Positions 1 through 64,000 are shown, counted from the first letter of the stretch. The stretch: 64,000 nt of DNA from Mytilus californianus (GCF_021869535.1 NW_026262734.1:52638001-52702000), one strand, 5' to 3'. Notes: a model not told the origin generated them from the sequence alone. Program-made: numbers and translations.

Positions 1-57
1 GTTTTATAGTAATTTGAAGTTATTAATATTTTCATAATAACATTTACGGTACCAATT

Positions 58-617
58 TTACTGCACCAGTAAACTAACTTATTTTGAGATTTTTGTTTGT
101 TTCACAATTCAACTTTTAGTCAGTTTCAATCACTGTGTGATAAATTCTTTCAATCTGATAAATGTGCTTCGGGGCAGTTGTAACTCATTTATAGAAACTC
201 TTTGTTTTGAACTGTAAATAGACCCAAATAATAGAATAATCCCTTACTAAGAACATGATTTACATTCATTCTTCACAATTAAGAGGCATCCAATCCTACA
301 ATTTCATTGGTCGAGAGTACTTTGCTATATTCTAAATCATATTAGAATATAGCAAAGTGCTCTCGACCCATTATGAAATTGTAGGATTTGGTGTTTCTTA
401 ATTGTGAAGAATGAATGAAATCATGTTCTTAGTAAGGGATTATCCTATTGTTTAGGCCTACTTACAGTTCAAATCAAAGAGTTTCTATAAATGAGTTAGA
501 AATGCCCCGAAGCACATTTATCAGCTTGAAAGAATTTGTGATTAAAACTGACTAAAAGTTGAATTTTGAAACAAAAACAAAAAAATCAAAATTAGATGAA
601 GTTTACTGGTGCAGTAA
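58..617. repeat. Large imperfect palindrome, arms of about 280 bp around a 6-nt spacer
   Basis: 58-335 (TTACTGCACCAGTAAACT...TTTGCTATATTCTAA) is the reverse complement of 342-617 (TTAGAATATAGCAAAG...AGTTTACTGGTGCAGTAA), with spacer ATCATA at 336-341. The arms differ by scattered substitutions and indels. Confidence 0.95.
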
Positions 618-639
618 CATTTAAATCCCGGAGGTCATG

Positions 640-870
640 TTTTGACATATGTGTATTAGTTCGAGATACATAATGAATTTTGAATGCCTTTGTTTACCTT
701 AGGACCGTAAATTTAGTTCGACTCAACCGAAATTTCGACTCATCCAATTTCGACTCATCAGAAGTCTAAATACATATATTTATATGGAACAAAGTTCGGG
801 ACCACGAGAAAACTTCGACTCATCCGAAATTTCGAGTCAACCGAGTTCGAGACAACGAGAGTTAACTGTA
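640..870. mobile_element. One-ended Tc1/mariner (pogo/Tigger-like) MITE fragment inside copy A
   Basis: Ends ...CGAGTTCGAGACAACGAGAGTTAACTG|TA with repeated TTCGACTCA subterminal motifs. It is absent from the 38-kb copy of the host element. The superfamily call rests on the CAG terminus and TA flank. Confidence 0.6.
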
Positions 871-1310
871 TTTTAAAGGCATTGTATTTGATCATTTCCC
901 TGACATAATGATGTAGTATTTGATGTAAAGGACTGGACTAAAATATTGGCTGTAAAATAAAATTTATTTGTAACTCAAATTTTGAATTTATTGATTTGAA
1001 ATGGAAATAAACAAAAAGATAATTCCTCTATAAAATATTACATGATTTACATTCATACTCACAATCAAGAAACATTTCTTACCATTTCATTGTACTGTTG
1101 TGTCATCTAATGTATAAAACATAATTTATTATATTTTCCAAAATTATAAGAAGGTCCTTACATCACTAAAACTAATCCATAAATGAAATCATGCCTAAAA
1201 AGGAAGTCATGCATTAATTACAAACATTGCACTGATAATGAAGCTAATTCTTAAATGCAACCAATCAAGAGATCATTTAAGCTTTGAGCACTTTACAATA
1301 TTCTAAGTTT

Positions 1311-1397
1311 GTAAGAGAATGATAATCCCTTACTTCATGATAATTACTCGCTAACGCTCGTACTTAATCATGAAGAAAGGGATTATCATTCTCTTAC
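1311..1397. repeat. Terminal hairpin, stem of about 37 bp with a CGCTAACGCT-containing loop
   Basis: GTAAGAGAATGATAATCCCTT...TCGCTAACGCTC...AAGGGATTATCATTCTCTTAC. A near-identical copy lies at 39300-39386. Confidence 0.9.
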
Positions 1398-3129
1398 ATA
1401 TACATATAGCGGCATGTGGTCAATTTTATTCGTTGAACTTAGTTCTAAAGCATGAAACATGACGCGGACGTCACGATTTTGTTCGAGTATCCAGTCAAAA
1501 AAGATGCAAGAAATTAATAAAAAAATTTTACAAAAGATAGATTAAAAGATCAACATTATTTTGTTTGCAAAGTTCCATTCTAGTGATGTGACAAATACGT
1601 AAAATTTAATTTAAGATAATTCATTTTTTTCTGTGAATAGATGTACCAGGAGGAGACGATTCAACCAGCACTGACGATAACGTAAAACATTGGATAATGT
1701 GCAAAGAAAATCTTCAACGCCAATATCTCCAGTCCAAACGAAATTATTGTCACCAATGGACAGTTCTGAAGGTATATTTTAATCCTCCTTCTAGCACACA
1801 ATTAATCTGCTACGTAGTAAAGCAAGCACTTAATAGTCATGTGAATTTGGCAAACAAAAATTAATAGTAAACAAAATATGTATGCAAGGAACATAAAATC
1901 AATTGTACTTAAATAGATTTGCTTTTACAATCATGCTGGAAGAGACCACGAACCAGTTAAAAAATGTTAATGAAAATTCTGTACTATTTGAATAAAAACC
2001 ATAATTACGATGCGAAAATTTTATATATTTTTTTATTTTTGCAACAGATGCATCGACAGTTGAAGATATTCTAGAACGTAGCGTTAGTTCTTGCACTGAA
2101 GCGCATATAAATACAGAAGACGCTTCCGATAGCACACCAGTTACAGTAGAGCGGTCAATTTTGGACGATTATTTAATAGGTATGATATACCTTTAAGTTA
2201 ATTATCTTCATTCTCTTAAAAGGAGCTACTCATGGTATGAGAAGTATAGGAACTTTTTCGTTGTTGAAGGCCGTACGATGACCTACAGTTGTTAATTTCT
2301 GTGTCATTTGGCCTCTTGTGGAGAGTTGTCTCATTGGCAATCATACCATATCTTCTTTTCTATATGTGTCTGTTATTTTTCAGTGTTCATTGATTGAGAT
2401 AATGTGCCGTGGGAACATTCGCGCAAAATGACTTCGCCAAATATCAATGTTTTATCTCTGGTCGCTGTTTTTGTTTAATGACCATTTAAGAAAAAAAAAG
2501 GTGAATGTGTTGAATGTGTTGAATGTTAGATGTCCAGTGGAAACTATTATAAGCTATGTGTCTATCCAACAAGCTGAGCCAAGGCTTTATTCGTTATGTG
2601 ATAGTCCAGAAAAAGAGTCATCATACAAGGACACATTATTCTGACTTCGAGACTATTAGTTTCTCAGCGGAGAAGCCGCAGATATCAATTTTCAAGTCGA
2701 CGATGACGATGATGGTGATGTCCAGTGGCAAATATGACAGGCATATAAGGATGATTGAGTGTCAATGTTTAATTTATACACTGTTGTACTAGAAAGGCAC
2801 GATGGATCGTGTTTTAACCCAATACTTCACATTTCTTTTCTTTTACTACGAAATGTTGCATGTTTGGCGAAGAAGATGCTACGAAAAATGTTCAAGTCTT
2901 AGTTTTGAACAAACTTGGGGATCAAACACACGACTGCAAGGATCACTTCCACAAGCAAGACCACCTAGGAGGTATTTATACGGGTACTGGAACTATACCC
3001 ATATCAAAGTTCAGAAATATTACTTTTAATCAAATGTTCAAACACTCTCATTAAATGAACAACATATATTTTATATATTTTGAATTGTTAATTTTCCATT
3101 CTAAAATGATAGCATTTGTTTTCTTTTAG

Positions 3130-3905
3130 GAGAAGCATTAAAAGTACATATTCAGAATTTAGTTATACATTTGTGTACCTACCGAGGATCGCTGTTTTCG
3201 AAATCTGGACACGAAACATGCTCAGTGTCTAAAACAGTTTTATGAAAATCAACAAATGTGTCATACAATTCTCATTGGAAACATTGTCAGCGAGGTTACT
3301 ACTGATAAAGATAAATTGTCAAAGTTTCTTCAAGAACCTGGCAAAGTAGCAGTTGAAACTTTAGGTGGTAATCATACAAGGCATGCGCTACAATGTTTAT
3401 TCGCAAGCCAAACAAAACCTATTAGCATGGTAACCTGTCGGTTATACAACCAATTACCAGACGAGTTGGCGCTACAATTAGGATATGAACACGATGCATC
3501 TAATACATTAGGAAATCCGACAAGTTTTGTTGATTTAGTAAAAGTGTTTCGAAAAGAAGCAGCAAAAATAGTAGGAGACACAGATATTAACTGCATGCAA
3601 AGTAGTGAAGTAAAGCAATGGAATTTCAAAGATATAATATGTACCATTCTAGGGATGTACAGAAAGGCGGAAGAATTTCATAACAAATACAAGGTTGTTT
3701 TGAAAATTGCAAAATCAAAGGATTCAGTATGGGGAAAATTCTTAGATTTCTGTTCCGCTTTCGAAATGAATGAAATAAGAAATACTCCAAGAGGTTCCTT
3801 AAAGGTTACACAGTTGAGAGATTTTTCAATGCTTTCTAGTGATAACCAAATACATATTTTGGAAAAGACAAAAGACTGGAGAGTATTTAAGAGAGAAGTA
3901 GAAAG
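3130..3905 (+). pseudogene. Exon encoding a ParB/Sulfiredoxin-like domain plus a helical (HTH-like) region
   Basis: The open frame extends upstream of the ORF-track Met: VPTEDRCFRNLDTKHAQCLKQFYENQQMCHTILIG...VETLGGNHTRHALQ...VTCRLYNQLPDELALQLGYEHD...PTSFVDLVKVFR. This parallels ParB PR..fd...l.eL..SI / PilV / yeii.GxHR.rA / deea..lal.EN / l.p.e.a. Donor AG|GTAAAT at 3905/3906. Confidence 0.7.
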
Positions 3906-4064
3906 GTAAATAAATACATATCATGTCGTGTGCACTGTTAAAAGTTTTCACTGCCTTACATGGTTTTCTCAAATGTTGATTTTATATTTGTAAATGAACG
4001 ATACTTCCTTATCATTAATTGTTCATTTGTTGGTTTGTAAAATATGCTTCATAAAAAAGGCATT

Positions 4065-4455
4065 CAACTGATTTTTATAGTTCGTTCTTATGTTGTACTG
4101 TTACACCACTGTCCCAGGTTAGGGGGAGGGTTGGGATCCCGCTAACATTTTTAACCCCGCCACAGTCTGTATGTATGTGCCTGTCCCAAGTCAAGAGCCT
4201 GTAATTCAGTGGTTATCGTTTCTTTATGTGTTACATATTTGTTTTTCGTTCATTTTTTTTTTACATAAATTAGGCCGCTAGTTTTCTCGTTTGAATTGTT
4301 TTACATTGTCATTTCGGGGCCTTTTATAGCTGACTGTGCGGTATGGGCTTTGCTCATTGTTGAAGGCCGTACGGTGACCTATAGTTGTTAATTTCTGTGT
4401 CATTTGGTCTCTTGTGGAGAGTTGTCTCATTGGCAATCATACCACATCTTCGTTT
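4065..4455 (+). repeat. High-copy interspersed repeat (TTGTCATTTCGGGGCCTTTTATAGCTGAC...TTGTCTCATTGGCAATCATACCACATCTT family)
   Basis: Further copies or fragments on + at about 2245-2365, 6405-6560, 9175-9225, 12880-12970, 15340-15515, 30840-31180 and 33205-33515; on - at about 21490-21700, 43020-43160 and 44100-44200. Confidence 0.9.
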
Positions 4456-5785
4456 TATATATTCAGCATACATTTACGTTCGTGAAGATCGGGAATATTA
4501 TAAAAAAAGACCCGTGACTTTTTTAATTTCATTCACAGTTAAAGGAAAAATTGGAGCATTTCATCGGCCTTGAGGAAACTCATTTGTAATGTTATGATAT
4601 TAAAAATTAGTAATGAAAAAAGGAATGTACACACCAATTTTCAAAGATTTATCACCTATAAAATCGTTCACGAAAATAAAACATACAAAAAAACCCAATA
4701 AACGCTTAGACAAGAATAAAGGAAATGTGCAGCCAATGTCAATGAGACAGCAACCAAACGACACAAATAAACAAAATTTATCTAGAGACACCAAATAGCC
4801 TTAAAAATATAGACGGTCTCCATGTAATTTGTCAAGCTCTTAATTGTCCATTCTATACATGTTGTGAACATGGTGAATAAGTTAAACAGAAACTACCAAA
4901 TATCTTTCATGTACACCGTTTTATCGAAATCACTAAAAAAATGCCGGTTTATTTGTGAAATGTCAATCGCAAAGTCATCTCGTCAACCTTTTTCGATAGG
5001 TCGGGTATTTGGTGGTTGATGTAGACTGCAGCCTTGTAATTTTGTAAACTTGTGTTGTTTTAATGTATTATTGAGATACAAGTGCAATTTCAAAGATCTC
5101 ATCGATATTTATGGTAATTAGCCCGCCTTTCATTTAAAAAAAAACCCGGTATATTGAAATAAAACAGAAAATAGCTCGCACTGTACTTATATCAGTAATG
5201 AGTTACCGACTTAGATAATATCACTGGATTTATTTTGTAGTGTAAGTTCAGGTCGGAAGAAAACAATTGGGAAAACGAAAGCAGATCCGTCAGATGTTGA
5301 CAGAAAGATCAATGATAAGTATGTTGGCACTTTAAACGAACATACAGAATAAGTTGCATGTATCCATTGATGACAATTTTTTTTCTCAATTTCATCATTT
5401 CACGGGAATTCCAAATGTCATTGATGTATATGAGTGCGTACTTTATTGTTTGAACTTCATTTTGGTGCATTTCCGAACGTGCATCTAAATTATAAATCCC
5501 TACTGATGACACACTACTGCCATTTTGATTTATTTTCGTTTACGATATTATTTTAAAACTGCTTTTTGTTAATTATTGTTAAGAGATAATTTAAAAATTT
5601 TATGGTTGTAATTTATTGATGAAATTTTAAACATTACATACCAGTCTCTTAAATTTCTATTGCCAGCAGGTTTAACTTTAATCAGGGAATCAGTCACACC
5701 TCTTTCATAACAAGCATTTAAAATGTGTCTTTGCTAATTCTATATAACCTATTAAATAATTGAGCATTTCATTATATTTATCTAG

Positions 5786-6083
5786 TGAGTCTAAAATTAA
5801 ACAACTGATGACTGCAGATAATGAAAAATTGGCAACTACTTTATCCACATTAAAATCAAAGTTGACAGAAGAACAAAAGAAAAAAAAGGACTTTGAGACA
5901 TTGTTGAATCAAGAAAGGAAAAAATGCAGTGCACTTGAAATTAAATTACAGCAACTGAGGAGATCAGAGAATGAACTCAAAGTTGTCTTGGATAAGCAGA
6001 TTGATAAAAATGAAAAATCTAGTAATCTGCTACAAGTTGAAAAAACAAAATATCAAACACTGGAAGAATTGTACAATAAATTG
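5786..6083 (+). pseudogene. Coiled-coil exon of the ParB-like gene
   Basis: TCTAG| acceptor and TTG|GTAAGT donor. Heptad-rich, K/E/L/Q-rich translation ESKIKQLMTADNEKLATTLSTLKSKLTEEQKKKK...LEELYNKL with no stop. Confidence 0.75.
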
Positions 6084-7658
6084 GTAAGTTGAATACTTAG
6101 TTTTTATAGGGCTGTAATAGCCCTCAGACAAAACGCTTGTTATTTTGTTGATAATATGTGGAATAATATTCTGCATCAGACTTCTGATAGTTATCAGATC
6201 ACAATAATGATGCATGAAGAGTTGTATTTTATATGAAGTCAATTGACCATTCAGTCTGTTGATCTTTATATTGCATTACATAATTAGTCAAACATCTTTA
6301 TCAGCTTAGAATAAATACGAGAGACAACAAAGAAAAATAGACTCTATTGTAAGTTTTATTACCTACGTATATTAACCTTAAAATGCAAAATGTCCTTTAT
6401 TTTTTTGTTAATTGTTTTACATTTGTCATTTCGGGGCTTTGTATAGCTGACTATGCGGTATGGGCTTTGCTCATTGTTGAAGGGCGCACGGTGACCTATA
6501 GCTGTTTATTTCTTTGTCATTTGGTCTCATTGGCAATCATATTACTAATTCTTTTTATATTTAGACAGTGTTATTTTTCATTTGTTGAACCCTTGATATT
6601 AACTTTGTTGATCTGATTGTACGTAATTGACTTAAAATCTGGAGTTGTGTACGGAATTCTTCTTTCAGTGTAAGTGACAAAATAATTTTGACCCCTGTGT
6701 TCATATTTTTTCACTTTCTTATTTGGTCAGATTCTTTTAATCATATGCATTTGCTTTACAAATGAATGTCAGTTTTTCATTCGATAATTTAACAGTTTTT
6801 CCTATTTATTATATTTTATTATAAATTTTAGTTCTAACTTGTGTATCGTTACGTTTGTTGACTATTATATATATTATTCTATGTCAAGTGTACGTAAAAT
6901 TTTTCAATATAGATTTTTATATTAAGTTTGTTTGCTGTTAATGACTACATATTACTGTTACTGTGTCGTGCCATTGTCATTAGAAAACTTTTAATAATAT
7001 CACTTTGTACACAGAATATTTTTTTATATATTTACAGGTATCTGGTGGATTATTGACTCCAAAACAAAAACTAACAACTGACTGTAGTGACAACTTGAAC
7101 AAGAAGAAAAGGAGGATGAGTTCAAAGGTAAATAAAAAAACAAAAAAAGTGTACAAATAACTATAACAATATCTCCGATTACAGAATAATCTGGACAGTA
7201 CTGGCGTGAATAGACAGTGGGCAAATTTGAACATTCTTGACATTTCTGCCTCTCAAAGATTTTTTCTATCCAGAGCAATTTTGAAAAAAAATTCTCAAAA
7301 CTTGTGCTTTACTTCAAACTTTTTTTTAGCCATGTGAGCCATATTAGTTGGCAGGCGGGATCATAAGACACATTTTTAAAACATAATATTCCAATAATGC
7401 GTATTGTCAAATTTAGATAAATCTGGCAAAGTAATTTCAGAGAAGATTTGCCAAAAAGTTACAGATTACGACAATAGTACACTTTTTTAACCTACTTTTA
7501 TCGAGGAGTTTTACGGCTGGACAAGTGAGACCAGTCGGCCATGTCTTTAAACCCTGTCAATCTTTTGGGCCTAGACACGAAGAAATACACTGTGTGGTAT
7601 AAACGCTTTCATATGTTTTGTGCAGTTGTAAGATGCTTATTTTTCATTTATGTTATAG

Positions 7659-8879
7659 GAGTTTGAAGTTGGTACAAAATGTACGTCTGTTGAAGCATTT
7701 TAGTATCCAGACAAGTGTTGGTATACTGCAAAAATACTAATGAAGACAGGAAAAGGTAAGTATTGTTTTAATAAAACAAAATTTAGATGACAAATGTTAT
7801 CAGATTTGATATCAGACGGTACAAAGATAATTCTGTCGTATAAAGAAATAAAAGCGGAAATGTTCTGTACTCAATCAACACATGAAAGTTGAAAAAAAAT
7901 CATTTTAGTAAAAGTTTTCAAATCATGGTAGCAATCCTGATTAAGCAATTCAACAAAACAAGTTATGACGTTTATTTTTACAGAAGAATACTTGTACGAA
8001 ACTATCGTTTTGGTATATATTTATTTTAAACTTTTTTAGTTATGAACTGTTTTAAATCCATTTTCCAACCGAACGCCCAATGTTAAATTTACTGTAATAC
8101 AGAACTTTTCAAAAGTACTACTTTTAAGTGTTACATCGTCCTGAACATGCTTGTACTATTTCCAGCTGGACGTAATTTTATAGATCTTTTTTAAGCTAGT
8201 CACATTTTTTTACGTTTTAAAATGTCCTATTTTAAATGAGCTCATTGCGAATGAGTTTTCAAAAACAGCTTTATAATGGTCGAAAAGATAATATTCCACA
8301 GACTCAATATGATGAAAATCATATTTTTTTTATAAAAGAAACAGTGGTAGCACCAGTAAACCGGTTAATCAGTTGATCAGATAGGGTCAAACATTCATTC
8401 AAACATTAAGTCACATTAAGTCAGGGTCAAAGTTAATAAGGTCGGGTCAAGCATATTTGACGTCACAAATCTACATTGTACTATATTTAATTTTACAAGG
8501 ACCAGAGCAGAAGATACTGGCAGTCATGTATTCTAAAACCAGGATTTAGGACACTAAATCTATCGGAAAAAATACCGATAAAACATAACATGCTATATAA
8601 TCACAAATACTCCTGTATTTATCAGTAAATTATATGACAGGGGGTACTACTTTGAACGGACAAAAATACATCTTATTGATCGAAGTCAGTTACTCTTTAC
8701 TAGTATCATTATAATTTCAACATTCAAGGTAAAACAGTCCATAATTTATTATTCATTAAGACTCATATCTTTTAAGAATAAATTGATTATTTACAGGCTA
8801 TGAAGTAAATTATGATCTTGATGGATTTGTCAAAGATCTCCCTTTAAAATATGTAAGAGCAGAAAAGAATTTTACATAA
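7659..8879 (+). pseudogene. Two exons (7659-7755, 8797-8879) encoding a C-terminal Tudor/Agenet-like domain with a premature stop
   Basis: Spliced translation EFEVGTKCTSVEAF*YPDKCWYTAKILMKTGK|GYEVNYDLDGFVKDLPLKYVRAEKNFT* fits the Tudor pattern F.vG..veA.W..D..WY.A.I.....Y.V.Y..DG....l....vR. The TAG sits where a cage Trp (TGG) is expected. Confidence 0.7.
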
Positions 8880-9341
8880 TAGACATATTTGGTTTAAACT
8901 TTAAAGTATGCTGAAACAAAACTGAAAGATATTGGAGAATGACCATCGTTGGAGGAATACTATGACGCATCTGCTATCCAAAGAGGAGAAATATTTGACG
9001 AACATGTTTTTTTTTAATTATCATTGTTGTCCGTATACCATGTAAACAAATATTATAAATGTTGTAGATAATGCGTAGTTGTTAATTATTGTCATAGAAA
9101 GTATCATATAGCTTTACTCTGCGTATAAGGAATTTACAGCAGTCATTGGGACAAAGATGCGGATTTCGTTATCATGTGGTCTCTTGTGGAGAGTTTTCTA
9201 ATTCGCAATCATACCACATCTTTTTATTGAATATTTGACAATATTAACAACATGTTACCGGTTGATTATATGTATATATACATGTATGTACCTTTCTAAT
9301 CTATGAACACGAGTGATTAGAGTAATGTTTTCGCTTTGTTC

Positions 9342-9748
9342 TTGGTCTAAGAACCAAATAGAGCTTTACGCATTACATTTCACATTCAATTTTGTTCTTG
9401 GTCTAAGAACCAGAAAAAAAAAGATTGATAACATCTTATTTGATATCATTCGTTTAGTTGGTCTATAGACCAAAATCTGTTGGACAACAGTACCTATCAT
9501 CTGCATGATTTTTACGTTTAAACTAATTAAATATCAACAACTTAGCACTGACGCCTAATGTCCAAAGTGTTTCTGTTTTTGGTCTAAAGACCAGACTTCT
9601 TCGAGCATGAACAGTTTTAAGCAAGTAAATACAAATAACAGTTTGATGTATTGTTTTCAAATGATGGGTTCATGCATGGATTAAGCCATGCCAGTTTTAT
9701 CCATGTGAGAACTAACAGGATATTTTTATATTCTGGTCCAATAGCCAA
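9342..9748. repeat. Array of 16-bp palindromes (TTGGTCTATAGACCAA type) separated by non-repeating spacers
   Basis: Units start at 9342, 9398, 9458 (perfect), 9579 and 9733 (degenerate). Start-to-start spacing is 56, 60, 121 and 154. Confidence 0.8.
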
Positions 9749-11860
9749 AATATTTATACACCGATTTAAAAATTATTCCAATTCTGTTAGACGAAACTCT
9801 TTTAATTTAGCAAAAAATAATTAAAATAATTTGGGGAAATGTCAATGTCACTGCTAGTGATATATCAATCGTATGGGTAGTAGAATGTTCAAAATTATTA
9901 AAACTTTGCAATCAAGTCAGTTAAACATGTCGATCTGGTATTTAAACTGAATTCTGTCTTAGTACATATAATGGTTGACATGTATCAAAGAGGAAAAGAA
10001 TGCATTTTCCCTTTTAGAAATGGATTCAGTTAGCTATTATTTGGTTTAACAAAATATTCACTGGGGTGTTGACCAGCGAAAGCTTGGGGAATAAAGGAAC
10101 TCAATTACTTCATCCAAAAGGCATCAACTGGAAGTATTAGAAGTTTGATATCTATAATTTAGTATGTATTTACACAAACTACTACACTTGTGTATATTTG
10201 GGAAATTTTGGATCTATGAATATGCAGAAACGTTTCGCGGCTCTCCTTATATTGGTCGGTATATCGACACAAATGATCTAGAAAGATTAAGTAACAGCGG
10301 TCAAGTATTACGGCGATCAAATTCAATTTAACGGCAAATTCTGAGAAAATATCCGTTGTATTATCAATAGAAGGAAACAATAGGAAAAAAAGAAATATGT
10401 CTGTCAAAATGGTTTAACTTCTTCAAAAATAATGTGCACTAAATTGATGAAAAACTCTCGGAGGGGCCACTTCAATCTTTTTTTTGGTAGGGTTGAGCAA
10501 CTGAGACATCAAGTACCCCTCCCTTTTCATACATTTTGTTTATCAAAAATATATACCTTGTCATATATCAATTAACAAAAAAAAACAGACCTATAGATAT
10601 ATTTGGATATTTTTCATCTTTTGATACATTAGTATATAGAATTTTTTTTGGGGTCCCGCCCATCATCTTGTCTTGTTTAGAAGCAACGCAGTCGCAAAAA
10701 TCACACTTTGCTTTTCCAATAAATTCGTCACATCTTGTATACCTTCCGCTGTTTGCCCCTTTTATGTCTCTCATTAGGAAGAAATTTCAATTTCAAAAGA
10801 CAATAAAAGATGTTTGGTCAGATAAATGTAGTAACATCCCAGAGATTAACACTTTCACTGGGTTTAATATTAATAAAAAACTGATAAAAAGTTAAATTGC
10901 CGTTCCCTCTTAAAAGACGCTGACACTATGGAATTTCTTTTTTTAATAATTGTTATCAAGTTTCCTGTATACAAATCTTTGAATGTAAATTAGGTGCAAA
11001 TGTCAAAATGATCAGATTTATAACATCTATAACAAGCATCAATGTAAATACCACATTGGAATACATAGAGTTTAATTGGTTTGACAAATAGCTTATGCAT
11101 TTACGACTGTGGTTTAACCGCATCACAAATAAACACGGACATCTGATTAGTTTCAGATATTGGTACTTATGATATAATCAAGCAGGTGATAATATAAACC
11201 TATTGATATATTTAATCTGAATTTCTCACCCTTTTCATATATCATGGAGTATGAAATAGTGACCTATTCCACATCCCTACCACTCATTACATAGTAAGAT
11301 TAAAAGAAGGATTTTCAGACAACGTGTTATTCTTGATCGTGAAAGTATTGCGTGCTCAGACCAGACAAGATGTATAGGTTTTGCTTATCACTGTTGACCA
11401 CATCCTTACGACTCTAGTTGATAGTTGTCTCATAAGAGCTTTCTTACATTTTGACGAAAGGTACGAACAAACGTTAAGCTAAGTTCACACTTCCAATCAG
11501 ATCAACTCGATGATCCCGACTGTCCAAATTTTACATGACCAAGCGTAACCAAATTCTTGATCGGGCCTGTTTACGACTTCTACCCGACCGCTATTCGACT
11601 GTACACGACTTTAACTTAACTGGACCATTCACGACTTCTTAATGACTCCAAACCGACCACTAATTGAATGCATATTCAATTAATCCGACCAATATTCGAT
11701 CTCTACACGATCTTTACTCGACTACCTAGACCAAATCAATTATATTCGATCTCAGCCCGATCTCGACCAGACCAGATAGACTTGATCGTATAGGGGTCGT
11801 AGGGATAATTGGGAATTAGTCGGGTATGTACAATTTCAGTATAAGAAAACGTCTGAATTT

Positions 11861-12105
11861 TTTATGCCCCGCCACAGCGGAGGGGGCATTTTAGTGTTAC
11901 CCTTGTCCGTTCGTACGTACGTACGTCCCAATAATTAGTTTCCGTTCTCTAACTTTATATTGCATCAACGACAATGTACCATACAACACAGATCAAGTGC
12001 GAGTTTGGATGACGTATATTTTACTTGTTCTTGAGTAATGACCCTGTATAACATTATATGCCAGCGGGGGCATTATCTGTGTCCTATGGACACATTCTCC
12101 ATTTA
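11861..12105 (+). mobile_element. HINE/pearl-like (Helentron-associated) MITE nested in the Harbinger
   Basis: TTTTTATGCCCC...GGGGGCAT subterminal inverted repeat, a (CGTA/GTCC)n microsatellite, a core, and a 3' GGGGGCAT plus short hairpin. A related copy lies on - at about 16815-17048. Confidence 0.65.
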
Positions 12106-12251
12106 TTTGGTTAGATTCAGTAGTTCACAGAAGTCTGAGTAAAATCATACATTTAAGATATCTATATGGATTTAAAGCAGTTGGATTTGTGGGCAAGGTA
12201 GTTAGAGCTCCAGAGAGACAGGTTAATAACTGTGACGGAGATTGAAGAGAG

Positions 12252-12415
12252 CGTAGAAGACGAACAAGGCGTCGAGAAATCTAGGTGAGGCAACGGCTGA
12301 CACGATGACAACTGTATGGGCAGAATAAGAGCCTTGCAGGAGCCCAACAAAGAGGACCCAAATGGTTACAAAATAATCCTCAGAGTGGACGCTGATATGT
12401 TATGGGAGTTTTCAC
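12252..12415 (+). pseudogene. Harbinger transposase N-terminal remnant
   Basis: With one frameshift it reads RRRRTRRREI*VRQRLTR*QLYGQNKSL/QEPNKEDPNGYKIILRVDADMLWE. This matches the animal Harbinger N-terminus RRRR..WVRxWLxRR..YGQY..L..EL..EDP..FKNFLRMD..MF.EL. Confidence 0.75.
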
Positions 12416-14074
12416 TGCTCTTTTTCTTGAAAATGACACCACCAAATGAGATTTGTCACTGCGTTGGTACTTATGTTAGATAGCAATATACATAAATTTT
12501 ACCCCCCCCCCCCCTTTCCTTGCTTTCTTACAAATTAAGTTTACTGTTTGTTTCATATATGTGCATATGTATGTAATCAGTATTTTCCAGATTTGATTTC
12601 ATTAGTTGAAGGGTTAAAGATAATTTCTTTTTTGGTGTATCCATGGCAACAACCTGCATGTATTTGCTAAAACATATTGCAAAAAAAAGGAGTACAGATG
12701 TCACATATTTCCCCACAATTTGGCCAAAATAAGAATTTCAATCCCTTGGAGTGATACCTTTTCTGAAACAGTTTACATATATCTATCAAGAGATCAAATA
12801 AAAATCTTTTTTTTTTTCTCATTTTGTTTGTAAAATTGCGTCAAAAATTTCGTTTGAAAAAAAAAGTGTTTGTGAACATTTGGCCGTACGGTGACCTGTA
12901 GTTGTTAATTTCTGTATCATTTGGTTGTTGTGGAGAGTGGTCTCCTTGCCATTTATACCACATCTTCTTATTTTGATACAACTAAAGTTTCTGGACTTAC
13001 GGAAAATACGGGCTGCCAAACAGAAAATAGCCCATACAACTGGTAAAAATAATCTTGATGTTCTTATAAACCCACTTTGAAGGCATAACTAGCCATCAGC
13101 TTTCTAAAAATTAATAATTTTATTGCACAATTAATATTACTTTCATATTTGATGAATCCTCAGGGGCCAAAATACAGAATCTTCTTCCCTTCCGGAGCAC
13201 ATGAGATCATCTCAGTGATTTGTTGGATTTCGTGTTGCTAAGTTTTTAGTTTTCTATGTTGTGTTAGTGGAGTGCTATTTGTCTTCTCGTCGGTTTTTGG
13301 TTTTTCGCCATGGCTGTGTCGGTATGTTTTCGACCTTTGCGTTTGATTGTTCCTTTGGTATCTTTTGCTTCTCTTTTAGAATTTTAACCCTCCTTGCAAA
13401 AATAAACAGTGACAATATATTTTTGCGGAAGCAAAATTATGAGAGTTAATCAGATCTGCACACCGTTTTAGAGAATCGTGTAGCAGTCATGTGTACTCGT
13501 ATATGACCTGGTAGAGATCGAAGAGTTAATCTGGACCACTGATCAAACAGGTTGGCGTTGATCGGGAAATGATCGGATATTAGTCAAGCAAAGGTCGGGA
13601 TGATCGAGTACTGATCGGTAAAATATTTGTATTCCGACCAAACTCGATCTCTTCACGATCCTTCTCCGATCAATTTGACCGTTACTCGACGAATTCCCGA
13701 TCTCTTGTCGAGTAACTGGCTTCTCGATGACAAGTCAAAAATTCTCTGGTAGAAAGTCAGATCGACGACGAGCAAGGTAGACAACCCCCAGCATTCTTGT
13801 CGATTGAGTCAGACCAGTCTGACCAGTCTCCCGCTCACTTAATCTGTTTTGATCGGGCTTGATCGAGTTGATCTGATCGGCAGTGTGAACCTATTTTAAA
13901 GGGAGCATGTATATAACACATTGCTACGATAATGCTGAGAGTTCATGTTTTATCCGATAAAACAGCATTCTTTTCTAAATAAAACGTATCTTTAAAAAAT
14001 TTTAATTTAAGATTAATGCAAATAAAACACGCTTTTGATATCTGAAAATAAAGAAAAAATGTTTCAAATAGACT

Positions 14075-14335
14075 TAGGGAGCAATCCCTTAACTTCGAAG
14101 GGAAGGGGGGTTATGTTTTTTTTTCTTAGTCTTAGTTTTTCGACTCGATAAATTAGATTATTTTTTTCAAAATTTAACTCTATAAGGTATGGGGGATTAG
14201 CATTCAGAATATTTTTTTTTGTCATCTAATTTATCACAATATTTTTTTCCATCAAATTGGGGATCAGAATATTAGAAAAAACAATGACACTCTCCCCCTC
14301 CCCCCTCCCCTCCTAGAAGTTAAATGGTCGTTCCA
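14075..14335. mobile_element. Small TIR MITE with G/C-run subtermini
   Basis: TAGGGAGCAATCCCTTAACTTC-G-run ... C-run-AAGTTAAATGGTCGTTCCATTA. Related ends at about 14700-14765 and 39803-39830 (TAAGGGAGCTACCATTT). Confidence 0.6.
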
Positions 14336-15894
14336 TTATGTCCGATACGTTACTATTTTTAACCACGATTTCACACATTTGCGCGGGAATTGTTCAAGCA
14401 TGGGTTTCACAATTAACATTTTAATGAAATTATTGAAGTATGATACTCTAAATTTAACGACAAGATTCACAATTATTTTTATTTTTAATGAGTATGCCAT
14501 CATCAAATTGTCAACGCGGATCATCGTGATTTGCAATACAAGGATGCTGAAATGTTTTGAAAAAGTAATGTGAACTAAATCTGGGGAAAAAAGATTTTGC
14601 GATGAAGTTTTTTTTTCTATTAATATTACTATTACATATGAAAAAAAGTAATGAGACTCTTGCGATCGCAGAAAACAAAGGTAAAACGGAACAAAAACTT
14701 TAGCCCCCCTCCACCCCCCCTCCCCCCAACCCTCTCCCCCTTTAAAGTTAATGGTCGTTGCTTTTTCCACAGATTTTAATAATAATATTCATTATCTTCA
14801 GTTGATCAGAACATTTTTTACACGTCGTTAATTTGTTTTAATCATCTATTTTTTTTTCTCCTGACGAGCCTTTATATTATAGGAAATTGTGTAGAGTGAT
14901 ACATCTCCTTCCCCCTGGTGGTATTATATCTTTACCTTTCGTACGTCAATAAATTCCTTTATCGTACGAAAAATCAAGTTTAACACGTGTCATTACATGC
15001 AGTGTAGTAGTCCTTTATAGGCAAACATTAAGATGAAACACCATCGAAGTTCCATGACGCTTCGATTAAGATTACATAAATATGTCAAAATAAAGGATCC
15101 CTAAAACGAGTCTAACGTATGATTCGTCAAGCGTATACGTACCTTTCGTCAAACTGTAAGAAAGCTCTATTAATATTGGCAATCATACAACATCTCATCG
15201 TTTTTTTTTTTTAGTTTTTTTTAAACGTATATTTGTATATAAATATGTGCTTGTACGGAAGCATATTAGCGCCCTTTTTTATATTTCTTCCTATGTTTGC
15301 GTTATTACGCAAACCTTTGCGATATAACGCAAACCTTCGGTCGTTTGAATTGTTTTACATTTGTCATTTCGGGGCCTTTTATAGTCGACTATGTGGTATG
15401 GGCTTTGCTCAATTTTTGAATTCCGTACGGACTTATAACTTTATCTTTCTGAGTCATTTGGTCTCTTGTGAAAAATTGTCTAATTGGCAATCGTACCACA
15501 TATTCTTTTTTTTTATATTATAACGCACAACGCAAACGTTTGCGTTATATAACGTGAAAAATCGAAGTACTGAAGTACTGAACCTAATCTCTATACCTGA
15601 AACTGAGGTTAAGGTACAAAGATATATTTTTTTCTGAGACAAGTTCTTGCGTGGATGATGAATAAATGACAAGGAATTCAACCTCACCGTAATAACTATT
15701 ATATTGTAGTAATACAAATCAGTATACTCTGGTTTGTTGTTATATATTATATGAATATTTGTATATAACAGTTACATGTGTATATAATTTTCATCCATTT
15801 GTATATCATTCTATTCTACTATTCTAATAATAGTGCAGTGCAAGTGCATGGTGGACACTCTTCTGTAATAATTCGATTTTCTCGGCCTTGACAA

Positions 15895-16600
15895 AGCCTT
15901 GGCCAAAAAAAGAAAAAGACAAACAACAGTTATAATATACAGAACACGACATAGAAAACTAAACACTGAGCAACACGAACCCTACCAAAAAAAAACAAAC
16001 AGGGGTGATCTCAGGTGCTCCGGAAGGGTAAGTAGACCATGCTACAATGTGGCACCAGTCGTGTTGCTCATGTAATTACAAAACCGGTGATAAGTCTAGA
16101 TTGGTAGGTCACATTCAGGGGAACAGGAGAACGGACCTGTGGTTACGACGACTGGAACATATCCGCTGCTGGAATGTGCTACCTAGAAATGGAAAGTCCA
16201 CAATTGGGAGCCTGAAATCATCTCTGTTGTCGTAAAGTTTTGTTTTCAACCCACCCGCAATTTTAATCTCTAGATGTAAGTCAAGATATAAGGCAGACTT
16301 AACTGTATCTGTTGTATCCCTTATTTCAAGCTCGATAGGATAGATGTTTTCAAAAAAGCCACCAAACTTAGAATTATTTAGTAAGAGGACATCGTCTGTT
16401 AAGCGAAAAGTGAAGTTAACGGATAATGTTAGCTTTTTTTATCGTCATAAGAAGGTCGTGTACGACGTCAGACTCATATGAATGAAGAAACAAGTCGTCA
16501 AGAAAAGCACACAGTTGGTTTCCATGGTACTGCCAATTTATGACAAAAATGTCCTCCAAACTTAACAAATATGTTATTAATCTAGAAATCAATCATCCTG
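15895..16600 (-). mobile_element. Penelope-like element 3' fragment
   Basis: Reverse complement of the motif at 27000-27110 (CGACGGGTGCCACATG...CCTTCCGGAGCACCTGAGATCACCCC...GTTCGTGTTGCT). Other fragments at about 13175-13380, 33500-33760, 48720-48950 and 51285-51545. Confidence 0.7.
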
Positions 16601-18774
16601 ATAATGTCAGTTTCAGAGAATAATAACATTATATTATATTATATATTATCATATATTATAATCTAACTCTAAGTCAACATCCGGATGTAATGATTTTGCG
16701 ATCTGCTAGCACTTTTGTCAGCTCGAACTTAACAAAATTAGCTCATCATGTCTAACACAATAAAGACATTGCAGCGTATTTAGATATTGAAGCCATTAAA
16801 ACGATGCAACACAACAAATTTTATCCAGAAGTCGTTGTTGGATTTTGAACTGTTTATGCATAACTCTAGAACGGTAAAAGTTACGCCTCACAAATTCACA
16901 CTTGATTATTGATTTGTGGTAATAAACATTGTGTATAAGTTTCATAACATTTGGTTGAGGCAAATTTAAGTTAGAGAACGGTAACCAATTCTGGGACGTA
17001 CGGACGTACAGACGGACACAAGGGTGAAACTTAATACCCCTCCGCTACGTAAACAGTCAGATTTCTTTTGTTGAAATCTTTTGTAAAAATGATTCTCGAT
17101 TTTTGTTCTAATACTAAATTAAATAAAGGGATTTGTCCATATGAATAATTTTTATGTACAGATGTATACCCTTTCCCGCTTTTCACTCTAGTAAAGGTGC
17201 AGCGTCAGTAACGATTAGCATGAATACTAAACAGGTGTGCCTGTTACGATAACAAGTCATTCAACCTTTGGTCACCGAAAAACAAGGAAAGCTACGTCAG
17301 ATTACTTAATCTGTACACGCGTATATGAATCAGGAAAAAGTTTGTGATCGAGTCTTGTTCTTGTCTAACTAGTTCTTGACTTTTGGAAACTAATATATAT
17401 TTTTTTTCGTTTACAAAAGGTAAAGTATTTGTTTATATATATATTTTTTATATACAAGTATATAAAGTGTAAATTATATATATATAAACAAGATTTGAGT
17501 AACAACATACAATGAAATACGGTATAAAAGGAGGCAGATGTTAAATGTATACAACAACGAGCTGCTTCAATTAGTTGACGACACTATTTATCATATTATA
17601 GCTTAAACAGTCAAGTTACAGAATTATTTTTTGACATGGTAAATTTTGACACTTTTTACATATAATCATAAAAATAAAAATCAATAAAAAAGTGTCGACA
17701 CTTTACCGTGTGTGTACTGGGTATCTTAACTACAATACTAGATTCGGTCGAATCGTCATGTTTGAAAAAACGCAGAAAGACAAGCAAATTCAAAACTCAA
17801 TGAATAAATCGTACTCATGTCTATTTCAAGAACTCTTTTCACTCAGAGGCGGATTTAAGGGAGGTAGCATCACCGCCACCACCTTGAGATGCTACATATA
17901 CTGTTGAATCCACACTTTTTACCTATTCAACTCCAAACTTTTCTAGGTAGAGGGCAACTATATTATATATTTGGTAACATATTCAAGCTTTAACAAAAAT
18001 TTGTTTACTGGTAAAATATTAACTGGCAAACGATGCAGATTCATGGTTAAAAGGTCTCCAAAATGATAAAGTGAAGGGAGACAAACAATTTTATCTAAAT
18101 ATATAAGACACATTCTTCCAACTGATTAGTTATAAGAGAATCAGTAAAAACAACAAAAACTTGCATATTGATATATTATTTTCTTTTGAAATTTTTATGT
18201 GTGTAAATGCAGTATTTCGGAATATTTGTTTCTCTTTTTGTTATATTTTTATATGAATTTAAAGCATAAACTATGATGACATGTAAAACCTCGAAAAAAA
18301 TAAAACGACAAACGATCTGTAAGAAAAAAAAACATTCCTTCACTTCTTTCATCTGTGTCTAACCATATCCTAAGTAGTCGCATCGGTTTGGCGTCACGAT
18401 AAAATCTGATGTTTAGTGAGAATATAGCACTGTCCAAGCATTAAAAAAACAGCAAAAATCTTTGTAGAGGTCCTCATTGTTCCTTTTGATGGCATGTTGG
18501 AGGGTTTTTTCTACTGCAGTCTAACATACTCGCATTTTCCAATGACAAACGAAATACTCGCAATTTCTTCCAGGAAAGCTGTTTATAGAACCGAATGTGC
18601 CGTAAATAATTTGCTTTCAAATTTGCATGTACATGAGATATTTCCCACTGGACGTAAAACAAACAACAATAAATCATCAATCATATTATTAACTAATTAA
18701 GATAAGAAAATTAATGTATACTTTTTCATAATAAGGCTGCTTGATATATTTTTTTTGGTACCTTTAATTTGCGT

Positions 18775-19082
18775 TTATCCGAATTCGGAAAAGAAAATCA
18801 TAAAAAGTACTCCTATGCACAATTCATTTGTCCTTTTTATCCGAATTCGGATAACGACCAAGACGACTTAATATTGAATATAGATATACTTATCCGAAAT
18901 TGGATAAGGATCGGCATTGCATACTAAACTCTGTGATGTAGGTCATGTATTCTTTTTATCCGAATTTGGATAAGAACAGTTATTAGTCCTTGGTAATGTG
19001 TATTATGTATTCTATCTAAATTAGGATAACATTAGTTTCTCCCCATTCAATTATTTATTCTTCTTGTCCAAACTAAGATAAT
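18775..19082. repeat. Array of 18-bp palindromes TTATCCGAATTCGGATAA with unique 34-48 bp spacers
   Basis: Units start at 18775, 18837 (perfect), 18890, 18956, 19012 and 19064 (the last two increasingly degenerate). A half unit lies near 19211. Confidence 0.85.
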
Positions 19083-22000
19083 TAAATAACTATTGCAATT
19101 TTAACACATACTGTTTTATAAAAGAAAGAAATATGTCTAAATACCTTATTGTATTGAGTTTATCTTAAAAAAAAGTGTTGCCTACCAACATTCTTATTTC
19201 AGAAATCTCGCTTATCCGAAACACATATTAACTTGAGCATATGGAAATGCTCAAAAGCAATTGGAAGCTGTTCTTTTTGAAAGCTTGTTATTTTGAAACA
19301 GAGTAGCGAACATCCTTAACGTCAAACATTTCACTTAAAGAGAATAATTAATCCAGTCAAATTCACATCTTAACTCGCCATTGCTTTTTCAAACAAACAC
19401 ACAAAATGTGTACATGTACATTTTGTTCAGATGCATGTTGACTTCAATGTGTAAGACCAAAAAACTACCATGTCAAAAAATGTCTTTCTTTCGGAATTTA
19501 GTTCAAACTGGGTTTCTTAAGGGGTGACAGAACGTTCGACTTGAAATATGTTTTTAACTTTGAGATACGTATTATCTTTTTTATAGGGTATATATTTATG
19601 ATCAGATCATATGTTTTCGTACGTCATATGGATTCGTTCTATGCATGCTTATTTAATAGAAATTGTGAAGTCACAATGCATTCTTAATAGCACGAAAATC
19701 CATTAGATGAGAATGATCTCTGTTTATCTGTTGAACGTATTTGTTAAAGCCGGACAATTAAGGTATTATTTTCTTTAATAATAAGACAGAAAAACATATA
19801 TTTCTGATTCCAATGGCAAGGAAGAAACAGAAAATCGAAAATTTTCCAAATTGCTGCCAATTCATTTTTTAATATCAGTCCAATTGCTGTCTTAAGACAG
19901 ACGCAGTTACGGTCGTTCCTAAGGGTTTACAATCCGGCTGTACTGTGCTGAAAAAGAAAATTATGAGTCAGTAAGATCAAGGGATTAAATAACACGATTA
20001 CATAATCCTGAAATCTAACAATGAAATACTAGAATATTTTGTTTGAAAGAATTACTCAAAATAACAAGATCCAATACATTGATATGAAAATTAAACATAT
20101 GAAAAGAAAGAAAGAAAAAAAAAGAAAAATCAAGAAATCAAGACATAATCAATGAATTATCAATAAATTTGATATACATCACTTTTGTATAGATAAATAT
20201 AATATTTGATAAAAGAATTAGCTATATATATTTAGATAAATAACACAAATATATAGTATACATTAGTACAATTTCTAAACTGTTCTAAAGTAGAAAATGT
20301 GTTATCATCAGCCAGTCCTATTTCAACTTCTTTCGATAATTGACATTTGACGGGTATTACGACAATGACATATTCCTTGTTTTGATGTTTTGAAGGAATA
20401 GACATTACAGAATTAATCATTCGAACGGCTTGTTTGAAAAGACCACAATTAGCTTCAATATCAACGATATTTTTTCTAAAAGGTTACAAATTCAACACTG
20501 TCATTATATCTTTGAATATTGTTTTAAAATATATTGGTATTACTATTGATTTTGTTATCAGTAAATTAAAAGCACACTAAATATTATTGTTATATACATA
20601 AGCCATTTCGTGTATCTACAATATGTCGACTCCTATATCTTGGCATTGCACAAGATCATGTTTTTCTCTGACTTTTTATGAGGTCTTTATGTCGTAATAA
20701 CCGTCAAATATCATTAGTTTCGTCCAACGTTTTCACTGGGATACAATATAAACACTTAACAATGTAAAATGAAAATATCTAAAAATCTATTTGCATAAAA
20801 ATTTAATCTAGTACAGTTTGATGGATTCAGATATAAGTGTTTCATCTCTGACCTGTTCGAGGTAATTGTCAGAAATATATTTTAATAAATATTTCTTTCA
20901 AGGACATTGCATGGTTACTGTTGAAGGAAAGAATTTTATCGGTACATTTGTTTGATTATTGATAATGTATTGTTTACTTATTAATTCTTTTAGAAATATA
21001 GGAAATTCTAATGACATGAATGACTCATCTTAAAAAATTACTATGAGATAGAGAAATTGCTTTTCTATCAAGTTTTTTTTTTTATTTACCTGTGCACTTT
21101 ATCGTTGAAACTCGTATCATCATGAATGTTACATTTCATTTTGAAATGAAGCTTGATTTCAGAATGATACAAGATAGATATAAGAAGATGTGGTATGAGT
21201 GCAATTTAATTTCACATACATTGATTTAAGGCTCTGTGATGAAGGTAAATTTAGAAAAGTGCTTGGATAGAAATCAATCTTGCATATGAACAGACCACAT
21301 ATATACAACTCAAAGAGAAGTGCAAGGGTGTTATTGCGTACAGAGATTGTGAAACTCTCACAACACAAGGGCTGTATTTTATAATATCCACAAAAGGTAC
21401 AGGAACGAACAAATTTGAGGGGACATGCTTTGTTAAAATACATAAGACATACCTTTTGAAACGTATTGTTTTCTCTTCTTGCCCACTTGTTCTTTTATAT
21501 ATGAAAACAATAAGTTGTGGTATGATTGCCAATGAGATAACTATCTACCATATTACGAATGAAGTGGATTAAAACAATAAGGGAAACCGTACGGCCTTCA
21601 AAAATTAGAAGAACACCCCAGTGTAAATGACTATGAAAGGCCCTGACATGGAAAAATATGAAACAATTCATTTAAACATGCTTAACGCCTAGTTTGTAAC
21701 AAAACAGTTTACGAAAAAAAATTATGACAGACTTGAATCTGGGACATAGCTACCGGTGTAACAGTACATCGTAAGAACAAAATAAAAATCAGTTTACAAG
21801 GGCTAAACTCATTTGATCGATACAAAGCAATAACACATCTAACAAAAACGGAAACCTGGAGTGGAAAGGTATTTATACACCTCCACAATAAAAAAGACAC
21901 GAAGTACAGATTTAAGAGTTCTCGCAGTTACTGGCAACTAATTCAAAGACAATAACAACTAATAAAAGATCATGCATTTCAGAATAACATATCAATCCGT

Positions 22001-22774
22001 ACGCATTTAATATCTTATAGATTTACAGTCAATTCCTTTTCGGCCATATCAGCATGTTGTTGATTTGCACAAATTAATAGCGACTACTAAAAAGTCTGAA
22101 CAAAGACTGAAAAGAAGTGAATTAGCGGTTCAGATCATAATTAATTTTCTGATGCAAAAAAAGCCAATTTTGAAACAGCAAAAACAGACAACATAACTGA
22201 GATCGTGTTACTCTCCTTCGCCTTTTTCGAATAGATAGCTATATGAAAGAATCTACCTACTGTTTACAATACGTTTTAAATGAAGGTTAGGATTAACATG
22301 AAAGGCTTTAGTTCTATAATCGGATATTACTTTTAGCACATATAAAGGTTAATAAATAAAGGCCACAGTAGTATGCCGCTGTTCGAAATTCATAAATCGA
22401 TTGAGAAAAAAACAAATCCGGGTTACAAACTGAAGGAAACACATCACATATAAGAGGAGAACTACGACACAACAGAAACACAACATTAAAATGTAACACA
22501 CATAGAAACGAACTATAATATAACAATGGCCATTTTCCTGACTTGGTACAGGACGTTTTAAGAAAAAAATGGTGGGTTGAGCCTGGATTTGTGGCTAGCC
22601 AAACCTCCCGCTTTTATAGCAATGTTAAATATAACATTGAAATGACAACATTACATGACAGGACTACAATACAAATAAATGGGAGAACATATAGGACTAA
22701 GAAACAACCTTTCTTCGACAAGTGTCAATAATAAAAAGTTATCAATGATATTAATGAAACCAGGCTTTTCATTG

Positions 22775-22819
22775 TACGCCAGACGCCCGTTTCGTCTACA
22801 GAAGACTCACCAGTGACGC
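22775..22819 (-). ncRNA. Minimal type I hammerhead ribozyme motif with a core mutation (retrozyme/PLE type)
   Basis: Minus strand GCGTCA-CTGGTGA-GTCT TCTGT AGAC-GAAA-C GGGC G-TC-TGGCGT. Stems I, II and III pair, but the core is CUGGUGA rather than CUGANGA. A partial relative lies at about 28800-28830. Confidence 0.7.
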
Positions 22820-24247
22820 TTGAAAAAAGTTAAAAGTCCAATTAACGGAATGTTGGAAAGGGGCATACATTATGCCAAACAAGAATCAGGTTGAACCCTA
22901 TATAGTAAGGAAACAGAAGCAACAGTAGTATACCGCTGTTAAAAAGTCATATATCGATTGAAAGGAAACACAACAACTATAAGAGGAAAACAACTGAACA
23001 ATGGAACGCTTGTTTCATTCCCCATTTATCGTAACAATAGAAAAATGCCAAAACAAACACGCAAATGTTAATATATAAGGAAATAATATACAACGTATGC
23101 ACTTATATTGTGTTTGTTTTGTGTGACTTTGTTACATATTTGTTTGTTTTATAGTGATTGAGATTATAACACAATATTGACTGCTGTGTTTCAATTTTTT
23201 TTTTAATTTTTTCCTATTATATCTGCTTATTTTGTTCACACATTATTGTCAATATAATGGAATTTAATGCGACTGTCATACAAGTGATAGGTTTAGCTAG
23301 CTATAAAAAACACTTGTTATCCATTCGATCGTTTGAAGTGTTTGAACTTTTGATTTTGCCATTTGATTAAGGATTTTCCGTTTTAAATTTTCTTCGAAGT
23401 TTGGTATTTTTGTTATTTTACTTTTTCCAGTATATTAATTTTCGCTGAAACCAAATTTTTCATGTTTTTGACAAGTTAGAATTAGACTCTAATGTCGTCT
23501 GATTTTTAACTGAAGAGATGATCGGAAATTGTAAAGAATTGTACCTTGTTTGCCTTGTTTTTGTATCCTATTGTGGACCCCCGATAATTTTAAGTAGTGT
23601 ATCTCATTAGTCATGCGGGTTGCCCGGAAGTTTTTAGTTAATAGAAGCTCAACTTTAATATCTTCACCGGGTTGATAAGGTCTGTGTAAAATAAATAAAC
23701 AAACGCGATATTTTTAAATGAGATCGTCCCAGGTATATAAGGTTATTATTTTGCGTTGCATAACACATATACATATATGATTATATATTTTCAGTATCTT
23801 ATCTTTCGAACTACGAAGACAATCTTTGTTATGCACATTGTGATGATTTCTTTTCACTACATGTGTAACACACATAACTCGTCATGGAAATCATAACTTA
23901 GATATAAACGTCACGATAGGTAAATTTCAATGATCAGACAATTATTACAAGTATCCTATAGGTAAGATCACGAGAACATGTAAATCCAGAGTTGTATAAA
24001 ATTAACAGATGGTTTAATTGGTCTGTAAAATGTATCGTATAACCATACATTGAGCAGTTTTGTTGTGCCAGAATATTGTCAAACAATTAAATGACCTAAT
24101 AGCAAGTTTTCAATTGCATATTTATTGAATGTTTTGAATAAGGTTACCATTTAGGGAAACTTTTTAAAAAGTCCTATGAGTACACATTTTATTTACATTT
24201 CTCAAATATTTTGTATTTCTATTTTATTTCCTTAGTTTTCATTCCAG

Positions 24248-25017
24248 ACCAAATACAGAAAATGACAGATAATTGGAAATTTGAAGACAGTACATTTGTG
24301 GACACAAGAGCATGCACTCATTTAATCAATTGCATAAAAGAAAAGAGCTGCATAAGGATAACAGGCACTCGAAGGATTGGAAAAACCTTCCTTGCTAGAC
24401 ACATTGCGCTAAATTTACAAACACAAGGTTACAGAATTATTCCTGTTATAAAACCAACAGACATAACGTATCATTATCAACCTGGGACACCCACTGTTTT
24501 TCTAATAGATGATTTATGTGGAAAATATACTGCTAGTTATCCGCAGATTGAGGATTGGCTTCAAATGGTACCAGTTATCAACGCGATCATGAAAAATAAT
24601 CGTTATAAAACAATTACAACATGTGGACAACAAGTATATGAAGATGATCGATTTCAATTATTAGAGCCTTTTGTAATATGCGAATGCAATTTGGATTCAC
24701 CAAATATGACTCTTACAACTTTAGAAAAAAACAACATCGATGAAAAGACCATAGCTGAAGATGAATCGGACAGGAAATTATCATTATATGATAAATTACA
24801 GCGTTTAAAAGACGAAGGAGCAATTGTATTATTTTTTGTTTTTCTGTTAGTTGTGATTTTTGTGATTTTCATTATTCTTCACCTTGTTTCGTTTGTTTTT
24901 TCTCTATTGTTTGTTTTAATTTTTTATAAAGAATGGTTTGTTTTTTGTTTCTGCTTTGGGATTTCGTTTTACTTTGGATGGATACTGATTTATCATATAA
25001 TTGTGAAATTTGGTTGA
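24248..25017 (+). CDS. Orphan exon: truncated nSTAND3-type P-loop NTPase with a hydrophobic C-terminal tail (possible pseudogene or membrane-anchored variant)
   Basis: TTCCAG|AC-CAA acceptor at the same position and phase as the 55898 exon. Aligns end to end with it (DQI..W..D..FV.TRA; HIAL; GY.IIP; FLIDD.CG; TC..QVY.DD.F..LEPF...ECNL). Walker A is GTRRIGKT, sensor TCG instead of TCR. Homology stops near 24730, followed by an acidic linker and about 60 hydrophobic residues. Confidence 0.8.
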
Positions 25018-26199
25018 TATTTACCTTACTAGTATATACATATGCAAAATGTGGTGTACATAGAGTCAGTGCCAATTCAATTTGAACGGTATATGTATAC
25101 AATGGATCATAATATACCGTTTTACTGTTTGTGTTAAAGGGATTAGCCTTTATGGCATCAACAATCAAAAATAACTCTCATTTTTTTTCTGACAGTTTAA
25201 AAATATATTGATTTATTTGTTTTATATCATTTCAGAATAATGATTAAATAATCCTTTATAGTGAAATGTGTCTGTTAGTCTATTGTTTTATGTGATTTGA
25301 CATTGTCTGCTAAGTTATACATTAATACACATTGACACTGTTTAGTGAATCTACAAATGTTTTGTGTTAACAATCTAGTAAGTTATTTTCTAGTATTTGT
25401 TTCAGTTGTTCAAAATGCATATACAAATTTCATGGCAAAGACTTTTATTGTTTAAGTAACCAACTAATCTTTTTGTTCTTCAATTTTACAGATTAATTTA
25501 TTGATATTGTATAAGTGGTGTTAGGAACACTGCTCAACCATCTGCTGAAAATTTTAATGTATTTTCTTCTTAATTTAAAATCTATAGGTCTTTAGTGTAG
25601 GTAAAATCTTACTTTTAAAACTGTTACAATACAATTAAGAAATCGTGCAATAATTCACGTTTTAGTTTGTTAAAGATAATTGTCGCTTTTGTATGTTAAA
25701 ATAGATTTGTTATTCTAAAAGTATATGACGTAGTTGGCGGGATCAACAATAATTCAACGTGAGCAAAATCCTTTGCTTACATGTTTTTCACGCCCTATAT
25801 AACTTACGGTCTTCTAAACTTTGAGGAAGCTTCATCTGAGAACATTTATCTATTTACAGTATATGACCGGATAAGGATGTTCGCTGATCTTTTTTTTTTT
25901 ATAGCTTTTTGTCAGATTTCATCCATGTATTGCGAGTACAATTTTTGCCTTCTAAAACCTACAATTTTTTCCTAATTTTATTACATATAGTTGAAAAGGC
26001 CATTTTTCATAAACTTAACAAAATTCTTTTTATTTTATTATTTCATTCTTTTAGAAAGAATATATGCCTCAAAATGACCGCTAAATGCATGAAAAATCAA
26101 AAAGAATCATTTCAACAAAATTACTTAAATCTTAAAAAAGAACATGACCTTTAAATTTTTCTTCTTTCTGAGTTCCGTGATTTATATACTTTTATTATT

Positions 26200-27221
26200 G
26201 TTTCTTGTTTCTTTATTACTATGAGGCTGACTTAAGACAGGAACTTCTTAGGAAGAGAGATAAGAAGTTAGCAATATCCTTTAACTTTACGTTCCGCTAT
26301 ATAGATAATGTTCTCTCACTAAATAATACAAAATTTGGTGACTATGTTGAACGAATCTATCCCATCGAACTAAAGATGAAGAATTCTACAGATACAGTTA
26401 AATCTGCCTCATATCTTGACTTACATCTAGAAATTGACAATGAGGGTCGGTTGAAAACAAAACTTTACGAAAAAAGAGATGATTTCAGTATCCCAACTGT
26501 GAACTTTCCATTTCTATGTAGCAACATTCCAGCAGCGCCTTCATACGGAGTATATATCTCCCAATGATACAATATTCCCGGGCTTGTATTTCCTATCATG
26601 ATTTCCTTGATAGAGGTGTGCTCCTCACAAGGAAGCTATTAAACCAAGAGTTCCAAATGGTGAAGTTGAAATCATCCCTTCGAAAATTTTCCTTCGTTTT
26701 CCTATCGAAGGTCGGTGGTTTTCTCCGGGCACTCCGGCTTCCTCCACCAATAAAAACGGGCCGCCACGAAATAGCCCAAATGCGGTGCTTAAAAGTGGCG
26801 TTAAAACACCAAAAATCAAAATTAAATCCCTTCGTAAATTTTACGGACGCCATCACGAGTTGGTTGACCGTTATGAAATAACCGTTTCACAGATGATATC
26901 GGATATGTTCCTTATGTCGTAACTACAATACCCTTCCCTTTTCACGAATATGACCTACCAAATTAGACTATTTACCGGATTTGTAATAACATAAGCAACA
27001 CGACGGGTGCCACATGTTGAGCAGGATCTGCTTACCCTTCCGGAGCACCTGAGATCACCCCCAGTTTTTGGTAGGGTTCGTGTTGCTTAGCCTTTAGTTT
27101 TCTGTTGTGTCATCTGTACTATCATGTGTCTGCTTGTCTTTTTATTTTTGGCCATGGCGTTGTAAGTTCGTTTTCGATCTATGAGTTTGACTGTCCCTCT
27201 GGTATCTTTCGTCCCTCTTTT
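26200..27221 (+). mobile_element. 5'-truncated Penelope-like retroelement (RT C-terminal half, inactivated)
   Basis: ORFs 26205-26567 and 26564 onward give FRYIDNVLSLNN (YIDD changed to YIDN), SASYLDLHLEID, KLYEKRDDF, NFPFLCSNIP and YGVYISQ. There is a frameshift at about 26565, then ...LKSSLRKF/YGRHHELVDRY and the typical 3' tail. Confidence 0.85.
26691..26825 (+). mobile_element. 5'-truncated SINE (V-domain-like) inserted in the RT with a 17-bp TSD
   Basis: Insert GGTCGGTGGTTTTCTCCGGGCACTCCGGCTTCCTCCACCAATAAAA...AAAGTGGCGTTAAAACACC. It is flanked by ATCCCTTCGAAAATTTT (26674-26690) and ATCCCTTCGTAAATTTT (26826-26842). Removing the insert restores the RT frame. Confidence 0.85.
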
Positions 27222-29239
27222 AGCATGATTATTTCAAAATTGTATTTCAAAAAGCTTGTTTTTTTGAAACAGAAACAGCGAGCATGCGTCACCAAAAAAG
27301 ATTAAGTTCGATAAGACCCTGAAACGGCCCTTATTACTTGCTACAATTGCAAATTAATTGATTGACCAATACCACAATGAATCATAGCTAATACGTAACA
27401 ATGACCAAATGGAAAATATGTCATTTATTGGATAAAAACGTACTTGTGTTCTTTACACATGATACATGACGTCACAAATAGCATTCATTTTGAATTTTCA
27501 CAAAAATTCAATGATAACGGGTAAATTGACATTGATTTTTCAAACAAGAAACAAAGAGCGCATGTGTCGACAAAAATATCTTGAAACAAACTTTTTTATG
27601 ATTTTACATATCTACCTTGAATAACAAGTGTTTCTTCGCCTATTTTGGACTTAAAAATCAACGCTTGAAAATTAAAACTTTGACCAAAACAGTTCCATTC
27701 AACTTTTTTTACATATTGTTTAATCAGCTTTAAAGCATTTTGTATCTGGAAACATGGACCTTAATAGTCGGAGCCAAGTATTACAAAAACTAACAATATT
27801 TTATTGTTCTACTTTTCTTGTATATATAAATATTACTTTTGCAATTAAATTGATTTGACAAGTTTTCATCCTTTATTTTGGATGTGTTAAAATATAATTC
27901 CATTTGTATTTTGTTACTCTGTATTTTTTCTTGTAAATGTAATAGAAAAAAGGTTTATTTTACAGTGAATAAAAAATCTAAATCTATGTCAGAACACATG
28001 CACATAGGGTAAGCTGGCAATGATTAAAGTCTTGTTTTCAAATTCTTTAAAAAACTGAAACAGGGGTAGGGGTATAAAATGTACTGTAAAAGGAAACTTA
28101 GAGTATATGCAGTGATTTCCTTACGGCTATAATTGTGATAAATAAGTATTGTTGTGAGAAAAAGTGTTTTTAGAAGGTTTTCTATTTGAATAAATGTTTG
28201 TATAGGTTGCACTTTGTAAATACAGCTGTTTCTCAAACCACGCCTCTTTTGGGGAGATATATAATATTCATAGATATGTTAATTTGTTAATGTACTGGTT
28301 CCCATGTATGATCTCTGTGTTTCATCTCATAGAAACATCACTTGGGAATGTAACCAGTATAAAAAAACATGGTAGCGCCTAAATTTTAATTCTTAGGAGG
28401 TCCAAATATGAAGGTAAGGGTAGTATAGAATTTTAGTATAAGTTTAAACTCTTAGAAGTTCAGGGCATATAAATGTTGAAAATATGCCGCATAACCCTAT
28501 ATTTTGACCTTTGAATAAAATAGTAGTGCATATAAACTTTCCGTTCTGGGATATTATTTTTCACGAAACTTCATAGTAAAAGTGTCACAGTTTTAGCCGT
28601 TAAGGGAGTTCCTATGGGAAATTTCATTGTCTATATTTACGGAATTGCAACCTATAGATAATATAATTGGCATATCGGTTTTCCCATACAAAAATGAAAT
28701 TGCGAATATAACGTCATTGAGAGAGCAACATAACGACACAGATAAACAAAATATTTCGCAATACACATTCTTCCCAAAATTCAATAAAGATACCAGGCTT
28801 TTAACGACAAACGCGCGTTTCGTCTACATATTGGTGCCCGATTCAAATCAGTTAAAAGACCAAATCAAATGATAAGCTGAAGACCATTCAAACTAAAAAA
28901 AATCCGCAAAGTTGTAGCCACTGACAGTTAGGAAAATAATTCATCAATACACCATGCTATGAATTAGTAAAAAACTAAAAAAAGGAAATCAGGCTGTGGA
29001 GGTATCCAAATATTTCAAATTGAGACGACTGTCTTGATTCAGGCACCAATGATGACTAGTGCAGCTGTAGATGATACACGCATATTGCCTATTATACAAT
29101 GAGTCTGATATATCATAAGTATGATATAAAGATTTAGAGATGTGATATGATTGCCAGTGAGACAACAATTTACCGGTGTTAAAATCTTTGTTTTAAAAAA
29201 GACATTGTTCATCATGTCGAAAACGATATTTCAAATCCT

Positions 29240-29600
29240 AATAGAATTGAGAATGGAAACGGGGAACATGTAAAGTCACAAAAAATCCGACCAAGAGCAG
29301 AAAACAGCCAAAGGCCATCAATGGATAATCAACACAGCGAAAAAATCCCGAACCCGTAGGTGTGCTTCAGCTGTCTCCCCAACATAATTGTATACTAGTT
29401 CAGTGGAATTGATTTCACACTAAACGATACATATAAATAAACTAACATTGAAAAAGCATGCAAGAGGCTCCTGACTTGGGACAGACGCAAAAAAACCAAA
29501 AAAAAAAACGTTTAAACATATTTGTCATATCTCAACCCTCCCCCTATACATCTAGCCAATATACAATAAACATACACACGGTAAATACAGCAAAATGTAC
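29240..29600 (+). repeat. High-copy interspersed repeat (AATTGAGAATGGAAATGGGG...CAGCTGGCCCCTAA family)
   Basis: Near-colinear copies at about 31615-31840 and 47340-47700. A second family (TTGTCAATATAATGGAATT...CTATAAAA) lies at about 23230-23430 and 31845-32100. Confidence 0.85.
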
Positions 29601-29739
29601 AATTTACAACTTACCATACCATTCAACTTAAAGCGACAAACAAAAATCATAAATATTTCTAAGTTTTTGTAAAGTTCAACATGACAAAATATTGAAAGCC
29701 GTTTTAATTTGCAGTATAATATTATGGTATATATTTATT

Positions 29740-30415
29740 TCTACGGAGTTTTATTTTCTGTTTTTTGACATTTGAAAAGATAATGAAATTCATCTGCTAC
29801 TCCATTTCCACAGAGATGACAAATTCGCTCATTTTTTGGTATTATAGACCATCTTCATGTTTTTATCGGAAATTTGAAATTTGAGCATCTGAGTTTTGCT
29901 GTATATAAATTCTGTCACACGACTTAACTTTATTAAATATGTTTTCAAACGAAAGTCCTGTTTGTATTATAAATAAAGTGCACCTCTTGAAGAGATATTC
30001 ATTTGGGAAAACCAATATTAGATAAATTGATCATTAAGTTGTCGTTAAATTATGTTTTTAAACCCTGTTTATCCAATGGAAGTTGATCTTGTCAATTAAA
30101 ACTAAACCCGTTTTCGTTAATGTGTAATACATAATGTAAGATAACTTGTTGTTCTTCAATAGTAAACTTTTCCAAAACAACACCATTTTACGTTTAACAA
30201 TAGTTTCCAAAGGGTATATTCCAAGTTCCCCATGCACAATATAATTTGGTGTACTGCTTCTTAATTTTTAAATGTGTTTGCAAAATTGAAGGTGTATTTT
30301 CTCAATGCTATCTTTACTATTTAATCCCCATACATATGAAACATCTAATCAATGATAATAATACAGGACTAACTAATGAGTCAAAACTTTTTAGCTGCAA
30401 ATCGACGGGAATACA
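29740..30415 (-). mobile_element. Decayed non-LTR retrotransposon (LINE) ORF2 3' end, RTE-X/CR1-like
   Basis: Minus-strand translation, with stops and shifts: DSIEKIHLQFCKHILKLRSSTPNYIVHGELGIYPLETIVKRKMVLFW (RT thumb region) ... KLRCSNFKFPIKT*RW..IPKNERICHLCGNGVADEFHYLFKC (C-terminal CCHC-type zinc finger). Confidence 0.8.
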
Positions 30416-33400
30416 TATAGTTTAATAATTGTCTCCTACAGTTATCAACACAACGTATTGGAACTGTATATAGAACGTTTACACACTAAATTAAATGTTT
30501 TACATAGACAATTTCCAATATTAATAAATGTTGTTTTTTTTTTTTATTTTTGAACTATGTTTTAATTTTGTGTTGTAAATTCTTATTTCTTTTTTCAATT
30601 CGGTTGATTCCTGAAGGATTTATCACATTTTGCATAATTTCAATAGGTTATTTGAGTTACGGACACTACACACATTTTTTTACAGTGATCTTATGTTTAT
30701 AATTTACTCAATATGAATAACTTTTCATGGGTAACATATCAAGTCTGTGTATTTTCTTTTTATTGTTTACATTTTTAAGAGCAGAAATACCAATGATTAT
30801 GAATAAATATATGTAATAAAAGTTGATTCCAAAGTAAACAGGTTAGGGGAGGTTTGGGCGCCCACAAAGCATGTTTAACCCCACCACATTCTATATGTGC
30901 CTGTCCCAAGTCAGGAGCCTGTAATCCAGTGGTTGTCGTTTGTTGCTGTGTTGCATATTTGTTTTTCGTTCATTATTTTGTACATAAATTAGGCCGTTAG
31001 TTTTCGCGATTGAATTGTTTTACATTTGTCATTCGGGGCCTTTTATAGCTGACTATGCGGTTTGGGCTTTGCTCATTGTTTAAGACCATACGGTGACCTA
31101 TAGTTCTTAATTTCTGTGCCATTTTGGTCTCTTGTAAAAAGTTGTCTCATTGGCAATCATACCACATCTTCTTTTTTATATTTTTGTGGATTAAAGGGTA
31201 GTCATTTCTACAGAAGTTCATAAAATAAATGTTTTTCTATCATAAGACTCTACCAGAATTGTAGATAAAACAAACAAAAAACATGCTTTACCTTCAAATA
31301 TACTTGAGTTCATTAATTAAACTTTTAAGTGTATTTTATAAAATGTCATATACTAATGTCAAGTATCGATCTTTAACAAATCTACACGCTAGTATACATG
31401 GTAAACATCTTTTGGAGGAAGAAAAAACATGAGATTTGGAAAAATGAAAAAGTTATTTAATTTTTTGACCCAGAAATAAAAAAATCCTTGGGTTACGGAC
31501 ACTACAAAAATAATCTGAAGATATAAAAACCATAAATAATCATGAAGATGAATTTTCTTAATCTAGAAATCTTGAGAAGAAGATAAAACTGCATGCCTTA
31601 TCTTTTGATTATGTCTAATAAAATTGAGAATGGAAATGGGGAATGTGTCAAAGAGACAACAACCCGACCACAGAACAGACAACAGCAGAAGGCCACCAAC
31701 AGGTCTTCAATGCAGCGAGAAATTCCCGCACCCGGAGGCGTCCTTCAGCTGGCCCCTAAACAAATATATATACTAGTTCAGTGATAATGAACGCCATACT
31801 AAACTCCAAATTGTACACAAGAAACTAAAACTAAAAAATGTCTGTTTGTTTTGTTTACACATCGTTGTCAATATAATGGAATTTTATGCGACTGTCATAC
31901 AAGTGGGAGGTTTAGCTAGCTATAAAATCAGGTTTAATCCACCATTTTCTACATAGGAAAATGCCTGTACCAAGTCAGGAGTATGACAGTTGTTATCCAT
32001 TCGTTTAATGTGTTTGAGCTTTTGATTTTGTCATTTGCTTAGGGAATTTTCCGTTTAGAATTTTCCTCGGAGTTCGGTATTTTTGTTATTTTACCTTTTG
32101 ACATACATGTTTAATGAATAATCTTACAATTAGTTTTATTTTCAGGACCATAAATGATCAACATTTAATAAATGAAAAATGTTTAACGAAGCACCACTTT
32201 TACAATTCTGCATGTTAAATCTTTAAATTAGCTCAGATTTTTGTAATGTTGAAATCATTTTAATCTCCTTTCAATAATCTGTAAATGATAACATGAGAAA
32301 TGATCATTACACGTACTGTTAAAAAAATTTTTTTAAAGATAAAAATAATGAAAAGTTTGAAGCGCAACCGCATAACGTCTGAAAATGGTCATTTTCAGAC
32401 GACTGATCTCACCAGTGTTCAAAAAGTATTCAAGATAGAATCTCAAAATTTTGGATGAGGTTAAGACATTCAATGTCAAATATTAAAAACAGAAAACTGG
32501 CATCTTAATGTATTCAAGTTGGCTGTAGAGCTTACATAACAAAGACCAATTGTAAATGTCCCCGTTATTGTAGTTCACCCGATAGTAAAAAATGTCTATC
32601 CACTTCTAATTATAAAGAAAATAGCACGTTTTACAGACGTATGAAGAAAGCGACAAGGTTTATTTACCGAAACAAAAAGAACGTTGCTGCATTATCAATC
32701 TAGATCAAAATAGTTCGAAGAAGTGAAAACAATTTACTGCTTTATGATCACTTACGTTTTTGAAAATTTTTTAAATACCAGAAACATATGTCGCAATCAT
32801 ATGTTTATATAACATTTATTATTATCAGTAATTTCATATTTTGTTTTACATCTTGTACATTGTTGTAGTTCATGAATACTTTTAATTTGTTTTTAATGTA
32901 TTGCGTAAAGTACAAACAACAAACGTCGGATACAAAAAGATGCAATTTTCTTATTATCGACATATCTTATACGAAGGCATATAAGCAGGGTTTCTTTATC
33001 GGATGTCCTTATGTGTAAATTTGTACTCACGATTGGTGTAAGAGTCATGGACTGTATTGGACAGCAAAGTTAGCAAATAATATCTGTTCCATTAAAAGAC
33101 CAAATGAAAGAAAGACACTGTGACAAGACGTTACAGTCAACTGTAAAAGAGAAGCGAAAGATACCACCGGGATATTCAAACGCAGAAGTCAAAAACAAAT
33201 TAGTTTAACCTCGCCACACTCTGTACCTGTCCCTAGTCAGGAGTCTGTAATTTAGGGGTTGTCGTTTGTTACTCTCTATATAGTATTTGTTTTTCGTTTA
33301 TTATTTTGTGCTTAAATCAGGCGCTTATTTTTTCTCGATTGAATTACTTTACATATGTCATTTTGGGGTCTTTTATACAGTGTTGTAGCTGACTATGCGT

Positions 33401-34259
33401 TTTGCTAATTGTCGAAGGCCGTACGGCGACCTATAGTTTTTTTTATTTCTATGTCATTTGGTATACTGTGGAAAGTTGTCTCACTTGCAATTATACCACA
33501 TCTTCTCATTTTTATATTGACAATGACAAAGAGAATACAAAACACAACATATAAAACTAAAGACTAAGCAACACGAACCTCGCAAAAAACCAAGGTGATC
33601 TCAGGTGCTCCCAAAGGGTAACAAATCCTACTACAATTGTGGCACTCATTTTGTTGCTCATGTAAATGCACTTCCAGTGATAAAGATAATTCGGTAGGTC
33701 ACATTTGAGGAAAATAAGACGGAATGGTGGGTTACAACAGATATTCCATAACGGTTACCAAATTGTGAATGGCGTAAAATAGCTTCAAAGTTATCAGCAA
33801 CCGTCTGTTATTCATTGTTTTCTGTTTGGTAACAAATTAATGATAAGATCTATTTTGTTACATCTTGTGATCCGTTTATTTGGCAATCGCCAATGGCAGT
33901 CAGCAGGGTTTAAGAACAACAGTTGTTCGACCTGCTAGTCAAATGCGTTTTGTTAAAATATACTTTTTCACTCAAATGGTCTTTTGGAAAATGTTGTTCG
34001 TGCTGTATTTAGACCCCTCTACCAAGAAATTTGTTTTGCATTCACACGTATAAAAATTGCGGTTTTTATCCAACGCAATCATAGGTTTGAACGTTGTTTT
34101 CAATTTAGACTTGTTTATATTTTTTCGTTTGGGCATGTATTATATTTGCCTTCAGGTTTATATGATCCGTTCATCCTATTTTGACTCTTTACAAATTCAA
34201 AGGTCTATCCTAAATTGGGGTAACTTATATGGTCTTCTAAAAACCGTTTCGATTCCTAA

Positions 34260-34301
34260 CATCACTGAAGAGACATTAATTGTTGAAATCCGGATATGGT
34301 G
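34260..34301 (+). ncRNA. Minimal type I hammerhead ribozyme, core intact
   Basis: CATCA-CTGAAGA-GACA TTAAT TGTT-GAAA-T CCGG A-TA-TGGTG. CUGANGA and GAAA core present, stem II 4 bp (one G-U), 2-bp stem III with palindromic CCGG loop, AUA cleavage triplet, 5-bp stem I. A degenerate relative lies near 53845. Confidence 0.75.
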
Positions 34302-34504
34302 TACAAAATTTTGCACCTCATGTTTGCGGTATACCGTCTTTTCCGCAAGTTTATTGCTTTCTGTTTGGTAATAAATTAATGATAAGATCTATTTTGTTAC
34401 ATCTTGTGATCCGTTTATTTGGCAATCGCCAATGTTAGTCAGCAGGGTTTAAGAACATCAGTTGTTCGACCTGCTAGTCAAACAAGTCTGTATAGATATA
34501 ATGA

Positions 34505-35130
34505 AAAAAAACAAGAGTGGACACACTGAAACGTCTCGCCTGTTCTTGTGTTCATAATTGAATTTATGTCGAAAGTAAAAAAAGGGAAGTTTATACCCCA
34601 AGCATAACATTAAATTAACATCATATTAAATTAACATTAAAGGTTCAGTGTACATGATGTCAAGTAGAGATAAACCCTTTCAGACAGCCATGTAGGCCAT
34701 GCAATCATTGCGAACAACAAATTTAACCAATAGCTAAAAGCAAACAAACATTATACGACAGACGCGCCTTCTAATCATTTTATTATTTTATACATAAAAT
34801 ACAGTTCTACTATACCTTTACTATCGTATCTGAAAAACAGACCAAATCTGAGATATTTAACATTGACCAATAAACCAGGAAAATCAGGTCAAGGTCAGAT
34901 GATACATTCCAGACAAATATCTATACCTTACAATCATTCAATAAACCAAATATAGTTCACTTATTCCTTATAGTATCTGAAAAACAGACCAAACAAGAAT
35001 TGAATAACACGGACCAATGAACCATGAAAATAAGATCATCATGATCATGGTCAGGTGATTACTGCCAGACAGACAAGTACACCTTACAAACATTCCATAC
35101 ATCATATATATTTAATTAATTGCTTATAGT
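34505..35130 (-). mobile_element. HINE-like MITE with tandem cores (partial)
   Basis: AAAACAAGAG end and repeated TATAGTATCTGA..ACAGACC / GGTCAAGGTCAGATGA cores. A related block lies at about 36895-37230. Confidence 0.55.
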
Positions 35131-38068
35131 ATCCGAGAAATGGTTTACTCCTGGTTTGCCTACATTTAATTATACCAATTATCTATTAGTAAAGAAAACA
35201 AAAAAGACAAAAGGTTTAATGAACATACAATTGTATAGTCTTTTCCAACTTAATAGGTTTATAGTTTATCTTTGTTTTCTTTATATTCAGGTATTTTTCA
35301 TTTTGTAGTTTATATTTCTAAAGATAAATGATAAATAAATCGAACATTTTTTTCTCAATATTTCAATATCAATTCAAGCGGTTCATTTGAAATACAACTA
35401 ATAACAAAACAATTATGATATAAATACACCAATATATTATAAAATTGTCTTTAATTGCAGACATAATTTATATTATTTATGAATCAAATTTATATTTGCA
35501 TTGCATAAGGATATAAATTAAGCACTATGGTGAAAATCAAGTAATGAGGGTCACTATATGTGACCAAACATGAAATTTTGGGTCCAAATGAGGTCCATGG
35601 TGCAAAATGAGATTTTTTTTTCAATAAGTACCTATTTGAAGGAGACACATTACTGCAAATTTTCAGAGTGATACGGGCTGTAGTTTTATAAGAAATAGCC
35701 TTTTGTTACAAATGTTTTATCTCAATAGTGAAAAATAACAATTTTGTCCTTGTTTCTGGTATTTGTTGAAAATTAAAAAAAAACACAGAATACAACAGCT
35801 GTGTTTGTTATTACATCTGTCAAATTGAAATAAAACCGCAAGTTTATTGTTTTCTGTTTGGTATTGAATTAATAATAAAGATCGTTTTTGTTACATCTTG
35901 CGATCCGTTTATTTGGCAATCGCCAATGGCAGTCAGCAGGGTTCGAGAACATCCGTTGTTCGACCTGTTAGTCAAATGCGTTTTGTTAAAATATACTTTT
36001 TAACTTTTTTGGTCTTTTGGAAAATGTTGTTTGTGCTGTATTTAGACCCCTCTACCAAGAAATTTGTTTTGCATGCACACGTATAAAAATTGCGGTTTTT
36101 ATCCAACACAATCATAGGTTTGAACATTGTTTTCAATTTAGACTTATTTATATATATATATATATATATATATCTAGGTTAAACAATCAACAAAAAGAAA
36201 TGATACCCTGTCAACATATCTCTTTAAAAAATACTGAAGTAAAGGATTGGATATAATTATATATATATAACAGTCCTCATAATTTATTGTTAAGGCAATG
36301 CTGGGCATGTACTTTTCCTATTTTTTGATTTACAATGTCCAGCTAATTTACAGTGTCCACATTTTCTTTTTTGTCATTTTCTATTGCTGATTTAGCAAGT
36401 TCAGTTATGGCACTCTTGCTATGGGCAAGCTTCTTTATTTATGCAGCATGGTGCTACTTCTGTGTGTGAAATTATTAACAGCTTGGATGTAAATTTCAGA
36501 ACAAACTATTTATTAAAATAAAAAAAAATAAATACAGTGAGTAAATAAAAAGAATTTTAAATGACACTTATTTATTCCCAAGTTTCATTTATTTACTTTT
36601 TACATATTTTGTTTCGGAACTTACCAACAGTTTAAAAACAAATGTCAATAATTTGTCAAACTAATAAACATTTTTTGTATTTTTGTTTTAATATTTGTCA
36701 AATTCAATACAAATTTCTGGTAAATTGATAAAATATCTTTGCAACTTTTCCTTGATTTAATAGTAAAATTAAGTATCTTTTATAAAAGTTTACAGGTAAA
36801 ATAAAGATTAAAATATGACTTTAATTCAGAAATAAATTATAATTGTTAAAACAACAAAACACCTTATGTTTTTATAAACCTGCAATTAAATGTGGGCAAA
36901 CCAGGATGACACCTCGAGGAATAGACCAAAAAATTAACTTTGCCGGACCACTGAACCATGAAAATGAGGTCACGTCAGATGACACCTGCCAGTTGGACAT
37001 GTGCACCTTAAAATCATTCCATACAACCAAATATAGAAGACGTATTGCATATAGTATCTGAGATGTCGACTTAACAACGAAAACTTAACCTTGTTCAATA
37101 ATCCATGAAATGAGGTCAAGGTCAAGTGAAAACTGTTTAACAGGCTAACATAAAGACCTTGATAGGTATGCACATACCAAATATAGTTATCCTATTTCTT
37201 ATAATAAGAGAAAAATTAACATAACAAAATGACAAGCTTTCTTCAAGTTTTCTGAAACCAGGATATTCACATCTGCCATCCAGGAAATGGCCAGAGCAAA
37301 TCAGATAGGCCACAGTCGATGCAAACCGTAAATTGCAATTACCATATCATTGAGAATTTATAAATAAATTTAACATCTCCGTTAAATAAATTGAACAAAC
37401 CATGATTGGCCTAGTTATTTAACAAACTTCATTGAAAAGGTGGCATTACAGTAAGAAATTATGCCATTGTGCACAAGGCTTTCAACAATGAGCAAAGTAT
37501 ATGTCGTACATTAGAAGTCATTCGTGTCCTGTTTAAATTTATTTAATCATAGACAGGGTGATTGCTCAATTCCCCTCCACAATGTTTTGATAGACTTAGA
37601 TATGGTGATTCATATTACGCCAAATTTTTTTTTTTTTGAAGGGATTATAAAAACTAAACCATATCAATTGGAAAACTTGATCGAAGTGACCATATAAATA
37701 GTGAACATTAAATTTATTTATTTCACAGACATTTCTTTTGATCAATTATTGAGATTTTTTCATGTTAACCTCAACATGTATCTTGAGATTTTATTTTAAT
37801 GTTAGCTGCTTTAATCCATTTCTATCTTGTGGATACATTTGTAATTGTCTCAGTGGCAACTATATCAAATGTCTTTTGTTTTTTTTTCTTTACATCAATC
37901 AAGTTGCTCATGAAAGGAACTTTGGTGAAGTTTTGTTGCTTACTTTGAAAGACACAAAAGTTAACAAAGCTCATGTTGAAAGTATGTATTTGACAAGACA
38001 AGGCAAGACAAGACAAGATAAGACAAACGACCAGACAGACGACCAGACAGACAGACAGATATTTGAAT

Positions 38069-38188
38069 TATGCGCACAATATATTATGTTGTGTGCACAA
38101 TATATATAAATTGTGCGCACAATATATTATGTTATGCGCTCAATATATTATCTTTTGCGCACAATATATTATTTTGTGCGGACAATAC
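38069..38188. repeat. 21-bp period minisatellite with palindromic TGCGCA core, preceded by a GACAA/GACA microsatellite
   Basis: Cores at 38071, 38092, 38114, 38135, 38156 and 38177 (unit about TTGTGCGCACAATATATTATG). Microsatellite at about 37993-38060. Confidence 0.9.
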
Positions 38189-38357
38189 TATCATGTGCAT
38201 AACAGTGTAGCCGAGACCATTGATTGGCGCGCTAAAATATCCCATTGACTGGGTCAGATTAGGTGAACGTTCGTCTGTAACGCCCAAAACTCACGACGTA
38301 TTTATTATAGACATTCAAACTGTGAGGTCACCAAAGGGTCTCAACGCCTAAATAAAA

Positions 38358-39390
38358 TTAGAATATAGCAAAGTACTCTCGACCAATGAAATTGTAGAAT
38401 TGGATGCCTCTTAATTGTGAAGAATGAATGTAAATCATGTTCTTAGAAAGGGATTAGCCTATTATTTGGGTCTATTTACAGTTCAAAACAAAGAGTTTCT
38501 ATAAATGAGTTACAACTGCCCCGAAGCACATTTATCAGATTGAAAGGTTTTATCACAAAGTGATTGAAACTGACTAAAAGTGGAATTGTGAAACAAACAA
38601 AAATCTCAAAATAAGTTGAAGTTTACTGGTGCAGTAAAATTGGTTCCCTGATTTTTATTATGAAAATATTAATAACTTCAAATTACTATAAAATTAAACA
38701 TTACCAAAGCAATGCAAAAAAAAAAGAAAAAAAAATCTTTCAGATAAAAAAATAACCTAAATCTTTAGCTTTCCAAAACTTTGATTAATTGATCAGAGAT
38801 TGGGGAGAATAGTTATTTCCAATACAATTATTCCGATAAAAAACAGGAATTAAACTTTAAACATATTGAAAACTTTTAAGGGCATTATTTTTGAGCATTT
38901 CCCTGACATAATGAAACAGTATTTGATGTAAAAAGCCGGACCAAATTATTGGCTGTTAAATAAAATTTAGTTGTAACTCTAATGTATTAATTGATTTAAA
39001 CTGTAAATAAAACAGGATAATTCCTCACTAAAATATTACATGATTTACATTCATACTCACAATCAGGAAACATACAATTCATACCTTTTCTTTCTACTGT
39101 GTGTCACCTAATATCTATAACGCATTTTTTTTTTTAATATTTCCCAAATGATAAGAAAGTCCTCACATCACTAAAACTTATCCATAAATGACATGCCGAA
39201 AAAGGAAGTCATGCATCAATTATAAACATTGCACTGACAATGAAACTAATTCTTGAATAGATCATTTGAGCCTTGAGCACTTTACAATATTCTAAGTTTG
39301 TAAGAGAATGATAATCCCTTACTTCATGATAAGTACTCGCTAACGCTCATACTTATTCATGAAGAAAGGGATTATCATTCTCTTACATAT
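38358..39390 (+). mobile_element. About 1-kb interspersed element, copy B
   Basis: 38358-38695 is a close reverse complement of 1-335. The whole is colinear with 342-1400 and has the same terminal hairpin (39300-39386). Confidence 0.85.
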
Positions 39391-40574
39391 ACTAATTCGA
39401 AAAACTAATCAGGAATAACCTTTGTGTTTTGATTTATATTGAATACTTACACTGAACTGCGGCCAAGCTTAGTGAAAGGTCGTGCAACATAATCAGTCAA
39501 ACAAACTTTATTAGATTAACTCGTTAAGGAACGATCGTTTTCATTGGTCAATTCAAACCTTCGACCTCACACCTGCGAAAATAGAACACGCGTACTAAAA
39601 AGCTGAATGGACTGATCAGTATTCACGTAGCCGGTCAAGGTCGTTAAAAACTTCCATTCCGTATTCCCGAACATGATTGTGTTCTTGATTATCCCATGGC
39701 AATTCTAGCTTTTATACATGTGCATGTAAAATTTTAAACTTTAATCTTAACAGTCACGTCGAAATATTTAATTCAACTGTCTCCTCTCAATTGGTCCTGG
39801 ATTAAGGGAGCTACCATTTTATTTTGATTGGGGGTGAAGGACTTGGATGAAACATTTTGTCCTGCATTTATTTTAGTTGTTATCTCTGTCCTGTCTTTCT
39901 ATTTTTCAGTCCGTTAGGTCCTGACTATATTTATTCGTTTATCCTGATTTTTTACATAAATCGTCATCCTGCCTTTTTTTTGTCAAGTTGCTCACCCTGC
40001 CTTATCTTTTATTCAATGGACTTGATGAATTAACGTTGTACTTGAAATGAAACCGTACTTAACTACAAAAATAACCAAATAACTTACTAAAGATATTGCT
40101 CGATTTTTATAGTAAATGGGTTTGTGTTATAAACTGTCATGTTCATTATTCATATTCTTTCATAAGTTTGAGGATAGTGTGATTTTTTTTCTGATTTAGT
40201 TTACTTGATTTTGAAAAAAAAATCCCGAAATTCTAAGTAAATTCAGAACATGTAACCAGCCATGCTTTGTTTAGAGAAAAAATGGAGATGGCAAACCATG
40301 GCACAGTGGAAGGAAATGTACTTTATAAACTCCAGCGATATACTTTCTTAATTTATAAGTAACTGTTTTGCTATCCTCGGTTGAAAATTATATATTGTAA
40401 ATATTTAAATAGTTGCATAGAAAACAATCAGTTTTAAACAGTGTGGTTATTCACTAAATGTATTAATAAAAGGTGACTCCATTTTTGTACATACTTTTAC
40501 AGTAGTCATCCTTAATTTCTTAATATTTCGTTTATAAGTTTATCATACATGTATGATTTTGTATTTCATTTTAA

Positions 40575-40848
40575 GGTGGTACCCAACACCTTGACTAATA
40601 TTAATTTGGCTCGTTTAATTTTCATAAAATTTTGACAAAATGTTTACTTTGACCCTTTGACAAAAATATAAAAATTTCAAAAAATTTGAACCAACCACTT
40701 TATCAGAAAAATTTCTTTGGTTATATAGCAATTTGACAAACACTAATTTTGATCATTGAGAAGCTTAATATTTCCTTAACAATACAACGTAATTATAACG
40801 TTTAGCTGATTTTTACAGAGTTATCTCCCTGTAGTGTTAGGTACCACC
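40575..40848. mobile_element. Kolobok-type MITE (TTAA TSD, GG termini)
   Basis: TTAA|GGTGGTACCCAACAC...GTGTTAGGTACCACC|TTAA: 15-bp TIR with one mismatch, 274 bp long. Confidence 0.85.
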
Positions 40849-43240
40849 TTAATACGCACGCATGCCACACGTTACTTTGGCGGATAGTTCAACAATGTTA
40901 TGCAAAGCTCTATTCTTACGGTATGAAATTAAAGAATAAATTTTCAACCAATTAAAATCGAAAACAGTACATTTATATAGTTCCTTATAAACTACGACAT
41001 TTCTCACAAGTATTTATTTATTTTTTAGTTCCACACATGCAAAAATAAAATCTTCGCCGATGAAACATTTCAAACCTTTTTACACCAACATGCCTTCACT
41101 GAATTCATTTGAATTTCGTGGTGACCATGATAGTACATTGCATAGTACATCTATATTCACGTGCACACATGGTACGATCTTTCGGGGACAATTTGCTCGT
41201 TTATGACACGTCATTTCTGAATGACCAAACGCTTAGCTACTTTATTTTCGTTTTATAGCATGAAAACAATAAAAGAGGAATGTGCAACCCATCATAAATT
41301 TTACATGGATCAGTATTATGAGATCCTTATTATAAGTAACTACGACATTGTCAGGATAATAACCTAGCGTCAATATGAAAGAAATTAAAGTGGTTCATAC
41401 ATTCATCCGTATAAAAGCGGCACATGTATTTTATTTTATCCTTATATTTTTCATAGTGCGGTACAAGTGCTGCATGCATAAATAATATTACTTAACACAA
41501 ATTATTAGTATAATATTTCGACCCCACTATTTGAAATTCACAAAATACTTATTTAATTATTTCGACCAAAAATCATTGTTTTTTACGTTCGTAGTAACGT
41601 AGTACATTCCATTGTCGGTCACCTGTGTCAATTCACGTGCACACAACAATTGTTGTTGTATTTAAATCTTTCAGCCAATGAAATGAGACGTTACAAGTTG
41701 TTTGTTTGTGATACGCCAGAATGTTATCAATGAATTATCAATCGCTAAACTTGACTGCATTTCAGTGTAAACGTTCTTTACTTGTGTTTTCGTTATGTTT
41801 TGATAATCAATTTTTATGATATCGCACGTTCTTTCAGCAAAAAAAAAAGGATTTAACTGGCTTTAAAAGTTACAATGCATGTGTTGATTATTATCTTTTT
41901 TTTTCGGACGTCAAAGCGATTTAACAATTGCGGTTGCATGTCCAATTATGTCATCTTTTAACTTTTTTTCTGGTCAAAATTTTATTTTAGAACGAATGCA
42001 TGATCAACTTTAAAAAGTGTGCGTACACAAAACATATAGACAAAATATACTTCTGTCCTGTCTTTTTCGTACTTGCAAGTTATTAGGCAATAAAAAGGCT
42101 ATTTGGATCAAGCCTTGTGGAATTTGTATGTGTGAATAGGTAAAATGTATAGTTTGGTGAACTTTTCTGCTAAATACTATACTTGTGAAAAACCCTTGGC
42201 AACAGAAACATTTTCAGCTTTTTTTTTAATCGACCCAATTTACATAGTAATGGACGACTTCGTACATTTCGTATATATACTGAAACCCTTTGGCAACCCC
42301 ACAGTTTAAATGTTTATAATAAATACGTCGTGAGTTGTGGGCGTTACAGACGAACGTTCACCTAATCTGACCCAGTCAATGGGATATTTTAGCGCGCCAA
42401 TCAATGGTCTCGCCTACACTGTTTTGCACATGATTCTATATATTTTTTTCTTTACATGTTCCTAGCGGGATTCCGTACTATATATATCTATTTTTCATTT
42501 CATTTAAAAAGATAATATGATGATGACTCAAAGAGATTTCCCATTATTTAACCTGCAAGGGACACAACTCTTTGCATAATCAAAATTGTAAATAAATTAA
42601 AGCTAAAGGAAACATTTAATACACTTTGCAGGTTTTCCTTTTTATATTACATGTATATGTTAACAAATGTATTTGTGGAAGTTCAACAATGAGTAACATT
42701 TTAAAAAATCTTGCTGAATACAACACATCGACAAACTTCATTCAAGACAAAGTTGACCTGTTCTGTCTGTATAAAGGAGTTGTGGTATTACTGCCAACGA
42801 AATTACAGAGACCAAAGGTTGTGTGTGTTGGTTTTTATTCAATCAAATATTTCATAAACATCTTAGTGTCAAATGTACCTGATGAAGGTTCTAGAAACAT
42901 GAAAATCATATCACAGATTTTTTTTATATAATAGGATAATACAACTATATCATTTAAAGACGGATGAGAAGTCGGGTCTGTAATTTGATACTGACATTGC
43001 CTGTCTAAAGGAGATTTGTGGTAAATACAACACAAAGAGATGTGGTATGATTGCTAATTAAACAACTATCCAACAGAGTCCAAATGAAGCATATTTAAGT
43101 ATTTTTAAGCAATTATGTGTCACTGTACGGCCTTCAAAAGTGAAAAATAGTCATATTGGCTATGTGGAATATATGAGTTTGAACTATTTAACTTGACACA
43201 AAGGTTTTATGGATGATTTGGAATACGATTTTTTTAATAG

Positions 43241-43560
43241 TTGGAAACGTGTATTATACGTATTTTTGTTACAAACATGTTTACGCATATTTTTGAAACG
43301 TATATTAAACGAATTTTTGCTACGAACATACGTTTAACGCATTGTTTTGAAACATGCATTTTACATCACATATATTTTACATGCGTAAAACGTATAAATA
43401 ACGCATGTTTAAAACATGTCTTTTACATGCAGGGTAAGAAATATGCATTCCCCATGCGTTTTACATGCGGGGTAAGAAATATGCATTTCCCATGCGTTTT
43501 CAAACGCATGTTTTACCTACGTAAAATGTACGTAAAACATGTGCATGTAGGCATGAAATC
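43241..43560. repeat. ACGCATGT/TACGTA-rich low-complexity repeat with a 38-bp tandem duplication
   Basis: TTTTACATGC.GGGTAAGAAATATGCATT.CCCATGCG at 43421-43458 and 43459-43496. This repeat explains the spurious ORF 43241-43588. Confidence 0.8.
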
Positions 43561-46124
43561 GACCATGAAGAGCCGTTGTGGAGTTTAATTGCGTCGTACC
43601 TTCTATAATGCCATCTAAAACTACATATATTAGAATACCCGTTTGAAAAGTGTTTCGGTTGATATTTTAAAATAGAATCCTTGTTAAAAGACATACCAAT
43701 CTTTTTTTAATAACATTTGTAAATTTGAAAGGGAATAAGTTCGCGTTAAGCGGCTTATCACAATATTATAGTGTATGAAATTGACAGAAATAATATCCAC
43801 TTTGTCCTAAAAAAAATACACTTAATTATCACCTTCCTTATGCTGACGCATCAACAGTGTTTGCGTCATTAAGCGGTCAGCTTTCAAAATTAAAGAATTC
43901 ATCTGCCCAGGGTATCATTGACCAAACGTAAACAAACTATTTCCTACCTTTTTTTTACAGCTGAAACGTATAAACTACCACTGGAAAAAATGTTGCCAGC
44001 ATCTGGTCCAGTAGACGCATATGCTCCATAACATATTTCGGAGAGGGATCTGCATATTTTTGTATGAACAATAAACGTTGTTTCCTCATAAAATATGTGA
44101 GCAAACCCTATATTAAAATAAGATGATGTGGTATGATTGCCAATGAGACAACTCTACAGCATAGACCAAATGACGTAACAGTTACCAACTATAGGTCACC
44201 TATACTTACTTAAGAAATTTAGTTTACTTTTGGTCAAATAGCAGCTCCCATCTTTTTTAACGTATATATATGTATCCCTGCCGTTCAAATGCCGAAACGT
44301 TTTTAACGTAGGCCTAAACCAAAGAAAGCACTGCGGATACAGGAAAGTTTTTAAGTGTTATTAACTTTATACAAATCAAGTCAAAGTAAATTACTAATAA
44401 TTTAACAAAAAAAAGCAACCTCCCTAAAATAAAAACAAAAACAATGAAAAAACTAGTTTGTAAACCCCGATATTATACACAAAATGGGAACAAGAATTAT
44501 CAAGAATACCGGCCAGTATAGCATATCAGACACCAACAAACACGTGACCCTCCACAAAAACTGACACACAAAAAAGACAAACATGCAACAAAGAACAACA
44601 CATTGCTCAAATAGTCGGAGTTATATCAGACAAAACATATGGTTTGCTAAAATCAATTTTACGTGCGCACAAACATCCTACTTTGTTACATCTAAACGTC
44701 TGACATTTTTTGTTACGAAAAACATTACATTTACGGATAAGATGTCGATATCGACTTTTAACATGTTTTATAAAGCTTTAAAACTTATGTGGTATCTGAA
44801 TGCTGATTTCATGCAAAAGTGACGTTAGTGTTAATCCAAAGTCCCGTTGATCTTTATTTCAAGTCAACTTCGTTAGAACATATGCTAGAAAACCGTACGT
44901 CTGAAAGAAAGGCGGAAGAAACCAAAGGGATAGTCAAACTCATAACTCAAAATACCGTGACAGTAACAGAAAAACGACCAAAAGACGAACAGCAGTCGTC
45001 AAAACACAACATAGAAAACGAAAGCCTTGTATTACATTATATTAAATTGTATTCCGCTTCATACTAAAGTTGTACCGTGTTCTCTTTAATTTCTGGAATG
45101 ATATAATGTTCACCATATTTAGATGAATAGTGTAAACATAATTTAGTTTTGTAATTTTTCGAAAAAAAAAAGCAATTAAAAGCTCAAAAGATTTGAAACA
45201 AAACAACATATACAAATATACGACACTGTTTTAATGAAATATGTAAATACAACATTTTCAAAATCGTTTTAAGCAATGATCACATGATGATTTTGTATGT
45301 GCTTTTCTTTGGGTAATGAGAAGCACTTTATTCGAACCTTTTTATTCTTTTTTAAACTTAAAGGTATTAATATATCACATTTAAACCCACGAGTAAATTG
45401 TTTATTTTATCGTCATTTCTTGGATGCCACTGGCAAAAACCTAGACTGGGTTTGAAAAACCCGGAAATGATATAAAAATTGAATTATAATAAAAATGTAT
45501 TTATCATCCACCTACAAGTGCTTGTGAAAAAGCTGTTATACTATATGAATTTCGATTAAATGCTTTAAAAAACATTAAGGTTGTTACTGCTTGACTCTGA
45601 GTGTGTACAGGTCAGTCTAAACACTGTCATTGACTCCTTGGTGCACTAAGCCCTTTGAATTATAACCAAGGACATGTTTTATCAGCACCAAATTTGTGTG
45701 TTTAATAAAACATCAATTATATATTTGAAAGTGCAAGTTTCAGAATTGCAGAAAAAGCAATTTCAAAAGTAAGCCAAAAAATAAGGTGAATAAATAAAAC
45801 AAAAATCATTCATTATGACATTTGTTTTATTTTAAAGTTTTAATATTTTTCTTATTAAATTTTTCTAGAATTTAAGCAACAATTTAAACATTCATTTTGT
45901 TTTTATTTTGGCAAAATGCTAAACATTTTTCCTTTATATGTTTTGGTTCGCCTCTGTTGACAAGGTTTTCTCGGGGAAACAATCTGATCTATCACCCTCT
46001 CAGCTATGTGCTGTTTATATATTATTTAACTGTGAGACAACATTTTAAATATAAATTAAAGTTAATCTTATCTTATCTTATCTTATCTTATGAAAACACA
46101 AGACGTAGTTAACGGGACCATATG

Positions 46125-48400
46125 TAAAATAAACATTGCAATAAAAATGTGTACGATATAAATAGAAAGAATAAAACGTAAAACAGGTAAATTACGTGTT
46201 ATCTACCTTGTCTACAGTATACTGTCCATAAAACATAACATAGAATAAGCGAAAGCCGGATGGAAATCTACGTACTTTAGGAATTGTACCATTTTTACAA
46301 ATAGTTTTATCCGATTCAAGCTTACCATCGAAATCTTACCAGAACAGAATCCGAAGCACTTGCTACTGTCATACTGTTCAGTTGCCTATATGTTTGTTTT
46401 AATTCTTTACTTAAATTAGATTTAACATTTTAATATCAAGAAATAAGGACAAGGAAAGGTAGCACGTGCCTTTTAACCTAATTATGTCATGTCTATTTTG
46501 TTTGATGAATTAACTGTTACTGTCAATTCAGAAATTATTGCGTGAATTTTTTTTGCGATTTTTTGACGGATGAATTTACAGTAAAATTAATTGTATGATG
46601 CTATAGACTTAGACGCAAAAAGCATTTGGCATTAAGGTATTTGTCTTTGCACTTGTTAAGCATGTTTCAAATATATTATAACTAAGGCAACTGCATTTCA
46701 ACGTTTTTTATCGCCATTTGTCAGACCATTGTTTCTTAAAAAGGGTCAAAAGTCACCTTCAATTACGAAGTAATTTTTTATTGATTATTTTTTTCACCAA
46801 GAATATTCTTGAGCTGTGTTTGAAACCTTTTGAAAGACCTAAACTGTATTTTATTTCCTGGTTGTTCGACTTCATGCGGTGAGTTGCAACTTGCGTAAGT
46901 ATTTATTTCAATTTCGTTTCCCAATTCCGATTTAAATGTTTCATTGAAAAAGAAAAACAATTGTACTATTAGAAATATTTTGGATATGAATTATAAATAT
47001 GTAGCCCAAAGACTGTGAGTGATAATACCCTTCATACATTGTCATGCTTTTTGTGTAGTACATAAACATGACAAAGTGTAAGGTGAGCTCGGAAAACATT
47101 AGTTCCAGAAAACATCAAAATAAAAAAAAATGTACAAACAGAGAATTGTTTACTTTAAAAAAAGAAATCATAATATAAGATATAAAAAGATAGCCCACAT
47201 TATGTTCGTTGACCCTTTCTGAGTCTTGATAATCATAAGTAATTGTTCTCAGTTATTTTTCCAAAAAAAGTTTGAGTAAAATGAAGTTAAATATTTTCAC
47301 AACCTTACAAAATCAAGTTGATTTCGATCATAATGTTTATTAAAATTGAGAATGGAAATGGGGTATATGTCAAAGAGACAACAACCCGACCAAAGAGCAG
47401 ACAACAGCCGAAGGCCACCAATGAGTCTTCAACGCAGCGAGAAAATCCCGCAACCGGAGGTGGTCCTCAGCTGGCCCCTAAATAAAATTGTGTACTAGTT
47501 CAGTGAAAATGGACGTCACACTAAACTCCAAAACATATAAATGAACTAAAATTTAAAAAAAGAATACAAGCCTAACAAAGACCAGAGGCTCCTGACTTGG
47601 GACAGGCGCAAATATGCGGCGGGGTTAAACATGTTTTGTGATATCTCAACCCTTCCTATACCTCTAGCAATGTAGGATAAAGAAACACATAGCAATACGC
47701 TATAGTCTGCCTGTATCTAGTCAGACATAAGGCAGTTCCTATCTTCAATCTGTTTCTGCGTATGTTGGCTTTTTGCTTTTGTTGTCGTTCAGTGTGTCAG
47801 TTGTTCTGTTGTTTTCCTCTCAAAATTGATGTGTTTCCATCGGTTTCAGTTTGTTACCCGGATTTGTTTTTGCTCAATCGAATTATGACTATTGAACAGC
47901 GGTATACTACTGTTGCCTTTATTTGTTAAGACCACCATAACTGTTAAAAACTTAGTGAACAATTAGATAAAATGTAACCAAATATTTGTTTAGTTTGATT
48001 GTTTGGAGACCGTCAATCAAAATTATACTAACTTCACATTGGTTAAAATGAAAAACAAAATCAGGTTCAAATGGGATGGGTTTAAACAGGTTTCAATGTT
48101 TTATTATGGATCACTTCACCAAAGATGAATCTGTCAACCCCTTATAAGTTTTACTTTTAAATAACAAGAAATTCTCAAAAATAAACAACAAAAAGGTAGT
48201 GTTTTCTTATCTACGTTATGGTATGTTGTTGCTTGTCTTTTTTGTTTCTTTCTCTTTTGCATTGTCTTTTGCATTGGTTTGTTGTCTTGCTTTGTGTTGA
48301 AATGTTGCTATTTTCCAACCTTCAAGGTCATCCAATGAGCTATTGAAGTAAAGGTTTCCTGCTTGACCTCAGAAAGCAAAAAAGATACATGGTTATAAAA
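46125..48400 (+). repeat. Non-coding block upstream of the HEPN-STAND gene, paralogous to about 60766-63900
   Basis: Colinear blocks include AAAACATAACATAGA, TTTTTACAAATAGTTTTAT.CGATT, AAACTGTATTTTATTTCCTGGTTGTTCGAC, TTGTCATGCTT.TTGTGTA.TAC, TTTCACATTGGTTA and GTTGCTTGT.T. The copies carry different insertions. Confidence 0.8.
46379..46693. mobile_element. Small TIR insertion (CAGTTGCCT...AGGCAACTG)
   Basis: 9-bp inverted ends. The segment is absent from the paralogous block near 62550. Confidence 0.55.
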
Positions 48401-49739
48401 TATTATTTATATAATATATAAAATGATACATTGTCATGTTATCTTCTCTCTGGCTATAAAATATTTCAATCAGAAAAGCAATTTGTTTTGAAAAGGCAAG
48501 AATAGTGTCATTATAAGAAGTGCACATCTAAAAGACATTATTAAGATTTTTTTCTTAATTCACATGTGTTCCTATTTTATCATGTTTATTTCTCTATTTC
48601 CTGTATGTATTCCATTCGTAGTCAATTTTAAACAGTAATGCTATTTTGTGTTTTTCTTGCAGTTTTTTATCGACTTTTTCAATTAAATTTCACCGAACCA
48701 TTTTTTTTTTATGATAAGAGAGAGGCGATGCCAAACCAGAAGGATATTCAAACTCATATGTCGATGACAAACTGACAACGCCATGACATAAAAAACAACG
48801 AAAAACAGCAAAGGAAAAAACACAACATAAAAGACAATTTAAACAATGAGCTACACGAACCATAGCAAAATCTGGGGTTGATCATGGTCTGAAAGCGTAA
48901 GCAGGTATGCCCCACATGTGTCAGTTGTTGTGTTGCCAAAGTAAATATGTATTCGGTGACAAATATTTAGATCATTTGAAATTGTATTGTTGTTAGTACT
49001 CTGTAATGTTATATCGCAATATTCTATAGATTTCTTTTGAGTTTTTGAGGGAAATTTTACTGCATTTATTTTGGAATTGATTTGTATTATAACTATCAGA
49101 ACACAATAAAAACCTTGTGGAAGCAACCCCTCATTAAATCTCTGAAGGATTGTTTGTCATCATACACAATTGACCACACTACTGTGAGAAATAAACCATT
49201 TTGTTTAATTATTGTAACACAACATCATCGACACCCGTTGATCAAAAATTTGTATAGTAACGGTTATATGTCTTCATATGACTCGGACTATTCTTAGTAT
49301 ATCTAAGCACCATTTTTTCTGCATTCCTTGTAACACATAACGGATGCCATTGTGTGTATACGGCGCAGCAGTTTTTTTTTTACAATTTAGTTTTAAATAC
49401 CCATTTTTGTCACTTGAGTACTTTACGTTACTCTTTAAAAATCATTTCTATTCCTTATGCATGTGTTTAGCTATGGCTTTATAATGTATGATATGTTGCT
49501 ATGCCTTTTAAAAATCCATCATTTCAGAAACGCATAATTATTCATGCATAACGTTTATTAAAATGTTGATCCTTAACTTAGGGTATTTTTAGGTTTGATC
49601 TCATGATGCATATGTTTATGGTATGCTAATCATTTTCATGATATAAGATACAATGTACTATAGAAGCTAGTGATTACTAAAGACATGCCAGGTCCTATGA
49701 TTTTCCGAACAAGAACTGCGAATTGACTGTAGCAAAGAC

Positions 49740-50394
49740 ATGGGAGCAAGGAATTCGACATTATCCCCAGGCTCTAGTGCGAACATAAGTAACTTTGTTA
49801 GATTATTCATAGTCTCTCAGACTGAGCTTCCAAACATACTTCGGGAATTGCTTTTGTTACAAGAGCCACCCGCGTCTCTTGATGGCGATATTCGTAATAA
49901 CACGTACCTGTCTTATACACTGAGAGCCTTTGAATTAAGTGTCATAGCAACTGTCCGAACAAAACAATATGCTGATTTTGATGTTGCTCTTATGTACAAG
50001 ATAATAAGAAATTTAAATTTAGTTCCACCGCAAACACAAGGCTGGGATAACCGAATTCCACCAAATTTGACAGAAACTACAATTGGAGATGATGTAGAAC
50101 GTATCAGGCGTAGCCGGAATGATATTGTTCATAATGTGAATACAAATATCTCAGACTTAGAACTAGAGAATAGGTTCTCATTTTTTATAGACATTGCAAG
50201 TAGACTTGAAGTATACCTGAATAAACGGAACAGAGAATATGTGTCAAGAATAGAAAACGTTAAAACTTGCTGCATAGATCCGGAAACAGAACAAATGTAC
50301 CTTCGACAATTGGGAATTCTGATTGAAAGAGAAGCAATAATGCAATTAAATATATCCGCGGTCAGTCATAGAGTTGATGAGCTGCGTCAACAAA
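49740..50394 (+). CDS. Exon 1: N-terminal MGxxxS motif and DZIP3-like HEPN domain
   Basis: GACATGG start context after a TGTAG acceptor-like site. Starts MGARNSTL. RNDIVH is the Rx4H HEPN catalytic signature. Confidence 0.85.
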
Positions 50395-53300
50395 GTAAGT
50401 AAGTCAAGAAACAGACAAGTAGCCAAATAAATAGTTTAGTGCTATGTTTAAATCTTATTCATTTTTTGGTGTGTGTTTGACAAACAAAATGGCACACATG
50501 TCATCTTTATTTTGACGAAAATTGATAATGAAGTATATCAATTAGAACCAAATACCACTCTAGAAGTCTTTGAGATTGTTTGACCGCACAACGAACCTTT
50601 ATAACTGTGCACTCATTTTCAAAGTAGTTCCGTCAGGCAATAACATTTTTGATAAGATTTGATAGGTTCCATCAACAGCAAATTTCATGTATGCACTTAA
50701 GCACTTGAAAATAAATTGAATTTATCAATGACAAGATCCTTGCTAGACAAAAGGTTTTAAGATTTAAAACGGTGAATAATAAATGATATAATTAAATTGC
50801 TAGCACTTTGTTTAATACTGTATTTCACTAATAAAAAAAAGATTGTTTTTCTTTTGATGTTGTCCATTGACTCTTTCATACAAAACAATAACACTACACG
50901 TGTGCGTCACAGATAAAGTTCATTATAATGATACATGTATATAGTAGATATGTCTATATGTAAGAACTAAATCAGACAACGTGTGTCAAATATTTGACAT
51001 TAGAACTTTAGATAGATTATTGAAGTAACCATTTAAATAATTATACATATAGTTATTGTGACAACTATCTGTTGATCGTATAATGACACATATTACGTAC
51101 AATGGAATGAATATAATAAATGTAATTGTTTTTGCAATAGAACTATAATATGTTTAGAATTTTTATTTTTTAAGTTCTATATCATAAATGATCTTGTACC
51201 GATTCCCGCTGATGCATGATTACAATTGAAATTTGAAATGAATCAATTTTTTTTTAACTCTATATGACAATAATTTATCGAAAAAGAGAGGTAAAAGATG
51301 CAAAAGGGATATTCAAATCAATAAGTCGATAACGAACTGACAATGCAAGACAAAAGAAAAAAAAAACAAAAAAACGACCAAAGACAAGAAACAACGTACA
51401 AAATACAACATTGAAAACAAAAAACTTCATGATCTCATTTAATCCAGAAGAAAGTAGATCCTGCTCCATCTCAAGCATCCGCCGTGCTGCTCATGTAAGT
51501 CCAAACCTCGTGATAAGTCTAATTCGGTAGTTCACCTTCGCGAAAAATATAAATCTGGTTAACCTACTGTTTTCAATAAATGTTCTAAGAATCATTTTAG
51601 CGCAAAAAGACTCAAAATATGAAGACAGCCAATTAATCTGATTTAGGAAATTTATTCAGATAACATTAGGTATGATAAATTACAGATGAACTGGATATAT
51701 CTGGTTTGAATACAAAAGTTGCTACTTTGCAAACTGAACAAGAAGAAACCATTCCTAAGAATATAAGAGGTAAGTGTACAGTATTTTTTCCACTATAATT
51801 CAACTCAATTCAAAGATAAATATATATTTTTATATCCAAACAATATCCAACTTACACGTACTTAGCGTGTGAGATGCTAGAAGTACTTTTTGTTCGTACT
51901 TTTTTAGTTTCGAATATAATTCTTTTTTCTGAATTGAGGTGGCCACTGAAAAATTTGCAGACACACCAATGTAGAATGTATGTTCTAATTCGATAGAAAA
52001 CATGAATAAAAAAAGAATTTGCTGATTCTTATGGGTAAACATATGTCATATACATTCTCGTCTGAAACTACAAATTATCATGTTTCATTCGAATCAACAA
52101 CGCAATGCCTGTAAATTAGGTTCTTTCTTCAGATTGGTAAATGTTAAGTATTTCATTTTCTGAAAATGAAAATCCAAACTTGTTCATGCCGTTTGAGAGT
52201 ACTGATTTGTAAACCTTTATTTAAAAAATATTATTTCACACTTATTTAGTTTGATAAATGGCGGTAACAATCCTCTACTGGATGTCTCATAATTTTTTTT
52301 GTCTAAGACTACATCGATTTTAATCTAGTATAAAGTGGAATGTATTTCATAAAATACCCAACGTCCGTAGAGACTACATGATAAGACAAGGGTATGTGGT
52401 TGGACTGACAATAAAACAATTGTTTAACATCGGCTAAATATAACAGATTTATGAAATCATGGGTTACCGTAGGCGTCCAGCAATGTGCAAAACACAAACA
52501 GTCTTGACAAAGTGTGAAATAATTCAAACGACAAAACTAAAGATCTGATTGATAATTTGACACGTTAAAGATGACAGACAACAACACAAGACAAATGTGT
52601 GATGTAACATCACATTATACGATCGAACTGTAAAAATCCGTTTAAAAGGACTTGACTCATTATTTAGGCACGAAGCTAAGACAAAAAGTACCAATCTAAG
52701 AGTACTCAAAGTTTCTGAAAGCTACTATAAAGCCAAAAACAACTAATTAAGAAATTACATTCTCCCAGAATAAAGTATCAATAAGTACACACGCACTGCA
52801 TTTACTGTAAAGACATAATGTATAAAAGTCTTACAAAGCACGTCCTTGTTAAGACCAAAATAAGTCTGCATTCCGACAGGGTGTAGGACAGAATATTTTC
52901 ATATCAGTAAAGCAATACATAATTAGTAAGGTTTAATTGATCAATTACAAAATCTATGTAAGTAATCCTTTTAAACAGTATTTAAAGATCTAACTATGGT
53001 GTTTATTGATATCCTGTTAGAAAAAAATACATTTAAAAGATAAATAAGTTTAAATTGGTCGTTTCAAAATTGACGAGCTTTTAGACAACTTTTCTGGAAA
53101 ATTACGACGTGAAATTCCGTTTTGAATAAGGTACAGTTATACTTCAAAATCAAATGTGTGTGTTTGTGCGAGAACTAAGTACAATATTTCAGTAATTTAT
53201 AGTACCGACATCACTATTTGGTATTTATCAATTATACATAGGTTACGTTCATTGATAATTTAAAACGTCACTACAGACTCAAGTATAATGACCTAGAAGG

Positions 53301-56300
53301 GAGATATACACATCGTAAAAAGGACCAAAGGAACATCATCGTTCAAGAAAGGGAAACGATAAATAGCTATAAACAGTTTTCTTGATTATTAAGAGCAAAC
53401 ATGTAATAATGCTAATGTGTTGATTAGATGGAATTTAGACGGGTATTTACTGATTTTGGCCATAATCTGTGATTCATAATACAGTAATACAGGATCAAGA
53501 CTGCTATTATAGAAACGTTATTGGTGCGAGCAGAAATACATACCACCTGTCATCTAATCGGAAGTCTGTAAATGTTTTAAAAACCGCACAAAATTATACT
53601 ATCTGGCCTAATATGTACTATAAAGCGGTACGTATCTTCCGTTTGAGCCGCTTTGTCCATTTGTCTGCTGGTGCACCAGTTTACATACCCGTTACTTCTG
53701 TAATAGCATGCACATATGTTCATTGATTTATTGAAGGAATGTATCTCCCTCTCATATAGCATCATTATTTATCCAGTTTTAGGTTATATCAACTCTTCAT
53801 AGTTTCTATAAGGTTTCGGATTTTCAGATATTTTGGCATAAACCATCACTTAAGAGACGCTCATTGTTACAAAGCGCATCATTGTTTTTTTTTTTATTAT
53901 TATATTTTTTTACAATAAACATGTTATCTTTTATCTCAACATTATACCAATAACCATTCAAATGCCACCAAAAGGAGGGCAAAGACTCTCATTGGTAGTT
54001 AATGGCGTTAACAAAAAAGTCAACAAACATCACCATCGTGACTAAAAATACATTACGGGAAAATGCTTAAGTTGTCTTGTAAAGTAAGAACAATGAAGGA
54101 TAGAGAAAATCGGCCGGTGCACAATTGTTTGGAATGTCAAGATCTCTCTTCATCCTGCTTGCACTAAAATTATCAGAGGACTCATAAAACACTTTAAATG
54201 ACGTTCTTTTACTATCTTTGATCTTTTTGCCTAGTAACATAAAAAAATAGTTGTCTTATATCTCGTTAACTGTTAACTATGGTAGATAGATAGAAACTTT
54301 TAACAGCAAAACAGATCAACAAAACATTATGTACAAACTTGTTAAATTAATAAAACCATTGGATGACTCACTAAAAGTCATTGTCGACAAAAAAATAATA
54401 AGATTTTTAAAAAATGTTCATGCTCTTGAAAATTATGTCGAACAATTTGATAGCAAATTATAAACTGTAAACAGTAACTTATATGTCATGTTATTACAAT
54501 CAGCTAGCGCTGAATAATGAGTATCTTCTACAATTATTAAAGACTGGTAGATACAGTATATGTAATAGTTTCATGCTTTCGTTTCTTACTTGTAGGACAT
54601 TTCCCACTTCCAGCTTGGTATTTTCATTTCCGTCTTGACATTTCGCACTTTCATCCTACTCGTTCACTCCAAGTTGACAATGTTCACTTGCAAAATGACT
54701 ATTCACTTCATACTTGACATATTTCACTTCTAGCTAGAAATTTCTCAATTCCAAGTTGACATTTCTCTGTTAATAACACTCATCATAATAAAACTTGAAC
54801 GTGTGAAAAATGTTAACTTTTAAAAATTACAAGTTGGAAGTTTAAAATGTCGAGATGAAACTAAAAACTACAAAATTGATACTCAAAAAGGTTCAGTAAT
54901 TTTAACGACAGAACTCCCTGCCCGGTTTTTCTTACACAAAAGCTTTATTGTAACAACAGTTAGCTATTTACATGTGTGCTCTGCGTTTCTATTTGTTTAT
55001 TATTATGATGTGAGCAAAAAACATTGAATAATAACAAAATTTACATGTTTCATTACATGTCTAAGTACCTATTCTTTTCCGTACTCCTTTCAAATACAAT
55101 ATTACATTACTGAATGTTCATATTATTAGTCCCCTATTGACAAAGTCGATGGGGACTTTAGGTTGGGACTCCGTCAGTCCGTCTGTCTGTCTGTCCATTC
55201 GTCAGTCCAGTAAATCAGTTTTCCACACTTTCTTTCTTCGTGCTTGATGATACTGATTTGATATTTGATGTATTGTTTCACCATGACAAGTTACAGATCA
55301 AGTTCGAATTATATTCCGGTCTGACGATTTTGTGCAGAGTTATAATCCTTGAATTAAGAAAATTCACTAAAATATTCAGTTTTCCTTACTTTTTTCGTCA
55401 TTCTTATAGAGGTTGATTTGCTGATTAGTAAATAGTTTTATCATGACATGTTACAGATCAAGTTTGAATTTTGGTCGGGTTTAATGATTTTGTGCAGAGT
55501 TATGGTCTTTGGACTTGGAAAATTCACTGAAATAATCAGTTTTCCTCCAATATTTCCGTCATGCTTGAAGATATTGACTTGATATTTGTTATATAGTTTA
55601 CATGTACACTATGACAAGTTATAGATCAAGTTAGCATTTTGTTCCCATACAATGAATTGTTAACCGGTACCGGACTATGTTAGCCAGGCAATATTCACAA
55701 AATGCTTGTTTGTTAAGGAATACAGCAACTGGGAACATCAACGGCTTTTTTCGGGGTTTCTTGTTTCTGAGTCTCTGAGTCTCTGTAGTGTTTTGGGAAC
55801 TTTTTGTCATCTATTTATGCCCTGGCGTTGTCAACTTCTCTCGACTAATTGGTTTTGATTGTCCCCTTGTATTGTTTGCCTCTGTTTTACATTATAGATC
55901 AAATTAACAAAGACACAGAAGAGTGGAAAATTAAAGACAACAAATTTGTACCTACAAGAGCAAGCGCTTATGTTTCCAGTCACCTGAATAAACAGAGCTG
56001 CGTGACACTGACAGGCAGTCCAGGGGAAGGAAAAACGTTTGTTGCTCGACATATCGCCCTTCAATTCGAGTCAGAAGGATATATGATTATTCCAATCCAA
56101 ACACCAATAGATATAAGGGACTATTATACCCCTGGGAAACGAACTCTGTTTCTTATAGATGATATATGTGGTAACTTCATTGCAAACCAAACAACGCTTG
56201 AGAATTGGCAACAATTGTTGCCAAAAATTGAACAAATACTGGCAGACAAGTGTATCAAAATTATTGCAACCTGTAGATTGCAAGTCTATAGGGATGATAA

Positions 56301-57315
56301 ATTCAATTCATTAGAGCCTTTTAATATATTTGAATGCAATTTAAGCTCAGAAGAAATGTGTCTTACTCAATCAGAGAAAACAAAATTGAAAGAAAATTAC
56401 TTTGGTAACAAAAACTTCAATGACACTGCACAATCACGTGATTTTCTTCCTCTGGCATGTTCTTTGCAATGGCTTTCTGAAAAAGAAGGATCAGATGTTA
56501 ACAACTTGTTTGGAAGTCCGATCGATTTCTATAAAAAAGAATTAGACAATCTTAATAGATATGGTGATGAAGGTAGGCACAAAATGTGTAGTCTTGTTTT
56601 ATACGTCCTTTTTAATAATTATCTCGAGGAAACATGGGCCGAAGGTAGAATCACAGATGAACAGCGTCATGTTTTAGACGATGTATATTTGGCTTGCAGA
56701 CTGAATACAGGTACACCAAAGACTCAACTCATGGATGCATTAGATACACTAGAAGGTTCACTAGTTTGTAAAAGAAACGCAGCATACAGTGCCATACATG
56801 ACCAAATTTTTGATTTCATGGCTCATTACTTCGGTGGAAGAATGATGCGCTGTTTGATTGATCATTCTGATTCTTATTTCATAAATGAACGTTTTCAGTG
56901 GAAAACAATGAAGAATTTACATACAACTGACATTGCTTTCGCTATAGAGCTAACTGATGAAACTTTGCAGTTGTATTTTGACATATTAGTGAAAGACTGG
57001 TCAAAGGGCAAGGTAACAGTCGTAATTAACAACTCAAGCACACCATCTATACTTGTTCCTCATTCCTATCCATGTTACATTTTTCACTTCAAAAAAATCA
57101 TGGAAGAGGATCAACATACCTGTATTTATACATCAGACCGTACTGCACTGGTTACCGAAATTTTGGATAACCAAACCAGGAACTTTATATCTGAGAAACA
57201 GGCTATGAGTGCTCTCAATTTTAGAATTCATTCATACATTTTTGTATTATTCAAAATTATCAGTAAATTGTGTTCTCTACAAGGTTCACCATTACTTCAC
57301 CTTTCATCCATCTGA
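49740..57315 (+). CDS. HEPN (DZIP3-type) + linker + nSTAND3 NTPase protein, 3 coding exons, 718 aa
   Basis: Exons 49740-50394 (A|GTAAGT), 51686-51769 (ACAG|...G|GTAAGT) and 55898-57315 (ATAG|). All junctions are phase 1 and the total is 2157 nt, 719 codons with no internal stop. HEPN: FDVALMYKIIRNL..PP..GW...TIGDDVERIRRSRNDIVH. Linker: EETIPKNIR|DQI..W. STAND: GSPGEGKT, LFLIDD, TCR, LPLAC, HDQIFDF. Confidence 0.85.
55125..55715 (+). mobile_element. HINE/pearl-like MITE with about 3 tandem cores of about 160 bp, in intron 2
   Basis: TTATTAGTCCCC...GGGGACT subTIR, (GTCT/GTCC)n microsatellite, repeated ATGACAAGTTACAGATCAAGTT...GATTTTGTGCAGAGTTAT cores and a 3' ...AATGCTTGTT end. Confidence 0.75.
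55898..57315 (+). CDS. Exon 3: nSTAND3 NTPase + helical/winged-helix region, no ankyrin repeats
   Basis: Intact Walker A GSPGEGKT, Walker B LFLIDD and sensor TCR. Family-like sequence continues to DWSKGKV (about 57015), followed by about 95 unrecognised codons. Confidence 0.85.
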
Positions 57316-57329
57316 TACCTTATAATTAA

Positions 57330-57850
57330 GGTGGTATGGGAGTCTAAAATAAAAATGATAGAATTTGTTCATACTTTGTCAAAACGTAGTATATATTAAT
57401 ATATGTTCAAAAATATAATAAAAATGATAGGTCACCACGCATTTTCTCAAGCTACAGGTTGTGACAAAATGACACATTTTGTATGGATAATACAGAAAAA
57501 AAACATCATTATGTGATTAGAAGCTAAACTAAATGTTAGAATTGTAAAATAAAATACGAAACGATAGCTTTTAGAAAATGCTTTGAGAATATAAAAAAAA
57601 AAGATAGGGTCACCGTATGATTTTTCCGGCTAAAATACAAAATAGTATATTCCATGTAGTCCTTCAGAAAATGCAGTTTTCAGAGTTACCTCCCCTTAAA
57701 ATGCGAATTTCAAAACATTAAAAATCAACTAAAAATAATCTTTACTTGTATAAAAAATTGATATTTATAAGTTATGTGAAAATTCACTATATTTATCTGA
57801 ATTCCTTCATCAAGTTTTGCTAACTTGATTGAAAATCTGGACCTTAGGTC
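57330..57850 (+). mobile_element. Kolobok-type MITE, one recognisable end, immediately after the STAND stop codon
   Basis: TTAA|GGTGGTATGGGAG start, the same terminal type as 40575. The far end was not identified, so the end coordinate is approximate. Confidence 0.5.
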
Positions 57851-60800
57851 CTCTGTTTTTACCATCCAAGATGCTACATAGTTTAACCTTTATGCGTAGG
57901 AACTATTTTGTTTTTAATACATGTACTACTTTTCAGTATGTTCTTTTCTGACCAGGCCCAATTAGGTGGTGTTACAGTACATCTTAAAAAGTCTATTCAA
58001 TTATTTTTGCAAAGAATTCCGATCAAGCCGGTGCTAGGGGTCGTCTTAACTTTGCAGTGAGATGAGAGGTATGTTTTGCTTCTTGTTGAAGGCCTAACTG
58101 TGACTTTGAGATGAAAACAGCAATAAAAGCGCTATTCCTTTGCTGTGTGTGTGTGTGTATGCGGTTTGTTGTGTTTTGTTTGTTAAGGATTAACTGATTA
58201 TGTGTCATGGATAGATACTCCATATCATTTGTTTTTCTATTTTTATAAACATGGATTTCTGAGTATTTACAACCGATTCACACTTCACCTAGAGTAATTT
58301 GTTTAAATTTTTTTATAATAACTAATAACTATATTTCTGTTCTTATTCTTTATTCTATTAATTAAATATATACATTTACATTACATATCTACAGTTCTCA
58401 ATGTTTGGCTTCACGTGCTTATCTTTATCTATCAAGTCATGTCTATTCAATAGCTATGTAGGCGTGTCATAATCGTAATTAGTGACCAGCCCATACAGCG
58501 GTACACACTGTTTTGATTTCATTAACAAGTTTCAAAAAGATAAATATAACAGTTGTCAAATTAGCCATGTGATCTTTGCAAATCACTGTCAGTTGAGTCT
58601 TCAAACGTTTGACATTTTGTGAAAGTGGGAGAACTGTAAGCAGCTTAAACAAGCAAAATTTGATTAAACACATATCGAATTTTACTGTTGTTGATGGATT
58701 ACAACATTTTTTTCGTTTTGAGTTTTGACTGTATCAGTATGGTATACAAGATTTGAGGTTTCAGGTGCAGCGACTCAAATAAATTGTAACGTGTTCTAAC
58801 TTTTGCAGTATATCATTAGAGTTGTGGTTTGTGTGTGTTTTTCAAATGTGATACCGTTGTGTTAAAGATGAGCGCATTTCTTGTACTGACTTTTCATACT
58901 ATGTTTTCTATTGTGTACGTTTTGATATCCTATTGATCAAAAAAGAAGGAGGGGGTTTTAAAAGAGACATATGCATGTCTGTGTGTTTCAAAAACGAATC
59001 TGATAATCCAATCTACCAATCAACATGGCTGACATGGCCAAAAGTATAACATAGCGGTAAAATGCAAGTTTTGCCTACTATCTTGAAAACCTCTTGAATA
59101 AAAGAAAATGTTTCTAGGGCAGAACTGATCAATATTTTAATATCTACGTAGTACCCATCATATCAAAACAGTAACATGTATATGACTTCTTATATGAATG
59201 ATTTTCCTTAAATGGCAATTTATTTTCCGAGTTCTGTTTATTCTTGCCTATTATCTTGGAACTATAAAAGATAGAGAGAAACTTTGTCAACAAAAATGTC
59301 CAGCAAGACAATATTTACAAAAGCGGACAGAATTTAGAAGGAGTCATACATTTTTATATGATTATACTTTTGTATCCGCAACTGCTCCTTAACCGTGATT
59401 TTTTAACATTAACGTTTAAATCTTGCCAAATAATGTATACGGTATTTTTCTACTGGTTATGACGTTAACGATACAAATACTAAATTTCGCGTTGGCGATT
59501 CATTTTAGAATATCAGTTCATAATATACATGTATTCCTAATAAAATATAAAAATATTTCGTTATACATGACGTGTTATGTGTTCGAATAAGATCTTATTA
59601 ATGTTCGTGTGCATTCAAATATCTATACAAGCAAAGTGCATTTTAATCTAAAAGGATGTAATATAGTTTTATTTGATAACATATAACAATATTATTTCTT
59701 AAGAAATATAAAAAAAAGATCATCGTATAACAAAATTGTTTGATGGCATTAACAGACATCCGTGTACTTTTAAAAAGACAACCTGACTGCTTTAAGAATA
59801 TTTAAACAAAGTTCATGGGGTCTATACATTAAAATGCTTGATTTAATTTTAAATGTAATGCATGTTTATGTTGAATGCAACTTAAGTTTCTTTTATTTTT
59901 TTAAAAGAGGAAACGAGGCAAAAGGGCATTTAGAATCCATAAGTCGGACTCCATCATGTCCATGTTAAAAATGGGACGAAAATACAAACAAAAGTCCACA
60001 AAAACTCCTCAATGAAACATAGAGTTCATTTCTCCATGACGATTTAAAAATCATCTGATTTTGACAAATCATGGTATAGTTTTTCCTATTATAACGGTAA
60101 CGTTTAAATAATTGAGACCTCTGACAAATAAAGATAACTTGACAAACCACAACATAAAATTGAATCAACGTGACGCTAACGATAGTAGAAAATCACCATT
60201 TGGCGACTGACGGTAAAAAAAAAAAAGGCATTTTGACCATCTTGAAAATTTTAGGATCACTTAAGACAACAAGGGCTTGTATATGTTTTTGAAGAAAAAA
60301 ATCCAGACAAAAACAAACAAAAATAATATCAACCGTAAAAACTACGAAAGAGCCACTGGTCTGACAAGTATTTCAAACTGTTCCGAGGTGTATTTCAATC
60401 TGATCCGAGCTGTCTATAAAAGAAGACAGAGTTGTCTTTTATTTCGCCCACGTTGTTTAAGTCCGATTTGCCTTTGAACCGAGTTGTCCTGATTCCACCT
60501 CAAGCTGTCAAGACTCCATTTTGTGTACCGATATTTCTTTCAAATCCCTTTGTTTAACTATAGAAAAACATCACAGGAGTTAGTCTTTCATGTCTTTTTT
60601 TTTGAACCGACGGTTTATTTTTACACGTTGAAACGACCCAAGATTAAAATGTAACCTGAAAGTGTAATTGTAATCCTAATCGTAGGTGTGTTACAGTTTC
60701 CAAAAATGTCTAATATTAATTTGTTTACCTGTAGTTTAAAAAATTACTCAATCGAGCAGACACCTGTAAGATAAACATTGCAGTTACCAGTGTACACTAT

Positions 60801-60883
60801 ACAAATAGAAATAATACAACGTGGCACAGGTAAATATGCGTCATATAACAAGTCTACAGTATCACTCACAGTGTGGGAACGGA

Positions 60884-62403
60884 ACTGTACCGTTTTTTTT
60901 AATATTTTGGTCATTCGGGTGACTGTCAAGCGGGGCTCCGACATTCGAAAAAACAACAAGTTGCTGAATGTAAGTTTTGATTATCGCACGCGCTACAATA
61001 TTAAGTTTCTGCTTCAAGATTTGGTAACGAAAACATTCTACATATATATATATATATTTAAGTTCAAGCGCTCGGGATATAACAACTCCAGCGCTCGACT
61101 TTATATCTACAGCGCTACAATTTTTTATTCACAGTGCAGGACTTTGGATCTCAAGCGCTTGACTTTTTAATCAAGAGCGCTGGATTTTACGTCTCCAGCG
61201 CTGGCATTTAAAAAAAAAACACCCTCAGCAGAAAACAATCCAAAAATTATAAGGATCGAAAAAAAAAAACAATGCGAAATTATCTATTTTTTAGTTAACA
61301 AGGGGTGTTGCTGTTTTCTTCATTACGACGGCTTGTCTGTTCCTTATTTATTGATAAATTTGGGAACAAGTCTATGTATCTTTTTATATGAAAGTGAAAC
61401 TCCAAATTGATAAGTGCTTTTACATGCTTTGTAATATCGGATTTAACATAACATCGTGCATAAAAAAGAATAACAATGTTATAGCAAGTCGAGCAATCTG
61501 CGCTATAAATTGTACAGTTGAAAACGAAGTTTTAACGAATAAGTTCATTTTCGGTTTTCCCAATAAGAAACAAAGTACAACATTTATCTTGTATTTGTAT
61601 TTGCCAGCTTGTTTGTTAATGATAATATATATCTTACGTGTGTGTAAGTGCACACTTCTGTGAATATAAATGATAAGGACGTCTCGATTACTAGTTCTAG
61701 TAAGTGGAAAGCAATTTTAGGGAACACGACAGCCGATGATATGTATATAAAATAAATTATGTAGTGTAGACAGTTGTATAGATTTATAAATACGGTAGTG
61801 AAAAATAATCTGAGTTGGTTTTAAAGATATTTGATTTGTTAATCTCTTTTTTATATATTCTAAAATCGGGTTTTTTACATGCATACCCTAGCCAAAATCA
61901 TGACTCTGCTCCCATGCGACATTACAGAACTGATCCAAGTGATATAACAGTCGAAAGTTGTTTACCGACAAGTGACCGTACAGTTAAAAATATTTTGTGA
62001 CATATGTTTTTAAAGATTTAAAACTATTAGTGAGTGTAAACATATTGAATTCTAATTTGAGGAAAAAGTATATATTTATTCTTATTAAACAGCTTACAAA
62101 AAATCTTTTAAAGTCAAAATTTCAGCTGAATGAACACAATCATTTGCATAATTTTAGTCGTAGCTCTTAGTTCTATTTCCAATTTTTTCCATGTTTTCTT
62201 GCCGTAAGAATGTTTTCTGCACCCCTGTATGTTTGAATATTAATGACAGATACAAAAGTTTTCTCCTATTCATTACAAATAAGCCCCAGAGAAAAGTAAT
62301 GATATAAAACATTTAACTTCTCCGTAGCTGAAAATTATTTCGAATGTCGGAGCCCCGCTTGACAGTCTCCCGAATGACCAAAATATAAAAAAAAACGTAC
62401 AGT
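60884..62403. mobile_element. About 1.5-kb non-coding element with inverted repeats of about 66 bp
   Basis: ACTGTACCG-T-run-ATATTTTGGTCATTCGGGTGACTGTCAAGCGGGGCTCCGACATTCGAAA (60884-60951) is inverted at 62338-62403. The paralogous site near 46215-46228 lacks the segment. Confidence 0.85.
61067..61202. repeat. Phased array of AGCGCT palindromic hexamers with variable spacers
   Basis: Cores at 61067, 61090, 61111, 61133 (degenerate AGTGCA), 61154, 61176 and 61197. Spacing is 23, 21, 22, 21, 22 and 21. Confidence 0.9.
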
Positions 62404-64000
62404 GAAAATAACTTTGACAAAACATAACATAGAACAGGTGAAAGCCTGATAGAAATCTACGTAACCTAGTGAGTTTTAAATTTTTACAAATAGTTTTATT
62501 CGATTAAAGTGTACCATCAAAATTTTTCCAGAACAGAATTCAAAGTACTTGTCCTTGCCATTTTGTAAGACCATGATTTCCTTACAATGGAACTTAATTC
62601 GCCTTCAATTTTGAAGTAGTATTTCATCGATTAATTTTGTCATCAAGTATGAATTTAAGATGTTATTAAAACCTTTCGAAAGATTTAAACTGTATTTTAT
62701 TTCCTGGTTGTTCGACCTTCATTCGGCGAGTTGTAAATTCTGTAACTATGAATTTTAATTTCCTGTTCAAATGCTACATTAAAAAGTAGTACCAATCATA
62801 CTATTAAGAATGTTTTGAATATAAATGTTTATTATGTAGACCAACGACTGTATGGACTGTGGCAATAATACTTGTCATGAACAAATGAGAGTACACACAA
62901 AGTGAAATGTGCATGTGCAGTTTCACATAATAAGTGTAATACCACCATTGATTTTCCCCTAATAGTCTTTGTTAAATTTGCACTTTCCAAAAAAAATCCA
63001 AGGATTTATCTTCTTTTCAAAAAAAGAAATACTTTGCTTGAGTAATAATATCCTCATGAATTGTCATGCTTCTTGTGTAATACTTAATGTGAAAAGTGGG
63101 CTCGGAAAAGAACAATGTCGTTTAAATTCTAAAATTGAAAATTTATAAATAAGGAATTGCCTACTTTCAGTAAAGACATCATCGTATAAATTGAGCGAAA
63201 TTACCCCATTACATGTTCATTGGTCTCTTTTTTTGTGATGATCATAAGCAGTTGTCTTCTGTGTTGTTTTCTTAATTTTTTTTATTCATGTTTGGGGAAA
63301 TAGTAATAAATATTTTCAAAACCTTACTGAATGGAGCTGATTTTGACCACATATTAACATGATTAAGATGTTGTTTATTTTTCTGTCGATGAAGACCATC
63401 ATAAAACATTTTTAATTTGGAGACAGTCAATTAAAATGTAACTTATTTCACATTGGTTAGCTCAATAAATAAGCTGGTCTAAATTAACCAAATGTTCAGT
63501 TACTAGTAAGTTCGGTTTAAACAAGTTTCACTGTTTCATAAAAGTTTTTAATCCGTCAACTTAAAATCATTTCTACGTTTTGAAAGATTTTTTTATAACC
63601 CACGTAAACAAACACATTCCCAAAATTTATTTTTAAAAGGTGGGAAAAGAGCTAGAGCTTATTCATGTTATGCTAATATGTTGCTTGTTTATTTTTGAGT
63701 AGTTTGTCCATATGCTGCATGTTGTCTTGCTTTGGTACCACTATTTTCTAAACCTTTACAGACATTCAATGAGCTAATGAATCCATAACATCGACTCATA
63801 AGCTCAACCATTTTAAAGTCGGGAGATCACTTCAGTGTATACTCAACATGGTTAATTTGTAGTAGAGTGATTTTTAACACATGTTAAGTACTTACCTAAT
63901 CTAAACAATATCACAAGAAATTAATATCAAATCTGAATATCCTGGCAATATACGATTTGTTTTTCTTCAGAAAATTCTACTATTTTCCCTGTTTATTTAT

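Follow-up and report, generated by a model that had tools for sequence, protein, structure and literature searches.

A spliced ParB-like and Tudor-domain gene in a probable giant Sola1-like transposon of mussels

Clamp-type ParB proteins have been studied in bacteria, archaea and phages, and a survey, in the text available, discusses their domain fusions for those groups alone (10.1101/2025.10.10.680097). ParB-like accessory genes have also been reported in giant algal transposons of the Sola1 and Plavaka types (PMC12477816; 10.1101/2025.02.11.637652). Sola1-1_Ec32, a giant Sola1 of the brown alga Ectocarpus, is described in the available text as 21.5 kb long, with AACCG termini and a 4-bp target duplication (PMC12477816). 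Here we analyse the window, a 64,000-nucleotide stretch of Mytilus californianus DNA (GCF_021869535.1 NW_026262734.1:52638001-52702000), in which a first-pass annotation had placed a spliced ParB–Tudor gene and the best candidate for an undescribed system, a phrase that the algal reports make too strong. The literature searched contained no report of an animal ParB transposon; Repbase, subscription papers and bioRxiv supplements, which were beyond reach, may list such elements.

A spliced gene in a broken copy

The window gene is spliced, and its copy here is a pseudogene. Inspection of the window found AG/GT borders on all six exons named in the first-pass annotation, with consistent junction phases. 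Each of these exons matches P0001, an annotated 701-aa Mytilus protein and an intact copy of the kind that the annotation had proposed to look for, at 76–93%, with about 90% over the main exon. Two more exons, at 1641–1771 and 2048–2179, match P0001 at 93–98%. The gene extent first proposed was 1641..8879; the start lies upstream of the window, where three further 5′ exons begin with an ATG at G000:C154:52634594. The copy had been called broken, and it is: frameshifts interrupt the 1641–1771 exon and the region near 3165, Asp replaces a family-invariant Asn at 3493–3495, an in-frame TAG occupies the Tudor Trp position of relatives (W655 of P0001), and a coiled-coil exon of relatives (about aa 579–613), present in the C132 copy, is missing (Table 1).

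Contigs of relatives from presumed RNA runs look spliced. A 1451-nt contig holds exons 1641, 2048 and 3130 together, as equal depth and its piece at 3127–3903 indicate, and in a 622-nt contig the coiled-coil exon runs directly into the last one. Among the presumed-RNA contigs of relatives none spans ParB to Tudor, no RNA run listed carries the window copy, and a raw RNA run of one relative, of which 6% was sampled, has almost no depth over the exon bins.

Table 1 Features of the element and its ParB-like gene (window positions unless a contig is named)
Feature	Coordinates	Strand
Right-hand part of decayed giant Sola1-like (DUF7869) DNA transposon; extends upstream of window	1..10031	.
Broken transposase, head-to-head with window gene	G000:C154:52626708-52630596	minus
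Linker exon, disordered (aa 110–153 of intact relative), frameshifted in window	1641..1771	+
Linker exon, disordered (aa 154–198)	2048..2179	+
Exon modelled as ParB/Srx nucleotide-binding fold plus helical region superposing on ParB HTH; frameshift near 3165	3130..3905	+
GGNHTR, family version of ParB Box II phosphate motif	3364..3381	+
His-Asn motif; Asn in 47/47 aligned relatives, Asp in window copy	3490..3495	+
High-copy nested repeat within intron, foreign to gene	4063..4463	.
Short linker exon (aa 454–479)	5241..5318	+
Coiled-coil exon; next exon of intact relatives lost in window	5786..6083	+
Exon with basic patch NKKKRR (7098–7115), putative nuclear localisation signal	7038..7127	+
First Tudor exon; in-frame TAG 7701–7703 and three-residue insertion	7659..7755	+
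Last Tudor exon, carries stop codon	8797..8879	+
Subterminal array, four TGGTC-N4-GACCA palindromes at 9343, 9399, 9459 and 9580; candidate parS-like sites	9343..9593	.
Terminal inverted repeat, right end, inward reading AACTGAATCCATTTCTAAAAGGG	9987..10031	-

Predicted architecture of the protein

Structural models confirm the ParB N-terminal fold proposed for this gene. The model of the window ORF reached a pLDDT of 93.6, and in a structure search the top 17 matches listed were all ParB-family proteins, none of them reaching E 0.001; for the intact relative, Foldseek listed 11 that did, the best of them at 6.8e-5. The model superposes on PadC (Z 9.6, rmsd 3.0, 98 aligned) and on pNOB8 ParB (Z 8.8, rmsd 5.0, 212 aligned). 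The top structural matches are clamp ParBs, not Srx, SerK or SbnI. The pNOB8 alignment covers both NTP and HTH regions, and this whole span also aligns to KorB and Spo0J; matches to the HTH alone are weak (Z 4.0–4.1, with the KorB DNA-binding domain at Z 4.1). The Pfam ParB family matched neither the window ORF nor any of 82 family members, and a family profile found no ParB among PDB sequences, so that the fold call rests on models.

Box II reads GGNHTR in 88 of 131 family proteins and GGNHSR in 22; in place of the canonical GxxR the family has GNHTR (GxxxR), its Arg one place later. Pocket residues R218, H224, E270, GGNH, R278, H315 and N316 are nearly invariant in 46–47 relatives (R218 in 46/46, H315 in 44/47, N316 in 47/47), and R218 and H315–N316 may be the counterparts of ParB Boxes I and III. 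Modelling pairs two copies of the NTP+HTH region into a predicted homodimer, with the conserved pocket residues buried at its interface (score 0.82 against 0.52 for the best control; at least 95% of contacts shared between runs; partner pLDDT 88). Scores passing the mark came from 21 of 30 microbial pairs and from 7 of 16 animal pairs, but from none of the 23 single chains; the pass seen here may reflect predictor memory of solved ParB dimers.

The Tudor domain, also named in the first-pass annotation, is confirmed by a four-member profile that matched the PHF20 Tudor at E 1.5e-9, together with SMN and KDM4B; Pfam Agenet matched the region at E 1.6e-4, yet below the Pfam cut-off, and a single-sequence PDB search returned nothing. 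Its aromatic residues in P0001 (W655, Y662, Y679 and F684) presumably form the aromatic cage. The annotated coiled coil corresponds to helix 501–605 of the P0001 model, and the NKKKRR patch is likewise present. The three 5′ exons upstream of the window code for a conserved N-terminal beta domain of about 90 aa, for which searches of Atlas, PDB and Pfam gave nothing, and a scan of 29 animal family proteins found no enzymatic chromatin domain.

A giant Sola1-like element

The window gene is very probably the second gene of a ~40-kb Sola1-like, DDD-type cut-and-paste transposon, in which it lies head-to-head with the transposase. The broken transposase of this locus, ~4 kb upstream of the gene, matches the exon of a paralog at E 2e-22 and the Mytilus transposase P0133 at 86–92%. 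Position 10031 of the window marks the right end of the element, three copies stopping there at the same base; a search of the 60 kb that precede the window found neither a left end nor the catalytic half of the transposase. A diverged paralog of the gene lies in an element that is complete at 43.5 kb, bounded by inverted ends of 66 bp and flanked by an AAAT target duplication. By inspection, the long ORFs of its stretch comprise only transposase, ParB and nested repeats, with no ParA ATPase noticed among them. The first-pass annotation had offered a large DNA transposon or an endogenous virus as possible carriers: the linkage to a DUF7869 transposase, the end at 10031 and the complete paralog element bear out the transposon, and the virus finds no support in the gene content of the 43.5-kb stretch or in viral contigs, where a shallow search found no relative. 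The flanks of relatives, which it had suggested examining, yielded transposase, inverted ends and 4-bp duplications. Absent from that annotation were the transposase lying head-to-head with the gene, the end at 10031 and the palindromes arrayed near the termini.

All four transposases checked carry the motifs IIDGMDQ, ADNCxRENKN and GHTHED(I/V)DA, which we take to hold the DDD catalytic triad, and the transposase matches PF25273 at E 3e-74. The termini read AAC, as in Ectocarpus Sola1-1. Target duplications of 4 bp flank four of six two-ended elements (AAAT, CATT, CAGT and TCTA), with none in the other two. A preference for AWWT targets is a hallmark of Sola1 (PMC3845634); it fits the AAAT duplication and the single-end flanks ATAT, ATAT, AAAT and AAAT, and is not fitted by AGCT, ATTA or the three duplications of the N family.

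Elements of the family span 41–48 kb. In a sister family, copies are 99.5–99.8% identical over ~41 kb, indicating very recent mobility. Pieces that we assume to be Sola3-like, and Helitron-like pieces, lie beside remnants on small contigs; they were rejected as the carrier because their arrangement differs between loci.

Linkage and spread

A head-to-head transposase is also found at C165, C91, C98 and C143:2.4M. Fifteen ParB loci of this genome were inspected and the arrangement occurs at four; the remaining 11 are for the most part decayed remnants, which lie on small contigs and were read with short flanks. Of the 15 Mytilus ParB proteins listed, seven can be paired with a transposase through accession numbers that follow one another directly, or nearly so, on contigs of the same length, and one such accession pair occurs in an oyster. 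When loci were chosen by transposase alone, a ParB gene lay head-to-head within ~30 kb at 2 of 10, against 0 of 5 control stretches, a weak control since these stretches had mostly been scanned beforehand.

Protein relatives occur in clams, abalone, an annelid and amphioxus; that of Haliotis is at least 90% conserved over four species and may be domesticated. Shallow searches found no relative in viral contigs and only two chance matches, at E 9, in phage records. A single match in a prokaryote genome was a MarR-like ORF and was dismissed as chance.

Palindrome arrays at the element ends

Within the subterminal array of the window the palindrome at 9459 is a perfect 16-mer, TTGGTCTATAGACCAA, and a fifth copy, at 9734, has two mismatches. 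The motif was picked post hoc, after being seen; its four occurrences compare with 0.78 expected, a count of four being reached in 1 of 100 shuffles, and no enrichment is seen when two mismatches are allowed (19 versus 13.2). It is also clustered at six other family ends, the opposite end type included. The 43.5-kb paralog element has the palindrome TGGGGA-N4-TCCCCA, with 13 copies in 90 kb, all <=660 bp from either end. Every family has its own 14–16-bp palindrome arrayed near both ends, and from their sequence these family-specific terminal palindromes resemble parS sites. The sister family has dense arrays, no detectable GGNH exon and only a weak HTH-region exon.

Proposed role and alternative explanations

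We tentatively propose, with a little less than even confidence, that the intact product is a ParB-type clamp that would load on the end palindromes and aid the transposase in pairing ends ~40 kb apart; this grade concerns the mechanism only, the assignment to the element being judged separately, as very probable. The coiled coil would hold two subunits together, and two HTH regions would read the 14–16-bp palindrome. Nucleotide (CTP or ATP) would close an N-terminal gate so that clamps slide and bridge DNA, with the Tudor domain keeping the complex on methylated histones; end pairing would become more likely, or the ends would stay accessible. The head-to-head transposase, the element ends, the 4-bp duplications, the palindrome arrays at both ends and the pseudogenised window copy are observed and support this proposal, as do, in models, fold matches spanning NTP and HTH regions, near-invariant pocket residues and the predicted homodimer. 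In red algae the Plavaka ParB gene is likewise described as adjoining inverted-repeat arrays (10.1101/2025.02.11.637652). The altered Box II, GxxxR versus GxxR, argues against a clamp, and the proposal is further weakened by the counts at transposase-picked (2/10) and ParB (4/15) loci, the weak HTH-only match and the post hoc motif. Since the sister family is mobile without a detectable GGNH exon, recent movement does not need an intact ParB in cis. Subterminal repeats can also be bound by transposases. A broader claim, on which we are more doubtful, is that animals possess a working ParB/parS-like module, in which a nucleotide-gated sliding clamp encoded by giant transposons from molluscs to amphioxus would load at the family-specific end palindromes and bridge 40 kb, and the Tudor domain would keep the element, integrated or excised, attached to methylated chromatin. 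If true, a clamp-type ParB would be at work in an animal nucleus for the first time, and it would become clear how cut-and-paste elements overcome their usual size limit.

The protein might instead shield its element from silencing, binding the palindromes and spreading while host chromatin factors are recruited or blocked by its Tudor and N-terminal domains; this would keep open both ends and the divergent promoter that the two genes share, with no direct role in end pairing. Algal ParB accessory proteins with DNA-modifying domains are, in the available descriptions, proposed to modify their own element (PMC12477816; 10.1101/2025.02.11.637652), the Tudor domain's best match is the methyl-lysine reader PHF20, KorB, a long-range gene regulator of ParB fold, is among the top fold matches, and action in trans would fit the mobile family that lacks ParB. 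However, the family proteins scanned have no enzymatic chromatin domain and the arrays lie at the ends, none between the two promoters, and we consider this shielding role unlikely. The arrays could also be transposase-binding sites, with the ParB–Tudor protein a long-carried passenger or acting elsewhere, for example by steering insertion through histone marks. Arrays are indeed kept in elements without a detected ParB gene (the N family, C86, C1:73.1M and C91:7.7M), and the gene was undetected at 8 of 10 transposase-picked loci; but most such loci are fragmentary or non-autonomous, the pocket residues remain conserved, and head-to-head pairing has been kept across genera and across subfamilies whose ParB domains are ~35% identical or less, which makes this reading quite unlikely.

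It is highly improbable that the ParB-fold domain is an enzyme, a nuclease or NTP-consuming modifier whose targets would be DNA ends or rival elements: clamp ParBs, not Srx, SerK or SbnI, are the top structural matches, and a predicted HTH-like region and a presumably dimerising coiled coil follow the domain as in clamp-type ParB, although its pocket is non-canonical and His-rich (H224, H276, H315, E270), 6 of 82 members have weak DndB matches (best E 3.7e-4), and the ParB fold is known, from the text available, to have been repurposed (10.1101/2025.10.10.680097). Chance proximity of an ordinary host gene or endogenous-virus gene to transposases would suit the conserved, perhaps domesticated Haliotis relative and the many remnants without a nearby transposase. 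It is already largely refuted, and hardly credible, given an element end common to three copies at base resolution, a terminal repeat common to transposase-bearing ends, one complete element with both boundaries, the adjacent accessions and the lack of relatives in the viral contigs searched.

Animal genomes contain a full ParB layout, as modelled, with candidate parS-like sites, and since natural proteins occur intact and the candidate sites are short, both can be assayed directly. Both the role of the ParB accessory genes of algal giant transposons and end pairing by 40-kb cut-and-paste elements become open to test. In mussels these large, intron-rich elements, recently mobile by the near-identity of copies, are an overlooked class annotated as host genes, which bears on gene presence/absence variation.

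Comparison with known systems

Bivalve Sola1 transposons already described share the host group and likely the superfamily, but the curated ones have a mean length of 5.4 kb, and ParB goes unmentioned in the main text of that study (PMC10294476). DUF3723 of fungal Starships, in the text available, is likewise an accessory gene that giant mobile elements have conserved, but Starships are tyrosine-recombinase elements (10.1101/2021.12.13.472469). DUF3723 clusters are the nearest named Atlas look-alikes (0.96 and 0.95), Pfam DUF3723 had no match in 82 family members, and we treat the link as a lead only. Bacterial ParB/Spo0J, Noc and KorB CTP clamps, as far as described, share the modelled fold and the predicted order of NTP domain, HTH-like region and C-terminal dimerisation (10.1101/2025.10.10.680097); the mussel family adds to this likeness a predicted N-domain dimer and short palindromic candidate sites. 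It differs in having GNHTR and HN in place of GxxR and canonical Box III, an added N-terminal beta domain and Tudor domain, introns, a eukaryotic transposon as carrier and no ParA noticed. Plavaka PAG3 of red algae likewise has a ParB-like accessory in a giant DNA transposon, with nearby inverted-repeat arrays proposed as binding sites; by its available description it belongs to the EnSpm/CACTA superfamily, carries a 2OG-oxygenase fusion and has its arrays beside the gene, whereas those of the mussel are at both ends (10.1101/2025.02.11.637652). In Sola1-1_Ec32, compared by published description rather than protein sequence, the ParB-like accessory gene also lies on the strand opposite the transposase; its protein joins ParB to a DNA methyltransferase, whereas the mussel protein is ParB–HTH–coiled coil–Tudor with no enzyme domain found, and the mussel elements are those of an animal, 41–48 kb long, with palindrome arrays at both ends (PMC12477816).

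Results

The evidence gives good support to the view that the window gene is the ParB–Tudor accessory gene of an animal lineage of giant Sola1-like transposons. The exons proposed in the first-pass annotation have canonical borders and phases that agree across junctions, and they are matched by an intact annotated Mytilus relative of 701 aa (P0001), with 90% identity in the main exon; protein identity thus marks the host as a Mytilus-type mussel. The gene starts 3.4 kb upstream of the window. As the annotation had recognized, this copy is broken, and it is a pseudogene with several lesions across its exons (table). In contigs of relatives that we guess to be RNA, several exons of the gene are joined, and none of these contigs spans from ParB to Tudor.

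The ParB fold, also proposed in that annotation, is borne out by the model of the intact relative, which has 11 structural matches at E ≤ 0.001 (best 6.8e-5) and, in structure comparison across the nucleotide-binding and helix-turn-helix-like span, Z 9.6 against PadC and Z 8.8 against pNOB8 ParB. The predicted structure of the window open frame is confident (pLDDT 93.6) and most closely resembles Spo0J, ParB, KorB and Noc, with none of these matches reaching E ≤ 0.001; family proteins have zero matches to ParB in Pfam. A long helix is predicted C-terminal to this span, followed by the expected Tudor domain, for which a four-member profile matches PHF20 (E 1.5e-9). Some relatives end in a barrel of another kind, and an N-terminal 90-aa domain is conserved and has no match in Atlas, PDB or Pfam. 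The pocket is conserved yet non-canonical, with GGNH(T/S)R and HN. Residues 190–465 are predicted to form a homodimer (0.82 versus 0.52 for the best control, pLDDT 88; contact agreement between runs at least 95%) in which R218, H224, H276 and N316 of the partner pack against residues 313–326. Of 30 microbial pairs, 21 passed the score mark, as did 7 of 16 animal pairs; none of 23 single chains did. The high score may owe something to solved ParB dimers that the predictor had already learned.

Searching cluster representatives returned 95 proteins at E ≤ 0.001. Ten that were looked up come from Mercenaria, Haliotis, Owenia, Branchiostoma, Mya, Magallana and Saccostrea, and two of three further ones from Dreissena and Solemya. 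The Haliotis ParB–Tudor protein (P0029, P0112–P0114), a single 90% cluster of 543–548 aa in four species, is possibly domesticated. A metagenome contig (L106) carries a GGNHSR ParB-like frame at 2–904 (+) and a downstream frame at 1986–3236 (+) whose motifs we take to be methyltransferase-like, though it has no Pfam match; the contig may link the ParB–Tudor clade with algal ParB–methyltransferase proteins.

Broken exons directly upstream of the window gene are 86–92% identical to the N-terminal half of a Mytilus DUF7869 transposase (P0133). They are matched by DUF7869 exons on contig C165 of the searched genome, where a ParB paralog 35% identical to the window gene points away from the DUF7869 gene. 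Among the P0001-cluster members listed, at least 7 of 15 are paired with a DUF7869 protein (next or next-but-one accession, equal-length contig), in a comparison that drew on 15 of 34 transposase members and shows no orientation; an oyster pair has the same adjacency. Head-to-head layout occurs at 4 of the 15 ParB loci examined in the searched genome (window, C132, C165 and C91, the last chosen for nearness to a transposase); of 10 loci chosen by transposase only, 2 show it. Two earlier transposase-picked families contain partial ParB-gene exons, and in two others such exons were not detected.

An oyster DUF7869 transposase model (P0140) has an N-terminal OTU domain (E 6e-9), and a downstream exon of the C98 transposase (L212:2869–3216, −) looks by eye like a Tudor/PWWP-like barrel. 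Upstream of the broken transposase, stretch L021 contains an intronless NAD-dependent epimerase (1175–2302, +; E 2e-48) and, from about 9953 (+), a glycosyltransferase-like frame; these may be either host genes or cargo. On small contigs (L037–L038, L058), Helitron-type PIF1 helicase pieces lie near decayed ParB remnants, as do other pieces that are presumably Sola3-like transposase.

In three copies of the window family the element sequence stops at one and the same base, window position 10031, and the terminal repeat of this family is also found at ends bearing the catalytic half of the same transposase, with main exons 93–95% identical to P0133. Among the loci seen in the searched genome, this family is present as fragments only. 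The 43.5-kb carrier of the C165 paralog (L032–L036, L061) is apparently complete, with inverted ends of 66 bp and an AAAT duplication. It has seven matches to transposase exons, its transposase and ParB exons are open, and it is a candidate for assays. The sister family comprises five inward-facing end pairs 17–48 kb apart and one solo end, with 4-bp duplications at three of the five pairs and imperfect inverted ends of about 500 bp. Its elements are mostly 41–48 kb, with one of 17 kb, two copies are 99.5–99.8% identical, and no intact ParB (GGNH) exon was detected in them. The AAC termini of the mussel elements match those of Ectocarpus Sola1-1, as do their 4-bp duplications and their DDD-type motifs; on these features, Sola1 is the likely superfamily. 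The copies of a further DUF7869 family (L089–L096, L135–L140) are about 98% identical over more than 30 kb, and the family continues into a long tandem array; neither a ParB gene nor ends were found in it.

The short palindrome differs from family to family and is arrayed no more than about 700 bp from the ends (table); in length and symmetry we take these palindromes to be parS-like. The window palindrome has four matches in the window at one mismatch or fewer versus 0.78 expected, all within 9343–9593, and shows no enrichment there at two mismatches. All 13 matches to the C165 palindrome in 90 kb sit at the two element ends, and inspection found related arrays at 3 of 10 transposase-picked loci.

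Features of the window gene and of related elements
Feature	Position	Element or gene	Remark
Frameshift	exon 1641–1771	window gene	
Frameshift	near 3165	window gene	
Asp replacing invariant Asn	3493	window gene	
Loss of one coiled-coil exon		window gene	
Stop codon inside Tudor domain	7701	window gene	
Carrier of C165 paralog	G000:C165:84809813–84853295	C165 element	
Sister-family elements	G000:C1:57442355–57484235 and four other end pairs (L081–L084, L127)	sister family	very young
Palindrome TGGTC-N4-GACCA		window family	
Palindrome TGGGGA-N4-TCCCCA		C165 element	
Palindrome ATCCTATAGGAT variants		sister family	dozens in the elements of this family

Outside the element, open frames at window 24142–25014, 49701–50399 and 55849–57312 (+) match nSTAND3 NTPase (E 5e-22, 2e-28) and DZIP3-like HEPN (E 8e-13); they probably belong to an expanded HEPN-STAND immune gene family.

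Discussion

We tentatively favour, at somewhat short of an even chance, a model in which a ParB-fold clamp would load at palindromes near the element ends and, once loaded, would aid pairing of these distant ends, with the Tudor domain keeping it on chromatin. Two main results stand against this clamp model: the GxxR motif is altered, and the very young sister family has no detectable GGNH exon, suggesting that ParB is supplied in trans or is dispensable. The palindromes could instead be bound by the transposase, with the ParB gene as a passenger, which we consider improbable; self-protection from silencing is a rather unlikely role. Action of the ParB-fold domain as an enzyme is a faint prospect, and chance is barely credible. 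The parS-like arrays at element ends make the clamp mechanism directly testable.

A 21.5-kb Ectocarpus Sola1 element is reported to carry a ParB-like accessory gene on the opposite strand, combining ParB and a DNA methyltransferase (PMC12477816), and in red-algal Plavaka elements reported ParB-like accessory genes lie next to inverted-repeat arrays (10.1101/2025.02.11.637652). The mean length of curated Sola1 elements in bivalves is 5.4 kb (PMC10294476), and the Ectocarpus paper names a Tudor-bearing Gypsy as the first reported transposable element with a Tudor domain (PMC12477816). The words 'transpos', 'Tudor' and 'animal' are absent from the main text of a ParB-fold survey (10.1101/2025.10.10.680097), and the sole ParB mention in the available part of PMC4738411 is of ParB-type HTH fused to algal methylases. 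PMC3845634 and 10.1101/2021.12.13.472469 provided the AWWT hallmark and the DUF3723 context, respectively. No report of an animal ParB transposon appeared in the literature searched, with Repbase, subscription papers and bioRxiv supplements outside its reach. ParB accessory genes of giant transposons are of a kind known from algae, and the animal ParB–Tudor version appears to be new.

Follow-up and report, generated by a model that had tools for sequence, protein, structure and literature searches.

The DNA considered here (the window) is a stretch of 64,000 nucleotides from Mytilus californianus (GCF_021869535.1 NW_026262734.1:52638001-52702000), free of N runs throughout. On its + strand, at 49740-57315, lies a three-exon coding sequence that coincides exactly with the annotated gene LOC127710594; the gene model is identical to P0001, a protein on public record as ‘uncharacterized protein LOC127710594 [Mytilus californianus]’. 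It comprises 2157 nt, or 718 codons and a stop. Exon 1 (49740-50394, +) begins with ATG and specifies an N-terminal MGxxNS motif, a HEPN_DZIP3 domain and the beginning of a long linker helix; its phase-1 donor, GTAAGT, stands at 50395. Intron 1 (50395-51685, +; GT...AG) is followed by exon 2 (51686-51769, +), 28 codons of linker joining HEPN and NTPase, which the paralogous loci L002 and L004 likewise keep as a small exon of its own. Intron 2 (51770-55897, +) leads to exon 3 (55898-57315, +, stop included), which contains a STAND NTPase module, its helical and winged-helix part, and a non-homologous tail; an AATAAA hexamer follows at 57348, past the stop. Both introns are of GT-AG type and phase 1, with GTAAGT as donor in each case and acceptors ...ACAG and ...ATAG. 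Within intron 2, at about 55181-55711, there is a repeated unit that is multi-copy in a paralogue's intron. Scans of the window for Rfam families, tRNAs and tandem repeats gave nothing relevant. Searches were run exon by exon and with the public record P0001.

The HEPN core (Pfam HEPN_DZIP3, PF18738) occupies 49965-50300 (+), protein residues 76-187, and exon 1 matches the profile with E 6.9e-13 and 49 bits (cut-off 27); HEPN_RiboL-PSP and HEPN_Cthe2314 give weaker, sub-threshold matches on the same helix. Within the core is the Rx4H motif RNDIVH (50115-50132, +), which holds the predicted catalytic Arg and His of a HEPN RNase: R126, N127 and H131 are invariant across 19 relatives, and the motif conforms to the Rx4-6H description given in PMC9646362, in which the Arg is followed by a polar residue, usually Asn. 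The AlphaFold model of exon 1 is all-alpha, with a pLDDT of 84.9. Foldseek comparison of this model with the PDB produced no significant match to a solved structure (best E 0.34), phmmer against the PDB found nothing relevant for the domain, and no PADLOC profile matched the HEPN exon. As the fold search returned no solved HEPN structure, the assignment draws on sequence profiles and the motif. That the domain would act as an RNase on dimerization is a prediction by analogy for LOC127710594; RNase activity of DZIP3-type HEPN domains is likewise treated solely as a prediction in PMC9646362 and PMC3710099.

Exon 3 matches Pfam nSTAND3 (PF20720) at E 1.5e-28 and 99.9 bits (cut-off 27.2), over profile positions 1-152 of 155, and the P-loop domain so defined lies at 55945-56400 (+). 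Walker A reads GSPGEGKT (56014-56037, +) and Walker B LFLIDD (56146-56163, +); a sensor-1-like motif, ...ATCR, has its Arg in place; and none of the 13 invariant NTPase columns is altered. The Glu at the x-position of Walker A, a variable position of the P-loop, is found here and in none of the other 30 sequences of the 31 compared. Secondary structure and pLDDT place the helical and winged-helix-like part of the module at 56437-57036 (+), ending with the last family-homologous residue. The HMM scan proposed with the original prediction matched both HEPN_DZIP3 and nSTAND3, far beyond chance in each case.

Fold comparison agrees: 96 PDB entries match the STAND fold at E <= 0.001, the best being EfAvs5, followed by NLRP2/3, Dark, Avs4, SAMD9 and NLRC4. 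The TM-scores are low (0.2-0.4), as is to be expected because the query model is multi-domain and has a disordered tail. The NTPase also matches PDC-S73, a candidate phage-defence protein in PADLOC, at 3.2e-17. Among Pfam matches at E <= 0.1 no NACHT family appears, and the likeness to NACHT-type NLRs is at the level of fold only. Sequence searches of the PDB gave no meaningful match for either domain, and NCBIfam gave weak generic P-loop matches only.

What follows the NTPase module sets this gene apart from its relatives. In these the exon that encodes the module continues into an array of ankyrin repeats about 300 aa long; in L003, L004 and L005, NTPase and ankyrin repeats lie in one continuous exon. 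Here, homology to relatives ends at about 57,036, and comparison of the DNA with four loci (L002, L003, L004 and L005) puts the boundary at 57033-57040. Identity of exon 3 to 30 relatives is about 50% through residue 380 and no more than 10% from residue 381. The remaining 92 codons and the stop (57037-57315, +) stand where relatives have a linker and the ankyrin array. This tail matches no Pfam family and is modelled with pLDDT below 50; its residues 24-77 find a match, interrupted by a frame change, in non-coding DNA that lies about 3.8 kb beyond the stop codon of the L003 paralogue. An open run of this length is uncommon, in that about 1% of random starts in the window reach it. When the C-terminal halves of five paralogues were used as tblastn queries against the entire window, no ankyrin coding sequence came up at E up to 10, and neither the protein nor the rest of the window contains a C-terminal repeat array of another kind. 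LOC127710594 therefore lacks both the ankyrin array and its linker, and the frame runs for 92 codons into unrelated DNA.

Several ways of accounting for this boundary may be considered. Splicing that would link a point near 57.0 kb with an ankyrin exon further downstream is rejected, since NTPase and ankyrin repeats form one exon in L003, L004 and L005, and since the 5′ flank of the next unit already starts at 60.76 kb. Insertion of a transposon has no support: the DNA past the boundary occurs only once in the window, and it is single-copy in the five loci too. A flaw of assembly, in which the animal really has an ordinary NTPase-ankyrin exon and the position near 57.04 kb is a mis-join or a haplotype collapse, would be in keeping with the high heterozygosity and extensive presence/absence variation of Mytilus genomes (PMC9710001, PMC10514466), and with a region built as a tandem array of similar units. 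Against it, the window is free of N runs, no second copy of the sequence following the boundary occurs in it, and the downstream DNA is roughly collinear first with the 3′ flank of a paralogue and then with the 5′ flank of the next unit. Owing to this collinearity the boundary looks like a real deletion and not a random join, and artefact is an improbable explanation.

The same missing segment bears on the view from which this work began, that the locus holds a frame-intact gene, with all its motifs preserved, for an NLR-like receptor with RNA cleavage as its output. In its favour, the three-exon model, the splice sites, and the HEPN and NTPase motifs are as described, and the STAND fold is confirmed. 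The word ‘intact’ does not survive, because essentially all full-length relatives have a repeat module that is absent here, and the C-terminal 92 residues have no homology to anything. Without its C-terminal repeat array LOC127710594 lacks the receptor part and so is not a complete NLR-like receptor; that it should nevertheless function as one is very unlikely indeed. For the family as a whole the picture of an NLR-like receptor with a predicted RNA-cleaving output finds support in the STAND fold, the PDC-S73 match and the exchange of HEPN for CARD on a common chassis.

Relatives on that chassis are many. At least 158 in Mytilus are built on nSTAND3 and ankyrin repeats, and their N-terminal domain is HEPN or CARD. 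Domain counts were taken over 120 of the 158, as listed: HEPN_DZIP3 is found in 46 and CARD in 26, P0001 alone is without an ankyrin Pfam match, and all 120 of these matches are Mytilus or Logan contigs. Of 19 HEPN relatives compared, nearly all have ankyrin repeats, and full-length forms measure about 910-1020 aa; two M. coruscus records, P0014 and P0036, are short and contain HEPN and nSTAND3 only. As HEPN and CARD alternate on the same nSTAND3-ankyrin chassis, HEPN occupies the effector or adaptor position of an NLR-like protein.

On the chromosome, family members form a loose tandem array, with paralogues at 52.49, 52.715 and 52.78 Mb of the same record. The end of the window, 60758-64000 (+), is homologous to the 5′ flanks of paralogues and marks the start of the next array unit; the gene of that unit, LOC127712790 (P0005), is found about 13 kb beyond the window end. 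Upstream, at 24211-25017 (+), is an isolated nSTAND3 P-loop fragment (Pfam nSTAND3 E 4e-22; 45-51% identity to the family) with no HEPN, helical or ankyrin parts adjoining; it is probably the remnant of another array member. The neighbours are damaged too, in ways other than LOC127710594: the HEPN exon of the L003 paralogue is interrupted by one stop, and was for that reason left out of the protein alignments and used for counts only, and in another neighbour the ankyrin region carries one frameshift.

Taken together, these observations make LOC127710594 best understood as a C-terminally truncated copy of an NLR-like family member, a casualty of array turnover that either is decaying into a pseudogene or is non-autonomous; we put the probability of this reading at about 60%. 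The loss was most likely fairly recent and a product of birth-and-death turnover in the array, leaving a gene that can still be translated. Lacking the repeats, it would not act as an autonomous ligand-gated receptor.

The principal competitor is a protein that does without a sensor: expressed and kept by selection as a HEPN-NTPase protein working without repeats of its own. Such a protein could be a helper, amplifier or regulator that co-assembles with the ankyrin-bearing paralogues of the array, or its activity could be controlled by level of expression only. The homologous part extends for 626 codons without stop or frameshift and keeps every family-invariant residue; for this reason the truncated form could be under maintaining selection. 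At positions conserved in at least 90% of relatives it deviates at 0 of 65 in HEPN and 4 of 86 in the NTPase. The unusual length of the open tail, the existence of the two short M. coruscus records (P0014 and P0036) and the NCBI annotation of the locus as protein-coding fit as well. dN/dS against paralogues is 0.37-0.52 (about 0.4), not 1, but such pairwise values average in the time that preceded truncation. The tail, on the other hand, has no relatives, is modelled with low confidence and derives from non-coding flank; the M. coruscus records may be fragments of annotation; neighbouring copies are decaying; and no transcript contig of exactly this sequence was found, P0001 being carried by the genome record only. 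Replacement and silent changes number 20:7 in the lineage of the window and 16:17 in the closest relative, a difference that is not significant (Fisher p = 0.064) and amounts to a hint of relaxed constraint. All considered, maintenance as a sensor-less protein is a minority possibility and rather unlikely. The more specific proposal, that the ankyrin-less protein joins the oligomers of its paralogues by way of the shared NTPase and contributes additional RNase domains, as a maintained helper or amplifier, is unlikely; if true, it would bring the logic of paired or helper NLRs, with an RNA-cleaving output, into an animal.

For the full-length family a mode of action can be sketched by analogy with other HEPN and STAND families. 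The build would be an effector or adaptor (HEPN or CARD), a short linker, nSTAND3 with its helical and winged-helix part, and finally the ankyrin array. The array may keep the protein off, bind the trigger, or both; nucleotide-dependent STAND oligomerization would then pair the N-terminal HEPN domains; the Rx4H motifs of such a pair could together make up a composite, metal-independent RNase site; and cleavage of cellular or viral RNA might follow, giving an output resembling abortive infection or that of RNase L. Oligomerization and RNase output are both predicted for the family. An effector-STAND scheme with RNase output suits it because the NTPase fold is closest to bacterial Avs5, and then to the NLRPs and Dark. 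This scheme is not new: it was proposed in 2013 and again in 2022, and genes of this type have already been described. No functional test of an animal protein combining DZIP3-type HEPN with a STAND NTPase was found in the literature consulted.

The family is a good candidate for a cell-autonomous immune system of invertebrates with a predicted enzymatic (RNase) output, and it exemplifies an effector-STAND logic common to bacteria and animals. LOC127710594 itself, being a copy without a sensor, is of smaller importance. Its interest is as a natural truncation illustrating birth-and-death turnover in the array, and as a warning that an open frame and intact motifs do not make an intact receptor; full-length paralogues, for example P0022 and P0023, whose genes lie at the syntenic loci of M. 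trossulus and M. edulis, are the better subjects for study.

Among known systems, RNase L offers a parallel of principle. It consists of ankyrin repeats, a pseudokinase and a KEN/HEPN RNase; the ankyrin repeats sense the ligand, and the RNase, of the HEPN superfamily, is activated by induced self-association. No sequence relationship between RNase L and the Mytilus family was found; the order of domains is reversed, a pseudokinase stands in place of the STAND NTPase, and the HEPN domain belongs to a different family, the KEN domain being nonetheless classed as HEPN (PMC3710099). NLRP3, NLRC4 and Apaf-1/Dark also bear comparison. They share with the family the STAND fold, the CARD found on some paralogues, and the order effector, NTPase, repeats; they belong to a different STAND clade, and the output predicted for the Mytilus proteins is an RNase and not recruitment through death folds.

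The structurally closest NTPase is bacterial. Avs5 (AVAST type 5; SIR2-nSTAND3-TPR/Sel1, PDB 9jap) has an NTPase of the same Pfam family, nSTAND3, is the best fold match (E 3.9e-6), and shares with the family a tripartite layout of effector, STAND and repeats. Its effector is SIR2, whereas here it is HEPN; identity is about 14%, TM-scores are 0.17-0.29, and the animal gene has introns. Antiviral function has been shown for Avs5; the links of the Mytilus family to antiviral STAND systems are nSTAND3 membership, the fold and the match to the PADLOC candidate, and an antiviral role for it is a prediction. The bacterial HEPN-STAND proteins, with PDC-S73, resemble the gene described here in placing HEPN at the N-terminus ahead of a STAND NTPase, and the NTPase match to PDC-S73 has been given above. 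The HEPN exon, unlike the NTPase, has no PADLOC match and belongs to the animal DZIP3 family; the fusion may for that reason reflect convergent shuffling of domains and not shared descent.

The likeness of animal HEPN fusions to these bacterial proteins, with their N-terminal HEPN and STAND NTPase, was pointed out in PMC3710099, which also records animal fusions of DZIP3-type HEPN with NACHT, ankyrin, CARD and Death domains, and a lineage-specific expansion in oyster. The nearest described counterparts are the HEPN_DZIP3-NACHT genes of the pearl oyster, which carry Rx4H and were proposed to be intracellular sensors and RNases (PMC9646362). They differ in that their NTPase is NACHT where here it is nSTAND3, and in that their repeats are LRR, TPR or WD40 where those of the Mytilus family are ankyrin (LOC127710594 having none). 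In other respects the two sets of genes correspond: an N-terminal DZIP3-type HEPN domain with Rx4H and an Asn following the Arg, then a STAND NTPase, then C-terminal repeats, with lineage-specific expansion in regions that are clustered and variable in structure.

In a public protein search, the exon-3 reading frame matched P0001 at 100% identity; this 718-aa protein is annotated as 'uncharacterized protein LOC127710594 [Mytilus californianus]' and carries precomputed Pfam assignments to HEPN_DZIP3 and nSTAND3. Searches were done either with single exons or with this public record. Its coding locus is at 52,687,740-52,695,315 of record JAKFGE010000008.1 (assembly GCA_021869535.1), a 115.5-Mb chromosome scaffold on which the window spans about 52.638-52.702 Mb; the M. 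californianus genome is the subject of PMC9710001. Alignment of P0001 to the window by tblastn gave three blocks, which reading of the junctions resolved into exon 1 (49740-50394), exon 2 (51686-51769) and exon 3 (55898-57315), all on the plus strand. The two introns, each in phase 1, have GTAAGT as donor; their acceptors are ACAG and ATAG. The sum is 2157 nt, or 718 codons and a stop; therefore, the coordinates and three-exon model of the original prediction are exactly those of the annotated coding sequence.

What sets this gene apart is the absence of ankyrin repeats. HEPN-bearing relatives in M. trossulus, M. edulis, M. galloprovincialis, M. coruscus and M. californianus are 910-1020 aa long and carry HEPN_DZIP3, nSTAND3 and ankyrin repeats. 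A wider search found at least 158 relatives; among the 120 listed, by our own count, HEPN_DZIP3 is present in 46 and CARD in 26, and ankyrin Pfam domains occur in every one except P0001. In three paralogous loci (L003, L004 and L005), a single uninterrupted exon encodes both NTPase and ankyrin array. Protein similarity between the window gene and all relatives drops from ~50% to at most 10% at exon-3 residue 381, and DNA similarity to four independent loci stops at 57033-57040. No ankyrin-like coding sequence was detected anywhere in the 64-kb window, even at E = 10; compared with the L003 paralogue, ~5 kb is absent, including the whole ankyrin region. The 92-codon tail that remains matches no Pfam family, and part of it matches non-coding DNA ~3.8 kb past the stop of the L003 paralogue, with a change of frame within the match.

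We read LOC127710594 as a recently truncated, non-autonomous copy, with a probability of about 0.6. The gene had been described as intact, and as an NLR-like receptor. The open three-exon frame and the motifs bear out the first description in part, but the ankyrin region found in the relatives is gone; as this is the receptor part, the second description fails for this gene, and an intact receptor is very improbable. The window contains no run of N, and we consider it improbable that the gap is an artefact of assembly. The closest DNA-level relative of exon 3 is L005, a 3396-bp contig from Logan run SRR29152237, which is 90% identical up to window position 57040 and then continues into a full ankyrin array; intron-like sequence upstream marks this contig as genomic.

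A rival reading, that the copy is maintained as a sensor-less partner, is in our view unlikely, if less so than an assembly artefact. The length of the open tail is uncommon, as only ~1% of starts chosen at random in the window run for 92 codons, but this is no more than a weak hint. Of the positions conserved in at least 90% of relatives, the window protein departs from the consensus at 0 of 65 in the HEPN domain and 4 of 86 in the NTPase, counts within the normal range of the family. Pairwise dN/dS is 0.37-0.52 where the window is involved, and 0.28-0.34 for NTPase pairs without it. When differences from L005 (90% nucleotide identity) were polarised with three outgroups, the window lineage showed 20 replacement and 7 silent changes, and the L005 lineage 16 and 17 (Fisher p = 0.064); this suggests, but does not establish, relaxed constraint on the window lineage. 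Separately, exons 1 and 3 differ in their histories: silent divergence from L003 is 0.29 in the HEPN exon and 0.62 in the NTPase exon, which points to gene conversion between members of the array or to an exchange of exons.

The retained modules are readily recognized. Exon 1 matches HEPN_DZIP3 in Pfam (E 6.9e-13; 49 bits against a cut-off of 27), and two further HEPN families match the same helix more weakly. The Rx4H motif is there as RNDIVH (50115-50132), its R, N and H invariant in the 19 relatives compared. The structure predicted for this exon (pLDDT 84.9) consists of an all-alpha domain and, after it, a long helix; Foldseek against the PDB gave no significant match for it (best E 0.34), and the HEPN assignment therefore rests on the profiles and the motif. 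The protein begins MGARNS (residues 1-6; 49740-49757), which agrees with the general N-myristoylation pattern (Gly2, Ser6). An MGxxNS start is common to the closest subclade (P0003, P0022, P0023 and P0024), and distant HEPN paralogues start MATAS...; this start may indicate membrane targeting.

LOC127710594 is part of a loose array on a single chromosome, with P0003 (LOC127710593) ~180 kb upstream and P0007 (LOC127710592) ~84 kb downstream. For P0005 (LOC127712790), the 5' flank begins within the window, at 60758, and the exon for NTPase and ankyrin repeats lies ~13 kb beyond the end of the window. Window 60758-64000, where that next unit starts, shares homology with the 5' flanks of paralogues (L002 5748-9445; L003 4714-6817). 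None of the three HEPN-bearing units readable end to end is complete: in the P0003 locus (L002, ~28.4-29.6 kb), a single frameshift breaks the ankyrin region, and remnants of the repeats follow downstream in another frame; in the P0007 locus, a single in-frame stop interrupts the HEPN exon (L003 9401-10060), which accounts for the missing HEPN in its annotation; and the window copy has no ankyrin region. Damage that differs from unit to unit is the pattern left by birth-and-death turnover, which is typical of arrays of immune receptors.

An isolated ORF at 24211-25017 (plus strand; Pfam E 4e-22) encodes only the P-loop domain of nSTAND3, 45-51% identical to family members, and then passes into low-complexity hydrophobic sequence; neither a HEPN part nor a helical or ankyrin one was found near it, and it is probably a remnant of another array member. 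An exon-2-like piece lies at L004 1704-1787. Intron 2 holds about two copies of a repeated unit (55181-55711) with similar short ORFs (55240-55416 and 55448-55582); the corresponding paralogue intron has at least six overlapping copies (L002 23224-24405), and TRF at default settings did not report the unit. Two long plus-strand ORFs, 3256-3909 (217 aa) and 26205-26567 (120 aa), match no Pfam family at E ≤0.01 and may be exons of unannotated genes or mobile-element remnants.

An RNase output for HEPN-STAND proteins is not a new idea. Fusions of DZIP3-type HEPN with ankyrin, CARD, NACHT, Death and LRR domains, and their expansion in oyster, have been described, and eukaryotic HEPN-NACHT proteins likened to bacterial HEPN-STAND proteins (PMC3710099); pearl oyster has more than 50 HEPN_DZIP3-NACHT genes with Rx4H, for which RNA degradation was proposed (PMC9646362); and combinations of HEPN, STAND and ankyrin are discussed among bivalve immune expansions (PMC8195603). 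In the Mytilus family, the repeats would sense or restrain; the STAND module would then oligomerise; and the N-terminal HEPN domains would meet to form a predicted composite RNase site. This mechanism, put forward in the original prediction, is the natural one for the family and has indirect support, as HEPN and CARD are interchangeable on one chassis and the NTPase is related to the antiviral STAND proteins of bacteria.

That kinship is seen in exon 3, which matches nSTAND3 (E 1.5e-28) and the PADLOC candidate defence protein PDC-S73 (3.2e-17). The NTPase motifs anticipated from the sequence were all found (Walker A GSPGEGKT, Walker B LFLIDD and a sensor-1-type ...ATCR), and 13 of 13 columns invariant among relatives are kept. 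One residue of Walker A, at a position that varies in the family, is unusual: the P-loop has Glu there (56026-56028), as does no other of the 31 aligned sequences, 21 of which have Val. The model of exon 3 comprises a P-loop domain, predicted well, and a helical/winged-helix part; from residue 379 onwards its pLDDT stays below 50. The PDB structures that it matches are those of STAND proteins: the SIR2-STAND protein EfAvs5 comes first (E 3.9e-6), followed by NLRP2/3, Dark, Avs4, SAMD9 and NLRC4, and the NTPase of Avs5 is likewise classed as nSTAND3.
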